Assembly: GCA_964486475.1 (NCBI GenBank)
Contig: CAZALZ010000003.1
Coordinates: 251-64,250, forward strand
Direction of reading: 5' to 3'
Length of the DNA: 64,000 bases
Source: an uncultured Gammaproteobacteria bacterium
GTDB lineage: Bacteria > Patescibacteriota > Patescibacteriia > Patescibacteriales > WJLG01
Within the stretch, counting starts at the first letter, position 1. The number at the start of each line of letters is the position of its first letter. The notes below the pieces were generated by a model. The model was not told the DNA's origin. It saw nothing but the letters and a program-made list of their open reading frames with translations, and ran no database searches. This document shows positions 1 through 64,000 of this stretch, piece after piece. A program made the translations under genes and the position numbers.

Positions 1-63
1 GCCCTGGATAAGCTAAAAAAATAATCGGGCATTCCTTTAAGCGGGGGGGGTGTCCGTTTTTTT

Positions 64-1464
64 ATGAAGACAAAAATTAAAAAGTTTCTTTTACTTTTTT
101 TTGCTAAATTTGTAAAACCTTTATCAGAGAATCAAGATGCGCAAAGGCGGGAATTTATTTTGAATATTTTTTTGTTATCCGCTGTTTTTTTCTTCGGCCT
201 CTCTTTTTTGTTTGCAACCGCTAACTATATTAAACAACCTTTTTATCACGGAATGCCTTTGGGCGGTTTTTTGCTCGGTTTTTTACTATTTTTATTTTTA
301 CATTTTTTGTCTAGAAAAGGATTTTCCAAAACAGCTTCTTATTTTTTTGTTTCAATATTTTTTCTTTTTTCGACCGCGGCTATTATTCAATGGGGCGCGG
401 ATTTACCCGCCGCTTTGTTGTTTTTTGTTTTAACCATAACAATTTCCGGAATTTTAATCGGCACTTCTTTCGCTTTTTTTGTTTTTCTTTTGGTTTCAAT
501 TTCTATTTTTGTCATAGGCAATTTGCAATTTTACGGGATAATCGCGCCTGATTTGTATTGGACCCAGCAAAAAATGGAAAGCGATGCTCTTATTTCTTAT
601 ATTTTTTTATTTTTCATAATAACAATCACTTCCTGGCTGTCCAACCGCGAAATAGAAAAATCCTTAGAAAGAGCAAGAAAATCCGAAGCTGAATTAAAAG
701 TTGAACGCGATTCTTTGGAGATTAAAGTTAGGGAAAGAACTCAAGCCCTGAAAAAAATGGAAATGGAAAAGATGTCCGATCTCTTTCGTTTTGCCGAAAT
801 CGGGCGCCTGTCCTCCGGTCTTTTTCATGATTTGGTTAATCCGCTGACGGCTATTTCTTTAAATATAGAAAAAGCTAAAAGTTTCGGCGGAGAAGAGTTG
901 ACTCAAGTAAAAAAATGTTTAGCCGATTCGGTTTCTGCCGTCGGCCGGATGAATGATGTTATTTCCGCAGTGCGCAGGCAGATAGTTAAAAAAGAAAAAA
1001 ACCAAATATTTTCCATAGAAGAAGAGTTGCGGCAAGTTATCAAAGTTTTTTCTTTTCGCGCCAAAAAAGAAAATATTTCAGTTATTTTTTCTCCAGAGAA
1101 AGATATAAAAATTTCCGGCGATCCGGTGAAATTCAGCCAAATAGCCGCTAATTTTTTAGCTAATAGCTTGGATTCTTATGATCATGAAGCAACAGCTGAA
1201 AAAAAAGTGCTAATTTCCTTAAAAGAAGAAGACGGCGCGGCGGTTTTGAAAGTTAAAGATTTCGGCTGTGGCATATCTCGGGAAAACAAAAATAAAATTT
1301 TCCAGCCGTTTTTTACCACTAAAGACTTTTCTCGCGGAACAGGAATCGGATTGTCATTAGTAAAAGAAATGGTGGAAAAAGATTTTGGAGGGACAGTCGG
1401 TTTTATCAGCGAAGCCGATCAAGGAAGCGAATTTTTTGCATACTTTAAAAAAGAAAATTTTTAA
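64..1464 (+). CDS. membrane-bound sensor histidine kinase
   Basis: 466-aa ORF. N-terminal ~190 aa is strongly hydrophobic (several TM helices), followed by a coiled-coil linker. H-box FHDLVNPLTAIS, N-box ANFLANSLDS, G-boxes DFGCGI and GTGIGLSLV. Confidence 0.9.
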   Translation: MKTKIKKFLLLFFAKFVKPLSENQDAQRREFILNIFLLSAVFFFGLSFLFATANYIKQPFYHGMPLGGFLLGFLLFLFLHFLSRKGFSKTASYFFVSIFFLFSTAAIIQWGADLPAALLFFVLTITISGILIGTSFAFFVFLLVSISIFVIGNLQFYGIIAPDLYWTQQKMESDALISYIFLFFIITITSWLSNREIEKSLERARKSEAELKVERDSLEIKVRERTQALKKMEMEKMSDLFRFAEIGRLSSGLFHDLVNPLTAISLNIEKAKSFGGEELTQVKKCLADSVSAVGRMNDVISAVRRQIVKKEKNQIFSIEEELRQVIKVFSFRAKKENISVIFSPEKDIKISGDPVKFSQIAANFLANSLDSYDHEATAEKKVLISLKEEDGAAVLKVKDFGCGISRENKNKIFQPFFTTKDFSRGTGIGLSLVKEMVEKDFGGTVGFISEADQGSEFFAYFKKENF

Positions 1465-1478
1465 TTAGCTGCCTGGTT

Positions 1479-3326
1479 ATGACAAAAATCGAAAGCGTGA
1501 AAGAGGAAATCAAAAAATTTTTATCGTCCGGACAGCGTTCGGACGGCGGTTTTGATGATTTTTTCGGGCGGAAAGCTTTGGTGCTTAACGCTTTAGTCTT
1601 ATTTTTTTTGCCGAAAAGCAAAGATAAAGAAATTTCCGCCATCAGAGAAAAGGCCGCTGGTTTTATTTTGCGGTATAAAAGCCAAGATTGGATTTTTTCA
1701 GAAAATTTCGGATTAAATTTTTTGATTTTATGCGCCCTATCCGCTCATGATCCGTTAATTTTTTCTGGAGAAGATTTGGCCAAAATCACGCAGATGCTCG
1801 TGCAAGCTGAAAAAACAGAAGGCGGCCCTTATTTTTCTTCGCCCGGCAGTAAAGACGAAGTTGATTTGTTCGCTAATATTGTTATTTTCGGTTTTTTAAA
1901 AAAATTTGAAGTTGAGCTGCCGAATTTAAATCGCTTAATTGAAGGCGCGATTGAAGAAGATGATTTTTCTTGGTGTTTGGCTCGGCCCCTTTTTGTAATT
2001 TATTCGCTCTCAAAATTTTATCAAGGGGAAAAAACAATCAAGCTTTCTGAAAAAATTTTAGAAAAAATAGACAGTGTCGGCCGGACAAGCGCCGCGGATG
2101 AAATGTTATCTTTTTGTTCTTTAGTGAATTTAGGCTGCCGGCCGGACAGTGAAATTGAAAAAAAATTTTTTTTATCAGCGCCTTTTTTAGAAAAACTGCT
2201 GTTGCCGGCGCGATATTTTTCGGACTTATTCGATTCGGCCGACGGCTCGAGCCAGGTTTTAAACTCAGCTTTATATTTGGAAGTTTTGGAGAAATTATCG
2301 GCTCTTCAGAAAAAAAATCCGGAAACCGAAAGTGAAACCAGTGAAACCAAGGAAAAGAAAATAATCGCCGATATTTTACGTTTAGGAGAAGAAAGATTTT
2401 TTTCTCTTCCGCCGGCTTTGCGGGAATCCGCCAATAGTGAAATCGGTCATATTGCGCAAAAAAATTCTGATCGGCAAATGCTTTTAATGCCTTATTATTT
2501 TCGTTTGGCTTTAGGGGGGGGAGGGAGAATTTTTTCTGATGAATTTATTGCCAGAACAGGTTTGGCCAATGCCTTTTTTTGGACGGCCTTTGTGATATAT
2601 GACGATCTTTTAGACGGAGAGGGAGATTCGAAGTTAATACCGACTGCCAATATTTATGCCAGAGAATTTACGGGATTTTTTCGGACGATTTTTCCGGCTG
2701 AACACGAATTTAATAATTTTTTTTCTCGTACAATGGACAAGCTTGACGCGGCTAACGCTCAAGAGGTAATTGATCGCCGAGCCACCGTTGCCAATAATGT
2801 TTTTTTAATCCCTGAAAACATTCCGGATTACGGGGATTATGAAGCGGCATATGCGCCGTCTTCGGCTCATATTTTCGGGCCTTTGAGTATGTCAAGCCTA
2901 CTCGGCTTTTCTCTGTCTTCAGAAGAAGTTGAAAATCTAATCAGCTATTTCCGCCATTATCTTATCGCCATGCAGATAAATGATGACATCTATGATTGGG
3001 AAGAGGATTTACGGCGCGGCCGATTAAGCACGGCGGCGGCAATGTTGTTGCGCGATTGGCTGTCCATCCATCCTGGAAGCGAAAGTATTGATTTGGAAAA
3101 AGAAATCAATGATTTACGGCAAACGTTTTACTTCACGACCTTGGAAAAAATCAGCGCCGAAGTTTTGCGCCATACCAAAGCTTCACGCGTTGCTTTAAGA
3201 AAAGTTTCTTTTATTGAGAATTTTGCTCCATTGGAAAAATTTATAAATTTGGCCGAAATCGCGGCAAAACAGGCTTTTGATGATCAAAAAACAATAAAAG
3301 ATTTTTTAAAAAGTTTTAAGCCGTAG
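1479..3326 (+). CDS. two-domain protein: N-terminal prenyltransferase/terpene-cyclase-like repeats, C-terminal trans-isoprenyl diphosphate synthase-like domain
   Basis: 615-aa ORF. N-terminal repeats carry GG motifs (SSGQRSDGGFDDFFG, QAEKTEGGPYFSS). C-terminal half has two DDxxD motifs, DDLLD (nt 2601-2615) and DDIYD (nt 2982-2996), about 127 aa apart. The CDS is secure; the function is inferred from motifs only. Confidence 0.5.
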   Translation: MTKIESVKEEIKKFLSSGQRSDGGFDDFFGRKALVLNALVLFFLPKSKDKEISAIREKAAGFILRYKSQDWIFSENFGLNFLILCALSAHDPLIFSGEDLAKITQMLVQAEKTEGGPYFSSPGSKDEVDLFANIVIFGFLKKFEVELPNLNRLIEGAIEEDDFSWCLARPLFVIYSLSKFYQGEKTIKLSEKILEKIDSVGRTSAADEMLSFCSLVNLGCRPDSEIEKKFFLSAPFLEKLLLPARYFSDLFDSADGSSQVLNSALYLEVLEKLSALQKKNPETESETSETKEKKIIADILRLGEERFFSLPPALRESANSEIGHIAQKNSDRQMLLMPYYFRLALGGGGRIFSDEFIARTGLANAFFWTAFVIYDDLLDGEGDSKLIPTANIYAREFTGFFRTIFPAEHEFNNFFSRTMDKLDAANAQEVIDRRATVANNVFLIPENIPDYGDYEAAYAPSSAHIFGPLSMSSLLGFSLSSEEVENLISYFRHYLIAMQINDDIYDWEEDLRRGRLSTAAAMLLRDWLSIHPGSESIDLEKEINDLRQTFYFTTLEKISAEVLRHTKASRVALRKVSFIENFAPLEKFINLAEIAAKQAFDDQKTIKDFLKSFKP

Positions 3327-3396
3327 AGGCCGTATTTTGATTCTGTTAGAATTTTTTTAAGAAAACAAGTTTGGTTAATCTAAGAGTTTAATTTAA

Positions 3397-3421
3397 AATA
3401 AGCCTTTTTGAAAGGCTTATT
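3397..3421 (+). terminator. strong hairpin after 1479..3326 (probable terminator)
   Basis: 11-bp perfect stem AATAAGCCTTT/AAAGGCTTATT with a 3-nt loop. Only a short T tract follows. Confidence 0.45.
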
Positions 3422-3428
3422 TAGTATC

Positions 3429-3456
3429 TTGACAAGAGTGAAACAAATGATAAAAT
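3429..3456 (+). promoter_or_regulatory. sigma70-type promoter of groES-groEL
   Basis: TTGACA (3429-3434), 16-nt spacer, TAAAAT (3451-3456), immediately upstream of the CIRCE element. Confidence 0.6.
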
Positions 3457-3466
3457 AGAGTATAAT

Positions 3467-3493
3467 TTAGCACTTTAAGCGATAGAGTGCTAA
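3467..3493 (+). promoter_or_regulatory. CIRCE operator (HrcA-type heat-shock control)
   Basis: TTAGCACTT-N9-GAGTGCTAA. This matches the CIRCE consensus TTAGCACTC-N9-GAGTGCTAA at 17 of 18 arm positions and lies between the promoter and groES. Confidence 0.9.
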
Positions 3494-3545
3494 GATTAAT
3501 TTTTAAAAGCGTCTTCGCCGGTTTTTCGGCGGATTCCTTAAATTT

Positions 3546-3833
3546 ATGAATATAAAACCATTACATGACAATGTGGTTTTGGAGTCTATTGAGGCGGAAA
3601 AAGCCACGAAATCAGGAATAATTTTGCCGGACACGGCGGATAAGGGCCGGCCGGAACAAGGAACGGTTGTCGCGGTGGGTGATGGCAAGGTTTTGGATTC
3701 TGGGGTTTTATCCAAGGTTTCGGTAAAAGTCGGCGATACGGTTCTTTTTAAAAAATATTCTCCGGACGAGGTTGAAGTTAACGGCAAAACTTACTTTGTT
3801 TTAAATGAGAGCGATATTTTAGCTATTTTGTAA
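3546..3833 (+). CDS. groES: co-chaperonin GroES
   Basis: 95-aa ORF, MNIKPLHDNVVLE...GTVVAVGDG, canonical Cpn10, upstream of groEL. Confidence 0.97.
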   Translation: MNIKPLHDNVVLESIEAEKATKSGIILPDTADKGRPEQGTVVAVGDGKVLDSGVLSKVSVKVGDTVLFKKYSPDEVEVNGKTYFVLNESDILAIL

Positions 3834-3837
3834 TTAA

Positions 3838-5538
<1,701 letters not shown>

Positions 5539-5557
5539 TTTTAAAGAGAGTTTTTTT

Positions 5558-5585
5558 AAAAGACAGGGATAACCCCCTGTCTTTT
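5558..5585 (+). terminator. intrinsic terminator of groESL
   Basis: 11-bp stem AAAAGACAGGG/CCCTGTCTTTT with a 6-nt loop; the 3' arm runs into a T tract. Confidence 0.8.
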
Positions 5586-5704
5586 AATTTAACCTTTTTT
5601 TGTTTGTGGAAATTTTTCAAAATACGGAGCTTGGAAAATTTGTCGCGAACCGCTCAAAGTGTTAAAATATAAAAGGAACTGCTTTAAGCAGTGAATTTTA
5701 TTAA

Positions 5705-7231
5705 ATGGAAATAACAATCAATGGCGCGGTTTTAAGTTTCGCGCCGATAATAGATTTTTTTACCCAATCGCCGGATATCATTTTACGGCAAATCTTTTTT
5801 TATGTCGGCTGGATTCCGCTGTCTCTGGCTTTTCTTTGGGGGGCTAAGGAACTGTGGGTTTTTTATCGTCAAAATTTGTGGTTTGCGAAGAATGGAAAGT
5901 TTGCTTTTTTGGCCATTGATATTCCGCGCGGAAACGAACAGTCTCCCCGAGCCGTGGAAAATTTATTCAGTTATCTTGGCGGAGCTCATGGCACCCTTAA
6001 TTTGATAGACACTTATTGGGATGGCAAGTTTCAGCTTAACTTCAGTTTTGAAATTGTTTCCATCGGCGGCTATACGCAATTTATAATAAGAACTCCGATC
6101 GCTAACCGCGATTTAGTGGAATCGGCCATTTATGCCCAGTATCCCGATGCTGAAATAGTAGAGATAGATGATTATGCCGCGCCTTACAAAGGGACTCGTT
6201 TTCCTAATGATAAATATGATATGGCTGGCGCGGAATTCGTTCAACAAAACAGCTCCGCTTATCCGATAAGGACTTATGAAGATTTTGAACACCAGTTCGG
6301 CGAGCCTGAAACTCATTTCCGCGATCCTTTGGCCGCTTTAATGGATTTGTGCTCTTCGCTTAAGCCGGGCGAACAGCTTTGGTATCAGCTCTTGATTGTT
6401 CCTGTTACTCCGTCTTGGGATGATGTTATGGATAAGGAGGTTGCTAAAATTTTAAAAGAAACGCCTAAATCTAAAAGCAATATTTTAAACAAAGGCGCTG
6501 ATGCCGCTTTAAATTTAATCACTTCCGCTTCCGGTCTTTTGGTTGGAAACGAGCCGCCCGCCGGTAAGGAAGAAAAAAAAGACGATGCTTTAAAAATGAT
6601 GAATTTGAAACCGAAAGACAAAAAGCGCGTAGAAGCTATGCAGGAAAAGGAATCTAAAATGCCTTACAAATTCAAGATTAGAATGGTTTATTTGGCGGAA
6701 AAAGAGCAGATGAATAAGGCTAAGGTTTTTGGCGGCTTTGTCGGTTTTATCAAGCAATTCACCGCCGTTGATCTTAACGCGCTTAAACCTGATATGGATA
6801 GAACGGGAATTTCCACCGCCTATCTTTTTAAAGATAAACATTTGAACAGCCGGAAAAATCGTCTTTTTAATAATTATATCGCGCGCGACAGCGGCGCCGG
6901 CCGTTCCTTAGGGTTAATGAATGTTGAAGAATTAGCGACGCTTTGGCATTTTCCGATTGAAAGCGTAGTTAAGGCTCCTTTAATTCAGAAAACCGCCGGC
7001 CGTAAAGCCGAGCCGCCAATGACTTTGCCTATGGCCGAGGAGGTTGTCGGATCTGATAAGCCCGAGCCGCTGTTTTTCGGAGAATCCGAAGAAGAATCGC
7101 TTCAAGGCGAAACCGATTTTTTTAACAGTTCATCAGCGGACGAAAAAAATGTTGCTTCTTCCTCGGAAATCACCACAGAAGAAAGCCGAGATAAAAAAGG
7201 GGCGCCACCGGAGAATCTGCCGTTTGTTTAA
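5705..7231 (+). CDS. membrane protein of unknown function, upstream partner of the T4CP-like ATPase
   Basis: 508-aa ORF. Two N-terminal hydrophobic segments (aa ~5-55), a large soluble domain, and an acidic/Ser-rich C-terminal tail. Same strand as the ATPase gene and 114 nt upstream of it. Confidence 0.6.
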   Translation: MEITINGAVLSFAPIIDFFTQSPDIILRQIFFYVGWIPLSLAFLWGAKELWVFYRQNLWFAKNGKFAFLAIDIPRGNEQSPRAVENLFSYLGGAHGTLNLIDTYWDGKFQLNFSFEIVSIGGYTQFIIRTPIANRDLVESAIYAQYPDAEIVEIDDYAAPYKGTRFPNDKYDMAGAEFVQQNSSAYPIRTYEDFEHQFGEPETHFRDPLAALMDLCSSLKPGEQLWYQLLIVPVTPSWDDVMDKEVAKILKETPKSKSNILNKGADAALNLITSASGLLVGNEPPAGKEEKKDDALKMMNLKPKDKKRVEAMQEKESKMPYKFKIRMVYLAEKEQMNKAKVFGGFVGFIKQFTAVDLNALKPDMDRTGISTAYLFKDKHLNSRKNRLFNNYIARDSGAGRSLGLMNVEELATLWHFPIESVVKAPLIQKTAGRKAEPPMTLPMAEEVVGSDKPEPLFFGESEEESLQGETDFFNSSSADEKNVASSSEITTEESRDKKGAPPENLPFV

Positions 7232-7345
7232 TTTTTTTTGCAGTATGGTTTTGGCGGTATGTAGAACAATATAAACTTCGCGTTTGTTTGCGGATTAGTG
7301 TAAATTAGCGAATTAGCATTTTATTTATAAGATAATTAAATTTAA

Positions 7346-9181
7346 ATGATAAACTTTGATATAACAACTTTTGCCGAAACAACTTTCCGCAATCAAAAGC
7401 TTAAATTCGGCATTAAAACCGATGATCGCCGCCGCCATATGTATTTGATCGGAAAAACCGGTATGGGCAAATCAACGATTTTAGAGAATATGATAGTAGC
7501 CGATATCCGCGCCGGAAGAGGAGTGGCTGTTGTTGACCCGCATGGAGATTTGGCGGAGAAAATTATGCAGTATATTCCGGCTGAGCGCATTAAAGATATT
7601 ATTTATTTCAATCCTTCGGATACTGATTTTCCAATCGCTTTTAATATAGTGGAGCAAGTCGATGCTAAAGTCCGCCACCTTGTCGCCTCCGGATTGATCG
7701 GCGTATTTAAGAAACTTTGGGCTGATTCTTGGGGACCGCGCTTGGAATATATTTTGCGCAATGCTATTTTGGCTGTTTTGGATTACCCGGATTCCACCCT
7801 GCTTTCAGTTATTAGAATGTTGTCTGATAAAAATTACCGCAAAAAAGTCATTGACGAAGTTCATGATCCGGTGGTAAAAGCTTTTTGGGTTAAAGAATTC
7901 GCCGGTTATGCCGATAAATTCGCCTCCGAAGCTGTTTCTCCTATTCAGAATAAAGTCGGGCAATTTTTATCCAGCTCCTTAATTAGAAATATTATCGGGC
8001 AGACCAAATCTTCCATTGATGTCCGCGCCGCCATGGATAGCGGTAAAATTTTAATAATGAATCTTTCTAAAGGCTATATCGGCGAGGATAATTCCGCCCT
8101 TTTGGGCGCGATGATGATTACTAAAATACAATTGGCCGCCATGAGCCGCGTTAACATTCCGGAGAGCGAACGCCGCGATTTTTATTTATATATCGATGAA
8201 TTCCAAAATTTTTCTACGGAATCTTTTGCCAATATTCTTTCCGAAGCGCGCAAATATCATTTGAACTTGATTATCGCCCATCAATATATTGAACAGCTTA
8301 CCGACGAGGTGCGGGCGGCGGTTTTCGGCAATGTTGGAACTTTGGTTTCTTTCCGCGTCGGCGCCGCCGACGCGGAAGAATTAGTCAAGGAATTTGCGCC
8401 GACTTTTACCGAAGAAGATATTTTAAATCTGCCCAAATTCGAGTTTTATGTAAAATTAATGATTGACGGCGTAGCTTCTACTCCTTTTTCCGCGCGCGGC
8501 TTGCCGCCATTAACACAAGAGGAAAAAACCAATAATTGGGAAAAGGCGATTGCTTGGACTCGAGAAAATTATGCTAAACCGGTGGCGGTTGTTGAAAAAG
8601 TAATTATGGATTCTTACTATCAAGAAGAATTGTCTCTATCCGGGAAAGACAGAAAAGAAGAAAAGCATTTTTCGCCGCCGGCGCCGGTCAAGATGCCGCT
8701 GGTCGTTAAGAAAGAATTTTTACCTCCGGTTAAAGAAACACGATCGGTTGCGGCCGTTGCTCCCGAATTCGGAAACATCAATAAAAAAGAAAATTTTCCA
8801 GCAATATATAATGTTGTTTGCGCCTCTTGCGGAGAGGTTGCTGAAGTTCCTTTCAAGCCGGACGGCAGCCGGCCGGTTTATTGTAAAAAATGCCTTTCTA
8901 ATATTAAAAAAGAAAAGCGCGATTCTTTTAAAAAAAATGAGAGCCGGGTTTATTCAAAACCTCAGCCGCGCGATCTTTCGGCTTTTTCCCCAAGGGCTTT
9001 GGCGGCCGCCGGGAAAGTGGAGTCGGTCGGTCCGACTTTGTCTTTATCCAATCTTTCGGCCAAACCGGAGGCGGGGCTTGTAAAATTTCGCGGAAAAGGT
9101 AATAATCATAAAGATCAAGAATTTCCGCCAAAGATGTCGGAAAAAGAATTGGAAGAAGGAGAAGATATAATTTTCGAATAA
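7346..9181 (+). CDS. TraD/VirD4-like (type IV coupling protein family) P-loop ATPase with C-terminal CxxC-x17-CxxC zinc ribbon
   Basis: 611-aa ORF. Walker A GKTGMGKST, Walker B LYIDEFQNF, ARKYHLNLIIAHQYIEQL (TraG-D_C-like). C-terminal CASC-x17-CKKC at nt 8819-8893. No N-terminal TM segment. Confidence 0.8.
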   Translation: MINFDITTFAETTFRNQKLKFGIKTDDRRRHMYLIGKTGMGKSTILENMIVADIRAGRGVAVVDPHGDLAEKIMQYIPAERIKDIIYFNPSDTDFPIAFNIVEQVDAKVRHLVASGLIGVFKKLWADSWGPRLEYILRNAILAVLDYPDSTLLSVIRMLSDKNYRKKVIDEVHDPVVKAFWVKEFAGYADKFASEAVSPIQNKVGQFLSSSLIRNIIGQTKSSIDVRAAMDSGKILIMNLSKGYIGEDNSALLGAMMITKIQLAAMSRVNIPESERRDFYLYIDEFQNFSTESFANILSEARKYHLNLIIAHQYIEQLTDEVRAAVFGNVGTLVSFRVGAADAEELVKEFAPTFTEEDILNLPKFEFYVKLMIDGVASTPFSARGLPPLTQEEKTNNWEKAIAWTRENYAKPVAVVEKVIMDSYYQEELSLSGKDRKEEKHFSPPAPVKMPLVVKKEFLPPVKETRSVAAVAPEFGNINKKENFPAIYNVVCASCGEVAEVPFKPDGSRPVYCKKCLSNIKKEKRDSFKKNESRVYSKPQPRDLSAFSPRALAAAGKVESVGPTLSLSNLSAKPEAGLVKFRGKGNNHKDQEFPPKMSEKELEEGEDIIFE

Positions 9182-9197
9182 TTAATTAAAATTATCA

Positions 9198-10784
9198 ATG
9201 GCTAATTATTTAAAGGTAGGCAAGGCCGCCGATTTAGAGGGCAAGGATCGTTTATTGTATCGTTTACTGGAAATTTTTCCCGGCGCTCTTTCTTGGGGGG
9301 TTTTATTGGTGCTGATTATTTTTTCTTTTATAAAGCCTGTTTGGGTCGCTTATTTTATTATTGTTTTCGATATTTATTGGCTGCTTCTGGTTCTTTATTT
9401 AAGCATCCATCTTTTTGCTTCTTATGTCGGAATGAAAAAGACGATGAAAATAAATTGGCGCGACAAGCTGAACGAATTGGAAGAGAAAAAAATATCCGGT
9501 CTGCCGGAAAAATGCTTGGCAAAACAAGGATTTTCTTATAAAGATATAATTCATTTAATAATTGTTCCGACAGCAATCGAGCCGGTGGAAATTCTTCGGC
9601 CGGAAATCCAATCAATTATCAATGATGGTTTTCCGACAAAGCAGATGATTTATGTTTTGGCGACGGAAGAGCGTGAAGGTGAAAACGGCCGCATCAAGGC
9701 GCAAAAATTACAAGAAGAATTCGGGCATTATTTCAGGAATTTTTTAATTACTATTCATCCTGACGGCGTTGCTGGAGAAATTAAAGGCAAGGGTTCTAAT
9801 CAGGCTTATTCGGCCAGAATGATAAAAAAAGAAATAATTGATAAAGAAGGCTTGGATTATAGTAAAATTTTAGTAAGTGTTTTTGACAGCGACACCATAG
9901 TGAATCCCGGGTATTTTTCTGTTTTGACTTATCGTTTTTTAACAGTTGAAAATCCCTATCGCGCCAGTTATCAGCCGATTCCTTTATACCATAATAATAT
10001 TTGGGATGTGCCGTTTTTTTCCAGGGTGGCGGCGATGAGCAACACCTTCTGGCAAATGATGCAGCAGATTCGTGTAGAAAAATTAGCAACCTATGCTTCT
10101 CATTCTATGACTTGGAAAGCTTTATCAGAGATAGATTTTTGGTCGACCAATATGGTAAGCGAAGATTCGCGCATTTTCTGGCATTGCTACCTTTTTTATA
10201 ATGGCGATTATCGCGTCGAACCTCTATATTTTACAATTTCCATGGACTCTATTAAAGTTTCCAATACCTGGAAGACGCTTATCGGCTTATATAAGCAGCA
10301 GCGCCGCTGGGGTTGGGGGGTTGAAAACGCGCCTTATCTTATTTTCAATACTATTAAAAAATGGAAGGATTTGCCGAAGAAAAAAACTCTCGATAAAATT
10401 TTGGTGCAAATACACGGTTTTAATTCTTGGGCGACTAACGCTTTAATTATCGCCGTGATCGGCTGGCTGCCTTTATTTTTCGGCGGGCAAAGTTTTAATG
10501 ATACGGTTCTTTCTGGAAATTTGCCGCAGGTCACCAGGACTTTAATGACCATGGCTATGCTGGGCTTGCTTTTTTCCACTATTGTCGCCACCCTGCTTTT
10601 GCCGCACCGTCCAGCATCCGTCGGTCTTTGGAAAAAGATTTATACGAGGATTTTTGCTTTTTTTGAATGGCTTTTTCTGCCGATTGGAATTATTCTTGTC
10701 GGAGCTTTCCCCGCGCTGGATGCTCAAACGCGCCTTATGCTGGGAAAATATTTGGGATTTTTAGTTACCCCCAAAGAAAGATAA
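9198..10784 (+). CDS. integral-membrane family-2 glycosyltransferase (processive synthase-like)
   Basis: 528-aa ORF. TM helices at both ends, VFDSDT aspartates, and QQRRWGWG (QxxRW motif of cellulose/chitin-synthase-like GT2 enzymes). Confidence 0.75.
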   Translation: MANYLKVGKAADLEGKDRLLYRLLEIFPGALSWGVLLVLIIFSFIKPVWVAYFIIVFDIYWLLLVLYLSIHLFASYVGMKKTMKINWRDKLNELEEKKISGLPEKCLAKQGFSYKDIIHLIIVPTAIEPVEILRPEIQSIINDGFPTKQMIYVLATEEREGENGRIKAQKLQEEFGHYFRNFLITIHPDGVAGEIKGKGSNQAYSARMIKKEIIDKEGLDYSKILVSVFDSDTIVNPGYFSVLTYRFLTVENPYRASYQPIPLYHNNIWDVPFFSRVAAMSNTFWQMMQQIRVEKLATYASHSMTWKALSEIDFWSTNMVSEDSRIFWHCYLFYNGDYRVEPLYFTISMDSIKVSNTWKTLIGLYKQQRRWGWGVENAPYLIFNTIKKWKDLPKKKTLDKILVQIHGFNSWATNALIIAVIGWLPLFFGGQSFNDTVLSGNLPQVTRTLMTMAMLGLLFSTIVATLLLPHRPASVGLWKKIYTRIFAFFEWLFLPIGIILVGAFPALDAQTRLMLGKYLGFLVTPKER

Positions 10785-10798
10785 AATTATTTTTAAAA

Positions 10799-11188
10799 AT
10801 GCCGTTGCGCAATAAAAAAAATTTTTTTTCCGGGCCATTATGGCTCACCCTTTTTCTGCTGGCTATTCTCGGCTGTTTGGCCGGGCCGCTTTCAAGTAAT
10901 TTTTTAAGAAAGCAAAAAGTTGACAGCGAAATTTTGGAGTTGCAAAAAGAAATAAGTCAGCTGGATAGCAGCAACAAGGACTTGGAAAAATTACTGGTTT
11001 ATTTAAAGTCCAATCAATTCGCCGAAGTTCAAGCCAGAGTTAATTTCGGTTTAAAAAAACCCGGAGAAGAAGTGGTGGTTATAAAGAGCGGCGAGAATTC
11101 AAAAGAAATTGAGGCGGCAGTGGCGGAGGAAACTGAAGCCCCGAATCCGGTTAGGTGGCTGAAGTATTTTTTGAAGATGAAGCAATAA
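10799..11188 (+). CDS. septum formation initiator family protein (FtsB/DivIC-like)
   Basis: Internal ATG of the 10667 ORF; the upstream part overlaps the GT2 gene. One TM helix, then a coiled coil (EILELQKEISQLDSSNKDLEKLLVYL), then NFGLKKPGEEVVVI. Confidence 0.7.
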   Translation: MPLRNKKNFFSGPLWLTLFLLAILGCLAGPLSSNFLRKQKVDSEILELQKEISQLDSSNKDLEKLLVYLKSNQFAEVQARVNFGLKKPGEEVVVIKSGENSKEIEAAVAEETEAPNPVRWLKYFLKMKQ

Positions 11189-11249
11189 ATTTATAAAAAT
11201 ATCGGCGCTTAAAAGGCGCGGTATTTTTCAGGAAAAGCATCAAATAAAA

Positions 11250-19137: not shown

Positions 19138-19608
19138 TCAGGCTAACATTTTTTTGTTTGCATAATTATCCAATAAATCCTCAAGTGTTTTCTCTCCACT
19201 GTCTTTTGTTGGATAAAAATACACTTCGTTATGTGTCTTGTAGCTGGGGTGTTTCCGGCTCAAATAAAACCGAACCGATGGGCCGTCTCCTTGCAGTATT
19301 TTCAACATTAAAATGTCCTCAACAAGGTCGTTGAGGTGATATTTAACGTGATCAATTTTTTCTTTGAATTCATTGTCCTCGCGAAGCCAGCGGTAGAAGG
19401 TATCACGACTTATTCCTGTCTGTTCGGAAACAAGGCTGACGCTTGAACCTCCAACCTTTTCAAACATCGCCACAAATTGCTCTTTAGCTTGTCGGGTGCT
19501 GTCACGCTCAACTTTCTGAACACAATCGCACACGGGGCCAACAGTGGCCCCACGCGTGGCTAACACGGGTGAAAGGTGCTCAATTTTGTAGGATTTGTCA
19601 GATTTCAT
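19138..19608 (-). CDS. HTH DNA-binding protein (terminase-small-subunit-like / phage-type HTH)
   Basis: 156 aa. TGISRDTFYRWLREDNEFKEKI, a helix-turn-helix signature common in phage TerS-like and regulatory proteins. Confidence 0.55.
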   Translation of the reverse strand: MKSDKSYKIEHLSPVLATRGATVGPVCDCVQKVERDSTRQAKEQFVAMFEKVGGSSVSLVSEQTGISRDTFYRWLREDNEFKEKIDHVKYHLNDLVEDILMLKILQGDGPSVRFYLSRKHPSYKTHNEVYFYPTKDSGEKTLEDLLDNYANKKMLA

Positions 19609-19659
19609 AGTGAGAATGGCTTATTTGCCTTAACTCTATTATGCCAAAAACTGCCATTT

Positions 19660-19688
19660 TTGACAACGCGATTTTGAAGGAGTAAAAT
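19660..19688 (+). promoter_or_regulatory. sigma70-type promoter of the HTH-mod-res operon
   Basis: TTGACA (19660-19665), 17-nt spacer, TAAAAT (19683-19688). Confidence 0.65.
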
Positions 19689-19720
19689 TAAATCACAAAA
19701 GCTAAAAGTTAATTATCGCT

Positions 19721-19912
19721 ATGGACACAAACATCGACAAACTTTTTACAATTGAGGAAGTGGCTAAAATTTTAAGGGTAAGTACGCGTTCCGTTACTCG
19801 CTATATTGAAACTGGAAAATTAAAGGCATCAAAAATCGGGGTATGGAGAATAAAGGAAGCCGATTTGAATGCGTTTTTGGAAGACACGAGTAATCAACAA
19901 AAGAAACAATAA
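19721..19912 (+). CDS. excisionase-family (MerR-like) HTH DNA-binding protein
   Basis: 63 aa. FTIEEVAKILRVSTRSVTRYIETGKLKASKIGVWRIKEADLNAFL. Confidence 0.85.
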   Translation: MDTNIDKLFTIEEVAKILRVSTRSVTRYIETGKLKASKIGVWRIKEADLNAFLEDTSNQQKKQ

Positions 19913-19916
19913 ATTT

Positions 19917-21686
19917 ATGGATAATAAAAGAAATTATAAAGGTTCGTTGCGACTTGATTGGATAAATAAAGACTTGTCGCTTTATTACGAGATCGACGAG
20001 AAAGAAAGCAAAGGAGTCCGTCCAGTCTGGGTACCTAAAAATGACATTCGTGTAGCCGAGCCACGTATTTTGAGGTTTGAGAAAAACCACGGTGATGCAA
20101 CAAGCGAGAATATGCTTATTAAGGGTGATAACCTTTTGGTTCTCAGGAGTTTGGTTGAGATGTTCAAAGGTAGACCCGAAAAAGACAAAATAAAATGTAT
20201 CTACATTGATCCTCCTTTTAATACTGGCAACGCTTTTTCAAGGTATGATGACAACTTACAACATTCTCAATGGTTAACAATGATGAGAGATCGTTTACAT
20301 TTATTGAGAAAATTAATGAGAAAAGATGGAGTAATTTTTGTTCACATAGACGATATAGAACAGGGTTATCTAAGAGTTTTAATGGATGAGACGTTTGGGC
20401 GTGAAAATTTTATATCACAGATTGCTTGGGAGAGGTCATCGATTGCCGGACTTGGTCAGGGTGGCAAAATGGTTGTTAATGTTACCGAGTATATCCTTGT
20501 TTATTCCAGAGAAAAAACCAGCCTAAAAATTAATGATGACTTTGAAGTTAAAAAAGTCTTTGAGTACGAAAAACTTAAGGGTTACAGTCAGGTGCTTGTT
20601 AGCGAAGGAAGCAAGAAACTGGTTAAGGAATTTCCATCAAAATCGAATAAAGAACCAGTAAAAATTTTTAAGCACGAAAATTATAAAATTGAGAGGATAC
20701 CCTTTAAGGAGTTAGAAGAAAGTAAAAAACAATTTAAGGATTTCTATAAAAATAATTTTGATAAAATTTTTCGAACATTTTTAGTTCAAAAAGAAAATAA
20801 ATTCCAGCACGAATTGATTGATCAAATGGATAGAGCCCTCTACTCAGTTGAATACACTCCAAGCCGAGGGAAAAACGTAAATGTTTTAACGACCAATTAT
20901 TATCACAAAAAAGAGCTGTGTGGATGGCTTTCGTCAGTAGCCAGTTACGAGAAAGACACTATCTATAAATTTGAAAAGCCAAGTGATTTCTGGACAAAAG
21001 AAGATGTGTCAAACGCCGCAAGAGGAGAAGGTGGTATAAAAGGCGAAGATAGAACAAGAAAGCCAGAAAAATTACTCAGCCAGATTATAGGGATGTCGAC
21101 AAAAAAGGACGACATTGTTTTGGATACTTTTGCGTTTAGTGGAACCACGGGTGCGGTGGCGCATAAAATGGGGCGACGCTGGTTAATGGTAGAAATGGGA
21201 CGACAAGCCGAGGAATTAGTTATTCCTCGTATGCAAAAAGTTATAAACGGAAGCGATCAAGCTGGGATAAGTAAAGATGTTAATTGGCAAGGTGGTGGTG
21301 GTTTCAAATACTACAAACTCGGCGAAAGTTTAATAAATGAACAGGATATGAATTGGATTTTGAAAGCCGAGGAAATGGCCGAGGCGGTCTTTTTACATTT
21401 TCAATACAAGCCAGAGGAAGCTGACTGGTTGAAAAAGGAAGGTATGTATTTAGGCAAACATCAATCGGCGCGTTATCATTTTGCACTTACCTTTGCTTCG
21501 CGTGATATAAAAACGTTAGATGAGGGGCTTTATGAGAAAATTGTTGCCGGCTTAGAGAAAGAGAAATTTAAGCATTTAACAATTTTTACAAATGTCGCCG
21601 TTGCGGTTCCCCCGGAGGCACTTGATGAGCGCGTACTTATTAAGAAAATTCCGGCCGCCATTCTAAGAGAATACAACTTATTATGA
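19917..21686 (+). CDS. mod: type III restriction-modification methyltransferase (Mod, beta-class N6A/N4C MTase)
   Basis: ATG at 19917, 4 nt after the HTH stop. Motif IV CIYIDPPFNTGN precedes motif I VLDTFAFSGTTG. Overlaps res by 4 nt. Confidence 0.88.
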   Translation: MDNKRNYKGSLRLDWINKDLSLYYEIDEKESKGVRPVWVPKNDIRVAEPRILRFEKNHGDATSENMLIKGDNLLVLRSLVEMFKGRPEKDKIKCIYIDPPFNTGNAFSRYDDNLQHSQWLTMMRDRLHLLRKLMRKDGVIFVHIDDIEQGYLRVLMDETFGRENFISQIAWERSSIAGLGQGGKMVVNVTEYILVYSREKTSLKINDDFEVKKVFEYEKLKGYSQVLVSEGSKKLVKEFPSKSNKEPVKIFKHENYKIERIPFKELEESKKQFKDFYKNNFDKIFRTFLVQKENKFQHELIDQMDRALYSVEYTPSRGKNVNVLTTNYYHKKELCGWLSSVASYEKDTIYKFEKPSDFWTKEDVSNAARGEGGIKGEDRTRKPEKLLSQIIGMSTKKDDIVLDTFAFSGTTGAVAHKMGRRWLMVEMGRQAEELVIPRMQKVINGSDQAGISKDVNWQGGGGFKYYKLGESLINEQDMNWILKAEEMAEAVFLHFQYKPEEADWLKKEGMYLGKHQSARYHFALTFASRDIKTLDEGLYEKIVAGLEKEKFKHLTIFTNVAVAVPPEALDERVLIKKIPAAILREYNLL

Positions 21687-24427
21687 AAAACAATAAACAA
21701 AAAACATTCTACGATTTAGTGAGTCAAGACCAGCAATATAAAATTGCGGTTGGCTCAGCTTCACCGAAGACAATCGATAATTTTGACAAGACTCAGCAAT
21801 TGCTTAAATTTCCATTACGCCCCTACCAAATGGAGGCAATGGGTGCATTTCAGCTTTTTGAAAAAGACCGTTTTGATAGTCGGAGTTTGAAAGCGAAAAC
21901 GATCCAAGAAAGCAAAGACGACGAGGGTAAATTGGTGCAGTGGAGCAAGGTTGGATTTGAGATGGCAACGGGGTCTGGCAAGACTTTGCTTATGGGTGCA
22001 ACGATTTTGGATTTGTGGCACAAAGGACACAAGGACTTTCTTATTTTAACACCAAATACTATTTTGTTTGACAAGACAATAGAAAATTTTACACCTCGCG
22101 CTGTTAAAAGTATTTTTGGCGATGGTTGGAATTTATCTTATAACTTGGTGACAGGAAACTCATACCGTGACAAAACCTGCAATTATGAAGACGAAAAAGA
22201 CATTTCCTTTTATGTGTTCAATATGCAGAAATTTTATGATAAAGGAACCTCGATCACGCAAAAAGATAGCGAAGATACAATGAAGGGTGTCCCTTATGTA
22301 AGGAGACCGCTTGAGGAGTCAGTCTGGCGAGATAAAAGCGGAAATCATACAATTTCTTTTGTAGAATTTTTGCGTGAACGACGTCCAGTTATTATTTCGG
22401 ACGAAGCACATCACTATCAGCAAAAGAAAACTACAGAAGCAATTTTTGAGTTCTTACCAAGTATTGTACTTGAGTTTACTGCCACCTCCATTGAAAAGGG
22501 TGACGGTGATGACGTTGGACAGAATAACCTTTATAAGTATCCAATGCAGAGGTATATCACTGAGGGATATGGTAAAAGGATTTTTGCCGTTGGCTGTGGT
22601 ACAAGCGATGAAAAAACAACGGATGAAGTAACGGATAGTGACAAGCAAAAGTTGATATGGGGTATGCTAATTCACCTACTGAAAGATGAAGCTCTTGCGG
22701 CAGTTCACGCCCCGGTTAAAAAATCAATGTTGCTTACAAAGGCGCGCTCAATAAAACACGCCGATCTCATTGATGTTTATTTGAAAAATTGGCCGGACGC
22801 TGTTTCTGGTGAGCTTGATGATGTTTTGGAACAAGTAAATCGAGAAGGTACTGATATCGCTAAAATAATAAGACAAAACATACCAAAAAGTAAGGCCGAG
22901 TTAATTAAAAAATTAAAGCGTGTTGCTAATTCCGTATTTACTATCCACAGCGAAAATAAGAGCGAAGAAGAAACTTGGACGGAGTATCAAACTCTTGATG
23001 ACAATAAATCGGAAATCGTAAATCAAGTTCGTGTATTTACCGAAGGTGTAGATTATGACAATTTTTATACTATCGTTGTGTTGGGAGACACGGTTGAAAA
23101 AGTTGGTTTAGCCGCCGCCCAGCTTATTGGACGAGGCCTGAGGCTTTACAAAGAAAAACGAGAGTTTGACATATTGGAGCACGACTTAAAAGAACAAAGC
23201 GAAATTTTGCATATTGTTTGCGAGCGTGGCCGTCGCTTTGATCAGATTGTGCAAGAAATAAGAGAAAAACTCGACTTGTCGCAAGCAAGTATTGAAATTC
23301 CAACCGAAGAAGAAGACCGCGACAACAAGGTTAATAAAAAAATCATTGACGATTACGAAATACCAATTTTACAAATAAAACCATTTGCCACTGGCAAAAG
23401 TTTTGAAGACGTACTTAAGGATAAAACATTGAGTATTGATGCTTTTTTGAGCGAGGTGTGTAGTGTTTTGAAAGGAGACAAAGTATTAAAGCCAGAAGTC
23501 ATAGCCGCCGTTGATTACGCAGAAATAACAAGAGCTGATATTGAATTACAAAAAGATAAACCGACTACTACTCGCCGAACAATAACGCTGTCAAAAGAAG
23601 ACATATCACGTTGGGCTTGGAATTTTGTTGAAGAGGTTGGACCGTTTATAGGCAATAATTCAATTGGTACAGTAAAAAATTTGATTGATAAAATTATAAA
23701 TGCTGGTATTCAGGTTGACACTGCTTACGCGATTGACTACAAGAAAGCACTCAAGGCATTAAAGAAAAGTATAATTGAATTTTATGGCAAAAAATCATTT
23801 GAGTTAATGTTTAATAGTCGATTCACTTTCAGAAAAAAGAACGTTAAGGATGTTTTTGTTGATGGCAAAGTAACCGTGCGAAAACGTGACGGCAAGGCAA
23901 TAAACCTTATTCCGTCGTATCAAGAAATGAGCTCACACCAACAACAAAAAGGTATTATTGTCGAGGGCTATCAGCACGCCATTAAGCCGTATGTAAAATT
24001 TGATAGTCCACCAGAGAAATTAGTTGCAGACGCGCTGGAGCATTTGTGTGCTATTGATAAAAAGAAAAAGAGTTTTTGGGTTAGAAACGAGCCAAGGACA
24101 GAGTATCCGGTTGAAGTAAAGCCGGCGCCATTTTACCCAGACTTCCTCGCATTCATTGATGGCAAATGGATAATCGTTGATGTAAAAGGCAAACACCTTG
24201 CCGAGGCAAAGCAAATTGATGATCGCAAAAAAGCATTAAAACTATTGGAAAAAGAAGGTGGCATCACCACTTTTTTCCTTGTTGATAAGGTAATGGAGAA
24301 AAAAGGATTTAGCGCGGCCACAATTTCCAGTGTAAAGGATTTTGAGGGTTTTGATGAATTGAGGCACGAGGATCTCGGACTTGAGGAGTTTACTAACGGC
24401 GCCGTTCCGAATTTGTTTGATAAATAA
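21683..24427 (+). CDS. res: type III restriction enzyme Res subunit (SF2 helicase + PD-(D/E)xK nuclease)
   Basis: 914 aa. Walker A MATGSGKT, DEAH box ISDEAHHY, C-terminal nuclease motif FYPDFLAF...IIVDVKGK. Confidence 0.9.
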   Translation: MKNNKQKTFYDLVSQDQQYKIAVGSASPKTIDNFDKTQQLLKFPLRPYQMEAMGAFQLFEKDRFDSRSLKAKTIQESKDDEGKLVQWSKVGFEMATGSGKTLLMGATILDLWHKGHKDFLILTPNTILFDKTIENFTPRAVKSIFGDGWNLSYNLVTGNSYRDKTCNYEDEKDISFYVFNMQKFYDKGTSITQKDSEDTMKGVPYVRRPLEESVWRDKSGNHTISFVEFLRERRPVIISDEAHHYQQKKTTEAIFEFLPSIVLEFTATSIEKGDGDDVGQNNLYKYPMQRYITEGYGKRIFAVGCGTSDEKTTDEVTDSDKQKLIWGMLIHLLKDEALAAVHAPVKKSMLLTKARSIKHADLIDVYLKNWPDAVSGELDDVLEQVNREGTDIAKIIRQNIPKSKAELIKKLKRVANSVFTIHSENKSEEETWTEYQTLDDNKSEIVNQVRVFTEGVDYDNFYTIVVLGDTVEKVGLAAAQLIGRGLRLYKEKREFDILEHDLKEQSEILHIVCERGRRFDQIVQEIREKLDLSQASIEIPTEEEDRDNKVNKKIIDDYEIPILQIKPFATGKSFEDVLKDKTLSIDAFLSEVCSVLKGDKVLKPEVIAAVDYAEITRADIELQKDKPTTTRRTITLSKEDISRWAWNFVEEVGPFIGNNSIGTVKNLIDKIINAGIQVDTAYAIDYKKALKALKKSIIEFYGKKSFELMFNSRFTFRKKNVKDVFVDGKVTVRKRDGKAINLIPSYQEMSSHQQQKGIIVEGYQHAIKPYVKFDSPPEKLVADALEHLCAIDKKKKSFWVRNEPRTEYPVEVKPAPFYPDFLAFIDGKWIIVDVKGKHLAEAKQIDDRKKALKLLEKEGGITTFFLVDKVMEKKGFSAATISSVKDFEGFDELRHEDLGLEEFTNGAVPNLFDK

Positions 24428-24431
24428 ACCT

Positions 24432-25175
24432 ATGAATTCATTTAAGGATATCGCCTATATAATTTTGAAAGAAGCTGGTAAATCACTTCACAGTAATGAA
24501 ATAACCAAGCTCGCGCTTAAGCGTGGCCTTGAAACTGCTGGGCAAACCCCTGAGCTGACAATGAAGGCAGTGCTTTTGAGGGACATAAATAATAAAGGCG
24601 AATTGTCGCAATTTAAGAAAACCGGACCAAGCCTTTTTGCTGTAAATGATAAAAAAGTGGAAATTGAGGAAGAGGCTAAGTCTGATCGGGTCATTGATGA
24701 GCTTGAGATTGAGGAAGAGAAAGAAGTTGAAGGCGGTTATATCGGCAAAGCCGGAGAGCACGCTGTCCTTTCAGAGTTGCTTTTCAGGGGCTATAACGCC
24801 GCGTTGATGTCTGTCGATGTTGGTGTGGATATAATGGCCAGCAAGAACAATGAGACGTTTAACATTCAGGTAAAAACGAGGAATATCAGCAAAAAGTATG
24901 ATGCTTTTCATTTTAATTTGAGGATCATCTCTTTTGAAAGGCACAATGCCGGCCGAACTTTTTACATTTTTATTCTGCGCGAAAACGGCAAGTTGGACTA
25001 TGTTATTTTACCGCTCCACGAAATTGAAAAATCAATCGAGGAGGAGTTTATTCACGTTGTCGGTAACGGAAAGCTCTACCGTATAACAATCAAAAAACGA
25101 GACGGTAAAATTTATTTAGGCCGAAAAGAAAATGACGTTTCCTACTACCTGAACAGGTGGGATGCAATAAAATAA
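24432..25175 (+). CDS. HARE-HTH domain protein fused to a PD-(D/E)xK-like nuclease domain
   Basis: 247 aa from the ATG at 24432. N-terminus FKDIAYIILKEAGKSLHSNEITKLALKRGL...TPELTMKAVLLRDI is HARE-HTH-like. C-terminus is GKAGEHAVLSELLFRGYNAALMSVDVGVDIMA...NIQVKT. Confidence 0.65.
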   Translation: MNSFKDIAYIILKEAGKSLHSNEITKLALKRGLETAGQTPELTMKAVLLRDINNKGELSQFKKTGPSLFAVNDKKVEIEEEAKSDRVIDELEIEEEKEVEGGYIGKAGEHAVLSELLFRGYNAALMSVDVGVDIMASKNNETFNIQVKTRNISKKYDAFHFNLRIISFERHNAGRTFYIFILRENGKLDYVILPLHEIEKSIEEEFIHVVGNGKLYRITIKKRDGKIYLGRKENDVSYYLNRWDAIK

Positions 25176-25177
25176 TT

Positions 25178-26665
25178 ATGGACTTATTTTTCTCTGACCA
25201 TTTTAAGGTAAAAAGAAACGATCTCGATAAATACGGAGCGTTTAACATTTCGTTAGTTTCTGACCTCCCTCTTTTTATTGATCCGTTTCTGCTTTTTAAT
25301 AGTAAGAAGAAAAAATACAAGGAGCTACACGAAAGCATTATCAAATACCTTGTCTTTCTTAAAGACAAATCAGCCTCTCAAACAATTGATTCCGGGGCAT
25401 TGAAGGCGTGGTATGTTTTTAAGGAAGTTGAGCAAAATTGGCTCGGCTTTTCTTTAGTTGGCAACAAAGGCAGTGCCCTCGGTATGGACTTTGGCCGAGC
25501 GCTGAATGAAAATTTATATAAACTCTTTCAGAATTTTGGCACTGAAAAGAAAAAGAAAATCGCAGGTGGTAGTCATTTGGAAAAACTTTGTTTAATACGA
25601 GATGGAGTTGGGCGCGACAACATAAGTGATTTTACGACAAATCTGATAAAGGAATTTTTACTTGAATATACACAAGCCTTTGCACAGAAACACATCGATG
25701 CAAATTTGAGAGACAAGTTTAGGATTCCCAAAACCCGTTTTAATTATTCAACAGAAACGTGGGAAGAAGCGGAGTTTGACCTGCCGAAATTTAATAATGA
25801 TTTCGTGCTTTTGACTCCAAAGGAATTACTGACAAAAGACGAAACTTGGATAAACAAGGCCGATCTGTATGAACATTTTGATCACATACCGAATGCAATC
25901 CCAGACGATCAACTACGTTCTCAAATTAATAACTATTTTTTGAGCCGAATTCCTCGAGACCCAAAGAAAAAGAAAGAGCCTACACAAAAGGAAAAGGCCA
26001 AGGCCGCTTTGGAAACCTTATACCAATACCCAGAATTGATTGATTACTATATCAAGCAAAAAGAGGAAACTGGCGAACAGGCCGAAAGCATAAGCAGTGA
26101 GAAAGTTTCGACCTCGGAAAACCTCTACGTAAACAATGTTAAGCAGTTTATACCAGAGTTAGAAAAAACTGAATTTTATGCCTCTGCTCCGAATAGTTTT
26201 GAGGAGGCAAAGAAAAAAATAGGCATTTTAAAGGAATTTATTGAAAACAATGATGGCTACAAGCTGTTTTATGTTGGCAAAGAAAAAGTAAAAAACGAGC
26301 ACGACTTACACCTACTTTTTGGCTTGGTTTGCCACCGATCAACAACTTTTGATGTAAATCGCGAACCCAACAATGGGCGCGGACCGGTTGATTTCAAAAT
26401 TTCAAAAGGGAGCGCCGATAAAACCTTGGTTGAGTTCAAACTGGCTGGAAATAAAAAATTGGAGCAAAACCTCAAAAAACAGGTTGAAATTTACGAAAAA
26501 GCCAACGGCACAAAGTTATCATTTAAGGTTATCGTGTATTTTTCAAAGGCCGAATATGAGAGGGTTGTCGAAATACTAAACCGGCTAAAATTGAACGGGA
26601 AAGAGAATGTTATCTTGATAGACGCCCGATTAGACAATAAGGTTTCAGCCTCTAATGTGAAGTAA
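25178..26665 (+). CDS. hypothetical protein with C-terminal RecB-like PD-(D/E)xK nuclease motifs
   Basis: 495 aa from the ATG at 25178. C-terminus GRGPVDFKIS...TLVEFKLA...KKQVEIYEKA (D, ExK, QxxxY). The N-terminal ~380 aa are unrecognised. Confidence 0.6.
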   Translation: MDLFFSDHFKVKRNDLDKYGAFNISLVSDLPLFIDPFLLFNSKKKKYKELHESIIKYLVFLKDKSASQTIDSGALKAWYVFKEVEQNWLGFSLVGNKGSALGMDFGRALNENLYKLFQNFGTEKKKKIAGGSHLEKLCLIRDGVGRDNISDFTTNLIKEFLLEYTQAFAQKHIDANLRDKFRIPKTRFNYSTETWEEAEFDLPKFNNDFVLLTPKELLTKDETWINKADLYEHFDHIPNAIPDDQLRSQINNYFLSRIPRDPKKKKEPTQKEKAKAALETLYQYPELIDYYIKQKEETGEQAESISSEKVSTSENLYVNNVKQFIPELEKTEFYASAPNSFEEAKKKIGILKEFIENNDGYKLFYVGKEKVKNEHDLHLLFGLVCHRSTTFDVNREPNNGRGPVDFKISKGSADKTLVEFKLAGNKKLEQNLKKQVEIYEKANGTKLSFKVIVYFSKAEYERVVEILNRLKLNGKENVILIDARLDNKVSASNVK

Positions 26666-27041
26666 ATTGACCCTGCGGATACTCCAAACAATAAGTTCGG
26701 ATGTCATCAATCAGGCGGAGCCAAACACAACGAAGCAAACTCTTTTTCCCCGCCCAAAGAAAGTTTTCAGCGAACCTTTGAAATTATTCTGCCAAATTTA
26801 ATCCACAAAGTGAGAACTGGCCTGCCAAAGGCAGGACGAAAAAAGAAATTTTTAAAAAGGCCACATTTAGGGGGGGCAACCCCCCCCAAAAAAAGAGGGC
26901 GGGCAAAAATTCCTTTTGGTTGGTTTTCCATGAAATACTGGGAGAGGGTCGTCATGGATGAACTAAGAAGAAGGGTCGAGAGATAGAAACATTAGCAATC
27001 AGAAAAAATTAATTAAATAATTGGTATAAACGATTACGTTT

Positions 27042-27398
27042 ATGAAAGGTGAGGCGACATCAAAAAATAACTCAAAAACATACTTGCAGATACTAACATC
27101 CGCAATTTTGCTGTTTGTTTTTTATAAATTAGGCTTCTCATTCTATTTTATTATCGGAATGGGAATTTTTATTTTATTGCTCGTTTTATTGAAGGGTAAA
27201 CTCTTTAACAAGTTGGACGCCTTTTTGACCGCTAAATTGCCGTTTCTTTCCAAGCAGAGTCCTCGCGTCAAAAAAATAATTATAGTAATCACTTTTGTCC
27301 TCGCATATATCATATTGAAACAAATTATCTTTTTTATTTTGTCGCAATTCGGGATAGACGTTCAGAAGATGATATTGGATAGCGTTAATAACCATTAA
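27042..27398 (+). CDS. small membrane protein (118 aa)
   Basis: Three predicted hydrophobic helices; no motif. Confidence 0.5.
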   Translation: MKGEATSKNNSKTYLQILTSAILLFVFYKLGFSFYFIIGMGIFILLLVLLKGKLFNKLDAFLTAKLPFLSKQSPRVKKIIIVITFVLAYIILKQIIFFILSQFGIDVQKMILDSVNNH

Positions 27399-27409
27399 AT
27401 ATAAAAAAT

Positions 27410-28087
27410 ATGGCTGACAATAAAAAAACAAAAGTAGTGATGCAGAACACGATCAGCTTGGACGGTTCATTTATCAACTTTGAAACGTCTCAGGAAGTGA
27501 TGGGTTTGCATTATCAGATCGTGGGCAGTTTCGGCAAGGCTCTTTATCTATTCGGTTCAAATACTGCCAAGGTCGCGATAGAAATGTTTGGCGGATTAAC
27601 ACCAGAAACAGAGAATGATTTTAAGAAGCCGTAAAAAAGCGAAGACTTGTCATGTTGGGTTGTCGTAGATTCGGAAGCCGTTCTTAAGGGGAAATTACAT
27701 TTTTACCGCCGATCGGAATATTGTCGGGACATAATCGTTTTGGTCTCAGAAAGTACTGATAAGAGTTATTTGGATTATTTAAAGGAAAGAGAATATAATT
27801 TTGTGGTTGCCGGAGAGAAACAGGTAGACTTAAAGAAATCTTTTGACATTTTATCCGACAGATATGAGATGGGCACCATTTTAGTGGATTCGGGGCGCGG
27901 CCTGACCAATACCATGCTTAATCAGGGATTGGTGGACGAAATTAGCTTGCTTGTTTTGCCTGTTATCGTGGGGGAAAAATCAGAAAATTTATTCAGTAAC
28001 GTTACAAAACAGTTAAAACTAACCGGACTTAAAGAAAGGACTTTTCCCGGAGGATACGTTCATCTGCACTACAAGATTGATAAATAA
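27410..28087 (+). pseudogene. RibD_C/dihydrofolate-reductase-like reductase interrupted by one in-frame TAA
   Basis: ORFs 27410..27634 and 27647..28087 are in the same frame, separated only by TAA at 27632-27634. Read through, the sequence is ...DFKKP*KSEDLSCWVVVDS.... The N-part is VVMQNTISLDGS and the C-part is ILVDSGRGLTNTMLNQGLVDEISLLVLPVIVG. Confidence 0.65.
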
Positions 28088-28152
28088 AATTGATAAAGAA
28101 ATAATATATACCAAAGGAAATCGCTAAAAAAATTAAGAAATAAATTAATTAT

Positions 28153-28545
28153 ATGGATTGTATTTTTTGTAAAATCATCGCTGGTGAAATTCCGGCTACT
28201 AAAATTTACGAAGACGACAAATGCCTGGCTTTTTTGGACATCAAACCGGTTAATCCCGGGCATGTTTTGTTAATACCGAAAAAGCATTTCCCGACCATGG
28301 CGGAAACTCCGGATGGCTTAACAGCTTACATTTATGTAAAAGCTAAAGAATTGATGCCAAAGATAAAAATAGCCATGAAGGCGGATTTTGTCGTCTTATC
28401 AGTTGTCGGGACTGATGTTCCGCACTTTCATATTCACTTGATTCCGCGCTATTTTAGCGACGGGTTGGCCGGTTTTTGGCCGGCAAAAAAATATCAAGAA
28501 GGGGAAATGGCCGCCGTTGCCGAGAAGATTAGAGCCGAAATTTAA
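28153..28545 (+). CDS. HIT family (histidine triad) protein
   Basis: 130 aa. CIFCKII, and HFHIHLIPR (HxHxHxx motif). Confidence 0.9.
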   Translation: MDCIFCKIIAGEIPATKIYEDDKCLAFLDIKPVNPGHVLLIPKKHFPTMAETPDGLTAYIYVKAKELMPKIKIAMKADFVVLSVVGTDVPHFHIHLIPRYFSDGLAGFWPAKKYQEGEMAAVAEKIRAEI

Positions 28546-28634
28546 ACTTCCGGCTTGTTTTTAAAAGAAAAGTGCTTTTAGCCGCGGTTTTTTTATGGTA
28601 TAATAAAACCATTAATATTTAATATTATTTATTT

Positions 28635-29057
28635 ATGTTAAAAAACGTTTTTATAATTGAGGATGATATTAATATCGCTAAAGGTTTGCAAGCCAACCTT
28701 AATTCTTTGGGTTTTGAGGCTGAAACGAATCCTGGCGGAGAAACCGAGGCGGAAGATTTGGTTATGGAAATTAGAAAGGCCGACGCCGACATTGTTATTC
28801 TTGATCTAATCTTGCCGAAGATAGACGGTTTTGAAATAATCAAAGCCATCAGGGCTGATGAAGAAATCAGCGATATTTATATTTTTGTTTTCACTGATGT
28901 GTCTGACGAGGATTCCCGCGCTCGTGGCTTGTCAGTCGGCGCCAATCAATATTTTTTAAAGAATGATTTTTCCGTCTCAGAATTTGCCGAGAAAGTAAAA
29001 AAGATTATGGAAAATCGCGAGGCGATGGAAGAAGCCAGTAATACTTATCAAATCTAA
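28635..29057 (+). CDS. single-domain response regulator (receiver only)
   Basis: 140 aa. IIEDD acidic pocket, phospho-acceptor context IVILDLILPKIDGFEI. No output domain. Confidence 0.85.
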   Translation: MLKNVFIIEDDINIAKGLQANLNSLGFEAETNPGGETEAEDLVMEIRKADADIVILDLILPKIDGFEIIKAIRADEEISDIYIFVFTDVSDEDSRARGLSVGANQYFLKNDFSVSEFAEKVKKIMENREAMEEASNTYQI

Positions 29058-29094
29058 AGTTCCCGTTTTATTATCAAAATTTTCTAAATAAAAA

Positions 29095-31008
29095 ATGAAA
29101 AAATTTTTTTCTAAGGGAAGAAAAATCAAAATCGGTTTTTTAGCCGCCGGAATTTTAATAGTTTTGGCCGCGGTTTTTTTATCGTTCAACAAAAAAGAAG
29201 TTTTAAATTATGAAACAGCCAAAGTTGAAAAGCACGATTTGGTTCAAACTGTTAAGGAAGTCGGCGCGGTAAAATCAGCCGAAGAAATAAAATTAAGCTT
29301 CCCGTTTTCCGGGAAATTAGCTAATAAATTCGTGAATCTCGGCGATGTTATTTTAAAAGATCAAGTAATCGCCGAATTGGATTATTCGGCCGTCCTAATT
29401 GAAAAAACCAATGCCGAATCAAATTTGTCGGCCGCTCGAGCCGGCCTAAACAAGCTGTTGGCCGGAGCTTCTAAAAATGAGATTTCGGTGGTTGAGGCTC
29501 AAGTTTCTCAAGCGCAAAAAGCTTATGACGCGGCCGTGGATAATTTAAATAAGATTAATAAAACCGTGGCTGAAGAAATTCGCCAGGCGGAAAAAAATCT
29601 CGAAGATTTGGTTGACGGCGGCGACAGCACAATAACCACTTACGAAGCTTCCTTGACATCCGCTAAAACAGGTTTGCAAAATGCCCGAGCGACATATCAG
29701 AAAGTTATTGATAATGCGGTGGAGATAGGACTTGTTGATGCCGGTGCTAAACTCTCGGTTGGAAATACTGCGTTGGATAATGTCGGCAAGATGCTTTCCG
29801 ATGATGATATTAAAGATACTTTAAGCGCTAAAAATAAAAATTATTTGAATAATGTAAGGTCGGGGCACACTGAAGCCGAAGAACTTTATTTAACGGCGGC
29901 CGATTCATTGAACAACGCTCTTGTTGATGAAAAAAAAGCAATAGTTGAAAAGGCCCTGGACGATATTTTAGCTTTTTTAAAAAAAACCTCCTATGTTTTA
30001 GACAATTCTTATGTTGCTTTGGAATACAGTACAATGGAACAAACATCTCTGGATTATTATAAAAATATCATCAGTACGCAAATTACTTATAACAATTCGG
30101 CTATTTCAATTATTCAGGTCGATCAGCAGTCTTTAGATAGCGCTTATTTGTCTTATGATACGAATATTTCGACTGCTCAAAATTCTTTAAATCAAGCGCA
30201 AGCTTCTTTTGACAACGCCTTGCTTTCAGCGCAGAATAATTTGTCTAGCGTCCGCTTAAGCGGAGAATCGCGCTTAGCCTCGGCTGATTCTGGTGTTAAA
30301 AATTCCAAAGAAGCTTTAGAGGTTGCTCGCCGCCAATTAAGTCAATTGAAATCTCCGGCGCGGAGCGAAGATGTTGCTTTGTCTCAAGCTAATGTCGACC
30401 AGGCGCAGGCCGCTTTGGATTTGGTTAATAGAAAGATCGACGATAGTTTATTGAAATCACCGATAAACGGCAAGTTAGTCCGCTCGGTTTATGAAATCGG
30501 CGAGCAAATTTCGGCTGGTCAAACCGCTTTCGCCGTTTTGAAAGAAAATAGTTTTGAAATAGAAGTTGATATTTCCGAATCCGATATTGCGAAAATAGAA
30601 GTTGGAAATCAGGCGGAAATCACCTTGGACGCTTTTGGCGATGAGCGGAAAATAAAAGGGAGCGTTATATTTATAGAACCGGCGGAAACCGTAATTCAAG
30701 AAGTAGTTTATTACAAGGTAAAAGTGAGTTTTTCAGAGGATAATGAGAGTAAGACAATGTCGCAAGTAAAATCCGGGATGACTGCTAATGTTAAAATTTA
30801 TACTGGCAGCCGCAATAATGTCTTAGCAGTTCCTGAAAGAGCCATTATAGAAAAATCCAGTAAAAAAATCGTCCGCATTTTGCGGAGCGGTTCTTTGGTT
30901 GAGGCAGTGGTGGAGACCGGCTTGCGCGGTGACGACGGCTTGATTGAATTGATTTCTGGGGCTAAAGAAGGCGATGAAATAGTCGTTTATATTAAGAATT
31001 CCAAATAA
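29095..31008 (+). CDS. HlyD/efflux periplasmic adaptor family protein with a very long coiled coil
   Basis: 637 aa. N-terminal TM, lipoyl-like hairpin halves (VKEVGAV..., SPINGKLV) separated by ~350 aa of coiled coil, C-terminal beta-barrel (VLAVPERAII). Confidence 0.75.
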   Translation: MKKFFSKGRKIKIGFLAAGILIVLAAVFLSFNKKEVLNYETAKVEKHDLVQTVKEVGAVKSAEEIKLSFPFSGKLANKFVNLGDVILKDQVIAELDYSAVLIEKTNAESNLSAARAGLNKLLAGASKNEISVVEAQVSQAQKAYDAAVDNLNKINKTVAEEIRQAEKNLEDLVDGGDSTITTYEASLTSAKTGLQNARATYQKVIDNAVEIGLVDAGAKLSVGNTALDNVGKMLSDDDIKDTLSAKNKNYLNNVRSGHTEAEELYLTAADSLNNALVDEKKAIVEKALDDILAFLKKTSYVLDNSYVALEYSTMEQTSLDYYKNIISTQITYNNSAISIIQVDQQSLDSAYLSYDTNISTAQNSLNQAQASFDNALLSAQNNLSSVRLSGESRLASADSGVKNSKEALEVARRQLSQLKSPARSEDVALSQANVDQAQAALDLVNRKIDDSLLKSPINGKLVRSVYEIGEQISAGQTAFAVLKENSFEIEVDISESDIAKIEVGNQAEITLDAFGDERKIKGSVIFIEPAETVIQEVVYYKVKVSFSEDNESKTMSQVKSGMTANVKIYTGSRNNVLAVPERAIIEKSSKKIVRILRSGSLVEAVVETGLRGDDGLIELISGAKEGDEIVVYIKNSK

Positions 31009-31078
31009 ATAGAGCATTTCAATTTTATAAAATTCCGGTTTAGCGCCGGTTTTTTGATTATAATATTTTTGAAAAACG

Positions 31079-31107
31079 CTGACACCTGCGCTTTTTTGTG
31101 ATATAAT
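31079..31107 (+). promoter_or_regulatory. extended -10 promoter directly abutting the mltG start codon
   Basis: CTGACA (31079-31084), 17-nt spacer, TGaTATAAT (31099-31107). The ATG is at 31116 and there is no SD. Confidence 0.5.
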
Positions 31108-31115
31108 TTACAAAG

Positions 31116-32168
31116 ATGATGAAAAATATTTTTAAAATAATTATTTTATTTGCGATTGCCGCTGTTTTCTGGCTTTTTTTCGCTTACGATTCGGCCAAAA
31201 ACAAGCCCTTGGATGAAAATGGCAAAACTAAAATATTCACAATTGAAACAGGGCAATCGGTCAAGGACGTTTCTTCGGCTTTAAAAAAAGAAGAATTGAT
31301 TAAATCTGATTTTTTCTTTCGTTTTTTGGCCGGCAAAAACAATGATGATAAAAATATCAAGGCTGGAGTTTACGAATTAAGCGCGGCTATGTCAGCTAAA
31401 GAAATTTTGGAAATAATTTCTTTGGGAAAAAGTCTGAATGAGGAACAAGAAGTGACTGTTATTCCCGGATGGACTCGGCGAAATTTGGCGGCTAAAGTTG
31501 AAGAGTGGGGGTTGGCGTCCGACGCCGATTTTTATTCTTTAGCCGGAGAACCGCTTAAAGAATGTTTAAAGAATTCCCCGAAAATAAAAGATTATTCCGA
31601 GTCGTTTGATTTTTTATTCGACAAGCCGGATTGCCGCGGATTGGAAGGGTATCTTTTCCCCGACACTTATCGTTTGTATAAAAATGCTTCCGCTGACGAT
31701 TTAATTGTTAAAATGTTAGAAAATTTTGACAATAAGCTTGCGCCTCAAATGCGCGATGACATAGAAAAACAAGACAAGACTATTTATGAAATAATCACTA
31801 TGGCCTCTATTATAGAGAAAGAAGTTCGGAGTGAAAAAGATATGAAGATTGTATCTGGTATTTTTTGGAATCGTCTGAAAAAAAACCAAGGGCTGGAGTC
31901 TTGCGCTACATTGGCCTATATTCTCGGCGTCAACAAGGCGATTTATTCTTTGGAAGACACTCAGATAGATTCTCCTTATAATACTTATCGCTATAAAGGG
32001 TTGCCCCCCGGTCCGATTTCCAATCCGGGGTTGGCGGCGATTGCCGCCGCAATTTATCCGGCCGAAACCAATTATTTTTATTTTCTTTCCCGATCTGATA
32101 ACGGTGAAACGGTTTTTTCCGAGACTTATGAAGAGCATTTGCGCAATAAAGAAAAATATCTCAAATAA
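31116..32168 (+). CDS. mltG: endolytic murein transglycosylase MltG (YceG family)
   Basis: 350 aa. N-terminal TM, ASIIEKE, YNTYRYKGLPPGPISNPG. Confidence 0.9.
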   Translation: MMKNIFKIIILFAIAAVFWLFFAYDSAKNKPLDENGKTKIFTIETGQSVKDVSSALKKEELIKSDFFFRFLAGKNNDDKNIKAGVYELSAAMSAKEILEIISLGKSLNEEQEVTVIPGWTRRNLAAKVEEWGLASDADFYSLAGEPLKECLKNSPKIKDYSESFDFLFDKPDCRGLEGYLFPDTYRLYKNASADDLIVKMLENFDNKLAPQMRDDIEKQDKTIYEIITMASIIEKEVRSEKDMKIVSGIFWNRLKKNQGLESCATLAYILGVNKAIYSLEDTQIDSPYNTYRYKGLPPGPISNPGLAAIAAAIYPAETNYFYFLSRSDNGETVFSETYEEHLRNKEKYLK

Positions 32169-32178
32169 ATTTGTCTTT

Positions 32179-34488
32179 ATGAAAATCAGAGAAAATTTCA
32201 ATCAAACAGGCAGCGGTTATTTGAAGTTAATTTTATTTTTTACCGGCCTTGTTCTTGTGATTTTTTTTATTTTTTTTGCCATTCAATTCATCCGGAAACA
32301 AAAGTCCTTAACTGAAGAAATAAAAAACGGCCAAGAGGAAAATATTTCCGCCGAAGCGGAAAACAAAGAGTCTTTTTTGCCGCCGGCCGGAGAAGGCGAG
32401 GGGGTTAATGCTTCTTCAACTGAACAATCCAAAGAAACAGCTGAAAAATATTATCCGGGAGATTTTTACGAAAATCCGCCATTGCCGGATAATTTTTCCG
32501 ATTCTTATTCTTTGCCGCTGAATGTCAAAACCGATGTTGTCAATTATTATGACTTTTCCAGAAAAATAGACATAGATAAGGTTTTGCCAGATTTAAATTC
32601 CCAGGGGTTTGCTATTATCGACAGCCCTTTTTCTTCCGCCGAAAATTTCTACGACACTTATGCCGCTTTAAACGACCGCCAAATTCCGCCGCTGATTACG
32701 GTCGATTTTCTAACCTATTATTATCAAAATATAATAAAATCGGTTTATAAGAAGATTGAAAGCGCAGTTTTTTATGATTCGCTCTGGGAGACGAATAAAA
32801 AACTTTATGAAACGGCCAGGATTAGATATGAAAAAAAACTTTCCGAAGCCGGTTTATCCAATGATATTTCCCTGGAAGGGGCTCGCCGAGAATTGTCTTT
32901 TTTGGCGGTTTCTCTTTATCTTTTACAGCCGGCTAAAGATCAGATTGGCGGCGCTTCGGCTTTGGATGGCAATGGAAAATTCTCCGAATCTGAGGCGGAA
33001 AATTTTTCTTTTTCTTTACCGGATTATTTAGAAGATGATGTCTTTTCTGAAATAGCTTTGATTCGCGGCGCCGATCAATCGGTTAAATCCTCGGTTTTTT
33101 TATATGAAAAAGATTATTCGGTTTTTGATGTACCGGAAGAATATCAAGCCAACGCTCGTTTAAAAAATTTCTATTTGGCATCGCTTTGGCTGAATTCCGT
33201 TTGGCCGCTTTACCCCAAGAGCGATAACTGTCCCGATTGTCTTTTGGACAAAGAAGATTGGCGCGTCAACTTTTATGCCGCGCTGCTTTTGTCCGACGAT
33301 TTGGCCTCTTCGCAAGATTTGAAAAATAGCTGGGCGCAGATTTATAAAATTAAATCCTTTTTCGCTGGTTTGCGAAGCGATTTTAATTATTTGCATTATC
33401 GTGAAGCCTTGGATAAAGTTTTTGGTTCTGGCGTTAGAGCGGAAGATGGCTTGTCCGTGGAAAATATTGATAATTATCTGGTTTCTTTGTCCGCGGAGAT
33501 GGGGGAAGCGGAGTTTCCATTGGTTGAAGGAGGCCGAAACAAGGATTTGCCGGCGGAAAAACCTTATATCGGTTTGAGAATGTTGGCGGAGGCGCAATGG
33601 CCGAGTGTTTATATTTTTAGCCGGCTAACGGCCACTTCAACCGGCAATTATTTGGGGAAGCCGGAAGCGGCGGTGAATATTGCTACAGCTTGCACCGAGA
33701 AAAAAATAACCACTCGTTGCGCGGTTTCGGGTTTTGATATGATTAATTTTGCCGTAGACGGCGGTTACTCCAATTCTTATATATCCTCAAACACTGATTA
33801 TGAATTTTATTCGGAAAGAATGGATTCTTTAAAGAAAGAAATTTCTGAATTTACTCCTGTTTCCTGGCATAATAATTTTTTCTGGGCGACATTAGATGTT
33901 ATTAGAAAGAATTATGCCGCGCCGGTCAGCTCCCTGCCTGCTTTCGCCGCTTCAGACGCTTTTCGCCAAAAAGATCTTTATTGGGCTTTATCCTCTTGGG
34001 TTAATTTTCAGCTGCCGCCAGACAATTTTGTTTTAAACGAAAATACCTCTTCTCGGTTAAACAGCGACAGTAAAGAAAATAAACTGATTTCTTACGCTTA
34101 TATAGAACCTAACCAAACGATAGTTTCAGAATTATCGGCTAACGCCGGAATGCTTTTTGACTATTTAACAGCCTTAAAAATCGGCGATCAAGCCGGAGCG
34201 GCTCTATATGATTTGAAAAATTTGAAAGATAATCTTAGTTCCGCCGCGATGATTGTAAAAAAAGAAGCGGCTGGCGAAGATTTATCAGAAGATGATTATA
34301 AATTTATTTCTAACCTTTATCAGGGTTTTTCGGTTGAAAAAAAAGGAGATAAAATTTTAACAATTTACCAGGGTCGAAAGATGGAAGAGAACTTAGAGGG
34401 TGTTAAAATATTGCTCGTTATTTATTCTAAGAAAGGGGGAAAAATAATCGCCGCCGGCCCCATCTTTAATTATAAAGAAAATCGATGA
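32179..34488 (+). CDS. large membrane-anchored extracytoplasmic protein of unknown function
   Basis: 769 aa from the ATG at 32179; the upstream part of the ORF overlaps mltG. One N-terminal TM. 4-nt overlap with the downstream L,D-transpeptidase gene. Confidence 0.65.
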   Translation: MKIRENFNQTGSGYLKLILFFTGLVLVIFFIFFAIQFIRKQKSLTEEIKNGQEENISAEAENKESFLPPAGEGEGVNASSTEQSKETAEKYYPGDFYENPPLPDNFSDSYSLPLNVKTDVVNYYDFSRKIDIDKVLPDLNSQGFAIIDSPFSSAENFYDTYAALNDRQIPPLITVDFLTYYYQNIIKSVYKKIESAVFYDSLWETNKKLYETARIRYEKKLSEAGLSNDISLEGARRELSFLAVSLYLLQPAKDQIGGASALDGNGKFSESEAENFSFSLPDYLEDDVFSEIALIRGADQSVKSSVFLYEKDYSVFDVPEEYQANARLKNFYLASLWLNSVWPLYPKSDNCPDCLLDKEDWRVNFYAALLLSDDLASSQDLKNSWAQIYKIKSFFAGLRSDFNYLHYREALDKVFGSGVRAEDGLSVENIDNYLVSLSAEMGEAEFPLVEGGRNKDLPAEKPYIGLRMLAEAQWPSVYIFSRLTATSTGNYLGKPEAAVNIATACTEKKITTRCAVSGFDMINFAVDGGYSNSYISSNTDYEFYSERMDSLKKEISEFTPVSWHNNFFWATLDVIRKNYAAPVSSLPAFAASDAFRQKDLYWALSSWVNFQLPPDNFVLNENTSSRLNSDSKENKLISYAYIEPNQTIVSELSANAGMLFDYLTALKIGDQAGAALYDLKNLKDNLSSAAMIVKKEAAGEDLSEDDYKFISNLYQGFSVEKKGDKILTIYQGRKMEENLEGVKILLVIYSKKGGKIIAAGPIFNYKENR

Positions 34489-35222
34489 AAAAATTTCTAA
34501 CAATTTTCGCGCTGTTGTTTTTTCTTATCCAACCGGCCCAGGCGGATAAAATTGACTCCGATGGCGACGGCATCAACGATTATGATGAAACAGAGATTTA
34601 TCACACCGATCCGAACAACCCCGACACTGACGGCGACGGCTATAGCGACAAAGAAGAATTAATCAACGGTTTTTCGCCTTGGGAAAAGACTGCCGAAAAA
34701 ATGGAGGAAACCGATTTTGACAATGACGGTTTAAGCGACCGGATGGAATTGAATTTTCACATTAATCCGACAACCGCTGATACGGATGGTGATGGTTATA
34801 ATGACGGAGAGGAAATAAAAGCTGGGTATAATCCGGCCAGCTCTACGCCGGTGAAATTGCCCAAAAAGATAGAAATAAATTTAGCCAAGCAGGAATTATC
34901 TTATTTTTTGGGCGGCGTTAGAATCGGGAAATTTATTATTTCTTCCGGGGTTAATAATACCACTCCCCAAGGAACTTTTTATATCGCCAATAAAATACCG
35001 AACGCTTGGTCAAGCTACGGTTTGTGGATGCCGTATTGGCTGGGATTAAAAGGACAGCGTTTCGGTCTACACGAATTGCCGTATTGGCCGGATGGCCGCC
35101 GCGAAGGGGAATCCAGTTTGGGGCATCCGGCTTCGCATGGCTGCGTTCGGATGGGGCGCAACGGCGAGGCTGAAACTCTTTATAATTGGGCGGAAATTGG
35201 CACTCCGGTAATAATTAATTAA
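34485..35222 (+). CDS. L,D-transpeptidase (YkuD) with N-terminal TSP3-like calcium-binding repeats
   Basis: 245 aa with a signal peptide. Repeats DSDGDGINDYDE, DTDGDGYSDKEE, DFDNDGLSDRME, DTDGDGYNDGEE. Catalytic motif GHPASHGCVRM. Confidence 0.88.
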   Translation: MKKFLTIFALLFFLIQPAQADKIDSDGDGINDYDETEIYHTDPNNPDTDGDGYSDKEELINGFSPWEKTAEKMEETDFDNDGLSDRMELNFHINPTTADTDGDGYNDGEEIKAGYNPASSTPVKLPKKIEINLAKQELSYFLGGVRIGKFIISSGVNNTTPQGTFYIANKIPNAWSSYGLWMPYWLGLKGQRFGLHELPYWPDGRREGESSLGHPASHGCVRMGRNGEAETLYNWAEIGTPVIIN

Positions 35223-35322
35223 AATTGGCTTACTTTAGGATAAAACTTGACTTTATAAAAAAGATGTGGCAAAATCAAATTGTCGCATATTTTTTAAAAA
35301 TTAAACACTTTAATATATTAAT

Positions 35323-35688
35323 ATGTATACACAAAAAGTTTTGGATCATTTTAAAAACCCCCATAATCAGGGAGTTATGATAGATGCTGACGCGATCGGA
35401 CAGCAAGGTAATCCGGTTTGCGGGGATGTTATGAAAATTTATCTAAAAATAAAAGAGAATATTATAGAAGACGTAAAGTTTGAAACTTTAGGTTGTGCGG
35501 CGGCGGTGGCGGTTTCTTCCGATTTGACCGATATGGTCAAAGGCAAAACTTTGGAAGAAGCTTTGGCCGTAACTAAAGATGATATAGTCAATGATTTGGG
35601 CGGTTTGCCGCCGGTTAAAATTCATTGTTCAATGCTTGGGGTTGATGCTCTTTATAAAGCCATTGAAAATTATAAAAATAAAAAATAA
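35323..35688 (+). CDS. iscU: Fe-S cluster scaffold IscU/NifU N-terminal-domain protein
   Basis: 121 aa. GNPVCGDVM, LGCAAAVA, KIHCSML. Confidence 0.92.
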   Translation: MYTQKVLDHFKNPHNQGVMIDADAIGQQGNPVCGDVMKIYLKIKENIIEDVKFETLGCAAAVAVSSDLTDMVKGKTLEEALAVTKDDIVNDLGGLPPVKIHCSMLGVDALYKAIENYKNKK

Positions 35689-35734
35689 TATTAAAATCAT
35701 CTAAATAATAATTAATATTAAATAGTTTAAAATT

Positions 35735-35986
35735 ATGATAGAAGCTGAAACAGGAAAAAGCATTGACGATAGAATTAAGGATTCTTTAAAGTCTGTCCGG
35801 CCCAGCTTGCAGGCTGATGGCGGCGACGTAGAATATGTCGGTTTTGACGAAAAAACCGGTACGGCTAAATTGCGTTTGGTCGGAATGTGTTCACATTGCC
35901 CGATGGCGCAAATGACTTTAGAACAAGGGATTGGGGAGGTTTTAAAGAAAGAAGTTTCAGAAGTGAAAAAAGTGGCCAATGTATAA
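35735..35986 (+). CDS. NifU C-terminal (Nfu-type) Fe-S cluster carrier domain protein
   Basis: 83 aa. LQADGGDVEYVGFD...GMCSHCPMAQMTL (CxxC). Confidence 0.88.
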   Translation: MIEAETGKSIDDRIKDSLKSVRPSLQADGGDVEYVGFDEKTGTAKLRLVGMCSHCPMAQMTLEQGIGEVLKKEVSEVKKVANV

Positions 35987-35999
35987 TTAAATTTTGTTT

Positions 36000-36071
36000 G
36001 TCATTCCCGCGAAAGCGGGAATCCAGTGTTCTTGCAATGAACTTCTATATTCTCGCTTTCGCGGGAATGAC
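36000..36071. repeat. 72-bp palindromic mini-element (REP/MITE-like) between nfu and nifS
   Basis: 18-bp perfect terminal inverted repeats GTCATTCCCGCGAAAGCG (36000-36017) and CGCTTTCGCGGGAATGAC (36054-36071). Each arm has its own GAAA/TTTC-looped mini-hairpin. Translation artefacts are VIPAKAGIQ, RFRGND and AFAGMT. Confidence 0.75.
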
Positions 36072-36083
36072 ATAAAGTATTTT

Positions 36084-37313
36084 ATGGTTTATCTTGATCA
36101 TAGTGCAACTACGCCAATTGATAGTAGAGTACTCAAGGCGATGTTGCCATATTTTGAGAAAGATTTTGGCAACCCGTCTTCCATTCATTCTTTCGGACAG
36201 AAAGCTTTGGCCGGAGTTGATAAAGCCCGCGAACAAGCGGCTGATTTTTTGAATTGCGAATCTTCGGAAATAATTTTCACTTCCGGCGCGACAGAGTCTG
36301 ACAATTTGGCTTTGCACGGAGTAATAAAAGCGGCGATGGCGGCCGGTGTAAAAAAACCGCACTTGATAATTTCTTCCGTAGAACATGATGCCGTAATGGA
36401 GCCGGCGCGCGAACTGGAAAACGAGGGTGTTGAAATTACCCGTTTAAAAGTCGATATAACCGGACGAGTAAATTTGCCTGATTTGGAAAAATCCATAAAA
36501 GAAAATACGGTTTTAGTTTCGATAATGTATGTGAATAGCGAAGTCGGGATAATACAGCCGATCAGGGAAATCGGAAAAATTATTAAAAAAATAAATGAAA
36601 AAAGATTTTCCGTTTGGCAGAAAGAGAGTGCCGCCGAAAAGATTTTAAAACCGCGTAAAATTTATTTTCATACCGATGCCGTGCAGGCGGCTAATTTTTG
36701 CGATTGCGATGTAAAAAAACTCGGCGTCGATTTACTGTCTTTGTCCGGCCACAAAATTTACAGTACAAAAGGGGTCGGTTTGCTTTTTGTGAGGAAGGGT
36801 GCAGAAATCAAACCTCTGGTTTTTGGCGGACATCAGGAAAGGAGTTTGCGTTCCGGAACTTTAAATGTTTCCGGCATCGTCGGTCTGGGAAAAGCTTTAT
36901 CTTTGATAACTCCGGTTTCTCGCGAAAAAAATAATAAAAAAATTTCCGATTTGCGTAATTATTTGGTTGAAGGAATTTTGAAAAATATTCCAGACGCAAC
37001 ATTAAACACTGACAGAGAAAATTCCTCCCCGTCTCATGCGCATTTTACTTTCCGCGGTGCCGAGGGTGAATCGATTTTGATTTCTTTAGATTTTGAGGGA
37101 ATCGCCGTTTCTACCGGTTCGGCCTGCGCTTCGCATTCTTTAACCGGTTCGCACGTTCTCTCGGCTATGGGGGTTTCCGAGGAAAATTCCAATTACGCCA
37201 TTCGTTTTACTCTGGGAAAAAATAATACCAAGGAAGACGTTAAAAAAGTTTTAACTGTTTTGCCGCCGATAATAGAAAGATTAAGAAAGATGAACCCGCT
37301 TTATAAGAAATAA
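36084..37313 (+). CDS. nifS: cysteine desulfurase (NifS/IscS, class V aminotransferase)
   Basis: 409 aa from the ATG at 36084 (MVYLDHSATTP). PLP lysine context SGHKIYSTKG, catalytic Cys STGSACAS. Confidence 0.92.
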   Translation: MVYLDHSATTPIDSRVLKAMLPYFEKDFGNPSSIHSFGQKALAGVDKAREQAADFLNCESSEIIFTSGATESDNLALHGVIKAAMAAGVKKPHLIISSVEHDAVMEPARELENEGVEITRLKVDITGRVNLPDLEKSIKENTVLVSIMYVNSEVGIIQPIREIGKIIKKINEKRFSVWQKESAAEKILKPRKIYFHTDAVQAANFCDCDVKKLGVDLLSLSGHKIYSTKGVGLLFVRKGAEIKPLVFGGHQERSLRSGTLNVSGIVGLGKALSLITPVSREKNNKKISDLRNYLVEGILKNIPDATLNTDRENSSPSHAHFTFRGAEGESILISLDFEGIAVSTGSACASHSLTGSHVLSAMGVSEENSNYAIRFTLGKNNTKEDVKKVLTVLPPIIERLRKMNPLYKK

Positions 37314-37396
37314 TTTTCAATGTTCAATTTACAATTTTCAAATAATGAATAAATTTTAAATTTTTTAAAATTGAAAATTGATAATTAAAAATTCTA

Positions 37397-38524
37397 ATGA
37401 GAATTTTATATATAATAACCAAAGCCGTAGTGGGCGGCGCGCAAACTTCTGTCTTAAATTTGGCGCGGGAAATGAAGGCGCGCGGGAATGATGTTATTGT
37501 TGGCGCCGGCGACGGCAGTTGGCTGCCGGCGGAATTGGCGAAAGAAAATATTTCTTTTCATTACTTCAAAAATTTAAAAAGGACACATAATCCGCTATCG
37601 CCGTTTTTTTTTATTACCGAAGTCAGAAGATTTTTAAAAGAAGAAAATTTTGACGTTGTTCATTTCAACAGTTCCAACGCTTTGCCCGGCGCGGTTGGAG
37701 TAAAACTGGCAAACAAAAAAATAAAAACTGTTTTTACTTTTAGGGGGATGTCTATACTGGACGAACATTATAAAATTAATCCGATTTTAAGATTTTTATA
37801 CAGACTTTTTTTTAGATTTTTTCTGTTGTTTGTAGACGAAGCGGTTTTTGTTTCACGGGAGAATTTTGCCAAATTCGGCCGGGGAAGTTTGACAAAGAAG
37901 GGGGCTATGATTCACAACGGTCTTAATCCGGCAAAAATTAATTTCCTTCTTAAGGAGCAAGTTTTGGGTTGCTTTCATGAAAAAACAAACTACGATTTTT
38001 CCGAAAAATATATTGTCGGTTCCATCGGCCGCTTGGATTATGCCAAAAATTATGAATTTTTAATTAATATTTTTCCGGAAGTTTTAAAAATAAAACCGCG
38101 GGCTGTCGCCGTAATAATCGGCGAAGGGCCGGACAGAAAAAAATACGAAATTTTAATTGAAAAAAATAATTTACAAGAAAAAATTTTTTTACTCGGCAAC
38201 ATTGAAAACGGCAGCCGTTATTTAAAGGGTTTTGATGTTTTAGTTTTACCGTCGCGCTATGAAGGCTTGTCGATAACTTTGTTAGAAGCGCTTTTCGCTG
38301 GTTTGCCGGTTCTGGCCAGTGCGGTCGGCGGAAACAGCGAGGCAGTATCTTTGCCAAAAGCGGAAATTTATGAATTGGATAATAAAAAAAATTTTTTAGA
38401 AAAATTTGAGTTTTTGCAAACTCCGGAGATCTTAAAAGAAATAAAAGAAAAAAACAAGAGGTTGATGGAAAAGTTTGGTCTGGAAAATTCCGCGGATGGT
38501 TACGAAAAAATATATAAAAAATAA
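37397..38524 (+). CDS. glycosyltransferase family 4
   Basis: 375 aa. LPSRYEGLSITLLEALFAGLPVLAS (EX7E). Confidence 0.85.
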   Translation: MRILYIITKAVVGGAQTSVLNLAREMKARGNDVIVGAGDGSWLPAELAKENISFHYFKNLKRTHNPLSPFFFITEVRRFLKEENFDVVHFNSSNALPGAVGVKLANKKIKTVFTFRGMSILDEHYKINPILRFLYRLFFRFFLLFVDEAVFVSRENFAKFGRGSLTKKGAMIHNGLNPAKINFLLKEQVLGCFHEKTNYDFSEKYIVGSIGRLDYAKNYEFLINIFPEVLKIKPRAVAVIIGEGPDRKKYEILIEKNNLQEKIFLLGNIENGSRYLKGFDVLVLPSRYEGLSITLLEALFAGLPVLASAVGGNSEAVSLPKAEIYELDNKKNFLEKFEFLQTPEILKEIKEKNKRLMEKFGLENSADGYEKIYKK

Positions 38525-38525
38525 A

Positions 38526-39626
38526 ATGAAAAAGATTTTACATTTTATAACCGGCGCGGAAAGAGGCGGAGGGGCTGAAAAAATGCTTCTTGGCGTTTTG
38601 CCTTTTTTAAGGTCGGCCGAACATGCCGCCTGTGTCTTAAAAGGCCGCGGAGAAATCGGCCGCCAACTGGAAGATGCCGGTGTCAAAGTTTTTTATTTAG
38701 AGATGAAAGGCTTCTTGGATTTCGGAGTTATCGGGAGATACAAGAACGTTCTGCAAAATTTTTTTCCGGACATTCAAGTAAATTATCTTATCCATGCCGA
38801 TGTTTTCGGGCGGATTTTCGCCAAGAAGTTCGGCGTTAAAAGGTTGATTTCATATATTCGCAACCGCCACGTTAAAATCATTTTCAGGCTTTTTGATTTT
38901 TTAACTTTACCAGCCGTTGATTATCTTTTGGCAAATAGCCAGGCGGTTTTAGATTTTTACAGAAGGAAATATAAATTTCCTAAAGAAAAATCATCTTTTA
39001 TAACTAATGGTATTTCTTGGCCGCCGGCCGGTTTTTCCGAATATGAAAAAATCGAGTTTGAAAAAGAATTTTTAATAGATAAAAATGATTTTATTTTGTT
39101 GTCGATAGCTAGGCTGCACAAGCAAAAAGATTTGCCTACGCTTTTGCGGGCGGCCGCGGAAATAAAGAAAAGCGGATTCCGGCCATTTAAGCTATTGTTG
39201 TGCGGCGCCGGCAAGGAAAGAAAAAAACTGGAAAAATTGGCTGAAAAGCTGGGGTTATCGGCAAATATAATTTTTGCCGGAGTTAAAAAAAATATCTCCC
39301 TTGTTTTAAATATCGCGGATGTTTTTATTCTGCCTTCCCTGCACGAAGGCATGAGCAATGCTTTGTTGGAAGCCATGGCCGCCGGGAAGCCTTGCGTGGT
39401 TTCGGCGATCCCAGAGAATCTCGAACTTATAAAAAATGAAAAAAACGGCCTGTGCTTTCGTCCGAGGAATTTTTTAGATTTGGCGCAAAAAATAAAAATT
39501 ATAGCCGCTACACCTTCTTTGGCCGCGACCTTGGGAGAAAAAGCCAGAGAGGATGTTGCGGACTATGATTTGAAAAAAATAATAAAAAAACTCGATGATT
39601 TTTTTCAGAATATTTTCAGTGAATAA
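38526..39626 (+). CDS. glycosyltransferase family 4
   Basis: 366 aa from the ATG at 38526. LPSLHEGMSNALLEAMAAGKPCVVS. Confidence 0.85.
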   Translation: MKKILHFITGAERGGGAEKMLLGVLPFLRSAEHAACVLKGRGEIGRQLEDAGVKVFYLEMKGFLDFGVIGRYKNVLQNFFPDIQVNYLIHADVFGRIFAKKFGVKRLISYIRNRHVKIIFRLFDFLTLPAVDYLLANSQAVLDFYRRKYKFPKEKSSFITNGISWPPAGFSEYEKIEFEKEFLIDKNDFILLSIARLHKQKDLPTLLRAAAEIKKSGFRPFKLLLCGAGKERKKLEKLAEKLGLSANIIFAGVKKNISLVLNIADVFILPSLHEGMSNALLEAMAAGKPCVVSAIPENLELIKNEKNGLCFRPRNFLDLAQKIKIIAATPSLAATLGEKAREDVADYDLKKIIKKLDDFFQNIFSE

Positions 39627-39629
39627 AAA

Positions 39630-40601
39630 TTAATCAGTTTGTTCTAATAGAAGGAGGACATCTCGAAAAGCGGCGCCGTCGCCGATTTTTAAAACTGAAT
39701 CGAATCGGCGGTTTTTTTTAATAAAAATTTCGCCCCTAACCTCAGAGCCGGCATTTTGATTGGAGCCGGTTATAAATAAGCCGTTTTCTTCCAGTGAAGA
39801 TAGAATATTACCGGCTATTTTTTTTAATTCCGTTTTATCAAAATAAGAAGGATTTAAAATATTCATCGCTCTGATTATTTCGAATTTTCCGAAGCTTTTT
39901 TTGAAAATATCGTATTCAATAAAATGAAAATTATTTTTTAATTTTTCCGTTGTTCGGACATCTCCGCTTATCAAGGCTATTTTTTCTCTTTTTTTCGGAT
40001 TGATTTTGAAAAAGATTTTTTGCCAAAAAGGGTTGAGAAAGATTAAGATAAGCAGAAAATTTATCGGATAAAGAAAAATTTTTTTTATTTTGTAAGCCAA
40101 AGCCCGTTTGGAAGAATAGCGATTTAGGACAAACGGCGGAAAAACGAATTGCAGAATGTGGCCGCTTAAATCTTTAATTATTTTTTTCTTGCCGTTTTTT
40201 TTGTCGGCGAATATTTCCACAAAAATATTTTTATCAGAAGCATAAAAATCAAGAGCGGGAAAAATATCCCCCAGTTTATTGAAAAAGTCCAAAGCGGTTC
40301 GGCCGTCCGAGACCGCCAAATCATGAACACGGCAGATTTTTTCCGCTGAAAAATTATTTTTTAAATAAGCCAAAACTTTTTTGTCAAAATTTTCAAATCT
40401 TTCCTGATGCGTTTTTTTGTAGGAACCGTCGGCGAAAGAAAAATTTTCCAATATCAATTCTTGAGCGCGCGCGGCTTTTTCTTTTTTTATGGCACCGGCT
40501 TCTTTATATAAATAAATTGATACCGCTTGATTTTTTAGCTCTTCTTTCTTGTCTATTTTTAAAATTAATTGGCTAATATTAAATATTCCTTTTTGAAACA
40601 T
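39630..40601 (-). CDS. hypothetical protein, possible SAM-dependent methyltransferase (CheR-like)
   Basis: 323 aa. VHDLAVSDGRTALDF and FEIIRAMNILNPSYF resemble MTase motifs I and post-I/IV. This is the only minus-strand gene inside the GT block. Confidence 0.4.
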   Translation of the reverse strand: MFQKGIFNISQLILKIDKKEELKNQAVSIYLYKEAGAIKKEKAARAQELILENFSFADGSYKKTHQERFENFDKKVLAYLKNNFSAEKICRVHDLAVSDGRTALDFFNKLGDIFPALDFYASDKNIFVEIFADKKNGKKKIIKDLSGHILQFVFPPFVLNRYSSKRALAYKIKKIFLYPINFLLILIFLNPFWQKIFFKINPKKREKIALISGDVRTTEKLKNNFHFIEYDIFKKSFGKFEIIRAMNILNPSYFDKTELKKIAGNILSSLEENGLFITGSNQNAGSEVRGEIFIKKNRRFDSVLKIGDGAAFRDVLLLLEQTD

Positions 40602-40612
40602 AAGTCTTTTAT

Positions 40613-40648
40613 TTTTATATGTTTTATGATAACATAAAACATATAAAA
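40613..40648. promoter_or_regulatory. 16-bp perfect palindrome in a divergent promoter region (candidate operator)
   Basis: TTTTATATGTTTTATG-ATAA-CATAAAACATATAAAA, located between the start codons at 40601 (-) and 40665 (+). Confidence 0.5.
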
Positions 40649-40664
40649 GTACTAATATTAAAGA

Positions 40665-41777
40665 ATGACAATGGAAAAACCAAAAAAAATTTGCTTTGTT
40701 TCCTTGTTCGCTTTCGGAGTTTTTAATCCGAAAGCCGATTTAAAATTCGGCGGTTCGGAAGTGCAAATGTATTTTTTGGCCAAAGAGCTCGCCAAAGATT
40801 CCAATTTTAAAATTGATTTTATTGTTTTGGATGTCGGTCAGCAAAAAAAAGAGAAATACGGCGGCGTAAAAGTTGTAAAAGCTTATCGGCGCGGCGGCGG
40901 TTTTATCAATGCCGTTGCCGGTTTTTTAAAATTAATGGCGGTTTTAAAAAAATCAAATCCGGATATTATTGTTTGCCGAGCCTTCGGCCGCGAGGTCGGG
41001 GTAAGCGCTTTGTATGCTAAAATTTTTAGGAAAAAATTAATCTATTCTTTTGCTCACGATAAAGACATTTTTGGCGATTTTTTTAAAGGATTTTCCGGTC
41101 AGATATTCAAATTCGGGTTTTTATCGGCTGATTATTATGTTGCCCAATCAGAATATCAATTGAATGAATTTAAAAAAAGATTTAAAAATAAAACTGGCAA
41201 GATAGTCGTCATTAAAAACAGCTGGCCGGAAGAAAGTTTTGTTTTTAAAGAAAGAAAATTTATTTTGTGGGTGGGAAGCTCTTCTGTTTTGAAGCGGCCG
41301 GAAATTTTTCTGCGTTTGGCGGGAGATTTTCCTGAAGAAAATTTCGTAATGATAATGACCGAGAGCAAAATGAACAAAAAGGCTTGGGAAGAAATTTCGG
41401 TCGAGAGCAGGAAGCTTGGCAATCTTTGTCTTTTGAAAAAAGTTTCTTTTGATAAAATCGGCCGCTATTTTTCCCAAGCCAGAATTTTAGTCAGCACTTC
41501 GTCATCGGAAGGCTTTCCTAATGTTTTTTTGCAGGCCGGAGCCGCCAAAACGCCGATTTTAAGCTTGAAGGTCAACCCTGACGGATTTATTGAAAAAGAA
41601 AAATGCGGCGCGGTTTGTCATGACAATTATGAAGAATTAAAGGCCGGTTTAAAAAAGCTTTTGCGCGAAAAAGAATTTTATAATCAAGCCGCAACAAATT
41701 GCTTTAATTATTTTAAGTCTGAGCATAATTTGGAAAAAAATATTATAACCTGGAAAAAAATATTTGAAGAATTGTAA
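40665..41777 (+). CDS. glycosyltransferase family 4
   Basis: 370 aa. STSSSEGFPNVFLQAGAAKTPIL. Confidence 0.8.
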   Translation: MTMEKPKKICFVSLFAFGVFNPKADLKFGGSEVQMYFLAKELAKDSNFKIDFIVLDVGQQKKEKYGGVKVVKAYRRGGGFINAVAGFLKLMAVLKKSNPDIIVCRAFGREVGVSALYAKIFRKKLIYSFAHDKDIFGDFFKGFSGQIFKFGFLSADYYVAQSEYQLNEFKKRFKNKTGKIVVIKNSWPEESFVFKERKFILWVGSSSVLKRPEIFLRLAGDFPEENFVMIMTESKMNKKAWEEISVESRKLGNLCLLKKVSFDKIGRYFSQARILVSTSSSEGFPNVFLQAGAAKTPILSLKVNPDGFIEKEKCGAVCHDNYEELKAGLKKLLREKEFYNQAATNCFNYFKSEHNLEKNIITWKKIFEEL

Positions 41778-41781
41778 TTTT

Positions 41782-43986
41782 ATGAAAGTTTTATACATCA
41801 AAAGAACTTTTTCCGACGCGTCTCACCGGGCCAAAGTCAGAAAAATAAAAAATATTTTTTTAAGAAAAATTATTTTGAAGATTTTTTTTCTTTTGAGCGA
41901 GGCCAAAAGATTTTTGTTTTTTTCCGGCGTGGACGGATTTTTTGAAGCTGCTTTGCATAATTCCCTGAAAGTGAAAGATGTAAGTTATGATTTCTTCCGA
42001 AAAATGAAAAATAAGGACGAGTATGAAATTTTAGTCGTCAATTATCAGGCCCAGGGAAATAACGAAGCTGAGCGCGACAATTTTTTAAAAGAAATAGCCG
42101 AAAATTTTTCCGGCCCCAAAGTCTTATTTATTGATCCGGATTTGTCCGAAATAATGCCGGGCGATGATGTTTTGGATAAATACGATTTGATTTTCAAGCG
42201 CGAACCATTTAAGGATTTGAATCGCTATAATATTTCCGAGGAAAATAAGCGGAAAATCCGGCCGACTGTTTTATCTTGCGATTTATTCAGAGTGCCGAAA
42301 ATAAAATTGCCTTTTTTCAAAACGGCCAAGGAAAAATTTGAAAATTTATCGTTGGCCTATGAGAATGATGTTTTTTTTCTGGGCAGAATCGCCGAGAGAA
42401 ATAATTTAAGGGAAAAAGTTTGGGAAAGGCTGCGAAAAGAAAATTTTAAGCTGGCCGGAGGTTTGATAGAAAAAATCAAAACAATTCCGGAAAATTTAAA
42501 AGGGAAAAATCTTTCCCAGCCGGATTTTTTAAAAACCATAAAAAAATCCAAAATAAATTTGGCGGTTGAGGGAATCGGACAATTCACTTTCCGTCATTTG
42601 GAAATTTGGGCCATGGGCGGCTTTATGCTTTCATCACCGTCTCTACGGGAAATTTTAACTCCTTTGGGCGCAAAAGAGGGCGTTCATTACGCGGTTTTTG
42701 AAGATTTGGATGATATGGTTAAAAAGATAAAATATTATTTGGAGCACGAAGAGGAGCGCGAAAAAATCGCCCGCGCCGGGCAGGAAATGTTTAAGCGCGA
42801 TTATGACGCGCGCCAACACGGAGATTATATTAAAAATACTTTTGCCGGCTTGCTTGGCGCGAAAAATAAAAAAATCGCCATAATCACCAAAAGATTCCAT
42901 ACCAATCTTTATTATCGGGTTAAAGCTTTGCAGGCTGCCGGTTTTCGGATAAGCTTGATAGTCTGGGGCCGGGAACAGTCGGAGTGCCATGATATTATCA
43001 AGCCTTTCGAGATTGGATTTTCCCCATTCTCCAAAAGTTTAAATAAATTAATTGAGAAAATTCCCAATAAAAAAATCGTTAATTTTTTAAAGCACAACCT
43101 GCCGTTCGTTGATTTGGAGGAAATTATAAATTACAAAGTTTTATGGAAAAAGCTTAAAGAGGAAAAGCCGGGTGTGGCGTTAGTCAGGGCTTACCCCGGG
43201 CTGACTTTTTTTATAATGGCGCTTTTTGCCAAAATTTTTTCCAAAAAAGTTTTTCTTTTCGCCCAGTTGAACAAGCATTACGGCGAAACAACCAGAAAAA
43301 AGATTTATCTTTTCTTTCTGAAAAATATATTGCGCGTCAAAGGAATAATAACTCCGCTGGAAAATATTTTGGCCGAGAAAGATCCATTTTTTATTTATGT
43401 TCCTTTCGCGATTGAAGCGCCGGATTTCGCCAAGGAGCATTTTCGTTCCGGCCGGATAAATATTTTAAGCATCGGAAAATTCGTCCGGCGCAAAGATCAG
43501 CTTTTGCTGCTGGAGGTTGTTAATGAATTGAAAAACAGCTATAATTTATCTCTGACTTTAATCGGCGAAGAAAGAGAAGCGGATCTTTTTCAGGAAATAA
43601 AAGATTATATAAAAAATAATAATTTGGAAAAAATCGTTGATATCAGGACTAATTTGCCGTATAAGGAAACTTTGGCCGCTTACAAGGATTTTGATTTGTT
43701 TGTTTTGCCGAGCCACAGCGAACCGGCCGCTTATTCGCCTTTGGAAGCCATGGCCAACAAATTGCCGGTTGTAGTGTCTGACACTTGCGGCACAAAATGC
43801 TATATTAAAGAAGGCGAGAACGGCTATATTTTCAAGAGCCGCGATAAAGAGGATTTGAAAAACAAGATAGAGTTGATTATAAAAGACAGGGAAAATTTAA
43901 TCAAGCTGGGGGAGAGAAGTTTTGTTTTGGCGAAACAGAAATATTCTTTGGAATTTTTTTCTGAAAAATTGAATAAAATTATCTAA
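41782..43986 (+). CDS. bifunctional glycosyltransferase (N-terminal CgeB-like domain + C-terminal GT4 domain)
   Basis: 734 aa from the ATG at 41782. N-half LEIWAMGGFMLS...ARAGQEMFKRDY. C-half LPSHSEPAAYSPLEAMANKLPVVVSD. Confidence 0.7.
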   Translation: MKVLYIKRTFSDASHRAKVRKIKNIFLRKIILKIFFLLSEAKRFLFFSGVDGFFEAALHNSLKVKDVSYDFFRKMKNKDEYEILVVNYQAQGNNEAERDNFLKEIAENFSGPKVLFIDPDLSEIMPGDDVLDKYDLIFKREPFKDLNRYNISEENKRKIRPTVLSCDLFRVPKIKLPFFKTAKEKFENLSLAYENDVFFLGRIAERNNLREKVWERLRKENFKLAGGLIEKIKTIPENLKGKNLSQPDFLKTIKKSKINLAVEGIGQFTFRHLEIWAMGGFMLSSPSLREILTPLGAKEGVHYAVFEDLDDMVKKIKYYLEHEEEREKIARAGQEMFKRDYDARQHGDYIKNTFAGLLGAKNKKIAIITKRFHTNLYYRVKALQAAGFRISLIVWGREQSECHDIIKPFEIGFSPFSKSLNKLIEKIPNKKIVNFLKHNLPFVDLEEIINYKVLWKKLKEEKPGVALVRAYPGLTFFIMALFAKIFSKKVFLFAQLNKHYGETTRKKIYLFFLKNILRVKGIITPLENILAEKDPFFIYVPFAIEAPDFAKEHFRSGRINILSIGKFVRRKDQLLLLEVVNELKNSYNLSLTLIGEEREADLFQEIKDYIKNNNLEKIVDIRTNLPYKETLAAYKDFDLFVLPSHSEPAAYSPLEAMANKLPVVVSDTCGTKCYIKEGENGYIFKSRDKEDLKNKIELIIKDRENLIKLGERSFVLAKQKYSLEFFSEKLNKII

Positions 43987-44021
43987 TAATTATAGAATTA
44001 ATTATTCTAAAAAAATTAATT

Positions 44022-44627
44022 ATGAGAGAAGAACATTTAGAATGGCTGATAAAAAATTTTTTGGAAGGTGAATATAATTCAATTCTTGATGTTGGTTGTG
44101 ATAAAAATTATCTTCGGGAAATATTAAAACCACAGCGTTATGTCGGTGTAGATATTTCGGAAAAAGCTGATTTTAAATTGGATTTAGATAAAGTAGAAAA
44201 ATTGCCTTTTTCCGACGGAGAATTTGATTTAGTTTTTAGCTCTAATCTCGTTGAGCATTTAGAGAACATTCATTTGATAGTGGACGAAATTATTAGAACG
44301 GGGAAACTTTCCGTTATCACAACACCTCCCTTAAACAGCTGGGATATTATTATGGTGTTATTTTTTAAAAAAAGAAATAAAAATATAGACAGAAAGCATT
44401 TTGGCAAATATTATAAATTTTACGGACTGCCCTTAGAGAAACCGTCAGATCGTCATCGTTGGTTGTTTTTTTATGATGAGCTCGTAGATTTCATTAAATA
44501 TCGGGCGGGAAAACAAGGAAAAAAAGTTGAAGTTTTTGAGAGATATTCCAGTAAGAAAAGAGAGCTTGCCGCTAAAATTTTTGGGAAAAATTTTTTTGTT
44601 AATGAAGTTATTTTCAAGATAAGTTAA
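44022..44627 (+). CDS. class I SAM-dependent methyltransferase
   Basis: 201 aa. ILDVGCDKNYL, FDLVFSSNLVEHL. Confidence 0.75.
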   Translation: MREEHLEWLIKNFLEGEYNSILDVGCDKNYLREILKPQRYVGVDISEKADFKLDLDKVEKLPFSDGEFDLVFSSNLVEHLENIHLIVDEIIRTGKLSVITTPPLNSWDIIMVLFFKKRNKNIDRKHFGKYYKFYGLPLEKPSDRHRWLFFYDELVDFIKYRAGKQGKKVEVFERYSSKKRELAAKIFGKNFFVNEVIFKIS

Positions 44628-44634
44628 ATAATTT

Positions 44635-45312
44635 ATGAAAGATAAAATATTAAAAATAATAAAAGAGCAAGAATTTTTAAGAAAAAAGTTTTTATCAACT
44701 GCTATTTTTTTGAATAATTTTTCTTATTCTTTGATAAAGATTTTTGTAGCTCCGAAAAACGGCCTTCATCCCAAGCATTCCATTATGAATTATCACAAAT
44801 TTTTCATTGATAATATAAATTCCGGCGATACGGTTTTGGATATCGGCTGCGGCAACGGCGCGGTCGCTTATGATTTGGCCGCCAAGGCCGGCCGCGTAAT
44901 CGGAATTGAAATTAAAGAAAAAAATATCAAAGCGGCCAAGGAAAAATTTTTCCGTCCGAACCTTGAATTCGTCGCCGGCGATTGCTTGAATTTCGATTTT
45001 TCAAAATTAAATATAGAAAAATTTGATGCTATCGTTATGTCTAATGTTTTGGAACATCTTAATGAAAGAATTGAATTTTTAAAAAAATTGCACAAATTAT
45101 CAGATAAAATACTTTTACGCGTGCCCTTGATTACGCGTGATTGGCTCTCGGTCTATAAAAAAGAAAACGGCTATAAATATAAATTAAGCGCCGAACATTT
45201 TATTGAATATACGGAAGAAATTTTAACGGAAGAACTGCATCAAGCCGGCTGGGAAATTGAAAAATATTCCGTCAAATTCGGCGAAGTTTGGGCGGTCATT
45301 AAAAAAATATGA
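44635..45312 (+). CDS. class I SAM-dependent methyltransferase
   Basis: 225 aa. VLDIGCGNGAVAYDLA, FDAIVMSNVLEHL. Confidence 0.85.
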   Translation: MKDKILKIIKEQEFLRKKFLSTAIFLNNFSYSLIKIFVAPKNGLHPKHSIMNYHKFFIDNINSGDTVLDIGCGNGAVAYDLAAKAGRVIGIEIKEKNIKAAKEKFFRPNLEFVAGDCLNFDFSKLNIEKFDAIVMSNVLEHLNERIEFLKKLHKLSDKILLRVPLITRDWLSVYKKENGYKYKLSAEHFIEYTEEILTEELHQAGWEIEKYSVKFGEVWAVIKKI

Positions 45313-46421
45313 ATGATAAAATAAAGATAGTATTTAACACAAGAACTCCAAGCTATATGGGAACGAGGCGATTGTTTTTTGATAATATTGCCGAAGATTT
45401 AAAGAATAAGGGGTGTTATGTTAAAAAGGATGTCTATGATGACTATGATAAATTTGACGTCGTTATAGTTAAGGCTGCTGATTTTGAGATAAAAAATATT
45501 AGAAAACAAAATAAAAACGTTTTAATAGGCTTGATCCATCCTTCTGATTCTTCTAAGCAGTTTCAACTGGAAACGGAGAGCGCTGATTTTATTATTTCCG
45601 GGTCGGTTGCTGAAAAAGATTATTATTTAAAATATAATCCTAATATAATAATTTTTCCTCACATTGAAAAATACAAAATGATGAGGAAAGAGCATAAAAA
45701 TAAAGAAGAAATAATAATCGGTTATGAAGGAAACAAAATGCATTTGGAAGAACTTTGTCCGAGAATCACCAGCGCTTTGGAAAAATTATCACGAGAATTT
45801 AATATAAGATTTAAAGCTATATATAATATAGAAAAACTGGGTTTATGGGAGAAAGGCCGGCCGGATATAAAAATAGATGATGTGCAGTGGAAAGAAGAGA
45901 CCCAGCTGGCGGAATGCAATGAGTGTGATATAGGAATATCAAATTTTTTTATAAATATCCCTCAAAATAAAAAAAGACAAATTCTGAAGCAAGGCGGGTT
46001 TAATAATGATTATATATTAAGATTTAAAAACACCGCCAATGCTGGTCGGGCTTTTATTTTTATTCAGGCCGGAGTGCCGGTGGTAGCTGATATGACTCCG
46101 GAGCATTGCCAAATTTTATTTCATGGAATCAATGGTTTTTTGGCCAATAGCACGGAAGCTTGGTATGAATATTTAAAATTATTAATAATAGACCAAAATT
46201 TAAGACAAGAAGTTTCCGATAATGCTCAGATTTTTTTAAAAAAATATTACGATAGGGATGTTTGCGTTGACAGGCTCTTGGAAGGAGTTAATGTTCTGTT
46301 AAAACGGAAAAGAAATGGTAAAATTATTCATAACAGAGAAAAATTCGGAGCAACAGCCGGAAAAATTTTTTATTTTTCTGAACGTTTAAAAAGTAAATTA
46401 AAAAGAATAATCAAAAAATAA
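45309..46421 (+). CDS. putative glycosyltransferase
   Basis: 370 aa with two Rossmann-like halves. The C-terminus GRAFIFIQAGVPVVADMTPEH...GINGFLA resembles the GT-B donor-binding region. Confidence 0.5.
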   Translation: MNDKIKIVFNTRTPSYMGTRRLFFDNIAEDLKNKGCYVKKDVYDDYDKFDVVIVKAADFEIKNIRKQNKNVLIGLIHPSDSSKQFQLETESADFIISGSVAEKDYYLKYNPNIIIFPHIEKYKMMRKEHKNKEEIIIGYEGNKMHLEELCPRITSALEKLSREFNIRFKAIYNIEKLGLWEKGRPDIKIDDVQWKEETQLAECNECDIGISNFFINIPQNKKRQILKQGGFNNDYILRFKNTANAGRAFIFIQAGVPVVADMTPEHCQILFHGINGFLANSTEAWYEYLKLLIIDQNLRQEVSDNAQIFLKKYYDRDVCVDRLLEGVNVLLKRKRNGKIIHNREKFGATAGKIFYFSERLKSKLKRIIKK

Positions 46422-46423
46422 AT

Positions 46424-47215
46424 ATGATAAAAAAAGAAGTAGCTGAATCTATTGAGCAAAGACTGTCTCCGGACAGTTTGGTTTTGGATGTCGGCGGAGG
46501 GCGCCATCCTTGGCATAGAGCCAATTATATTATTGATAAAAGGAAATACTCAGAGAAAATAGGAACAGCGGTTTTTACAAACGATAAAGATAAAAAAATA
46601 TATTTTTCCGAAGATACTTGGGTCAGCCGGGATTTTTATGATCTTCCTTGGCCCTTTGAAGATAAAAAGTTTGATTTTGTCGTTTGTTTAAACACCCTGG
46701 AGGATTTAAGAGATCCTTTGATTTTATGCCGGGAAATCCAAAGAGTCGGCAAAGCAGGTTTGATTTCTGTCCCGACCAGAGCCGCTGAAAGCTCTTTCGG
46801 AATAAGCGGAAAAAGTAAAATATATGGATACATGCATCACAGGTGGTTTATTGAGCATGGAAATGGCGATTTGATTTTTAAAATAAAAAGCCCGGTTATT
46901 TTTAATGACAGAAGTTTAGCTGTAAAAAATCCGGGGCAAAGAAGTTTGTATTATTTTTGGGACGATAATTTTAATTATAGAGAAGAATATTTGGGGACGG
47001 ATGATAATTATAAAAAAGACGCAAAGATTTTTTTAGAAAAACACAGACAATGGTTAAAAGAATTCAAAAATCATGGCGCTGAAGATGCATTATATAATCG
47101 CTGGCCTGACAGCTGGGGAAATAAACCGGATTTTAGAAATTTTGCCGAATTTGATTATAAATATAATTTTTTAAAAATTTTTTTAAAAAACATAAAAAAT
47201 AAATTAAATTTTTAA
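46424..47215 (+). CDS. SAM-dependent methyltransferase domain protein
   Basis: 263 aa. LVLDVGGGRHPW, FDFVVCLNTLEDLRDP. Confidence 0.7.
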   Translation: MIKKEVAESIEQRLSPDSLVLDVGGGRHPWHRANYIIDKRKYSEKIGTAVFTNDKDKKIYFSEDTWVSRDFYDLPWPFEDKKFDFVVCLNTLEDLRDPLILCREIQRVGKAGLISVPTRAAESSFGISGKSKIYGYMHHRWFIEHGNGDLIFKIKSPVIFNDRSLAVKNPGQRSLYYFWDDNFNYREEYLGTDDNYKKDAKIFLEKHRQWLKEFKNHGAEDALYNRWPDSWGNKPDFRNFAEFDYKYNFLKIFLKNIKNKLNF

Positions 47216-47219
47216 TATC

Positions 47220-48341
47220 ATGAAAAAAATAAAAATTTTTATTGATTATCCGGTTTCCGCCGACAAAAAATTTAAAGGATTGTCTTTTCCTCAAGTTTTG
47301 CATGATTATTTGATTACCCGAGATGATGTTGAAGTTGTCGGTGAGAATGATAAATTTGATATACTTTTAGTTATCAATGGCGGGTCTCATTACGCGCATA
47401 AAAATTATTCAGTTATAGACATTATTAAAATAAAATTAGGGATGAAAGTGAACGGGCTTATTCACGAGAAACAGAGTGCTGCTTTTAATCGGTTTTTATC
47501 AAGGAATATTTTTTATGAGAAGAGATTATCTAAATTGATAAAAAACAATCCAAACGCAAAAGTGATTCAGCGCTTGGACGACAGATATAAAATACTTTGC
47601 AAAGTTTATGGTTTTGAAAAAACTCTAATAAAAATTTGTGAAATGGCGGATGCGGTTATTTTTCAAACTAAATACGGAGAATCTCTCTTCACCAAGGGAG
47701 TAAAGACAATATTCGGATTTTTGGGGCCTTGTAAATTCAAAAAAGGAAAAATTATACATAATGGCGTAGACAGGGATGTTTTTCAAGAGAACGGAAATTC
47801 TTTCAAATTTTCCGGGAAATTTAATATATTGCATGTTGCTACGACCGGAATGACCAGAAAGGGTTTGGGTACTGTTTTGGAGTTTGCCAACATATTAAAG
47901 GATAATAAAGATATACAATTTTATCTCATAGGAAATCAAAACAGGGATCCTATATATGGGAGAATGATAAATAAATTTTCCAATGTTCACAAAATCGCTT
48001 TTACCGACGACAGGTACAAATTGGCCGAGTATTACAGAGGCGGCGACATGCTGTTGTTTCCGACAATAAACGATTGTTCACCCAATGTAGTTTTGGAGGC
48101 TATGAGCTGCGGGATTCCTGTTTTGGCCGCTGATAGCGGGGGTACTCCGGAATTGATAATAAAAGATGATGTTCAGGGGGGATTATTAATAAATGAAAAT
48201 AATCCAATATATAATTTTAAAGAGATTTTAAATAATTTAGAAAGCTTCAAGAAAAATGCCGTTGAGTTGGTAAAAAAATATCATACTAAAGAAAAAATGG
48301 GCGAAGAATATTTAAATTTTTTTAAATCATTGCTCGATTAA
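47220..48341 (+). CDS. glycosyltransferase family 4
   Basis: 373 aa. FPTINDCSPNVVLEAMSCGIPVLAADSGG. Confidence 0.8.
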   Translation: MKKIKIFIDYPVSADKKFKGLSFPQVLHDYLITRDDVEVVGENDKFDILLVINGGSHYAHKNYSVIDIIKIKLGMKVNGLIHEKQSAAFNRFLSRNIFYEKRLSKLIKNNPNAKVIQRLDDRYKILCKVYGFEKTLIKICEMADAVIFQTKYGESLFTKGVKTIFGFLGPCKFKKGKIIHNGVDRDVFQENGNSFKFSGKFNILHVATTGMTRKGLGTVLEFANILKDNKDIQFYLIGNQNRDPIYGRMINKFSNVHKIAFTDDRYKLAEYYRGGDMLLFPTINDCSPNVVLEAMSCGIPVLAADSGGTPELIIKDDVQGGLLINENNPIYNFKEILNNLESFKKNAVELVKKYHTKEKMGEEYLNFFKSLLD

Positions 48342-48360
48342 AATAAATTTTTTTTGAATC

Positions 48361-48392
48361 AAAAACATCTGCCTTGTTTGCAGATGTTTTTT
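48361..48392. terminator. bidirectional terminator between convergent GT4 and wzt genes
   Basis: 12-bp stem AAAAACATCTGC/GCAGATGTTTTT with a 7-nt loop, flanked by an A-run and a T-run. Confidence 0.8.
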
Positions 48393-49605
48393 ATATCCAA
48401 GTTAATTTCGGCCTCATTATGCCGGGAATTTTTCCCATCCAGCCTTTTCTGTTTTTTTCTTTCATCTCAAAAAATAAAATATCTTCAATCTTATAAATTA
48501 TTTTGCTTTCATTCTGGACTATTTGAAATGTCAATTTGTATTTTTGGTTGTTGAGCAAATTTTCAGGGAAACAACAAGTGCCTTTTATAAGTCCTTCCGA
48601 AAAAAATTTAGGCTCAGAAGACGAGGCGAAAACTGTAAAATTTTCTTCTGTATTTAATATTATATTAAAATTCAATTTCGCATCTTCTTGCAAGTTCCAC
48701 ATTTCAAATTTTATTTCAAAATTTTCGTCTATATAAAGTTCTCCGCTTTTTGAGCCGTAATCTCCAGGAATAATTTTGGCACTTTTTATTTTTATCAATT
48801 TATTTCCGGGGGCTTTTTCTTGGTTGTTCCAGTTCAGTTCCAAGACATCCTTTTTTTCGTTTAAATATTCTTCTATTACTTCATTGACTTCCCCGGTTTT
48901 AACAATTTCGCCGTTTTTTAAAAAGACGGCTTTGGAGCAAAGAGATCTGACAGCCATCATGTTATGGCTTACAAAGAGTATCGTGCGGCCGGATTTTTTT
49001 ACAACTTCATCCATTTTTCCTAAACATTTTTTTTGAAAGTCGGCATCGCCAACTGCCAAAACTTCATCCACTATCAATATGTCTGGGTCAAGATGCGCCG
49101 CTATTGAAAAAGCCAATCTAACATTCATACCGGAGGAATAATATTTTATTGGTGTGTCAATGAATTTTTCTACCCCAGCAAATTCTATTATTTTATCCAT
49201 TTTATTTTCTATCTCTTTTTTGCCCATTCCCAAAATGGCTCCGTTTAAAAATATATTTTCTCTGCCTGATAATTCCGGGTTAAACCCAGTTCCGACTTCC
49301 AAAAGAGAGGAAACGCGACCGTTTATTTCTATTTTTCCTTCTGTCGGCGGGGTTATGCGGGAAAGGATTTTTAAAATTGTTGATTTTCCGGCACCGTTAG
49401 CTCCAATAATTCCAATCGCTTCGCCCCTATCCACTGAAAAATTTATTTTTTTAAGAGCCCAAAATTCATCTTTTTTTTCTAATATTGAAAAAGGATTTTT
49501 AATTATTTTTATTAAATTATCCCGCAGAGTTAAATATCGGCCTTGTTTAAGGTTTATTTTGTATTTTTTGGAAATATTTTCTATTTTTATTATCGGTTCT
49601 TCCAT
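48391..49605 (-). CDS. wzt: polysaccharide ABC exporter ATP-binding protein (Wzt/TagH type) with C-terminal extra domain
   Basis: 404 aa. GANGAGKST, YSSGMNVRLAFS, ILIVDEVLAVGD, plus ~150 aa of beta-rich C-terminal extension. Confidence 0.88.
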   Translation of the reverse strand: MEEPIIKIENISKKYKINLKQGRYLTLRDNLIKIIKNPFSILEKKDEFWALKKINFSVDRGEAIGIIGANGAGKSTILKILSRITPPTEGKIEINGRVSSLLEVGTGFNPELSGRENIFLNGAILGMGKKEIENKMDKIIEFAGVEKFIDTPIKYYSSGMNVRLAFSIAAHLDPDILIVDEVLAVGDADFQKKCLGKMDEVVKKSGRTILFVSHNMMAVRSLCSKAVFLKNGEIVKTGEVNEVIEEYLNEKKDVLELNWNNQEKAPGNKLIKIKSAKIIPGDYGSKSGELYIDENFEIKFEMWNLQEDAKLNFNIILNTEENFTVFASSSEPKFFSEGLIKGTCCFPENLLNNQKYKLTFQIVQNESKIIYKIEDILFFEMKEKNRKGWMGKIPGIMRPKLTWI

Positions 49606-49608
49606 ATA

Positions 49609-50430
49609 TTATATTATATCGGCAAAATATTTTTCGGTTTTTTTAAAATAAATTAATCCGATGAGGAATAATAAAAAGGCGGCGATGAAAGAAGTCAAAA
49701 TTAAAAGCCAATTAACCGGTGTTGTCCCGAGAAGAGCGGCGCGTGCCGTGCTGATAACTCCGGTCATCGGATTGAAAGCTAATAGTTTGGAGTAATGCCC
49801 GGCAACACTGGACGGATAAATGACCGGAGTAACGAACATTAAAATTTGGATAAAAAACGGCAATATATATTTAACATCCCTATATTTAACATTAACTGAA
49901 GAAAATATAAATCCCAGACCCAAAGTAGCAAGAAAACTAATAATTATCAGGATTGGAAATACTAATATTCCTATTAAGCTTGGCGTGTAATGATAATAAA
50001 TCATTAATCCCGCCAAAACAATGGAAGCGATGAAAAAATCAACAAATTTTGTTAGTGTTATCGAAATAGGGATTATCAGGCGCGGAAAATAAACTTTTGT
50101 TATAATATTTTTATTGTTTATCAAGGAATTGCTGATTTCGCTTAAAGAAGTTGAAAAAAATTGCCAAAACAAAAGTCCGGTGTATACAAAGATTGGGTAA
50201 GGAACATTATCAGAGGGGATGCCTAAAAGTTTTCCAAAAAAAACATTAAAAACTATCATTGTGATAATAGGTTGGAAAATTACCCAAGCGATTCCGATGG
50301 CTGTTTGTTTATATCTGACTTTCAAATCACGCCAAGAAAGGAAATATAAAAGTTCACGATATTCCCAAATTTCTTTTAAATCTTCTTTGAAATTGAAAGT
50401 TTTTCTCGGTTTTATAATTAAGGATTTCAT
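49609..50430 (-). CDS. wzm: ABC-2 type polysaccharide exporter permease (Wzm/TagG type)
   Basis: 273 aa with six hydrophobic helices. LSWRDLKVRYKQTAIGIAW. Upstream of wzt. Confidence 0.88.
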   Translation of the reverse strand: MKSLIIKPRKTFNFKEDLKEIWEYRELLYFLSWRDLKVRYKQTAIGIAWVIFQPIITMIVFNVFFGKLLGIPSDNVPYPIFVYTGLLFWQFFSTSLSEISNSLINNKNIITKVYFPRLIIPISITLTKFVDFFIASIVLAGLMIYYHYTPSLIGILVFPILIIISFLATLGLGFIFSSVNVKYRDVKYILPFFIQILMFVTPVIYPSSVAGHYSKLLAFNPMTGVISTARAALLGTTPVNWLLILTSFIAAFLLFLIGLIYFKKTEKYFADII

Positions 50431-50431
50431 A

Positions 50432-50677
50432 TTACCATTTTTTTATTCCTTTTTTGACTTTATTTTTTAAATCAAGATAAGATTTTATTGCTTCTTTTTC
50501 CGTTTCAGGGGAAACCAAACGCAAAATCTCCCTCCCTAATATGCGATATTGGCGACCGATTTTATTAGCTTTTATAAGTCCTTTTTTTAATAAGCGTTTC
50601 ATTGTGCTTGGACTTATTTTCAATAAAGCGCCAGTTTCTTCTGTTGTATATATTGTATTTTCTTTTATTTCTTCCAT
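50432..50677 (-). CDS. excisionase-family HTH DNA-binding protein
   Basis: 81 aa. YTTEETGALLKISPSTMKRLLKKGLIKANKIGRQYRILGREI. Its stop is 1 nt from the wzm start. Confidence 0.8.
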   Translation of the reverse strand: MEEIKENTIYTTEETGALLKISPSTMKRLLKKGLIKANKIGRQYRILGREILRLVSPETEKEAIKSYLDLKNKVKKGIKKW

Positions 50678-50745
50678 AAGAGCATTATATATTTAAGTGT
50701 TATTAAGTGTCAATAGGTTCTATAATATTTTTATTTAATATTGGC

Positions 50746-51764
50746 AATGTTGACAAAAAGTTGTTACAATTTTGCCAAGCCATATGTCAAGAAGAAACAC
50801 CCAAGAAGCTCCAATTGCCATGAAAATTGAAATTATTAACTCCTGCGTAGCAGGAAAAATTAAATGTCTTGAAGGAGCGAAGCTACTGAAAATGCACCCT
50901 AAATCTTTTCTGCGCTTGAAAAAACGCTATCTGCAGGACGGCGAAGCCGTCCTGTGCCCTAAGCCTCCCGGCCCAAAGGCCGGGAAAACGGCCAAGAACA
51001 GAACACCTGAGTATCTAGAAAACATCATTTGCAGATTAGCTAAAGATGAATACTCCTCCGGACCGGTAGAATTATCAGAAAAACTATACAATATCTATCA
51101 TATTAAATTAAACCAATCTACCATATTTAGAATACTGGAACGCAACCGCATTCGCTATTGCCGAGAATATACCCCGATAATCAAGAGAAAACCGCAATTA
51201 TATTGTTTAGAAACGCTAGGAATGGAATTACAAATAGATGCTTGCCATCCGTTCGGCCGAGGCCGAAAATTGGTTTGTTTTGACGCTATTGATGATTGCT
51301 CTCGTTACGTTGTTGCTAAATTATACGATCGGGAAACAGCTGAAAATGCCATAGATTTCATTAAATATCTCATTAAATGCGCCCCATTCCCAATTAAACG
51401 GATTAGAATAGATAATCGCAGTAAAAACGCTATTAAAAAATTCTGTGAATCAATCGGGATAGAGGTGGTGGTCAATAGTGCCTATGAGCCGAAACAGAAC
51501 GGGAAAATAGAGAGATTCCATCGCACCATTAAACATTCTTTTTTCTGGAAATACTGCGGTTTCTACGACGATGTCGAATTAATGGGATACAGATTATCTG
51601 GCTGGATTAATTATTATAATTTCCATCGCCGCCACGGCGGCTATGGAATGAACCGGCTGACGCCGGTTCAAAAAATGACCGCCTCATTATTTAATTCTTT
51701 AAATATTATTCTTGTGGAAAAGGTAACCTTGACTCTGCAATCGTACAAATGTTGACAAAAAGTT
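50746..51764 (+). mobile_element. IS481-family insertion sequence (boundaries tentative)
   Basis: A single DDE transposase ORF is bracketed by a 17-nt direct repeat AATGTTGACAAAAAGTT (50746-50762 and 51748-51764). No clear terminal inverted repeats were found by eye. Confidence 0.55.
50784..51755 (+). CDS. IS481-family DDE transposase (rve integrase core)
   Basis: 323 aa from the ATG at 50784. N-terminal HTH, FDAIDDCSRYVV, IRIDNRS, NGKIERFHRTIK. Confidence 0.85.
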   Translation: MSRRNTQEAPIAMKIEIINSCVAGKIKCLEGAKLLKMHPKSFLRLKKRYLQDGEAVLCPKPPGPKAGKTAKNRTPEYLENIICRLAKDEYSSGPVELSEKLYNIYHIKLNQSTIFRILERNRIRYCREYTPIIKRKPQLYCLETLGMELQIDACHPFGRGRKLVCFDAIDDCSRYVVAKLYDRETAENAIDFIKYLIKCAPFPIKRIRIDNRSKNAIKKFCESIGIEVVVNSAYEPKQNGKIERFHRTIKHSFFWKYCGFYDDVELMGYRLSGWINYYNFHRRHGGYGMNRLTPVQKMTASLFNSLNIILVEKVTLTLQSYKC

Positions 51765-51840
51765 AATATTAATTTAATCTTGTAATTGGCAGGGGCATAA
51801 ATTATATCTATAACTATTCGCGCCCAGCGCGATTTTTTTT

Positions 51841-52578
51841 ATGAAAGATATAAAATTTTATATTTTGATAATTTGTTTGGCGATTTCGTTGGCTGGTTGT
51901 GGATTGAAATTAAAGAATAATGAAAATAGAGAAGTTGTTGTGCCTGAATCGACCAAGGCCTTGATTATTGATGACAATAATAATGATTCACAAACTTTTG
52001 TTGATTATCTTGAATGGAAAGAATATATTGACGAAGAACATAGTTTTAAAGTTGATATACCAATAAAAGATGTTAACGTGCACATACAAGCTTATACTCT
52101 TGACGAAGTTAAAGATGTTTACAATAAAAAAATGGAAGATTATTTAGCTGAAGGCGGAATGGCACCGTATCCTTTGTTTCCAGAAATAAATTACGGAAGC
52201 GATGTTGATATGTGGATTTTTGGGAAGAGTATATATGATAACAAAGATAACTACAAAAATGATAATGTGGGTTCAAGGTGCAAAAAAGATGAAACGAAAT
52301 TTGACTCCTGCTTTATTTTAAATTTTGAAGGAATATCCGTTTCTTATGAAAAAATTATATACAATGAAGATTCAAGGATTTCTATTTCAATAGATTTTCC
52401 CACTGATAGATTTTTTGACATTTTGCGTAAATATAATACCAATAAAAATAGCCAAAAGCGATTTAAAAAAGTGTCGGAATTATTAGATTCCTACATAAAT
52501 AAAGATTTTACTAAAGAAGAAAAAGAATATTTTGATGTTATGGATAAAATAGTTAAAAATTTTGGATTTACTAAGTAA
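51841..52578 (+). CDS. hypothetical lipoprotein
   Basis: 245 aa. Signal peptide with lipobox LAGC; Asp/Asn/Lys-rich. Confidence 0.6.
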   Translation: MKDIKFYILIICLAISLAGCGLKLKNNENREVVVPESTKALIIDDNNNDSQTFVDYLEWKEYIDEEHSFKVDIPIKDVNVHIQAYTLDEVKDVYNKKMEDYLAEGGMAPYPLFPEINYGSDVDMWIFGKSIYDNKDNYKNDNVGSRCKKDETKFDSCFILNFEGISVSYEKIIYNEDSRISISIDFPTDRFFDILRKYNTNKNSQKRFKKVSELLDSYINKDFTKEEKEYFDVMDKIVKNFGFTK

Positions 52579-52731
52579 GTTATAAATTTTACTTAATCGC
52601 ATTATGTGCGATTAGGCAAGTTTTATAAAAAAACTTGTAAATTGTAAAAATTTAGAAAGGAGGTCTAAATGGCTCTTTAAAATCTAAAAAATTGGTTGTT
52701 TAACTCTAAACTTAATTCAAAGGAGGCTGTT

Positions 52732-55700
52732 GTGAAGTTTAAGTCGTTATTTTTTCTTGCCCTGTGTTTTAGTTTTACTAAAGCAGAAGTGGCAAAGTAT
52801 TTCATTTATCCTGTTGTAGGAGATAATGAAAACGTTGCAGGCATAGCAGGAAATATTTATAATCCGTGCCAATCACATGGCTGGAGAATTGATGGAAATG
52901 ATTTTGGTAATAATCTTGGGTATAATCCTTTGTATAACCCGAATCGTGACCCAGAATTACCACCATGTGGGGTAAATTATACTTTTCATCCAGGTGAAGA
53001 CTGGAATAGAATTGACGGCCTTGATGCTAATAAACCAGTATATTCAATAGGCAGTGGTGTGGTAGTTAGACGAAGCAATCTAAATGCTGCTAGATCATAT
53101 GGGTATATTATTATTCTTTATGAGTTGCAACAGTCAATAGATTTGTCGGATTATTTTTTGTCTAATACTGTTCCACCAGATGATTACAAAAATTCTAAAT
53201 GGGTTGGGTTTGACTATTACCATGTTATAGTCAATTCTTCCTTGAGTGTTGGAGATAGGGTTGTTAGAGGGCAAAAGTTGGGGGTAATTGATCCTGTTAA
53301 TCCTGCTGGTCCGCATTTGCATTTTGAGGCAATGGTATTTACCGAACAACAAGTTCAGCAAATATTTGACGGTATTGAAAGTGGTAATATTTCTACTGTT
53401 GCTACATCAGCAAGAAATCGTTGCGGGTATTATCTATGCCGGCAAGATATAACAGATCATGGTTATATCAATCCAACTCAGTTTATTGCTAATCATGTTC
53501 AGCCCACCTCATTCTCTGGATTAACTTATGCTGATTCTTGGGTTTGTGATAATTGGACAGCTGGGTCTAATCCTTATGATAAGGATCCGGTTAATATTAG
53601 AAATGTATTTGAAGAAGGTGAATATGTTTGTTGCTTAACCGAATTTACTAATGTTTTAATTGACCATCGTTTTAAGGTTGAAGCATATTGTAATGGTCAA
53701 AAGAAATGGCAGTTTATTGATGGATGGAGGGATGTAAACAATTTATGGGATTATTCTCATTTCTATCCATTTTGGTATGGAGTACCAATTGGCAATAATG
53801 AATTTCGTGTCTTTATTGATGTTAATCAAAGTAATAGCGATGATATTGACGATTGGTGCAATGTTGCAACAAAAAAATTTACCGTAGAAGAGGAGGGCAT
53901 TTATGGTGCAGCAATTGGAGGAGGCATATATGAACCTGGCAATTTGACTGTGAGTTCTGTTTCACAAAATAGCGTAATATTAAATTGGGACTTAGGATTG
54001 AATACGGTTCCTAATTTGACTTATTATATTTATCGTTCAACGAGTAATAATGTTAATTCGGCAACTGAAATCGCCTCAACTCCTGTTAATAATTACGTAG
54101 ACCAGGATTTAAGTTCTGGGACAACTTATTATTATTGGGTTAAGGCGGGAATCGGCAGTGAGTTATCTGATTACTCTGAAATGGTAAGCGCAACGACGCA
54201 ATATGCGCCACCAGATGGATCAATTCCGACCGCGCCGGAAGACGTGATTTTTGTTTTCTCGGAAAATGGTCTAGTAAAGATTCTTTGGAGCGCAGGCGCT
54301 AATAATCCGAATAACATTTCTGATTATAAGTTATTCAGAGGAATAACAACCAATCCAAGCGAAGCATTTTACGAAGCGCTGACTCCATATACCGAGCAAA
54401 TAGTGTATTCTACGCTAAACCCCAGTACAACTTATTATTTCTGGGTTAAGGCGCTGAATCACTGTAATGAAGAATCCGGATTTTCGGCGATGGTGACGGT
54501 CGATATGAATAATTATGTTTATCCGCCGGAGAATTTAGTCGCTGTAAATTCCGGCGGAACGATCAATTTATATTGGTCTTGCCAATCGCCTGAAAGCGTT
54601 CATTTCAACATTTATCGCAGCACCTCAAGCGGTTTTTCCGGCCAGTCTTTGATTGGCTGGGGAGGTACGAGCAGGGTGTATCACGATGCCAATGTTGATG
54701 CCGGGGGAAAGTATTATTACAGAATCAGTTCAGAGCTTAATGGAGCAAAATCGGATTATTCCAATATCGCTTCGGCTACGGCTGATCCTTTTCCGGCGCC
54801 GGACAATTTTTGCGTCACGAAGCTTGCGCCAACCAGAGTTTCTTTGGCTTGGAACAAGCCGTCAGCTGATACTATTTTTGAGTATTGGTTGTTTAGACGT
54901 TTGAATAATAGTCAGCAGTGGGGAGAGATTACGCGTGACACTTTCTTCGTTGACAGCACGGTTGTCCCGGGAACCACTTATTCTTACAGGGTAAGGGCCA
55001 GATCGCATACTGTTTCCGAAGTGTCTCCTGATTTGGTTGTTGATGTTCCCTTAAAAAAGAAAGTTTATTCTGATTTTGTTTTTTTGTCTGACGCTGATTC
55101 CAACGGATATTGCGAAGCAGCTTATCTTTACAAGAAAGGGGATGACAGTGTATTGGTTTCCATTCTTGATTTAGGTAATAACAGAATCTTAAAAACTTTG
55201 TTTATGGGGAATTATTCACCAGGATATTTGTCAGCAGTAGAAGTTGCCAGGCAGCCAAAACTGTATGTTTCTCTGGATAGTATGACGGCGGATACAACTT
55301 TAATAAGAGTGGTTGATGTCGGCTTGAATAGAGAAACGGTTGTTTTTAATGCTCCGGTTAATTTGCAATCGGCAACAGTATCTTACACGCAGATAGCGAT
55401 TAATTGGAGTAAAGGAGATAATCCTGATAGTTTGGGCGTGGTTTATCGCGTTTATGCTAACCAGAGTAATGATTCTTCTTTTGCTCAGCTTATCGGTTCA
55501 ACTTTTGGCACAAGCTATGTTCATGCGGGCTTGAGTCCGGGGAGTAGTTGGTATTATTGGGTGAAATCTTCGGTTGGTTCGGAAGTTTCTTCGCTTGTCG
55601 GCCCGTTATCTGTTCAGACCAATCAGTTGCCTTTTCCAGATAACTTTGAATCAAAGGAGGTTACTTATTACAAAGTTGTTTTAGGTTGGAATAGAGTTCC

Positions 55701-56190
55701 AGGGGTCAGCGGGTATAGAATTTACCGAGACGGGTCTTATTTGGGTTTTACTGCGTCTGATTCGTTTTACGATGCTTCTGTAGTGTCTTTAACTCAGTAT
55801 TCTTATCAAGTGGCTTCGGTTTGCGGTAATTTTATGTCTTGGCCGTCTGATACTGTATCGGTTTTGACACCATATCATTATTTATTTTCCGTTGTAAATA
55901 TGGGAAATTTTAAGGATGCGGAATTCTTACCTGACATGGATTTTGATAATTTACCGGAAATTGCGGCTTTAGGGGTTGGTTCTACAAATCAACCAATGGT
56001 TATTATTAAGAATATTGAAAGCAATGAAGTCTTGGCTCAGATTCCTTTTTTCAGCGATAGCGCGGTTCCGCTGAATTTTTCAGCTATGTATTCCGGTGAC
56101 GAATACCCGGCCTTTACGGTCATGGCTGCGGAAGCGGATACGGTGAAATTTGAAACAAGGAATATATACGGGCAGAAGTTATCACAGTAA
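52732..56190 (+). CDS. large secreted M23 peptidase with ~6 fibronectin type III domains and FG-GAP-like modules
   Basis: GTG start at 52732, 5 nt after SD AAGGAGG. Signal peptide. M23 motifs FHPGEDW (HxxxD) and GPHLHFE (HxH). Repeated FN3 signatures (YxYRS..., YYYWVKA). Confidence 0.8.
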   Translation: MKFKSLFFLALCFSFTKAEVAKYFIYPVVGDNENVAGIAGNIYNPCQSHGWRIDGNDFGNNLGYNPLYNPNRDPELPPCGVNYTFHPGEDWNRIDGLDANKPVYSIGSGVVVRRSNLNAARSYGYIIILYELQQSIDLSDYFLSNTVPPDDYKNSKWVGFDYYHVIVNSSLSVGDRVVRGQKLGVIDPVNPAGPHLHFEAMVFTEQQVQQIFDGIESGNISTVATSARNRCGYYLCRQDITDHGYINPTQFIANHVQPTSFSGLTYADSWVCDNWTAGSNPYDKDPVNIRNVFEEGEYVCCLTEFTNVLIDHRFKVEAYCNGQKKWQFIDGWRDVNNLWDYSHFYPFWYGVPIGNNEFRVFIDVNQSNSDDIDDWCNVATKKFTVEEEGIYGAAIGGGIYEPGNLTVSSVSQNSVILNWDLGLNTVPNLTYYIYRSTSNNVNSATEIASTPVNNYVDQDLSSGTTYYYWVKAGIGSELSDYSEMVSATTQYAPPDGSIPTAPEDVIFVFSENGLVKILWSAGANNPNNISDYKLFRGITTNPSEAFYEALTPYTEQIVYSTLNPSTTYYFWVKALNHCNEESGFSAMVTVDMNNYVYPPENLVAVNSGGTINLYWSCQSPESVHFNIYRSTSSGFSGQSLIGWGGTSRVYHDANVDAGGKYYYRISSELNGAKSDYSNIASATADPFPAPDNFCVTKLAPTRVSLAWNKPSADTIFEYWLFRRLNNSQQWGEITRDTFFVDSTVVPGTTYSYRVRARSHTVSEVSPDLVVDVPLKKKVYSDFVFLSDADSNGYCEAAYLYKKGDDSVLVSILDLGNNRILKTLFMGNYSPGYLSAVEVARQPKLYVSLDSMTADTTLIRVVDVGLNRETVVFNAPVNLQSATVSYTQIAINWSKGDNPDSLGVVYRVYANQSNDSSFAQLIGSTFGTSYVHAGLSPGSSWYYWVKSSVGSEVSSLVGPLSVQTNQLPFPDNFESKEVTYYKVVLGWNRVPGVSGYRIYRDGSYLGFTASDSFYDASVVSLTQYSYQVASVCGNFMSWPSDTVSVLTPYHYLFSVVNMGNFKDAEFLPDMDFDNLPEIAALGVGSTNQPMVIIKNIESNEVLAQIPFFSDSAVPLNFSAMYSGDEYPAFTVMAAEADTVKFETRNIYGQKLSQ

Positions 56191-56245
56191 AAATTGTTAT
56201 TGAGTAAAAAAACTAAAGTTAAACTTTTCAGAAAAGGATTTTTTC

Positions 56246-57259
56246 ATGAAACGGATGATTTATTTTCTTATTGCTGTTTTTTCTCTTTGCGCAATTTCTT
56301 TTGCTGATCTTGATAGCGGGTTGGTTGCTTACTATCCGTTTAACGGTAACGCCAACGATGCTTCCGGCAACGGCAATAATGGGGTAATATATGGAGCCAC
56401 TTTTGCCACAGGCATAGACAGCAGTATTAACAGTGCATGCAGTTTTGACGGGATAAATGATTATATCAGTTTCCCGACAAGCGCTATCGGCAACACTTCG
56501 TCCGGAACGATATCAATGTGGGTTCAGCTTAATCGGACGTCAACTCATCATGTTCCGTTTTGCGTGAACGGAGTTGATTCTTATGGTTGCATATATTTTA
56601 CAGTTGCTGTTTATGACACCTCTAGCTATTTCAGATCGGGACATAATTCAGCATATGACAACCAACCTTTCCCTTCTTTTTATGACGGTAATTGGCGTCA
56701 TATAGTGGGAACTTGGAATTCTTCTAATGTTGAATACTGGATTGATGGAGCTAAAGTAGGAAGTAATAATTTTCAGAGCTATTCAGGGGCAGTAACCAGT
56801 GTCTGGATCGGTAACGCGCCAAACCGCAATTATTGGGTTAACGGAAGAATTGATGAAACAAGAATTTATAACAGAGTACTTACTGACGTTGAAATAGCTG
56901 CTCTATTAAACGAGGGAAGTGGTAATCAAAGTCAGACAAACGGTACGGGTAGCGCGTATGGCTATGTTCATATGGCACCAATTCCAGGAGTTAATAGTAA
57001 TGGTTTGCCGGAAATCGCTGTTTTAAAATTTGATGACAGCCTTTTTTCAATAGTTAAAATATTGGATGCTAGCAATAGTCAGGAGTTGAGCAGTATTTCT
57101 TTTTTTGATTCCCTATGGATACCAAAAAAAGTTATAGCATTTGATGTTGACAATGATGGCGTCTCGGATTTATCGGTGATGGCGACTAAGGGCGACAGTA
57201 CCAAGATCGAGAGCAGAAATTTATCCGGTACTTTGATCAGAACTATTGTGCTCCCGTAA
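56246..57259 (+). CDS. secreted LamG-domain (concanavalin A-like lectin) protein
   Basis: 337 aa with a signal peptide. LVAYYPFNGNANDASGNGNNG ... RIDETRIYNRVLT. The C-terminal ~100 aa are similar to the C-terminus of the preceding protein. Confidence 0.8.
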   Translation: MKRMIYFLIAVFSLCAISFADLDSGLVAYYPFNGNANDASGNGNNGVIYGATFATGIDSSINSACSFDGINDYISFPTSAIGNTSSGTISMWVQLNRTSTHHVPFCVNGVDSYGCIYFTVAVYDTSSYFRSGHNSAYDNQPFPSFYDGNWRHIVGTWNSSNVEYWIDGAKVGSNNFQSYSGAVTSVWIGNAPNRNYWVNGRIDETRIYNRVLTDVEIAALLNEGSGNQSQTNGTGSAYGYVHMAPIPGVNSNGLPEIAVLKFDDSLFSIVKILDASNSQELSSISFFDSLWIPKKVIAFDVDNDGVSDLSVMATKGDSTKIESRNLSGTLIRTIVLP

Positions 57260-57288
57260 TTTTGCACCTTTAAACCTTTAACAAAAAT

Positions 57289-57320
57289 AAGGGCGGTTGA
57301 TTAATTTCAGCCGCCTTTTT
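57289..57320. terminator. bidirectional terminator between convergent LamG and sugar-transferase genes
   Basis: Stem AAGGGCGG/CCGCCTTT (one G-T pair), with T tracts on both strands. Confidence 0.6.
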
Positions 57321-57403
57321 AATATAATCTTAAAAAATAATTATTTACAATGTTATAAATTAGCAATTGGAATATTGAAATTTTTAAAATTTTTTCCAAA
57401 TTT

Positions 57404-58765
57404 TTATTTCCCCGCCCGGGAAAAAATCGTGGCGATTGTTTTAAGAATAATGGAAAAATCCAGATAAGGCGAGCGATGCTTTATATAATAAAGATCATAC
57501 TGCAATTTTTTCATCGTATCTTCGTAAGAAGGCGAGTGATATTCGCCGGAAATTTGGTCAACGCCGGTCAGTCCGGGCTTGGCCAAAAGACGCTCGCGGT
57601 AAAACGGAATTTGTTTTTCCAATTCCGCCACCAACTCCGGCCGTTCCGGACGCGGACCGACAAAACTCATCTCACCTTTTAAAACGTTAATAATTTGCGG
57701 TAATTCATCAATTCTGGATTTACGCAAAAAATTTCCGAAAGAAGTGACGCGCGGATCATTGTCTATTGTCGGCGATTGATTATTATTTTCCGTTTTCATT
57801 GTCCGAAATTTTATTATTTTGAATTCCCGGCCGTTTTGGCCGACACGATTTTGGCGGAAAAAAACCGGGCCGCGCGATTCAATTTTTATAATAACGGCGA
57901 TCGGCGGCCAAAAAAGAACAGTCAAAAGCAAAACAATCAAAGCGCCGATAATATCGGTGATTTTCTTGAAAATATCGGCAATATTTTGTCCGCCTTCATT
58001 TAAATTTTTTAGGAACCACATCTTGCCGATAGCCTCTATCGGAACTTTTCCGGTTATGGTTTCGTAAAAATCAACCGCATCGACAAAACTGATTTTCAAA
58101 TGCAAACATTCAAAAAGCAAACTGCGCAGATTTTCCGAATCCGGACTTCCGGCCAGAACAATTTGGTTTATTTTTTTCTTTTTGATTAATTCCGGCAGAT
58201 TTTTAAAATCATTGAAAATCGGCGTTCCGGAGATTTCCTTCTGTTCGGTCTGTTTTTCCTGAATAATAAAAGAAATATTAAAGCCGAGATGCGGATGATT
58301 TTTTGTTTCCGCCAGAATTTTTTCCGCCAAAGAGTTGAATCCGATAACGGCGATATTATTTTTCGGAAGATAAGATTTAAGAATGGCGTTAAAAGTTGAG
58401 CGCCAAAGCAGAAAAATCGCAAAAAAAACAATAACAAAAATCGCCAAATTCGTTTTCGGGGTTATTTCGGCCGAAGGATAAAAATAGAAAAAAAGCACGG
58501 ACAGCAAAGACGAAAAAATAAAAATTTTGGCGGTTTTTGAGAAAAATAAGGCATTATTGGCGGCTTGGCGCAGATTGTAGAAATCGGCGATAAAAAAAAC
58601 CGCCAGCCAGCCGATGAAAATTATCGTGAACGGAAGCAAGTGCGCCTGCCATTCTTCTTGGCTAGGCCGTTGCCAATGGCGCAAAGTTATTGTTAAAAAA
58701 AGCGCGGCGTACATTAATGAGATATCGCCAGCAAGAAGCAAGATTTTTTTAAGAGGGTTGTTCAT
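57404..58765 (-). CDS. polyprenyl-phosphate glycosylphosphotransferase (bacterial sugar transferase, WbaP/EpsB-like)
   Basis: 453 aa. Multiple N-terminal TM helices. C-terminal Bac_transf domain MSFVGPRPERPELV, KPGLTGVDQISG. Confidence 0.88.
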   Translation of the reverse strand: MNNPLKKILLLAGDISLMYAALFLTITLRHWQRPSQEEWQAHLLPFTIIFIGWLAVFFIADFYNLRQAANNALFFSKTAKIFIFSSLLSVLFFYFYPSAEITPKTNLAIFVIVFFAIFLLWRSTFNAILKSYLPKNNIAVIGFNSLAEKILAETKNHPHLGFNISFIIQEKQTEQKEISGTPIFNDFKNLPELIKKKKINQIVLAGSPDSENLRSLLFECLHLKISFVDAVDFYETITGKVPIEAIGKMWFLKNLNEGGQNIADIFKKITDIIGALIVLLLTVLFWPPIAVIIKIESRGPVFFRQNRVGQNGREFKIIKFRTMKTENNNQSPTIDNDPRVTSFGNFLRKSRIDELPQIINVLKGEMSFVGPRPERPELVAELEKQIPFYRERLLAKPGLTGVDQISGEYHSPSYEDTMKKLQYDLYYIKHRSPYLDFSIILKTIATIFSRAGK

Positions 58766-58879
58766 AGGATAAAATTAATTTTCGGTTTAAATTTAACATA
58801 AATTTCAATAAAAATCAACTTGATTTAAAGGGTTTAAAATGTTAATATTTTATTATATTGATAAACTATTCAAAGCGTG

Positions 58880-59929
58880 ATGGCTATTTCTGATAATAAA
58901 AATTTTTGGCCGTTGGTCGGCAACCGAGCGGCAACCGAATTTTTGGAAAAAAGCGCGGCCGCGGATAATTTGGCGGGCACTTATATCTTTTGCGGTCCGA
59001 AAGATTTGGGGAAAACCGCCGCGGCTGTTTTCTTTTCCCAGGCGCTTTTATGCCAAAAGCGCCGTCCGGGAATTTTTTCCGCACCTTGCGGGCAATGTTC
59101 TTCCTGCCGCCGTTTTTTTCAGGGAAAAAGCGGAGAAAGCGATTTGGCCGCTGTTCATGGCGATTTTCATGTCCTTAAAAGAAATCAGGATAAAAAAAAT
59201 ATTTCCGTGGAGGAGGTTAGGGATTTTATCAAAGCTCTTTCTTTAAGCTCTTTTTTGGGTTCATATAAAATCGGTTTAATCAAAGAAGCGGAGGATTTGA
59301 ATCAGGAAGGAGCGAACGCTCTCTTAAAAACCTTAGAAGAGCCTCGCCCGAAGGTGATTATAATTTTGACTGTTTCCCGTTTGGAAGTTTTGCCAAAGAC
59401 GATTCTTTCCCGCGGCCAGATTCTGCGTTTTGCCCCGGTCGGTTTTTCTGAAATTCAAGATTTTTTAACAATCAAGAAAAATTTTTCCAGAGATAAAGCG
59501 ATGGATGCCGCTAAACTTTCTTTAGGCCGTCCGGCCTTGGCGGTGAAATTCGCCGAAGATAAAGAATTCCGTGACGCTTATTCCTCGGCGGTCGAATGTT
59601 TTTTAAAATTTTTCAATCAAGGGATTTTCCGCCGCTTTAAAGATATTGATTTTTTGCTTTCCTCCGGCGGGACGGAGAACCAGCTTGAGAGAGTTTCTAA
59701 AATAATCGGTATTTGGCGCGGGCTGGGGCGCGATTTTTTACTTTCTTCATTGTCTTCAGAATATTTGGCGCAAAATTACGATCGCTTGGAAGACATAAGA
59801 AAAATCAGCCGGAGCCGGGAAAGGTTTTTCTGGCTGGGGCTTTTGGAAAATTTGGATTCCGCCGATGATTATTTGCGCGCCAATGTCAACCCGCATTCTG
59901 TTCTAGAAAAAATTGCCGCCGCAATTTAA
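58880..59929 (+). CDS. holB: DNA polymerase III delta-prime subunit
   Basis: 349 aa. GTYIFCGPKDLGKT, Cys cluster CGQCSSCR, LLKTLEEP, TILSRGQ. Confidence 0.85.
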   Translation: MAISDNKNFWPLVGNRAATEFLEKSAAADNLAGTYIFCGPKDLGKTAAAVFFSQALLCQKRRPGIFSAPCGQCSSCRRFFQGKSGESDLAAVHGDFHVLKRNQDKKNISVEEVRDFIKALSLSSFLGSYKIGLIKEAEDLNQEGANALLKTLEEPRPKVIIILTVSRLEVLPKTILSRGQILRFAPVGFSEIQDFLTIKKNFSRDKAMDAAKLSLGRPALAVKFAEDKEFRDAYSSAVECFLKFFNQGIFRRFKDIDFLLSSGGTENQLERVSKIIGIWRGLGRDFLLSSLSSEYLAQNYDRLEDIRKISRSRERFFWLGLLENLDSADDYLRANVNPHSVLEKIAAAI

Positions 59930-59970
59930 AAGTATTGTATAATTATAATCATAATCAACGCAACAAGAAT

Positions 59971-61053
59971 ATGAAAAAAATAAAAATTTTTATCGGGTTA
60001 GCCCTTATTTCTTTAATTGTTTCCGGATGTTCGGTTTCCGTGAACAGCGGCAATGATACTTCTAAAATCGACGGCGGGGTTTTTGTAAGCACTGATAAAG
60101 GCGCGACTTGGAATCAAACCGTAAGCGTTCCGACAATCAAAGGAGTGGACAGTCTCCGCGGTTTTGACGCCTCTTTTTTAGCTTTTGATCCAAATGATTC
60201 CAAAGCTATCTACTTCGGCACTGTCGGCAACGGACTTTATTATTCCTATGATTTGTCGCGCGGTTGGCAGAAAGCCTATTCTTTGCCCGATGCAACTGTT
60301 TCGGCCGCGGCGGTAAGTCCTAATGATAAATGCCTGGTTTATGTCGCGATAGGAAATAAGTTATATCAATCGAAAGATTGTAGTCGGACGTTTGAGGAAA
60401 TTTATTTTGACAGCGACACCTCCGTTCTGATAAGTTCTTTAGCAATTGATCATTACGATTCGGATAAGATTTACATCGGCACCTCCAAGGGGGATATTTT
60501 AAAAAGTTTGGACCGCGGTTCTAATTGGCAGAATATTTGCGATACCGGTTTTAAAATCAACAAACTGGTATTAGATCCTTCTGATAGCCGCATAATCTTG
60601 GCGGCGACTGCCGGTGCGGCCGTTTTTCGCTCCAAAGACAGCGGAGCGAGCTGGGAAAGTTTGAAGGAAAATTTAAAAGAGCATAAAGGAACAAATTCGA
60701 TTATTGATGTTGTTTTCGCGCCTTCGGAAAAAGGAGCAATTTTTGCGGTTATTTCTTCGGGAATTTTCAAATCGGCGGATTATGGAGATTCTTGGTCAAA
60801 ATTAGAGCTTATCACTAAAGAAAATCAAAAAGAATCTTCAATTGAAGCGCTGGCGGTCAATCCGAAAGATGCTCAAGAAATTTATTATTCCACCAGAACG
60901 ACTTTTTACAGTTCAGCCGACGGCGGCGCCACTTGGAAAACCAAAAAACTGCCATCTACTCGTGCCGGGAAAGTTTTATTGATAAAGCCGGACGAACCGA
61001 ATGTTATTTTTATGGGAATGAAAACTTATTCTTCCGGCCAAGGGGCTTATTAA
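59971..61053 (+). CDS. BNR/Asp-box repeat beta-propeller lipoprotein (Ycf48/sortilin-like)
   Basis: Start at MKKIKIF with lipobox VSGC. Five SxDxGxxW boxes: STDKGATW, SLDRGSNW, SKDSGASW, SADYGDSW, SADGGATW. Confidence 0.8.
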   Translation: MKKIKIFIGLALISLIVSGCSVSVNSGNDTSKIDGGVFVSTDKGATWNQTVSVPTIKGVDSLRGFDASFLAFDPNDSKAIYFGTVGNGLYYSYDLSRGWQKAYSLPDATVSAAAVSPNDKCLVYVAIGNKLYQSKDCSRTFEEIYFDSDTSVLISSLAIDHYDSDKIYIGTSKGDILKSLDRGSNWQNICDTGFKINKLVLDPSDSRIILAATAGAAVFRSKDSGASWESLKENLKEHKGTNSIIDVVFAPSEKGAIFAVISSGIFKSADYGDSWSKLELITKENQKESSIEALAVNPKDAQEIYYSTRTTFYSSADGGATWKTKKLPSTRAGKVLLIKPDEPNVIFMGMKTYSSGQGAY

Positions 61054-61066
61054 TTAAAATAAAAAT

Positions 61067-61621
61067 ATGAATAATTATTTAGAAGAAAAAAAAGGAGATT
61101 TCGGAAAAGCGGTGGAATTTTTTAAAAAAGATATCGCTTCTTTGCGCACCGGGCGCGCTAACACAGCGATGCTTGAAGGAATAACCGTGGAAGCTTACGG
61201 CACCAAGAATCCGCTGGTTTCCATTGGCAGCATTTCCGTGGCCGACGCCAAGAGTATCGTTATTACGCCTTGGGATAAAAGCACTTTAAAAGACGTGGAA
61301 AAGGCGGTTTTAGAAGCCGATCTCGGGCTGGGTATTGTAAACGACGGCGACAAGCTTCGTTTAACCGTTCCCGCGATGACTGAAGAAAATCGCAAAGATC
61401 TGGTTAAGAGACTGAATGAAAAAAACGAACAGGCTAAAGTTTCCGCTCGCCAAGTTCGGGAAGCTGTTAAAAAGGCGATTGAAGAAGCCGAGGAAAACGG
61501 CGAAATTTCCGAAGATGACCGCGGGCGTTTTATGAAAGAGATGGATGAAGAGGTCAAAAAAATAAATGAAGAATTGAAAGCCGTCCGCGACAGAAAAGAG
61601 GAAGAAATAATGACGATTTAA
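61067..61621 (+). CDS. frr: ribosome recycling factor
   Basis: 184 aa. LRTGRANTAMLEGITVEAYG, LRLTVPAMTEENRKDLVK. Confidence 0.95.
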   Translation: MNNYLEEKKGDFGKAVEFFKKDIASLRTGRANTAMLEGITVEAYGTKNPLVSIGSISVADAKSIVITPWDKSTLKDVEKAVLEADLGLGIVNDGDKLRLTVPAMTEENRKDLVKRLNEKNEQAKVSARQVREAVKKAIEEAEENGEISEDDRGRFMKEMDEEVKKINEELKAVRDRKEEEIMTI

Positions 61622-61672
61622 TAATTAAAATAAAAAATTAAAATCAATAATCGTTAATTTTTTATTACAAAA

Positions 61673-62830
61673 ATGTTTTCAACTTTAATAATATTTATTT
61701 TGGTTTTGTCTGTTCTGATTTTTGTTCATGAATTTGGGCATTTTTGGTCGGCGCGGAAATTGGGCGTAAAAGTCGAGGAGTTCGGTTTTGGTTTTTCTCC
61801 GCGAGCAATCGGCGTTTACAAATCAACCGGAGGAAACTGGAAAGTTGTCCGCGGGAATCAGGAAGTGGCGGATGCGGCGGATACCATATATTCCCTGAAT
61901 TGGCTGCCGCTCGGCGGTTTTTGCAAAATAAAAGGAGAGGATGGCAATGGAGAAAATGAAAATGACAGTTTTGCCTCTAAGCCGATTTGGCGCCGCATAG
62001 TGATAATTTCCGCCGGCGTCATGATGAATATAGTTTTGGCCGTTGTTTTATTTTCAGTCGGATTCATGATCGGTTCGCCGCAGAGTTTCGGCGAGGATGA
62101 TTCCCGGGCCATAGTTAGCGATCGCAAAATTATGATTATGGAGGTTTTGTCTGATTCTCCGGCCGCTTTCGCCGGTTTGGCGGCTGAAGATTATATTTTG
62201 GCGATTGACGGACAAGATTTTGTTGACGAAAAAGATTTGCGCGCCTATGTCAACGCCCGCGCCGGCCAAGAGCTTGTGTATAAAATAGAAAGAAACGGAG
62301 ATTTTTTAGAGAAAAAAATAATTCCGGCTGATAATGGAGGTAAAGGCGAAGTTGGCGTGGCTATCGCTAATATCGGCTTGGTCCGTTATCCATGGTATTT
62401 GGCGATTTGGAAAGGGGTGCAACTTACTTTTATTATGCTTTGGGCGATTATTGCCGCCTTTTTCGGGATTATTAAAAGTTTTATAACAGGCAACGGCGTC
62501 GGCGTTGAAGTGGCCGGACCGGTCGGCATCGCCAATATGACCGGACAATACGCGCGGATGGGTTTTGTTTATTTACTGCAGTTTACCGGGCTGTTGTCAG
62601 CCAATTTGGCGGTAATAAATTTTTTACCGTTGCCGGCCTTGGACGGCGGCCGGATAATTTTTTTGCTGGTTGAAAAAATTAAAGGATCTCCCGTGCGCCG
62701 CGACGTGGAAGCAATCATACACAGTATAGGTTTTTTTCTTCTGATAGCCTTGATGATTTTGATTACGGCGCGAGAGCTGTCGGGTTTTGCCGGTAAATTT
62801 AAAATTATTTGGGATAAAATATTTAATTGA
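61673..62830 (+). CDS. rseP: RIP metalloprotease RseP (site-2 protease, M50)
   Basis: 385 aa. HEFGHFW, a PDZ segment, NFLPLPALDGG. Confidence 0.92.
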   Translation: MFSTLIIFILVLSVLIFVHEFGHFWSARKLGVKVEEFGFGFSPRAIGVYKSTGGNWKVVRGNQEVADAADTIYSLNWLPLGGFCKIKGEDGNGENENDSFASKPIWRRIVIISAGVMMNIVLAVVLFSVGFMIGSPQSFGEDDSRAIVSDRKIMIMEVLSDSPAAFAGLAAEDYILAIDGQDFVDEKDLRAYVNARAGQELVYKIERNGDFLEKKIIPADNGGKGEVGVAIANIGLVRYPWYLAIWKGVQLTFIMLWAIIAAFFGIIKSFITGNGVGVEVAGPVGIANMTGQYARMGFVYLLQFTGLLSANLAVINFLPLPALDGGRIIFLLVEKIKGSPVRRDVEAIIHSIGFFLLIALMILITARELSGFAGKFKIIWDKIFN

Positions 62831-62835
62831 TAATT

Positions 62836-63495
62836 ATGAAGAAAGTTTTATTTTTCTTGGCAATCGTAATATTTTTATCCGGTTGCTCTAATATTAAAAA
62901 TGATCAGGTTGCGGAAGAAAGTTCCGCCGCTGATAAACAAAAAATCATGGAAAATCAAACCAACAAAACTTCCCAGCCGAATCCGCAGAATTTCAGCGAT
63001 TTGTCTTTGGAATATAAAGGAGCGATTTTAAAAACCAATTTCGGCGATATTGAAATTGAATTTTATGGCGAATCGCCCTTTACCGTTAATAATTTTTTAA
63101 ATTTGGCTCAGCTCGGATTTTATGACGGCACCAAATTTCATCGCGTCATAAAAGATTTTATGATTCAGGGCGGCGATCCCAATTCTAAAGATGACGACTG
63201 GTCTAATGACGGACGGGGCGGTCCGGGGTATCGCTTTAATGATGAATTTAACAGTCATTTATTGGTGCGCGGTTCTTTGGCTATGGCCAACTCCGGCGCT
63301 AATACCAACGGTTCGCAATTTTTCATTGTTACCGCTGAGGCTACTCCTTGGCTGGACGGAGCGCATACTAATTTCGGTTATATCATTAGCGGTATGGATG
63401 TAGTCGATAAAATAGAAAATTTACCAGTTAATAATACTAATGACAATCATCCGACAACCGACGCCATAATTAAAAGTATTGAATTGATAAAATAA
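62836..63495 (+). CDS. cyclophilin-type peptidyl-prolyl isomerase lipoprotein
   Basis: Start at MKKVLFF with lipobox LSGC. FHRVIKDFMIQGGDP, GSLAMANSGANTNGSQFFI. Confidence 0.92.
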   Translation: MKKVLFFLAIVIFLSGCSNIKNDQVAEESSAADKQKIMENQTNKTSQPNPQNFSDLSLEYKGAILKTNFGDIEIEFYGESPFTVNNFLNLAQLGFYDGTKFHRVIKDFMIQGGDPNSKDDDWSNDGRGGPGYRFNDEFNSHLLVRGSLAMANSGANTNGSQFFIVTAEATPWLDGAHTNFGYIISGMDVVDKIENLPVNNTNDNHPTTDAIIKSIELIK

Positions 63496-63499
63496 GTTT

Positions 63500-64000
63500 A
63501 TGAATATAGCTAAAATACAAGAAGTTCTTAAAACCGAACCAAAATTCAGGATAAAGCAGGTTTATGAAGCGGTTTTCCAGAAATTCATTGAAGATTGGGA
63601 TGAAGCGACCAATTTGCCTTCGGCTTTGCGGGAAAAATTAAAAGCCGAAGCGCCGCTGGACATCAAAGCGGAGGTTTTTGAGTCTAATGATAAAAAAACC
63701 GTTAAGGCCGCCATAGAATTTCCCGGGGGAATCGTTGAGACGGTTTTAATGCGCCACGATGATCGCAATACGGTTTGCGTTTCTTCACAAATGGGCTGTA
63801 AAATGGCTTGCCTTTTTTGTCTTACCGGACAAGGCGGATTCGTCCGCAATCTGAACCATTATGAAATTGCGGAGCAGGTTTTATTTTTTGAAAGATATTT
63901 GCGCCATATAACCCTCCCCAACCACTCCCAAGAGGGGAATGATAGAGTTACAAATGTCGTATTTATGGGAATGGGCGAGCCGTTTGCCAATTATGACGAA
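63500..64000 (+). CDS. rlmN: 23S rRNA/tRNA (adenine-C2)-methyltransferase RlmN, 5' partial
   Basis: Own translation: MNIAKIQEVLKTEPKFRIKQVYEAVF...VCVSSQMGCKMACLFCLTGQ (radical SAM Cx3Cx2C)...VVFMGMGEPFANYDE. The ORF runs off the window. Confidence 0.88.
   Translation, partial: MNIAKIQEVLKTEPKFRIKQVYEAVFQKFIEDWDEATNLPSALREKLKAEAPLDIKAEVFESNDKKTVKAAIEFPGGIVETVLMRHDDRNTVCVSSQMGCKMACLFCLTGQGGFVRNLNHYEIAEQVLFFERYLRHITLPNHSQEGNDRVTNVVFMGMGEPFANYDE

Follow-up and report, generated by a model that had tools for sequence, protein, structure and literature searches.

Immediately downstream of the mod and res genes of a type III restriction-modification (R-M) system, the window (the whole 64,000-nucleotide stretch of DNA analyzed here) carries two closely spaced genes with nuclease motifs, here called gene 1 and gene 2. 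The question they raise is whether they belong to the restriction enzyme, cooperate as a two-component module appended to it, or are independent of the system and of each other. A first-pass annotation, made from the sequence alone, had favored a candidate pair riding on the R-M operon, and had left room for a stand-alone defense role. From what was observed here (the structure and contexts of the genes, residue conservation, swapped domains, the limits of the island and the independence of the two families), we assign a probability of roughly 65% to a different reading, in which the genes are two separate single-gene nuclease modules that end a five-gene operon on a serine-recombinase island at a tRNA-Gln gene of a Paceibacterota-like member of the candidate phyla radiation, with gene 2 a sensor-effector defense protein.

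Organization of the operon

The gaps of 4 nt between res and gene 1 and of 2 nt between gene 1 and gene 2 given in the first-pass annotation are correct. The res stop codon (TAA, 24425-24427) is followed by ACCT and then by the ATG of gene 1 at 24432; gene 1 (24432-25175, 247 aa) ends with TAA at 25173-25175, and after the two bases TT gene 2 (25178-26665, 495 aa) runs from the ATG at 25178 to a stop codon at 26663-26665. The first gene of the operon had been overlooked, a 63-aa ORF upstream of mod whose orthologue in a related island (L134) has Pfam HTH_17 on record, and the operon therefore counts five genes, in the order HTH_17, mod, res, gene 1, gene 2:

19660..19688, plus strand: promoter-like site TTGACA-17-TAAAAT upstream of the five-gene operon, 11/12 consensus matches
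19721..19912, plus strand: HTH_17/excisionase-like protein, 63 aa (ORF; phrog_66 'excisionase and transcriptional regulator', 4.5e-12)
19917..21686, plus strand: type III mod, adenine/N4-class DNA methyltransferase (PF01555, 1.5e-41; PADLOC MTase_III, 4.7e-102), probably starting at the ATG at 19917
21683..24427, plus strand: type III res, helicase domain and C-terminal PD...DxK motif (PF04851, 3.7e-23; PADLOC REase_III)
24432..25175, plus strand: gene 1, HARE-HTH domain (aa 3-71), disordered acidic linker (aa ~79-104) and Hjc/I-Ssp6803I-like PD-(D/E)xK nuclease
25178..26665, plus strand: gene 2, described in its parts below

The promoter-like site is a consensus match, and the regional total of such sites was not above the shuffled expectation.

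In type III R-M systems the Mod methyltransferase and the Res helicase-nuclease suffice, and further subunits are unnecessary. The Res protein encoded here has a nuclease motif of its own at its C-terminus (YPDF...VDVKGK, read off the translation). That genes 1 and 2 lie outside the canonical type III enzyme, as had been claimed, is supported by related islands in which both persist when the type III cassette is swapped.

The island and its cargo slots

The boundaries of the island were set by comparison with a near-identical sibling genome (L139), which is 100% identical over window positions 15326-15916 and 99.8% identical over 26718-32523. The identity stops at 15916 and restarts at 26718, and between these points the sibling carries a different 7.9-kb recombinase island, which also contains a PD-Lambda-5_A-like gene; two different islands thus compete for one tRNA site. 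Homology to two related islands, L084 and L134, begins at 15893/15894. The features of the island outside the operon are as follows:

15845..15918, plus strand: tRNA-Gln (anticodon ttg; ARAGORN), the 3' end of which is the integration site of the island
15886..17619, minus strand: large serine recombinase, 577 aa, the integrase of the island (Pfam Resolvase, 3.8e-18)
15917..26717, no strand: integrative island of 10.8 kb bearing the whole defense operon (flank comparison with L139)
18414..19608, minus strand: two conserved island-frame genes, for a 238-aa protein and a 156-aa HTH protein (ORFs)
26685..26724, no strand: 40-nt stretch at the right end of the island, 100% identical in island L084 (blastn)

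The serine recombinase is ~90% identical at the DNA level in L084 and L134, and its matches to the Recombinase and Zn_ribbon_recom families are weaker and under the Pfam cut-offs. Both frame genes also occur in L134 and L135; in Pfam and PHROGs the 238-aa protein had no family match and the 156-aa protein weak HTH matches only. The 40-nt stretch probably belongs to the attachment site. A search for direct repeats on either side of the island that could mark such sites gave none that was convincing, as is expected with a serine recombinase.

Comparison of the related islands reveals a conserved frame with two cargo slots. The first slot, between the HTH_17 gene and gene 1, holds an exchangeable R-M cassette, here of type III, and the second, 3' of gene 1, an exchangeable defense gene, here gene 2. 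The HTH_17 gene opens the operon and also forms the conserved left border of the R-M slot. Homology with L134 breaks off at 19928, and the swappable cassette in the window spans 19929-24419. The islands L134 and L135 share the frame and carry an AlwI-type R-M system followed by gene 1 and gene 2. In L084 the shared frame encloses a methylase and a MutH-like gene, and after gene 1 come a PD-Lambda-5_A-like gene and a D12 methylase; in sibling islands the slot after gene 1 is filled by PD-Lambda-5_A-like, PDC-M36A-like or ThsB-TIR-like genes. The relationship supposed in the first-pass annotation is therefore reversed: the R-M cassette is what is swapped (type III, AlwI-type, or methylase with MutH-like gene), and gene 1 is what stays constant. 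With one conserved frame hosting three R-M cassettes and several second-slot defense genes, the island offers a clean natural case of modular defense exchange in candidate-phyla-radiation bacteria.

Gene 2 combines an uncharacterized core with a RecB-type nuclease

The protein encoded by gene 2 begins MDLFFSDHF...GAFNISLVSDLPLFIDPFLLF and falls into three parts:

25178..25882, plus strand: N-terminal core, aa 1-235, DUF8370 type
25883..26293, plus strand: helical middle region, aa ~236-372 (AlphaFold2 helices 244-357, block-mean pLDDT ~73-93)
26294..26665, plus strand: C-terminal RecB-type PD-(D/E)xK nuclease, aa 373-495 (E396, D405, E419-x-K421, Q435-xxx-Y439)

The RecB-type motifs that had been noticed at the C-terminus (PVDF, VEFK and QVEIY) are present and are conserved in homologues; across 68 sequences of 60-78% identity D405, E419, K421, Q435 and Y439 are invariant, and judged from the alignment this conservation goes far beyond chance motif matches. 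The AlphaFold2 model of the region has the order alpha-beta-beta-beta-alpha-beta, with the motif residues placed on the second and third strands and on the helix after them, and motifs and predicted topology together support a RecB/Cas4-type nuclease. The Pfam PDDEXK_9 model scored 14.6 bits on gene 2, under its cut-off of 25.5 bits. In Foldseek searches of the full model against the PDB and viral predicted structures nothing reached E <= 1e-3, and the weak matches were confined to the nuclease domain, the best (E-values of about 0.09-0.14) being nucleases, namely PspGI, Can2, Card1 and Cdn1.

The N-terminal core had no fold match among solved structures. Ten of its residues (D29, D35, H51, E83, N96, G98, H133, E135, D147 and D151) are invariant wherever the region aligns, effector-swap variants included, and this Asp/His/Glu constellation suggests a metal or ligand site; several of the invariant residues coincide with low-confidence loops in the model. 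Searches of Pfam, NCBIfam and PADLOC revealed no STAND/P-loop NTPase family in gene 2 and there was no such fold match, nor was a SAVED, SLOG or other known sensor domain detected. Sequence searches of the PDB with both proteins and with family profiles gave nothing meaningful; the sole matches, of aa 192-250 to a designed knot protein and HP0242 (E 7e-4 to 4e-3), were treated as spurious. NCBIfam had no match for gene 2. Precomputed DUF8370 and DUF8371 matches (PF28123 and PF28130) are recorded for P0001, a protein 99% identical to gene 2, and for all 120 homologues listed, and a literature search for DUF8370/DUF8371 and PF28130/PF28123 found no paper.

The family is large, with more than 6,600 homologues; gene 2 matches 2,325 representative clusters at 50% identity, and a collection with one genome per species yielded 510 confirmed matches from many phyla. 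The family carries no annotation beyond hypothetical or DUF. An assembly index queried for the exact gene 2 sequence returned no entry. In some relatives the nuclease is replaced by TIR or CHAT, and in others TIR/SEFIR, CHAT, SIR2, caspase with EAD7, or a PNP_UDP nucleosidase is appended; in most relatives with an appended effector the nuclease triad is degenerate. When ORFs were called crudely, as the longest non-overlapping ones, an R-M component lay within 5 ORFs at 17 or more of 80 loci of gene 2 relatives, and the upstream neighbors were heterogeneous (ResIII 6, HsdS 3, resolvase 3, HsdR, PLD, SNF2, DpnII, SLATT and others). A PADLOC scan of 79 upstream neighbors was uninformative, being dominated by redundant type I specificity models.

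Given this architecture and context, the stand-alone defense role raised in the first-pass annotation fits gene 2. We infer an anti-phage function, in which the DUF8370-DUF8371 protein would be a one-protein sensor-effector system: the N-terminal core would act on a trigger, by binding or processing it, the helical middle part would pass on the signal or oligomerize, and the C-terminal nuclease would be the effector, degrading the DNA of the invader or, by abortive infection, of the cell. It seems to us an evenly balanced proposition that DUF8370 is an undescribed immune sensor or enzymatic core, with its D-D-H-E-N-G-H-E-D-D constellation gating interchangeable effectors, and that it defines a new widespread single-gene defense family. 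The effectors gated in such a scheme would be the RecB-type nuclease, TIR, CHAT, SIR2, caspase, nucleosidase and EAD7-recruited partners. Members of the DUF8370 family occur as far apart as candidate-phyla-radiation bacteria, Bacillus, Streptomyces and Neisseria.

An alternative is that gene 2 serves the island rather than anti-phage defense, through maintenance or addiction, or in excision, transfer or replication. Gene 2 does lie on a mobile island, homologues occur on conjugative plasmids and next to recombinase or transposase genes, and one PHROG family matches the protein over its full length. Against this, the family has no fixed link to mobility genes, a tblastn search of 50,697 phage genomes with gene 2 found no match despite the PHROG match, and sibling islands sharing the recombinase frame exist without gene 2; moreover, the effectors of its relatives (TIR, SIR2, CHAT, caspase, EAD7 and nucleosidase) are typical of immune and conflict systems (PMC7159879). 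We consider service to the island unlikely, at about one-fifth the weight of the sensor-effector reading. A role as a transposase or repair gene was rejected in view of the patchy distribution, the lack of a fixed mobility-gene link and the immune-type effector swaps.

Gene 2 is the valuable part of the locus, representing a large multi-phylum family with a core unlike any known sensor, and its traits (a defense-island context, a slot in common with a validated system, and swappable effectors that kill the cell) are ones that have repeatedly foretold real immune systems. The family could reveal a new sensing principle in bacterial immunity, and cultivable members of Bacillus, Paenibacillus, Halomonas and Neisseria carry homologues.

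Gene 1 is a HARE-HTH nuclease that accompanies adenine-methylase R-M operons

The HARE-HTH domain claimed for the N-terminus of gene 1 was recovered by PF05066 (aa 3-71, E 3.1e-10, 40.7 bits against a cut-off of 25.9 bits), and the PD-(D/E)xK-like core also proved sound, with GEHAV, VDVGVD and IQVKT present and conserved. All of 47 homologues share D129, D133 and Q146, and conservation at E109, H110 and K148 is 90% or higher, defining a catalytic set of E109, D129/D133 and Q146-x-K148; with the catalytic residues of both proteins conserved in their homologues (n=47 for gene 1, n=68 for gene 2), the view of both as conserved nucleases in a defense context stands. In Foldseek the nuclease domain matched I-Ssp6803I, at E 1.7e-5, as well as Hjc resolvases, with a sequence identity of 15-20% (PDB 2ost, 4tkd, 2wcz and 1gef; E 1.7e-5 to 1e-3, probability 1.0). 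The Pfam PDDEXK_5 model (I-Ssp6803I family) scored 17.4 bits, under its cut-off of 26.1 bits, and some homologues have a precomputed PF11645 match. PADLOC and NCBIfam gave no match for gene 1.

The kind of protein that gene 1 encodes is already described: HARE-HTH/endonuclease fusions are presented as the restriction enzymes in R-M systems with N6A modification (Aravind & Iyer 2012, as summarized in PMC4738411 and PMC11037411), and the statement in the first-pass annotation that such fusions beside R-M genes are a known theme agrees with PMC4738411. The genomic contexts of its relatives are of the same kind. Among 39 upstream neighbors in the wider gene 1 family, 13 matched adenine/N4-class methylases (N6_N4 5, D12 4, N6_Mtase 3, EcoRI methylase 1), and the others included HsdS, ResIII, AlwI, Tsp45I, MutH and GmrSD; no C5 methylase was among the 25 families listed for these neighbors. 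Time and again a relative closes an adenine-methylase R-M operon that is already complete, and these operons are of several types. A type IV modification-dependent restriction enzyme (a reader-nuclease fusion that lacks a cognate methylase and cleaves only modified DNA) is a conceivable class for gene 1: the protein has a reader domain fused to a nuclease, yet its gene is consistently beside methylase genes. A controller (C) protein was rejected in view of the conserved nuclease core and the position at the 3' end of the operon.

From these contexts we infer a second-line role, in which gene 1 would be an autonomous nuclease, independent of the sequence specificity of the neighboring R-M system, and its HARE-HTH domain would recognize either how the DNA is modified or some structural trait of it. 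Gene 1 may be a generic back-up nuclease that reads methylation state and is compatible with any adenine-methylase R-M system. Were gene 1 instead a conventional, or second, restriction endonuclease cognate to the neighboring methylase, it would conform to the published description of such fusions in PMC4738411, and one relative (L083) faces two methylase genes with no other nuclease among the four flanking genes. However, orthologues that are 70-99% identical lie beside methylases of different classes, and beside systems with a nuclease of their own (type III Res, AlwI, MutH-like); with neighboring systems so different, one fixed specificity could not be cognate to all of them, except through a shared short site such as GATC. 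A cognate enzyme is accordingly improbable, on a par with the island-service reading of gene 2.

Slightly less probable still is a role for gene 1 as a selfish gene of the homing-endonuclease kind, or as an anchor for recombination, whose conserved sequence and nuclease activity would promote R-M cassette exchange rather than defense. In favor of this, the best fold match is a PD-(D/E)xK homing endonuclease, gene 1 stays constant at the right border of a slot in which three different R-M cassettes occur, and its first ~150 nt resemble other HARE-HTH genes at the DNA level. Against it, Hjc resolvases match about equally well, conserved flanks suffice for cassette exchange by homologous recombination, and purifying selection and operonic placement after methylases suggest a cellular function. 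The purifying selection is strong and covers the whole protein (74 synonymous and 2 non-synonymous codon differences from L084). The puzzle posed by gene 1 is a smaller one, namely why an additional HARE-HTH nuclease is so frequent in complete adenine-methylase R-M operons.

Gene 1 and gene 2 are separate cargo

It was not unreasonable to propose that gene 1 and gene 2 form a two-component module appended to the type III system, for example a modification reader with an executioner nuclease. They are separated by 2 nt in one operon, the pair is kept in L134-L136, and in L081 an orthologue of gene 1 is followed after a 1-nt gap by a divergent DUF8370-type protein. Tight spacing is general among all neighbors in these operons, though, unrelated ones included, and in the neighborhood survey no gene 1 relative turned up within 10 kb at any of the 80 gene 2 loci. 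In the other direction, a gene 2 neighbor was lacking for most relatives of gene 1: a DUF8370 neighbor was absent beside those in L082-L085, L111, L117, L123, L127 and L128, and the next gene after gene 1 relatives is PD-Lambda-5-like, TIR, NERD or another. The two families thus scatter largely independently.

The junction itself records a separation:

25100..25180, no strand: recombination breakpoint at the gene 1/gene 2 junction (mismatch density against L134)

Mismatches against L134 fall from ~10 to ~1-2 per 100 nt near 25135, and the divergence is ~10% over gene 1 (74/744 nt) and 1.8% over gene 2 (27/1488 nt). The claim of a cooperating pair found no support in these comparisons, and we regard it as about as improbable as the homing reading of gene 1. 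On the sequence comparisons gene 1 and gene 2 are best described as separate cargo of one small mobile defense island; a loose affinity between the gene 1 and DUF8370 families may exist, as L081 hints.

Comparison with known systems

The exchange of R-M cassettes resembles that of DpnI and DpnII, which reportedly replace one another in Streptococcus pneumoniae, in that alternative cassettes lie between conserved flanks at one locus; here the locus differs in being on a mobile serine-recombinase island, and its right flank is itself a nuclease gene. PD-Lambda-5, said to have been validated in a functional screen in E. coli, is linked to gene 2 by position only: PD-Lambda-5_A-like genes fill the slot after gene 1 in L084 and L082 (PADLOC), and in sequence they are unrelated to gene 2.

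The nuclease domain of gene 1 matches the folds of I-Ssp6803I and archaeal Hjc, to which gene 1 adds the HARE-HTH domain, QxK replacing ExK, and the R-M operon context. With the described HARE-HTH/endonuclease fusions it has in common the N-terminal HARE-HTH domain, the C-terminal PD-(D/E)xK nuclease and the linkage to N6A/N4-class methylases. Unlike those fusions as described, gene 1 accompanies R-M systems in which a nuclease is already encoded, and its 70-99% identity across changing R-M types makes it not obviously a cognate restriction enzyme.

For gene 2 the closest named system is PDC-M36, a three-gene phage-defense candidate (PADLOC) embedded in R-M, BREX and DISARM (Payne et al. 2024, bioRxiv 10.1101/2024.01.29.577857), which in our literature search appeared in one supplementary table only. 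Residues 21-234 of gene 2 match PADLOC PDC-M36A at 1.7e-22, and the R-M-embedded context is shared. The match, however, covers model positions 22-225 of 457, about half; the PDC-M36 cassette is FAM_01399>>FAM_00303>>FAM_00303 and both FAM_00303 partners are absent here, gene 2 being the last gene of the island and mod, res and gene 1 having no PDC-M36 match in PADLOC; and the relatives of gene 2 have no fixed partner. No PADLOC defense-system model matched gene 2 over its full length. Gene 2 also differs from Avs/NLR-like and CBASS-type proteins in the STAND/P-loop NTPase, SAVED and SLOG domains, none of which was detected in it. What its family shares with Avs/NLR-like proteins, Thoeris, CBASS effectors and EAD-coupled conflict systems (Kaur et al. 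2020, PMC7159879) is the combination of a conserved module with interchangeable effectors.

Operon layout and the type III genes

The first-pass annotation had placed two genes directly after the type III res gene, with gaps of 4 and 2 nt, and the ORF map agreed with this layout, as did the raw sequence: res ends at 24427, 4 bases separate it from gene 1, and 2 bases separate gene 1 from gene 2. All of the peptide strings that had been quoted for the two proteins were likewise found in their translations.

Features of the operon
24432-25175, + strand: gene 1, 247 aa (ORF map and raw sequence)
25178-26665, + strand: gene 2, 495 aa (ORF map and raw sequence)
19721-19912, + strand: HTH_17 gene, excisionase-like, 63 aa, directly 5' of mod
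19660-19688, + strand: promoter-like site, near-consensus (consensus match)

The mod and res genes form a normal type III pair (PADLOC MTase_III, 4.7e-102, for mod; ResIII, 3.7e-23, for res), and the C-terminus of Res carries its own nuclease motif, YPDF...VDVKGK. The true start of mod is probably 19917. The mod ORF was listed with a start at 19869, which makes it overlap the HTH_17 gene in a different frame (19869-19916). The same 17 codons (MRFWK.RVINKR.NKFM) also stand ahead of unrelated methylase genes in both L084 and L134, two of the loci from other genomes and contigs compared with the window, and this stretch is therefore conserved flank and not mod coding sequence.

An island with exchangeable cassettes at tRNA-Gln

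The metagenomic contig L139 agrees with window positions 15326-15916 at 100% identity and with 26718-32523 at 99.8%, and the interval between the two is filled by a different 7.9-kb element (L139:592-8477) with its own serine recombinase. By these flanks the window's island spans 15917-26717 and sits at the tRNA-Gln 3' end. The same tRNA-Gln site holds two different serine-recombinase islands in genomes with 99.8-100% identical flanks. The L139 cargo comprises a methylase plus MutH-like R-M system, a PD-Lambda-5_A-like gene (named for its PADLOC model) with a D12 methylase, and a REP_ORF2-G2P-like gene; the element has neither a HARE-HTH gene nor a DUF8370 gene.

Two further loci, L134 and L135, match 15893-19928 at 89.6% and 24420-26723 at 95.5%, with an N6_N4 methylase plus AlwI cassette replacing mod-res. 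L084 has in common with the island the recombinase region, the HTH_17/promoter region, gene 1 (89% nt and 99% aa identity) and a 40-nt end (26685-26724); its R-M cassette is methylase plus MutH-like, and a PD-Lambda-5_A-like gene with a D12 methylase occupies the position after gene 1. These comparisons indicate a variable R-M cassette with the HTH_17 gene and gene 1 as its conserved flanks.

Just beyond the right end of the island lies an intergenic G7-CAA-C8 hairpin followed by an A-run (26873-26893), which the terminator scan did not report. Positions 44000-54000 may be another acquired region; G+C there is 0.32-0.35, versus 0.38-0.42 elsewhere, and the GC skew changes sign at ~48-52 kb.

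Gene 1 and gene 2 as separate modules

The two genes had been proposed to cooperate as a pair, with a survey of co-occurrence as the means of checking. The survey did not support that proposal. At 80 gene 2 loci, fetched from a collection of one genome per species and subject to crude ORF calling in this as in the other neighbourhood surveys, no relative of gene 1 was found within 10 kb of a gene 2 relative, nor was any fixed partner gene found. The neighbours were instead heterogeneous, including type I HsdM (12 loci), HsdS (11) and HsdR (~12), as well as serine recombinases, SNF2 helicases, ResIII, PLD, DpnII and SLATT, with an R-M component within 5 ORFs of the gene 2 relative at 17 or more of the 80 loci. 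Gene 1 relatives, for their part, follow various R-M operons, and the gene after them varies.

Against L134, gene 1 is ~10% diverged and gene 2 only 1.8%, and the divergence switches near 25135, ~40 nt short of the gene 1 stop codon, which points to a separate and more recent history for gene 2 as a cassette of its own. Judged from these comparisons, gene 1 and gene 2 are independent, conserved predicted nuclease modules on a mobile defence island.

Gene 1 accompanies diverse R-M systems

The earlier reading of gene 1 as a HARE-HTH domain fused to a PD-(D/E)xK-like core was borne out. HARE-HTH scored above the Pfam threshold (E 3.1e-10), with a weak match to PDDEXK_5; D129, D133 and Q146 are invariant in 47 sequences, and E109, H110 and K148 nearly so; and in a fold search the nuclease domain of the predicted model resembled the PD-(D/E)xK homing endonuclease I-Ssp6803I (E 1.7e-5), with archaeal Hjc resolvases and SPARDA nuclease domains as other matches. 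Gene 1 is under very strong purifying selection; compared with L084 it shows 74 synonymous and 2 non-synonymous codon differences.

Over its first ~150 nt, where HARE-HTH starts, gene 1 shares 74-78% DNA identity with otherwise different HARE-HTH genes (window 24423-24568; L086:3132-3278; L084:20576-20724; L107-L110). The L086 gene directly follows a res 81% identical in protein to that of the window, and several loci match gene 1 over the first 21-72 residues only. This pattern suggests that the 5' end underwent domain shuffling or holds a recombination junction.

Gene 1 relatives (51-99% identical) are the last gene after differing R-M operons, most of them complete, with gaps of mostly 1-30 nt.

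Genes preceding gene 1 relatives
L111: D12 methylase, 416-aa protein, N6_N4 methylase
L117: N6_N4 methylase, two unknown proteins, D12 methylase
L128: D12 methylase, AlwI endonuclease, N6_N4 methylase
L084: methylase, MutH-like gene

At L127 a methylase gene and a MutH-like gene are located upstream in the opposite orientation, and around the L123 relative no R-M gene was recognised. The 3' gene is PD-Lambda-5_A-like (L082, L084), ThsB-TIR-like (L128), MazE/NERD (L118), DUF2726-like (L085) or, at L081, a very divergent DUF8370-type protein (PDC-M36A match, 1e-49).

In the wider HARE-HTH-nuclease family (21 loci), 39 upstream neighbours gave 13 matches to adenine/N4-class methylase families, with others to HsdS, ResIII, AlwI, Tsp45I, MutH and GmrSD; no C5 methylase was among the 25 families listed. 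This linkage fits what has been published on the HARE-HTH/endonuclease fusions of N6A R-M systems (PMC4738411), and gene 1 belongs to that described kind, a HARE-HTH domain with a restriction-fold nuclease beside adenine methylases. Beyond the published picture, gene 1 accompanies R-M systems that already own a nuclease, and it stays nearly constant while the R-M type changes, both of which speak for a generic role rather than that of the cognate restriction enzyme.

What the HARE-HTH domain reads is unsettled (PMC11037411). Many close gene 1 relatives adjoin GATC-type systems, namely MutH-like genes, AlwI, and D12 plus N6_N4 methylase pairs. AlwI recognises GGATC, and the methylase pairs resemble the DpnII cassette. 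GATC is strongly under-represented in the host flanks (1-15916 and 26718-64000; observed/expected 0.54, maximal-order Markov estimate), as might be expected if GATC-cutting restriction systems had long exerted pressure on this lineage. Together, neighbours and scarcity hint that gene 1 may read adenine-methylation state. The flanks are also low in TCGA (0.46) and CTAG (0.32).

Gene 2 as a putative sensor-effector protein

The RecB-type motif set noted at the C-terminus of gene 2 held up: E396, D405, E419, K421, Q435 and Y439 are invariant in 68 sequences (60-78% identity), and in the AlphaFold2 model (pLDDT 78.9, pTM 0.81) residues 374-482 form a canonical alpha-beta-beta-beta-alpha-beta nuclease core with the motif residues on the expected elements. 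From conserved motifs and model folds, both gene 1 and gene 2 are predicted to be intact, conserved nucleases. The only match to gene 2 in our local Pfam copy was a sub-threshold PDDEXK_9; newer models, PF28123 (DUF8370) and PF28130 (DUF8371), match its close homologues, and no paper naming them was found in the collection of papers searched. PADLOC matched PDC-M36A at residues 21-234 only, PDC-M36 being an untested three-gene candidate from a 'guilt-by-embedding' survey (bioRxiv 10.1101/2024.01.29.577857). Fold and sequence searches with gene 2 found no solved structure or viral predicted structure similar to its N-terminal ~370 residues.

The family is large, with >6,600 homologues in a word-indexed search, 2,325 clusters at 50% identity (E <= 1e-3), and 510 confirmed matches in the one-genome-per-species collection, spanning candidate-phyla-radiation lineages, Acidobacteriota, Chloroflexota, Bacillota, Actinomycetota, Pseudomonadota, Bacteroidota and others; on plasmids and genomes its members are annotated only as 'hypothetical protein'. 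In relatives at or below 50% identity the N-terminal module is retained, with a C-terminus that varies. The nuclease is replaced by TIR in five and CHAT in one, and others combine a nuclease-like domain with TIR/SEFIR, CHAT, SIR2, caspase plus EAD7, EAD7 alone or a PNP_UDP nucleosidase; EAD7 is described as an adaptor recruiting effectors in bacterial conflict systems (PMC7159879). In 8 of 9 variants with a nuclease-like region and an extra effector domain the D...ExK triad is incomplete. Within the N-terminal core D29, D35, H51, E83, N96, G98, H133, E135, D147 and D151 are invariant in nearly all representatives aligning there.

At L130-L133 a homologue 74% identical to gene 2 lies 5 nt after a 1526-aa SF1 helicase (AAA_11/AAA_12 plus Zn_ribbon_Top1; PADLOC matches PDC-S37, MkoA/MkoC and Hhe), which is preceded by an HTH_3 gene, in another serine-recombinase island, beside tRNA-Asn in L130. 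A Paenarthrobacter plasmid (NZ_CP094490.1, record 1197-8572) has an operon annotated as DNA methyltransferase, DEAD/DEAH helicase and GIY-YIG nuclease that ends in an overlapping gene 2 homologue, and this is another R-M-like host operon for the family.

The constant core, the interchangeable cell-killing effectors, the defence-island context and the slot shared with PD-Lambda-5-like genes lead us to infer that gene 2 encodes a putative sensor-effector immune protein. The N-terminal core would sense or process a trigger, the helical middle part would couple or oligomerise, and the RecB-type nuclease would act as executioner. It is gene 2 that is the interesting part of the locus: its family is widespread and uncharacterised, and joins a novel conserved core to immune effectors that can be swapped. 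Gene 2 is best described as a probable new variant of the known sensor-effector defence theme.
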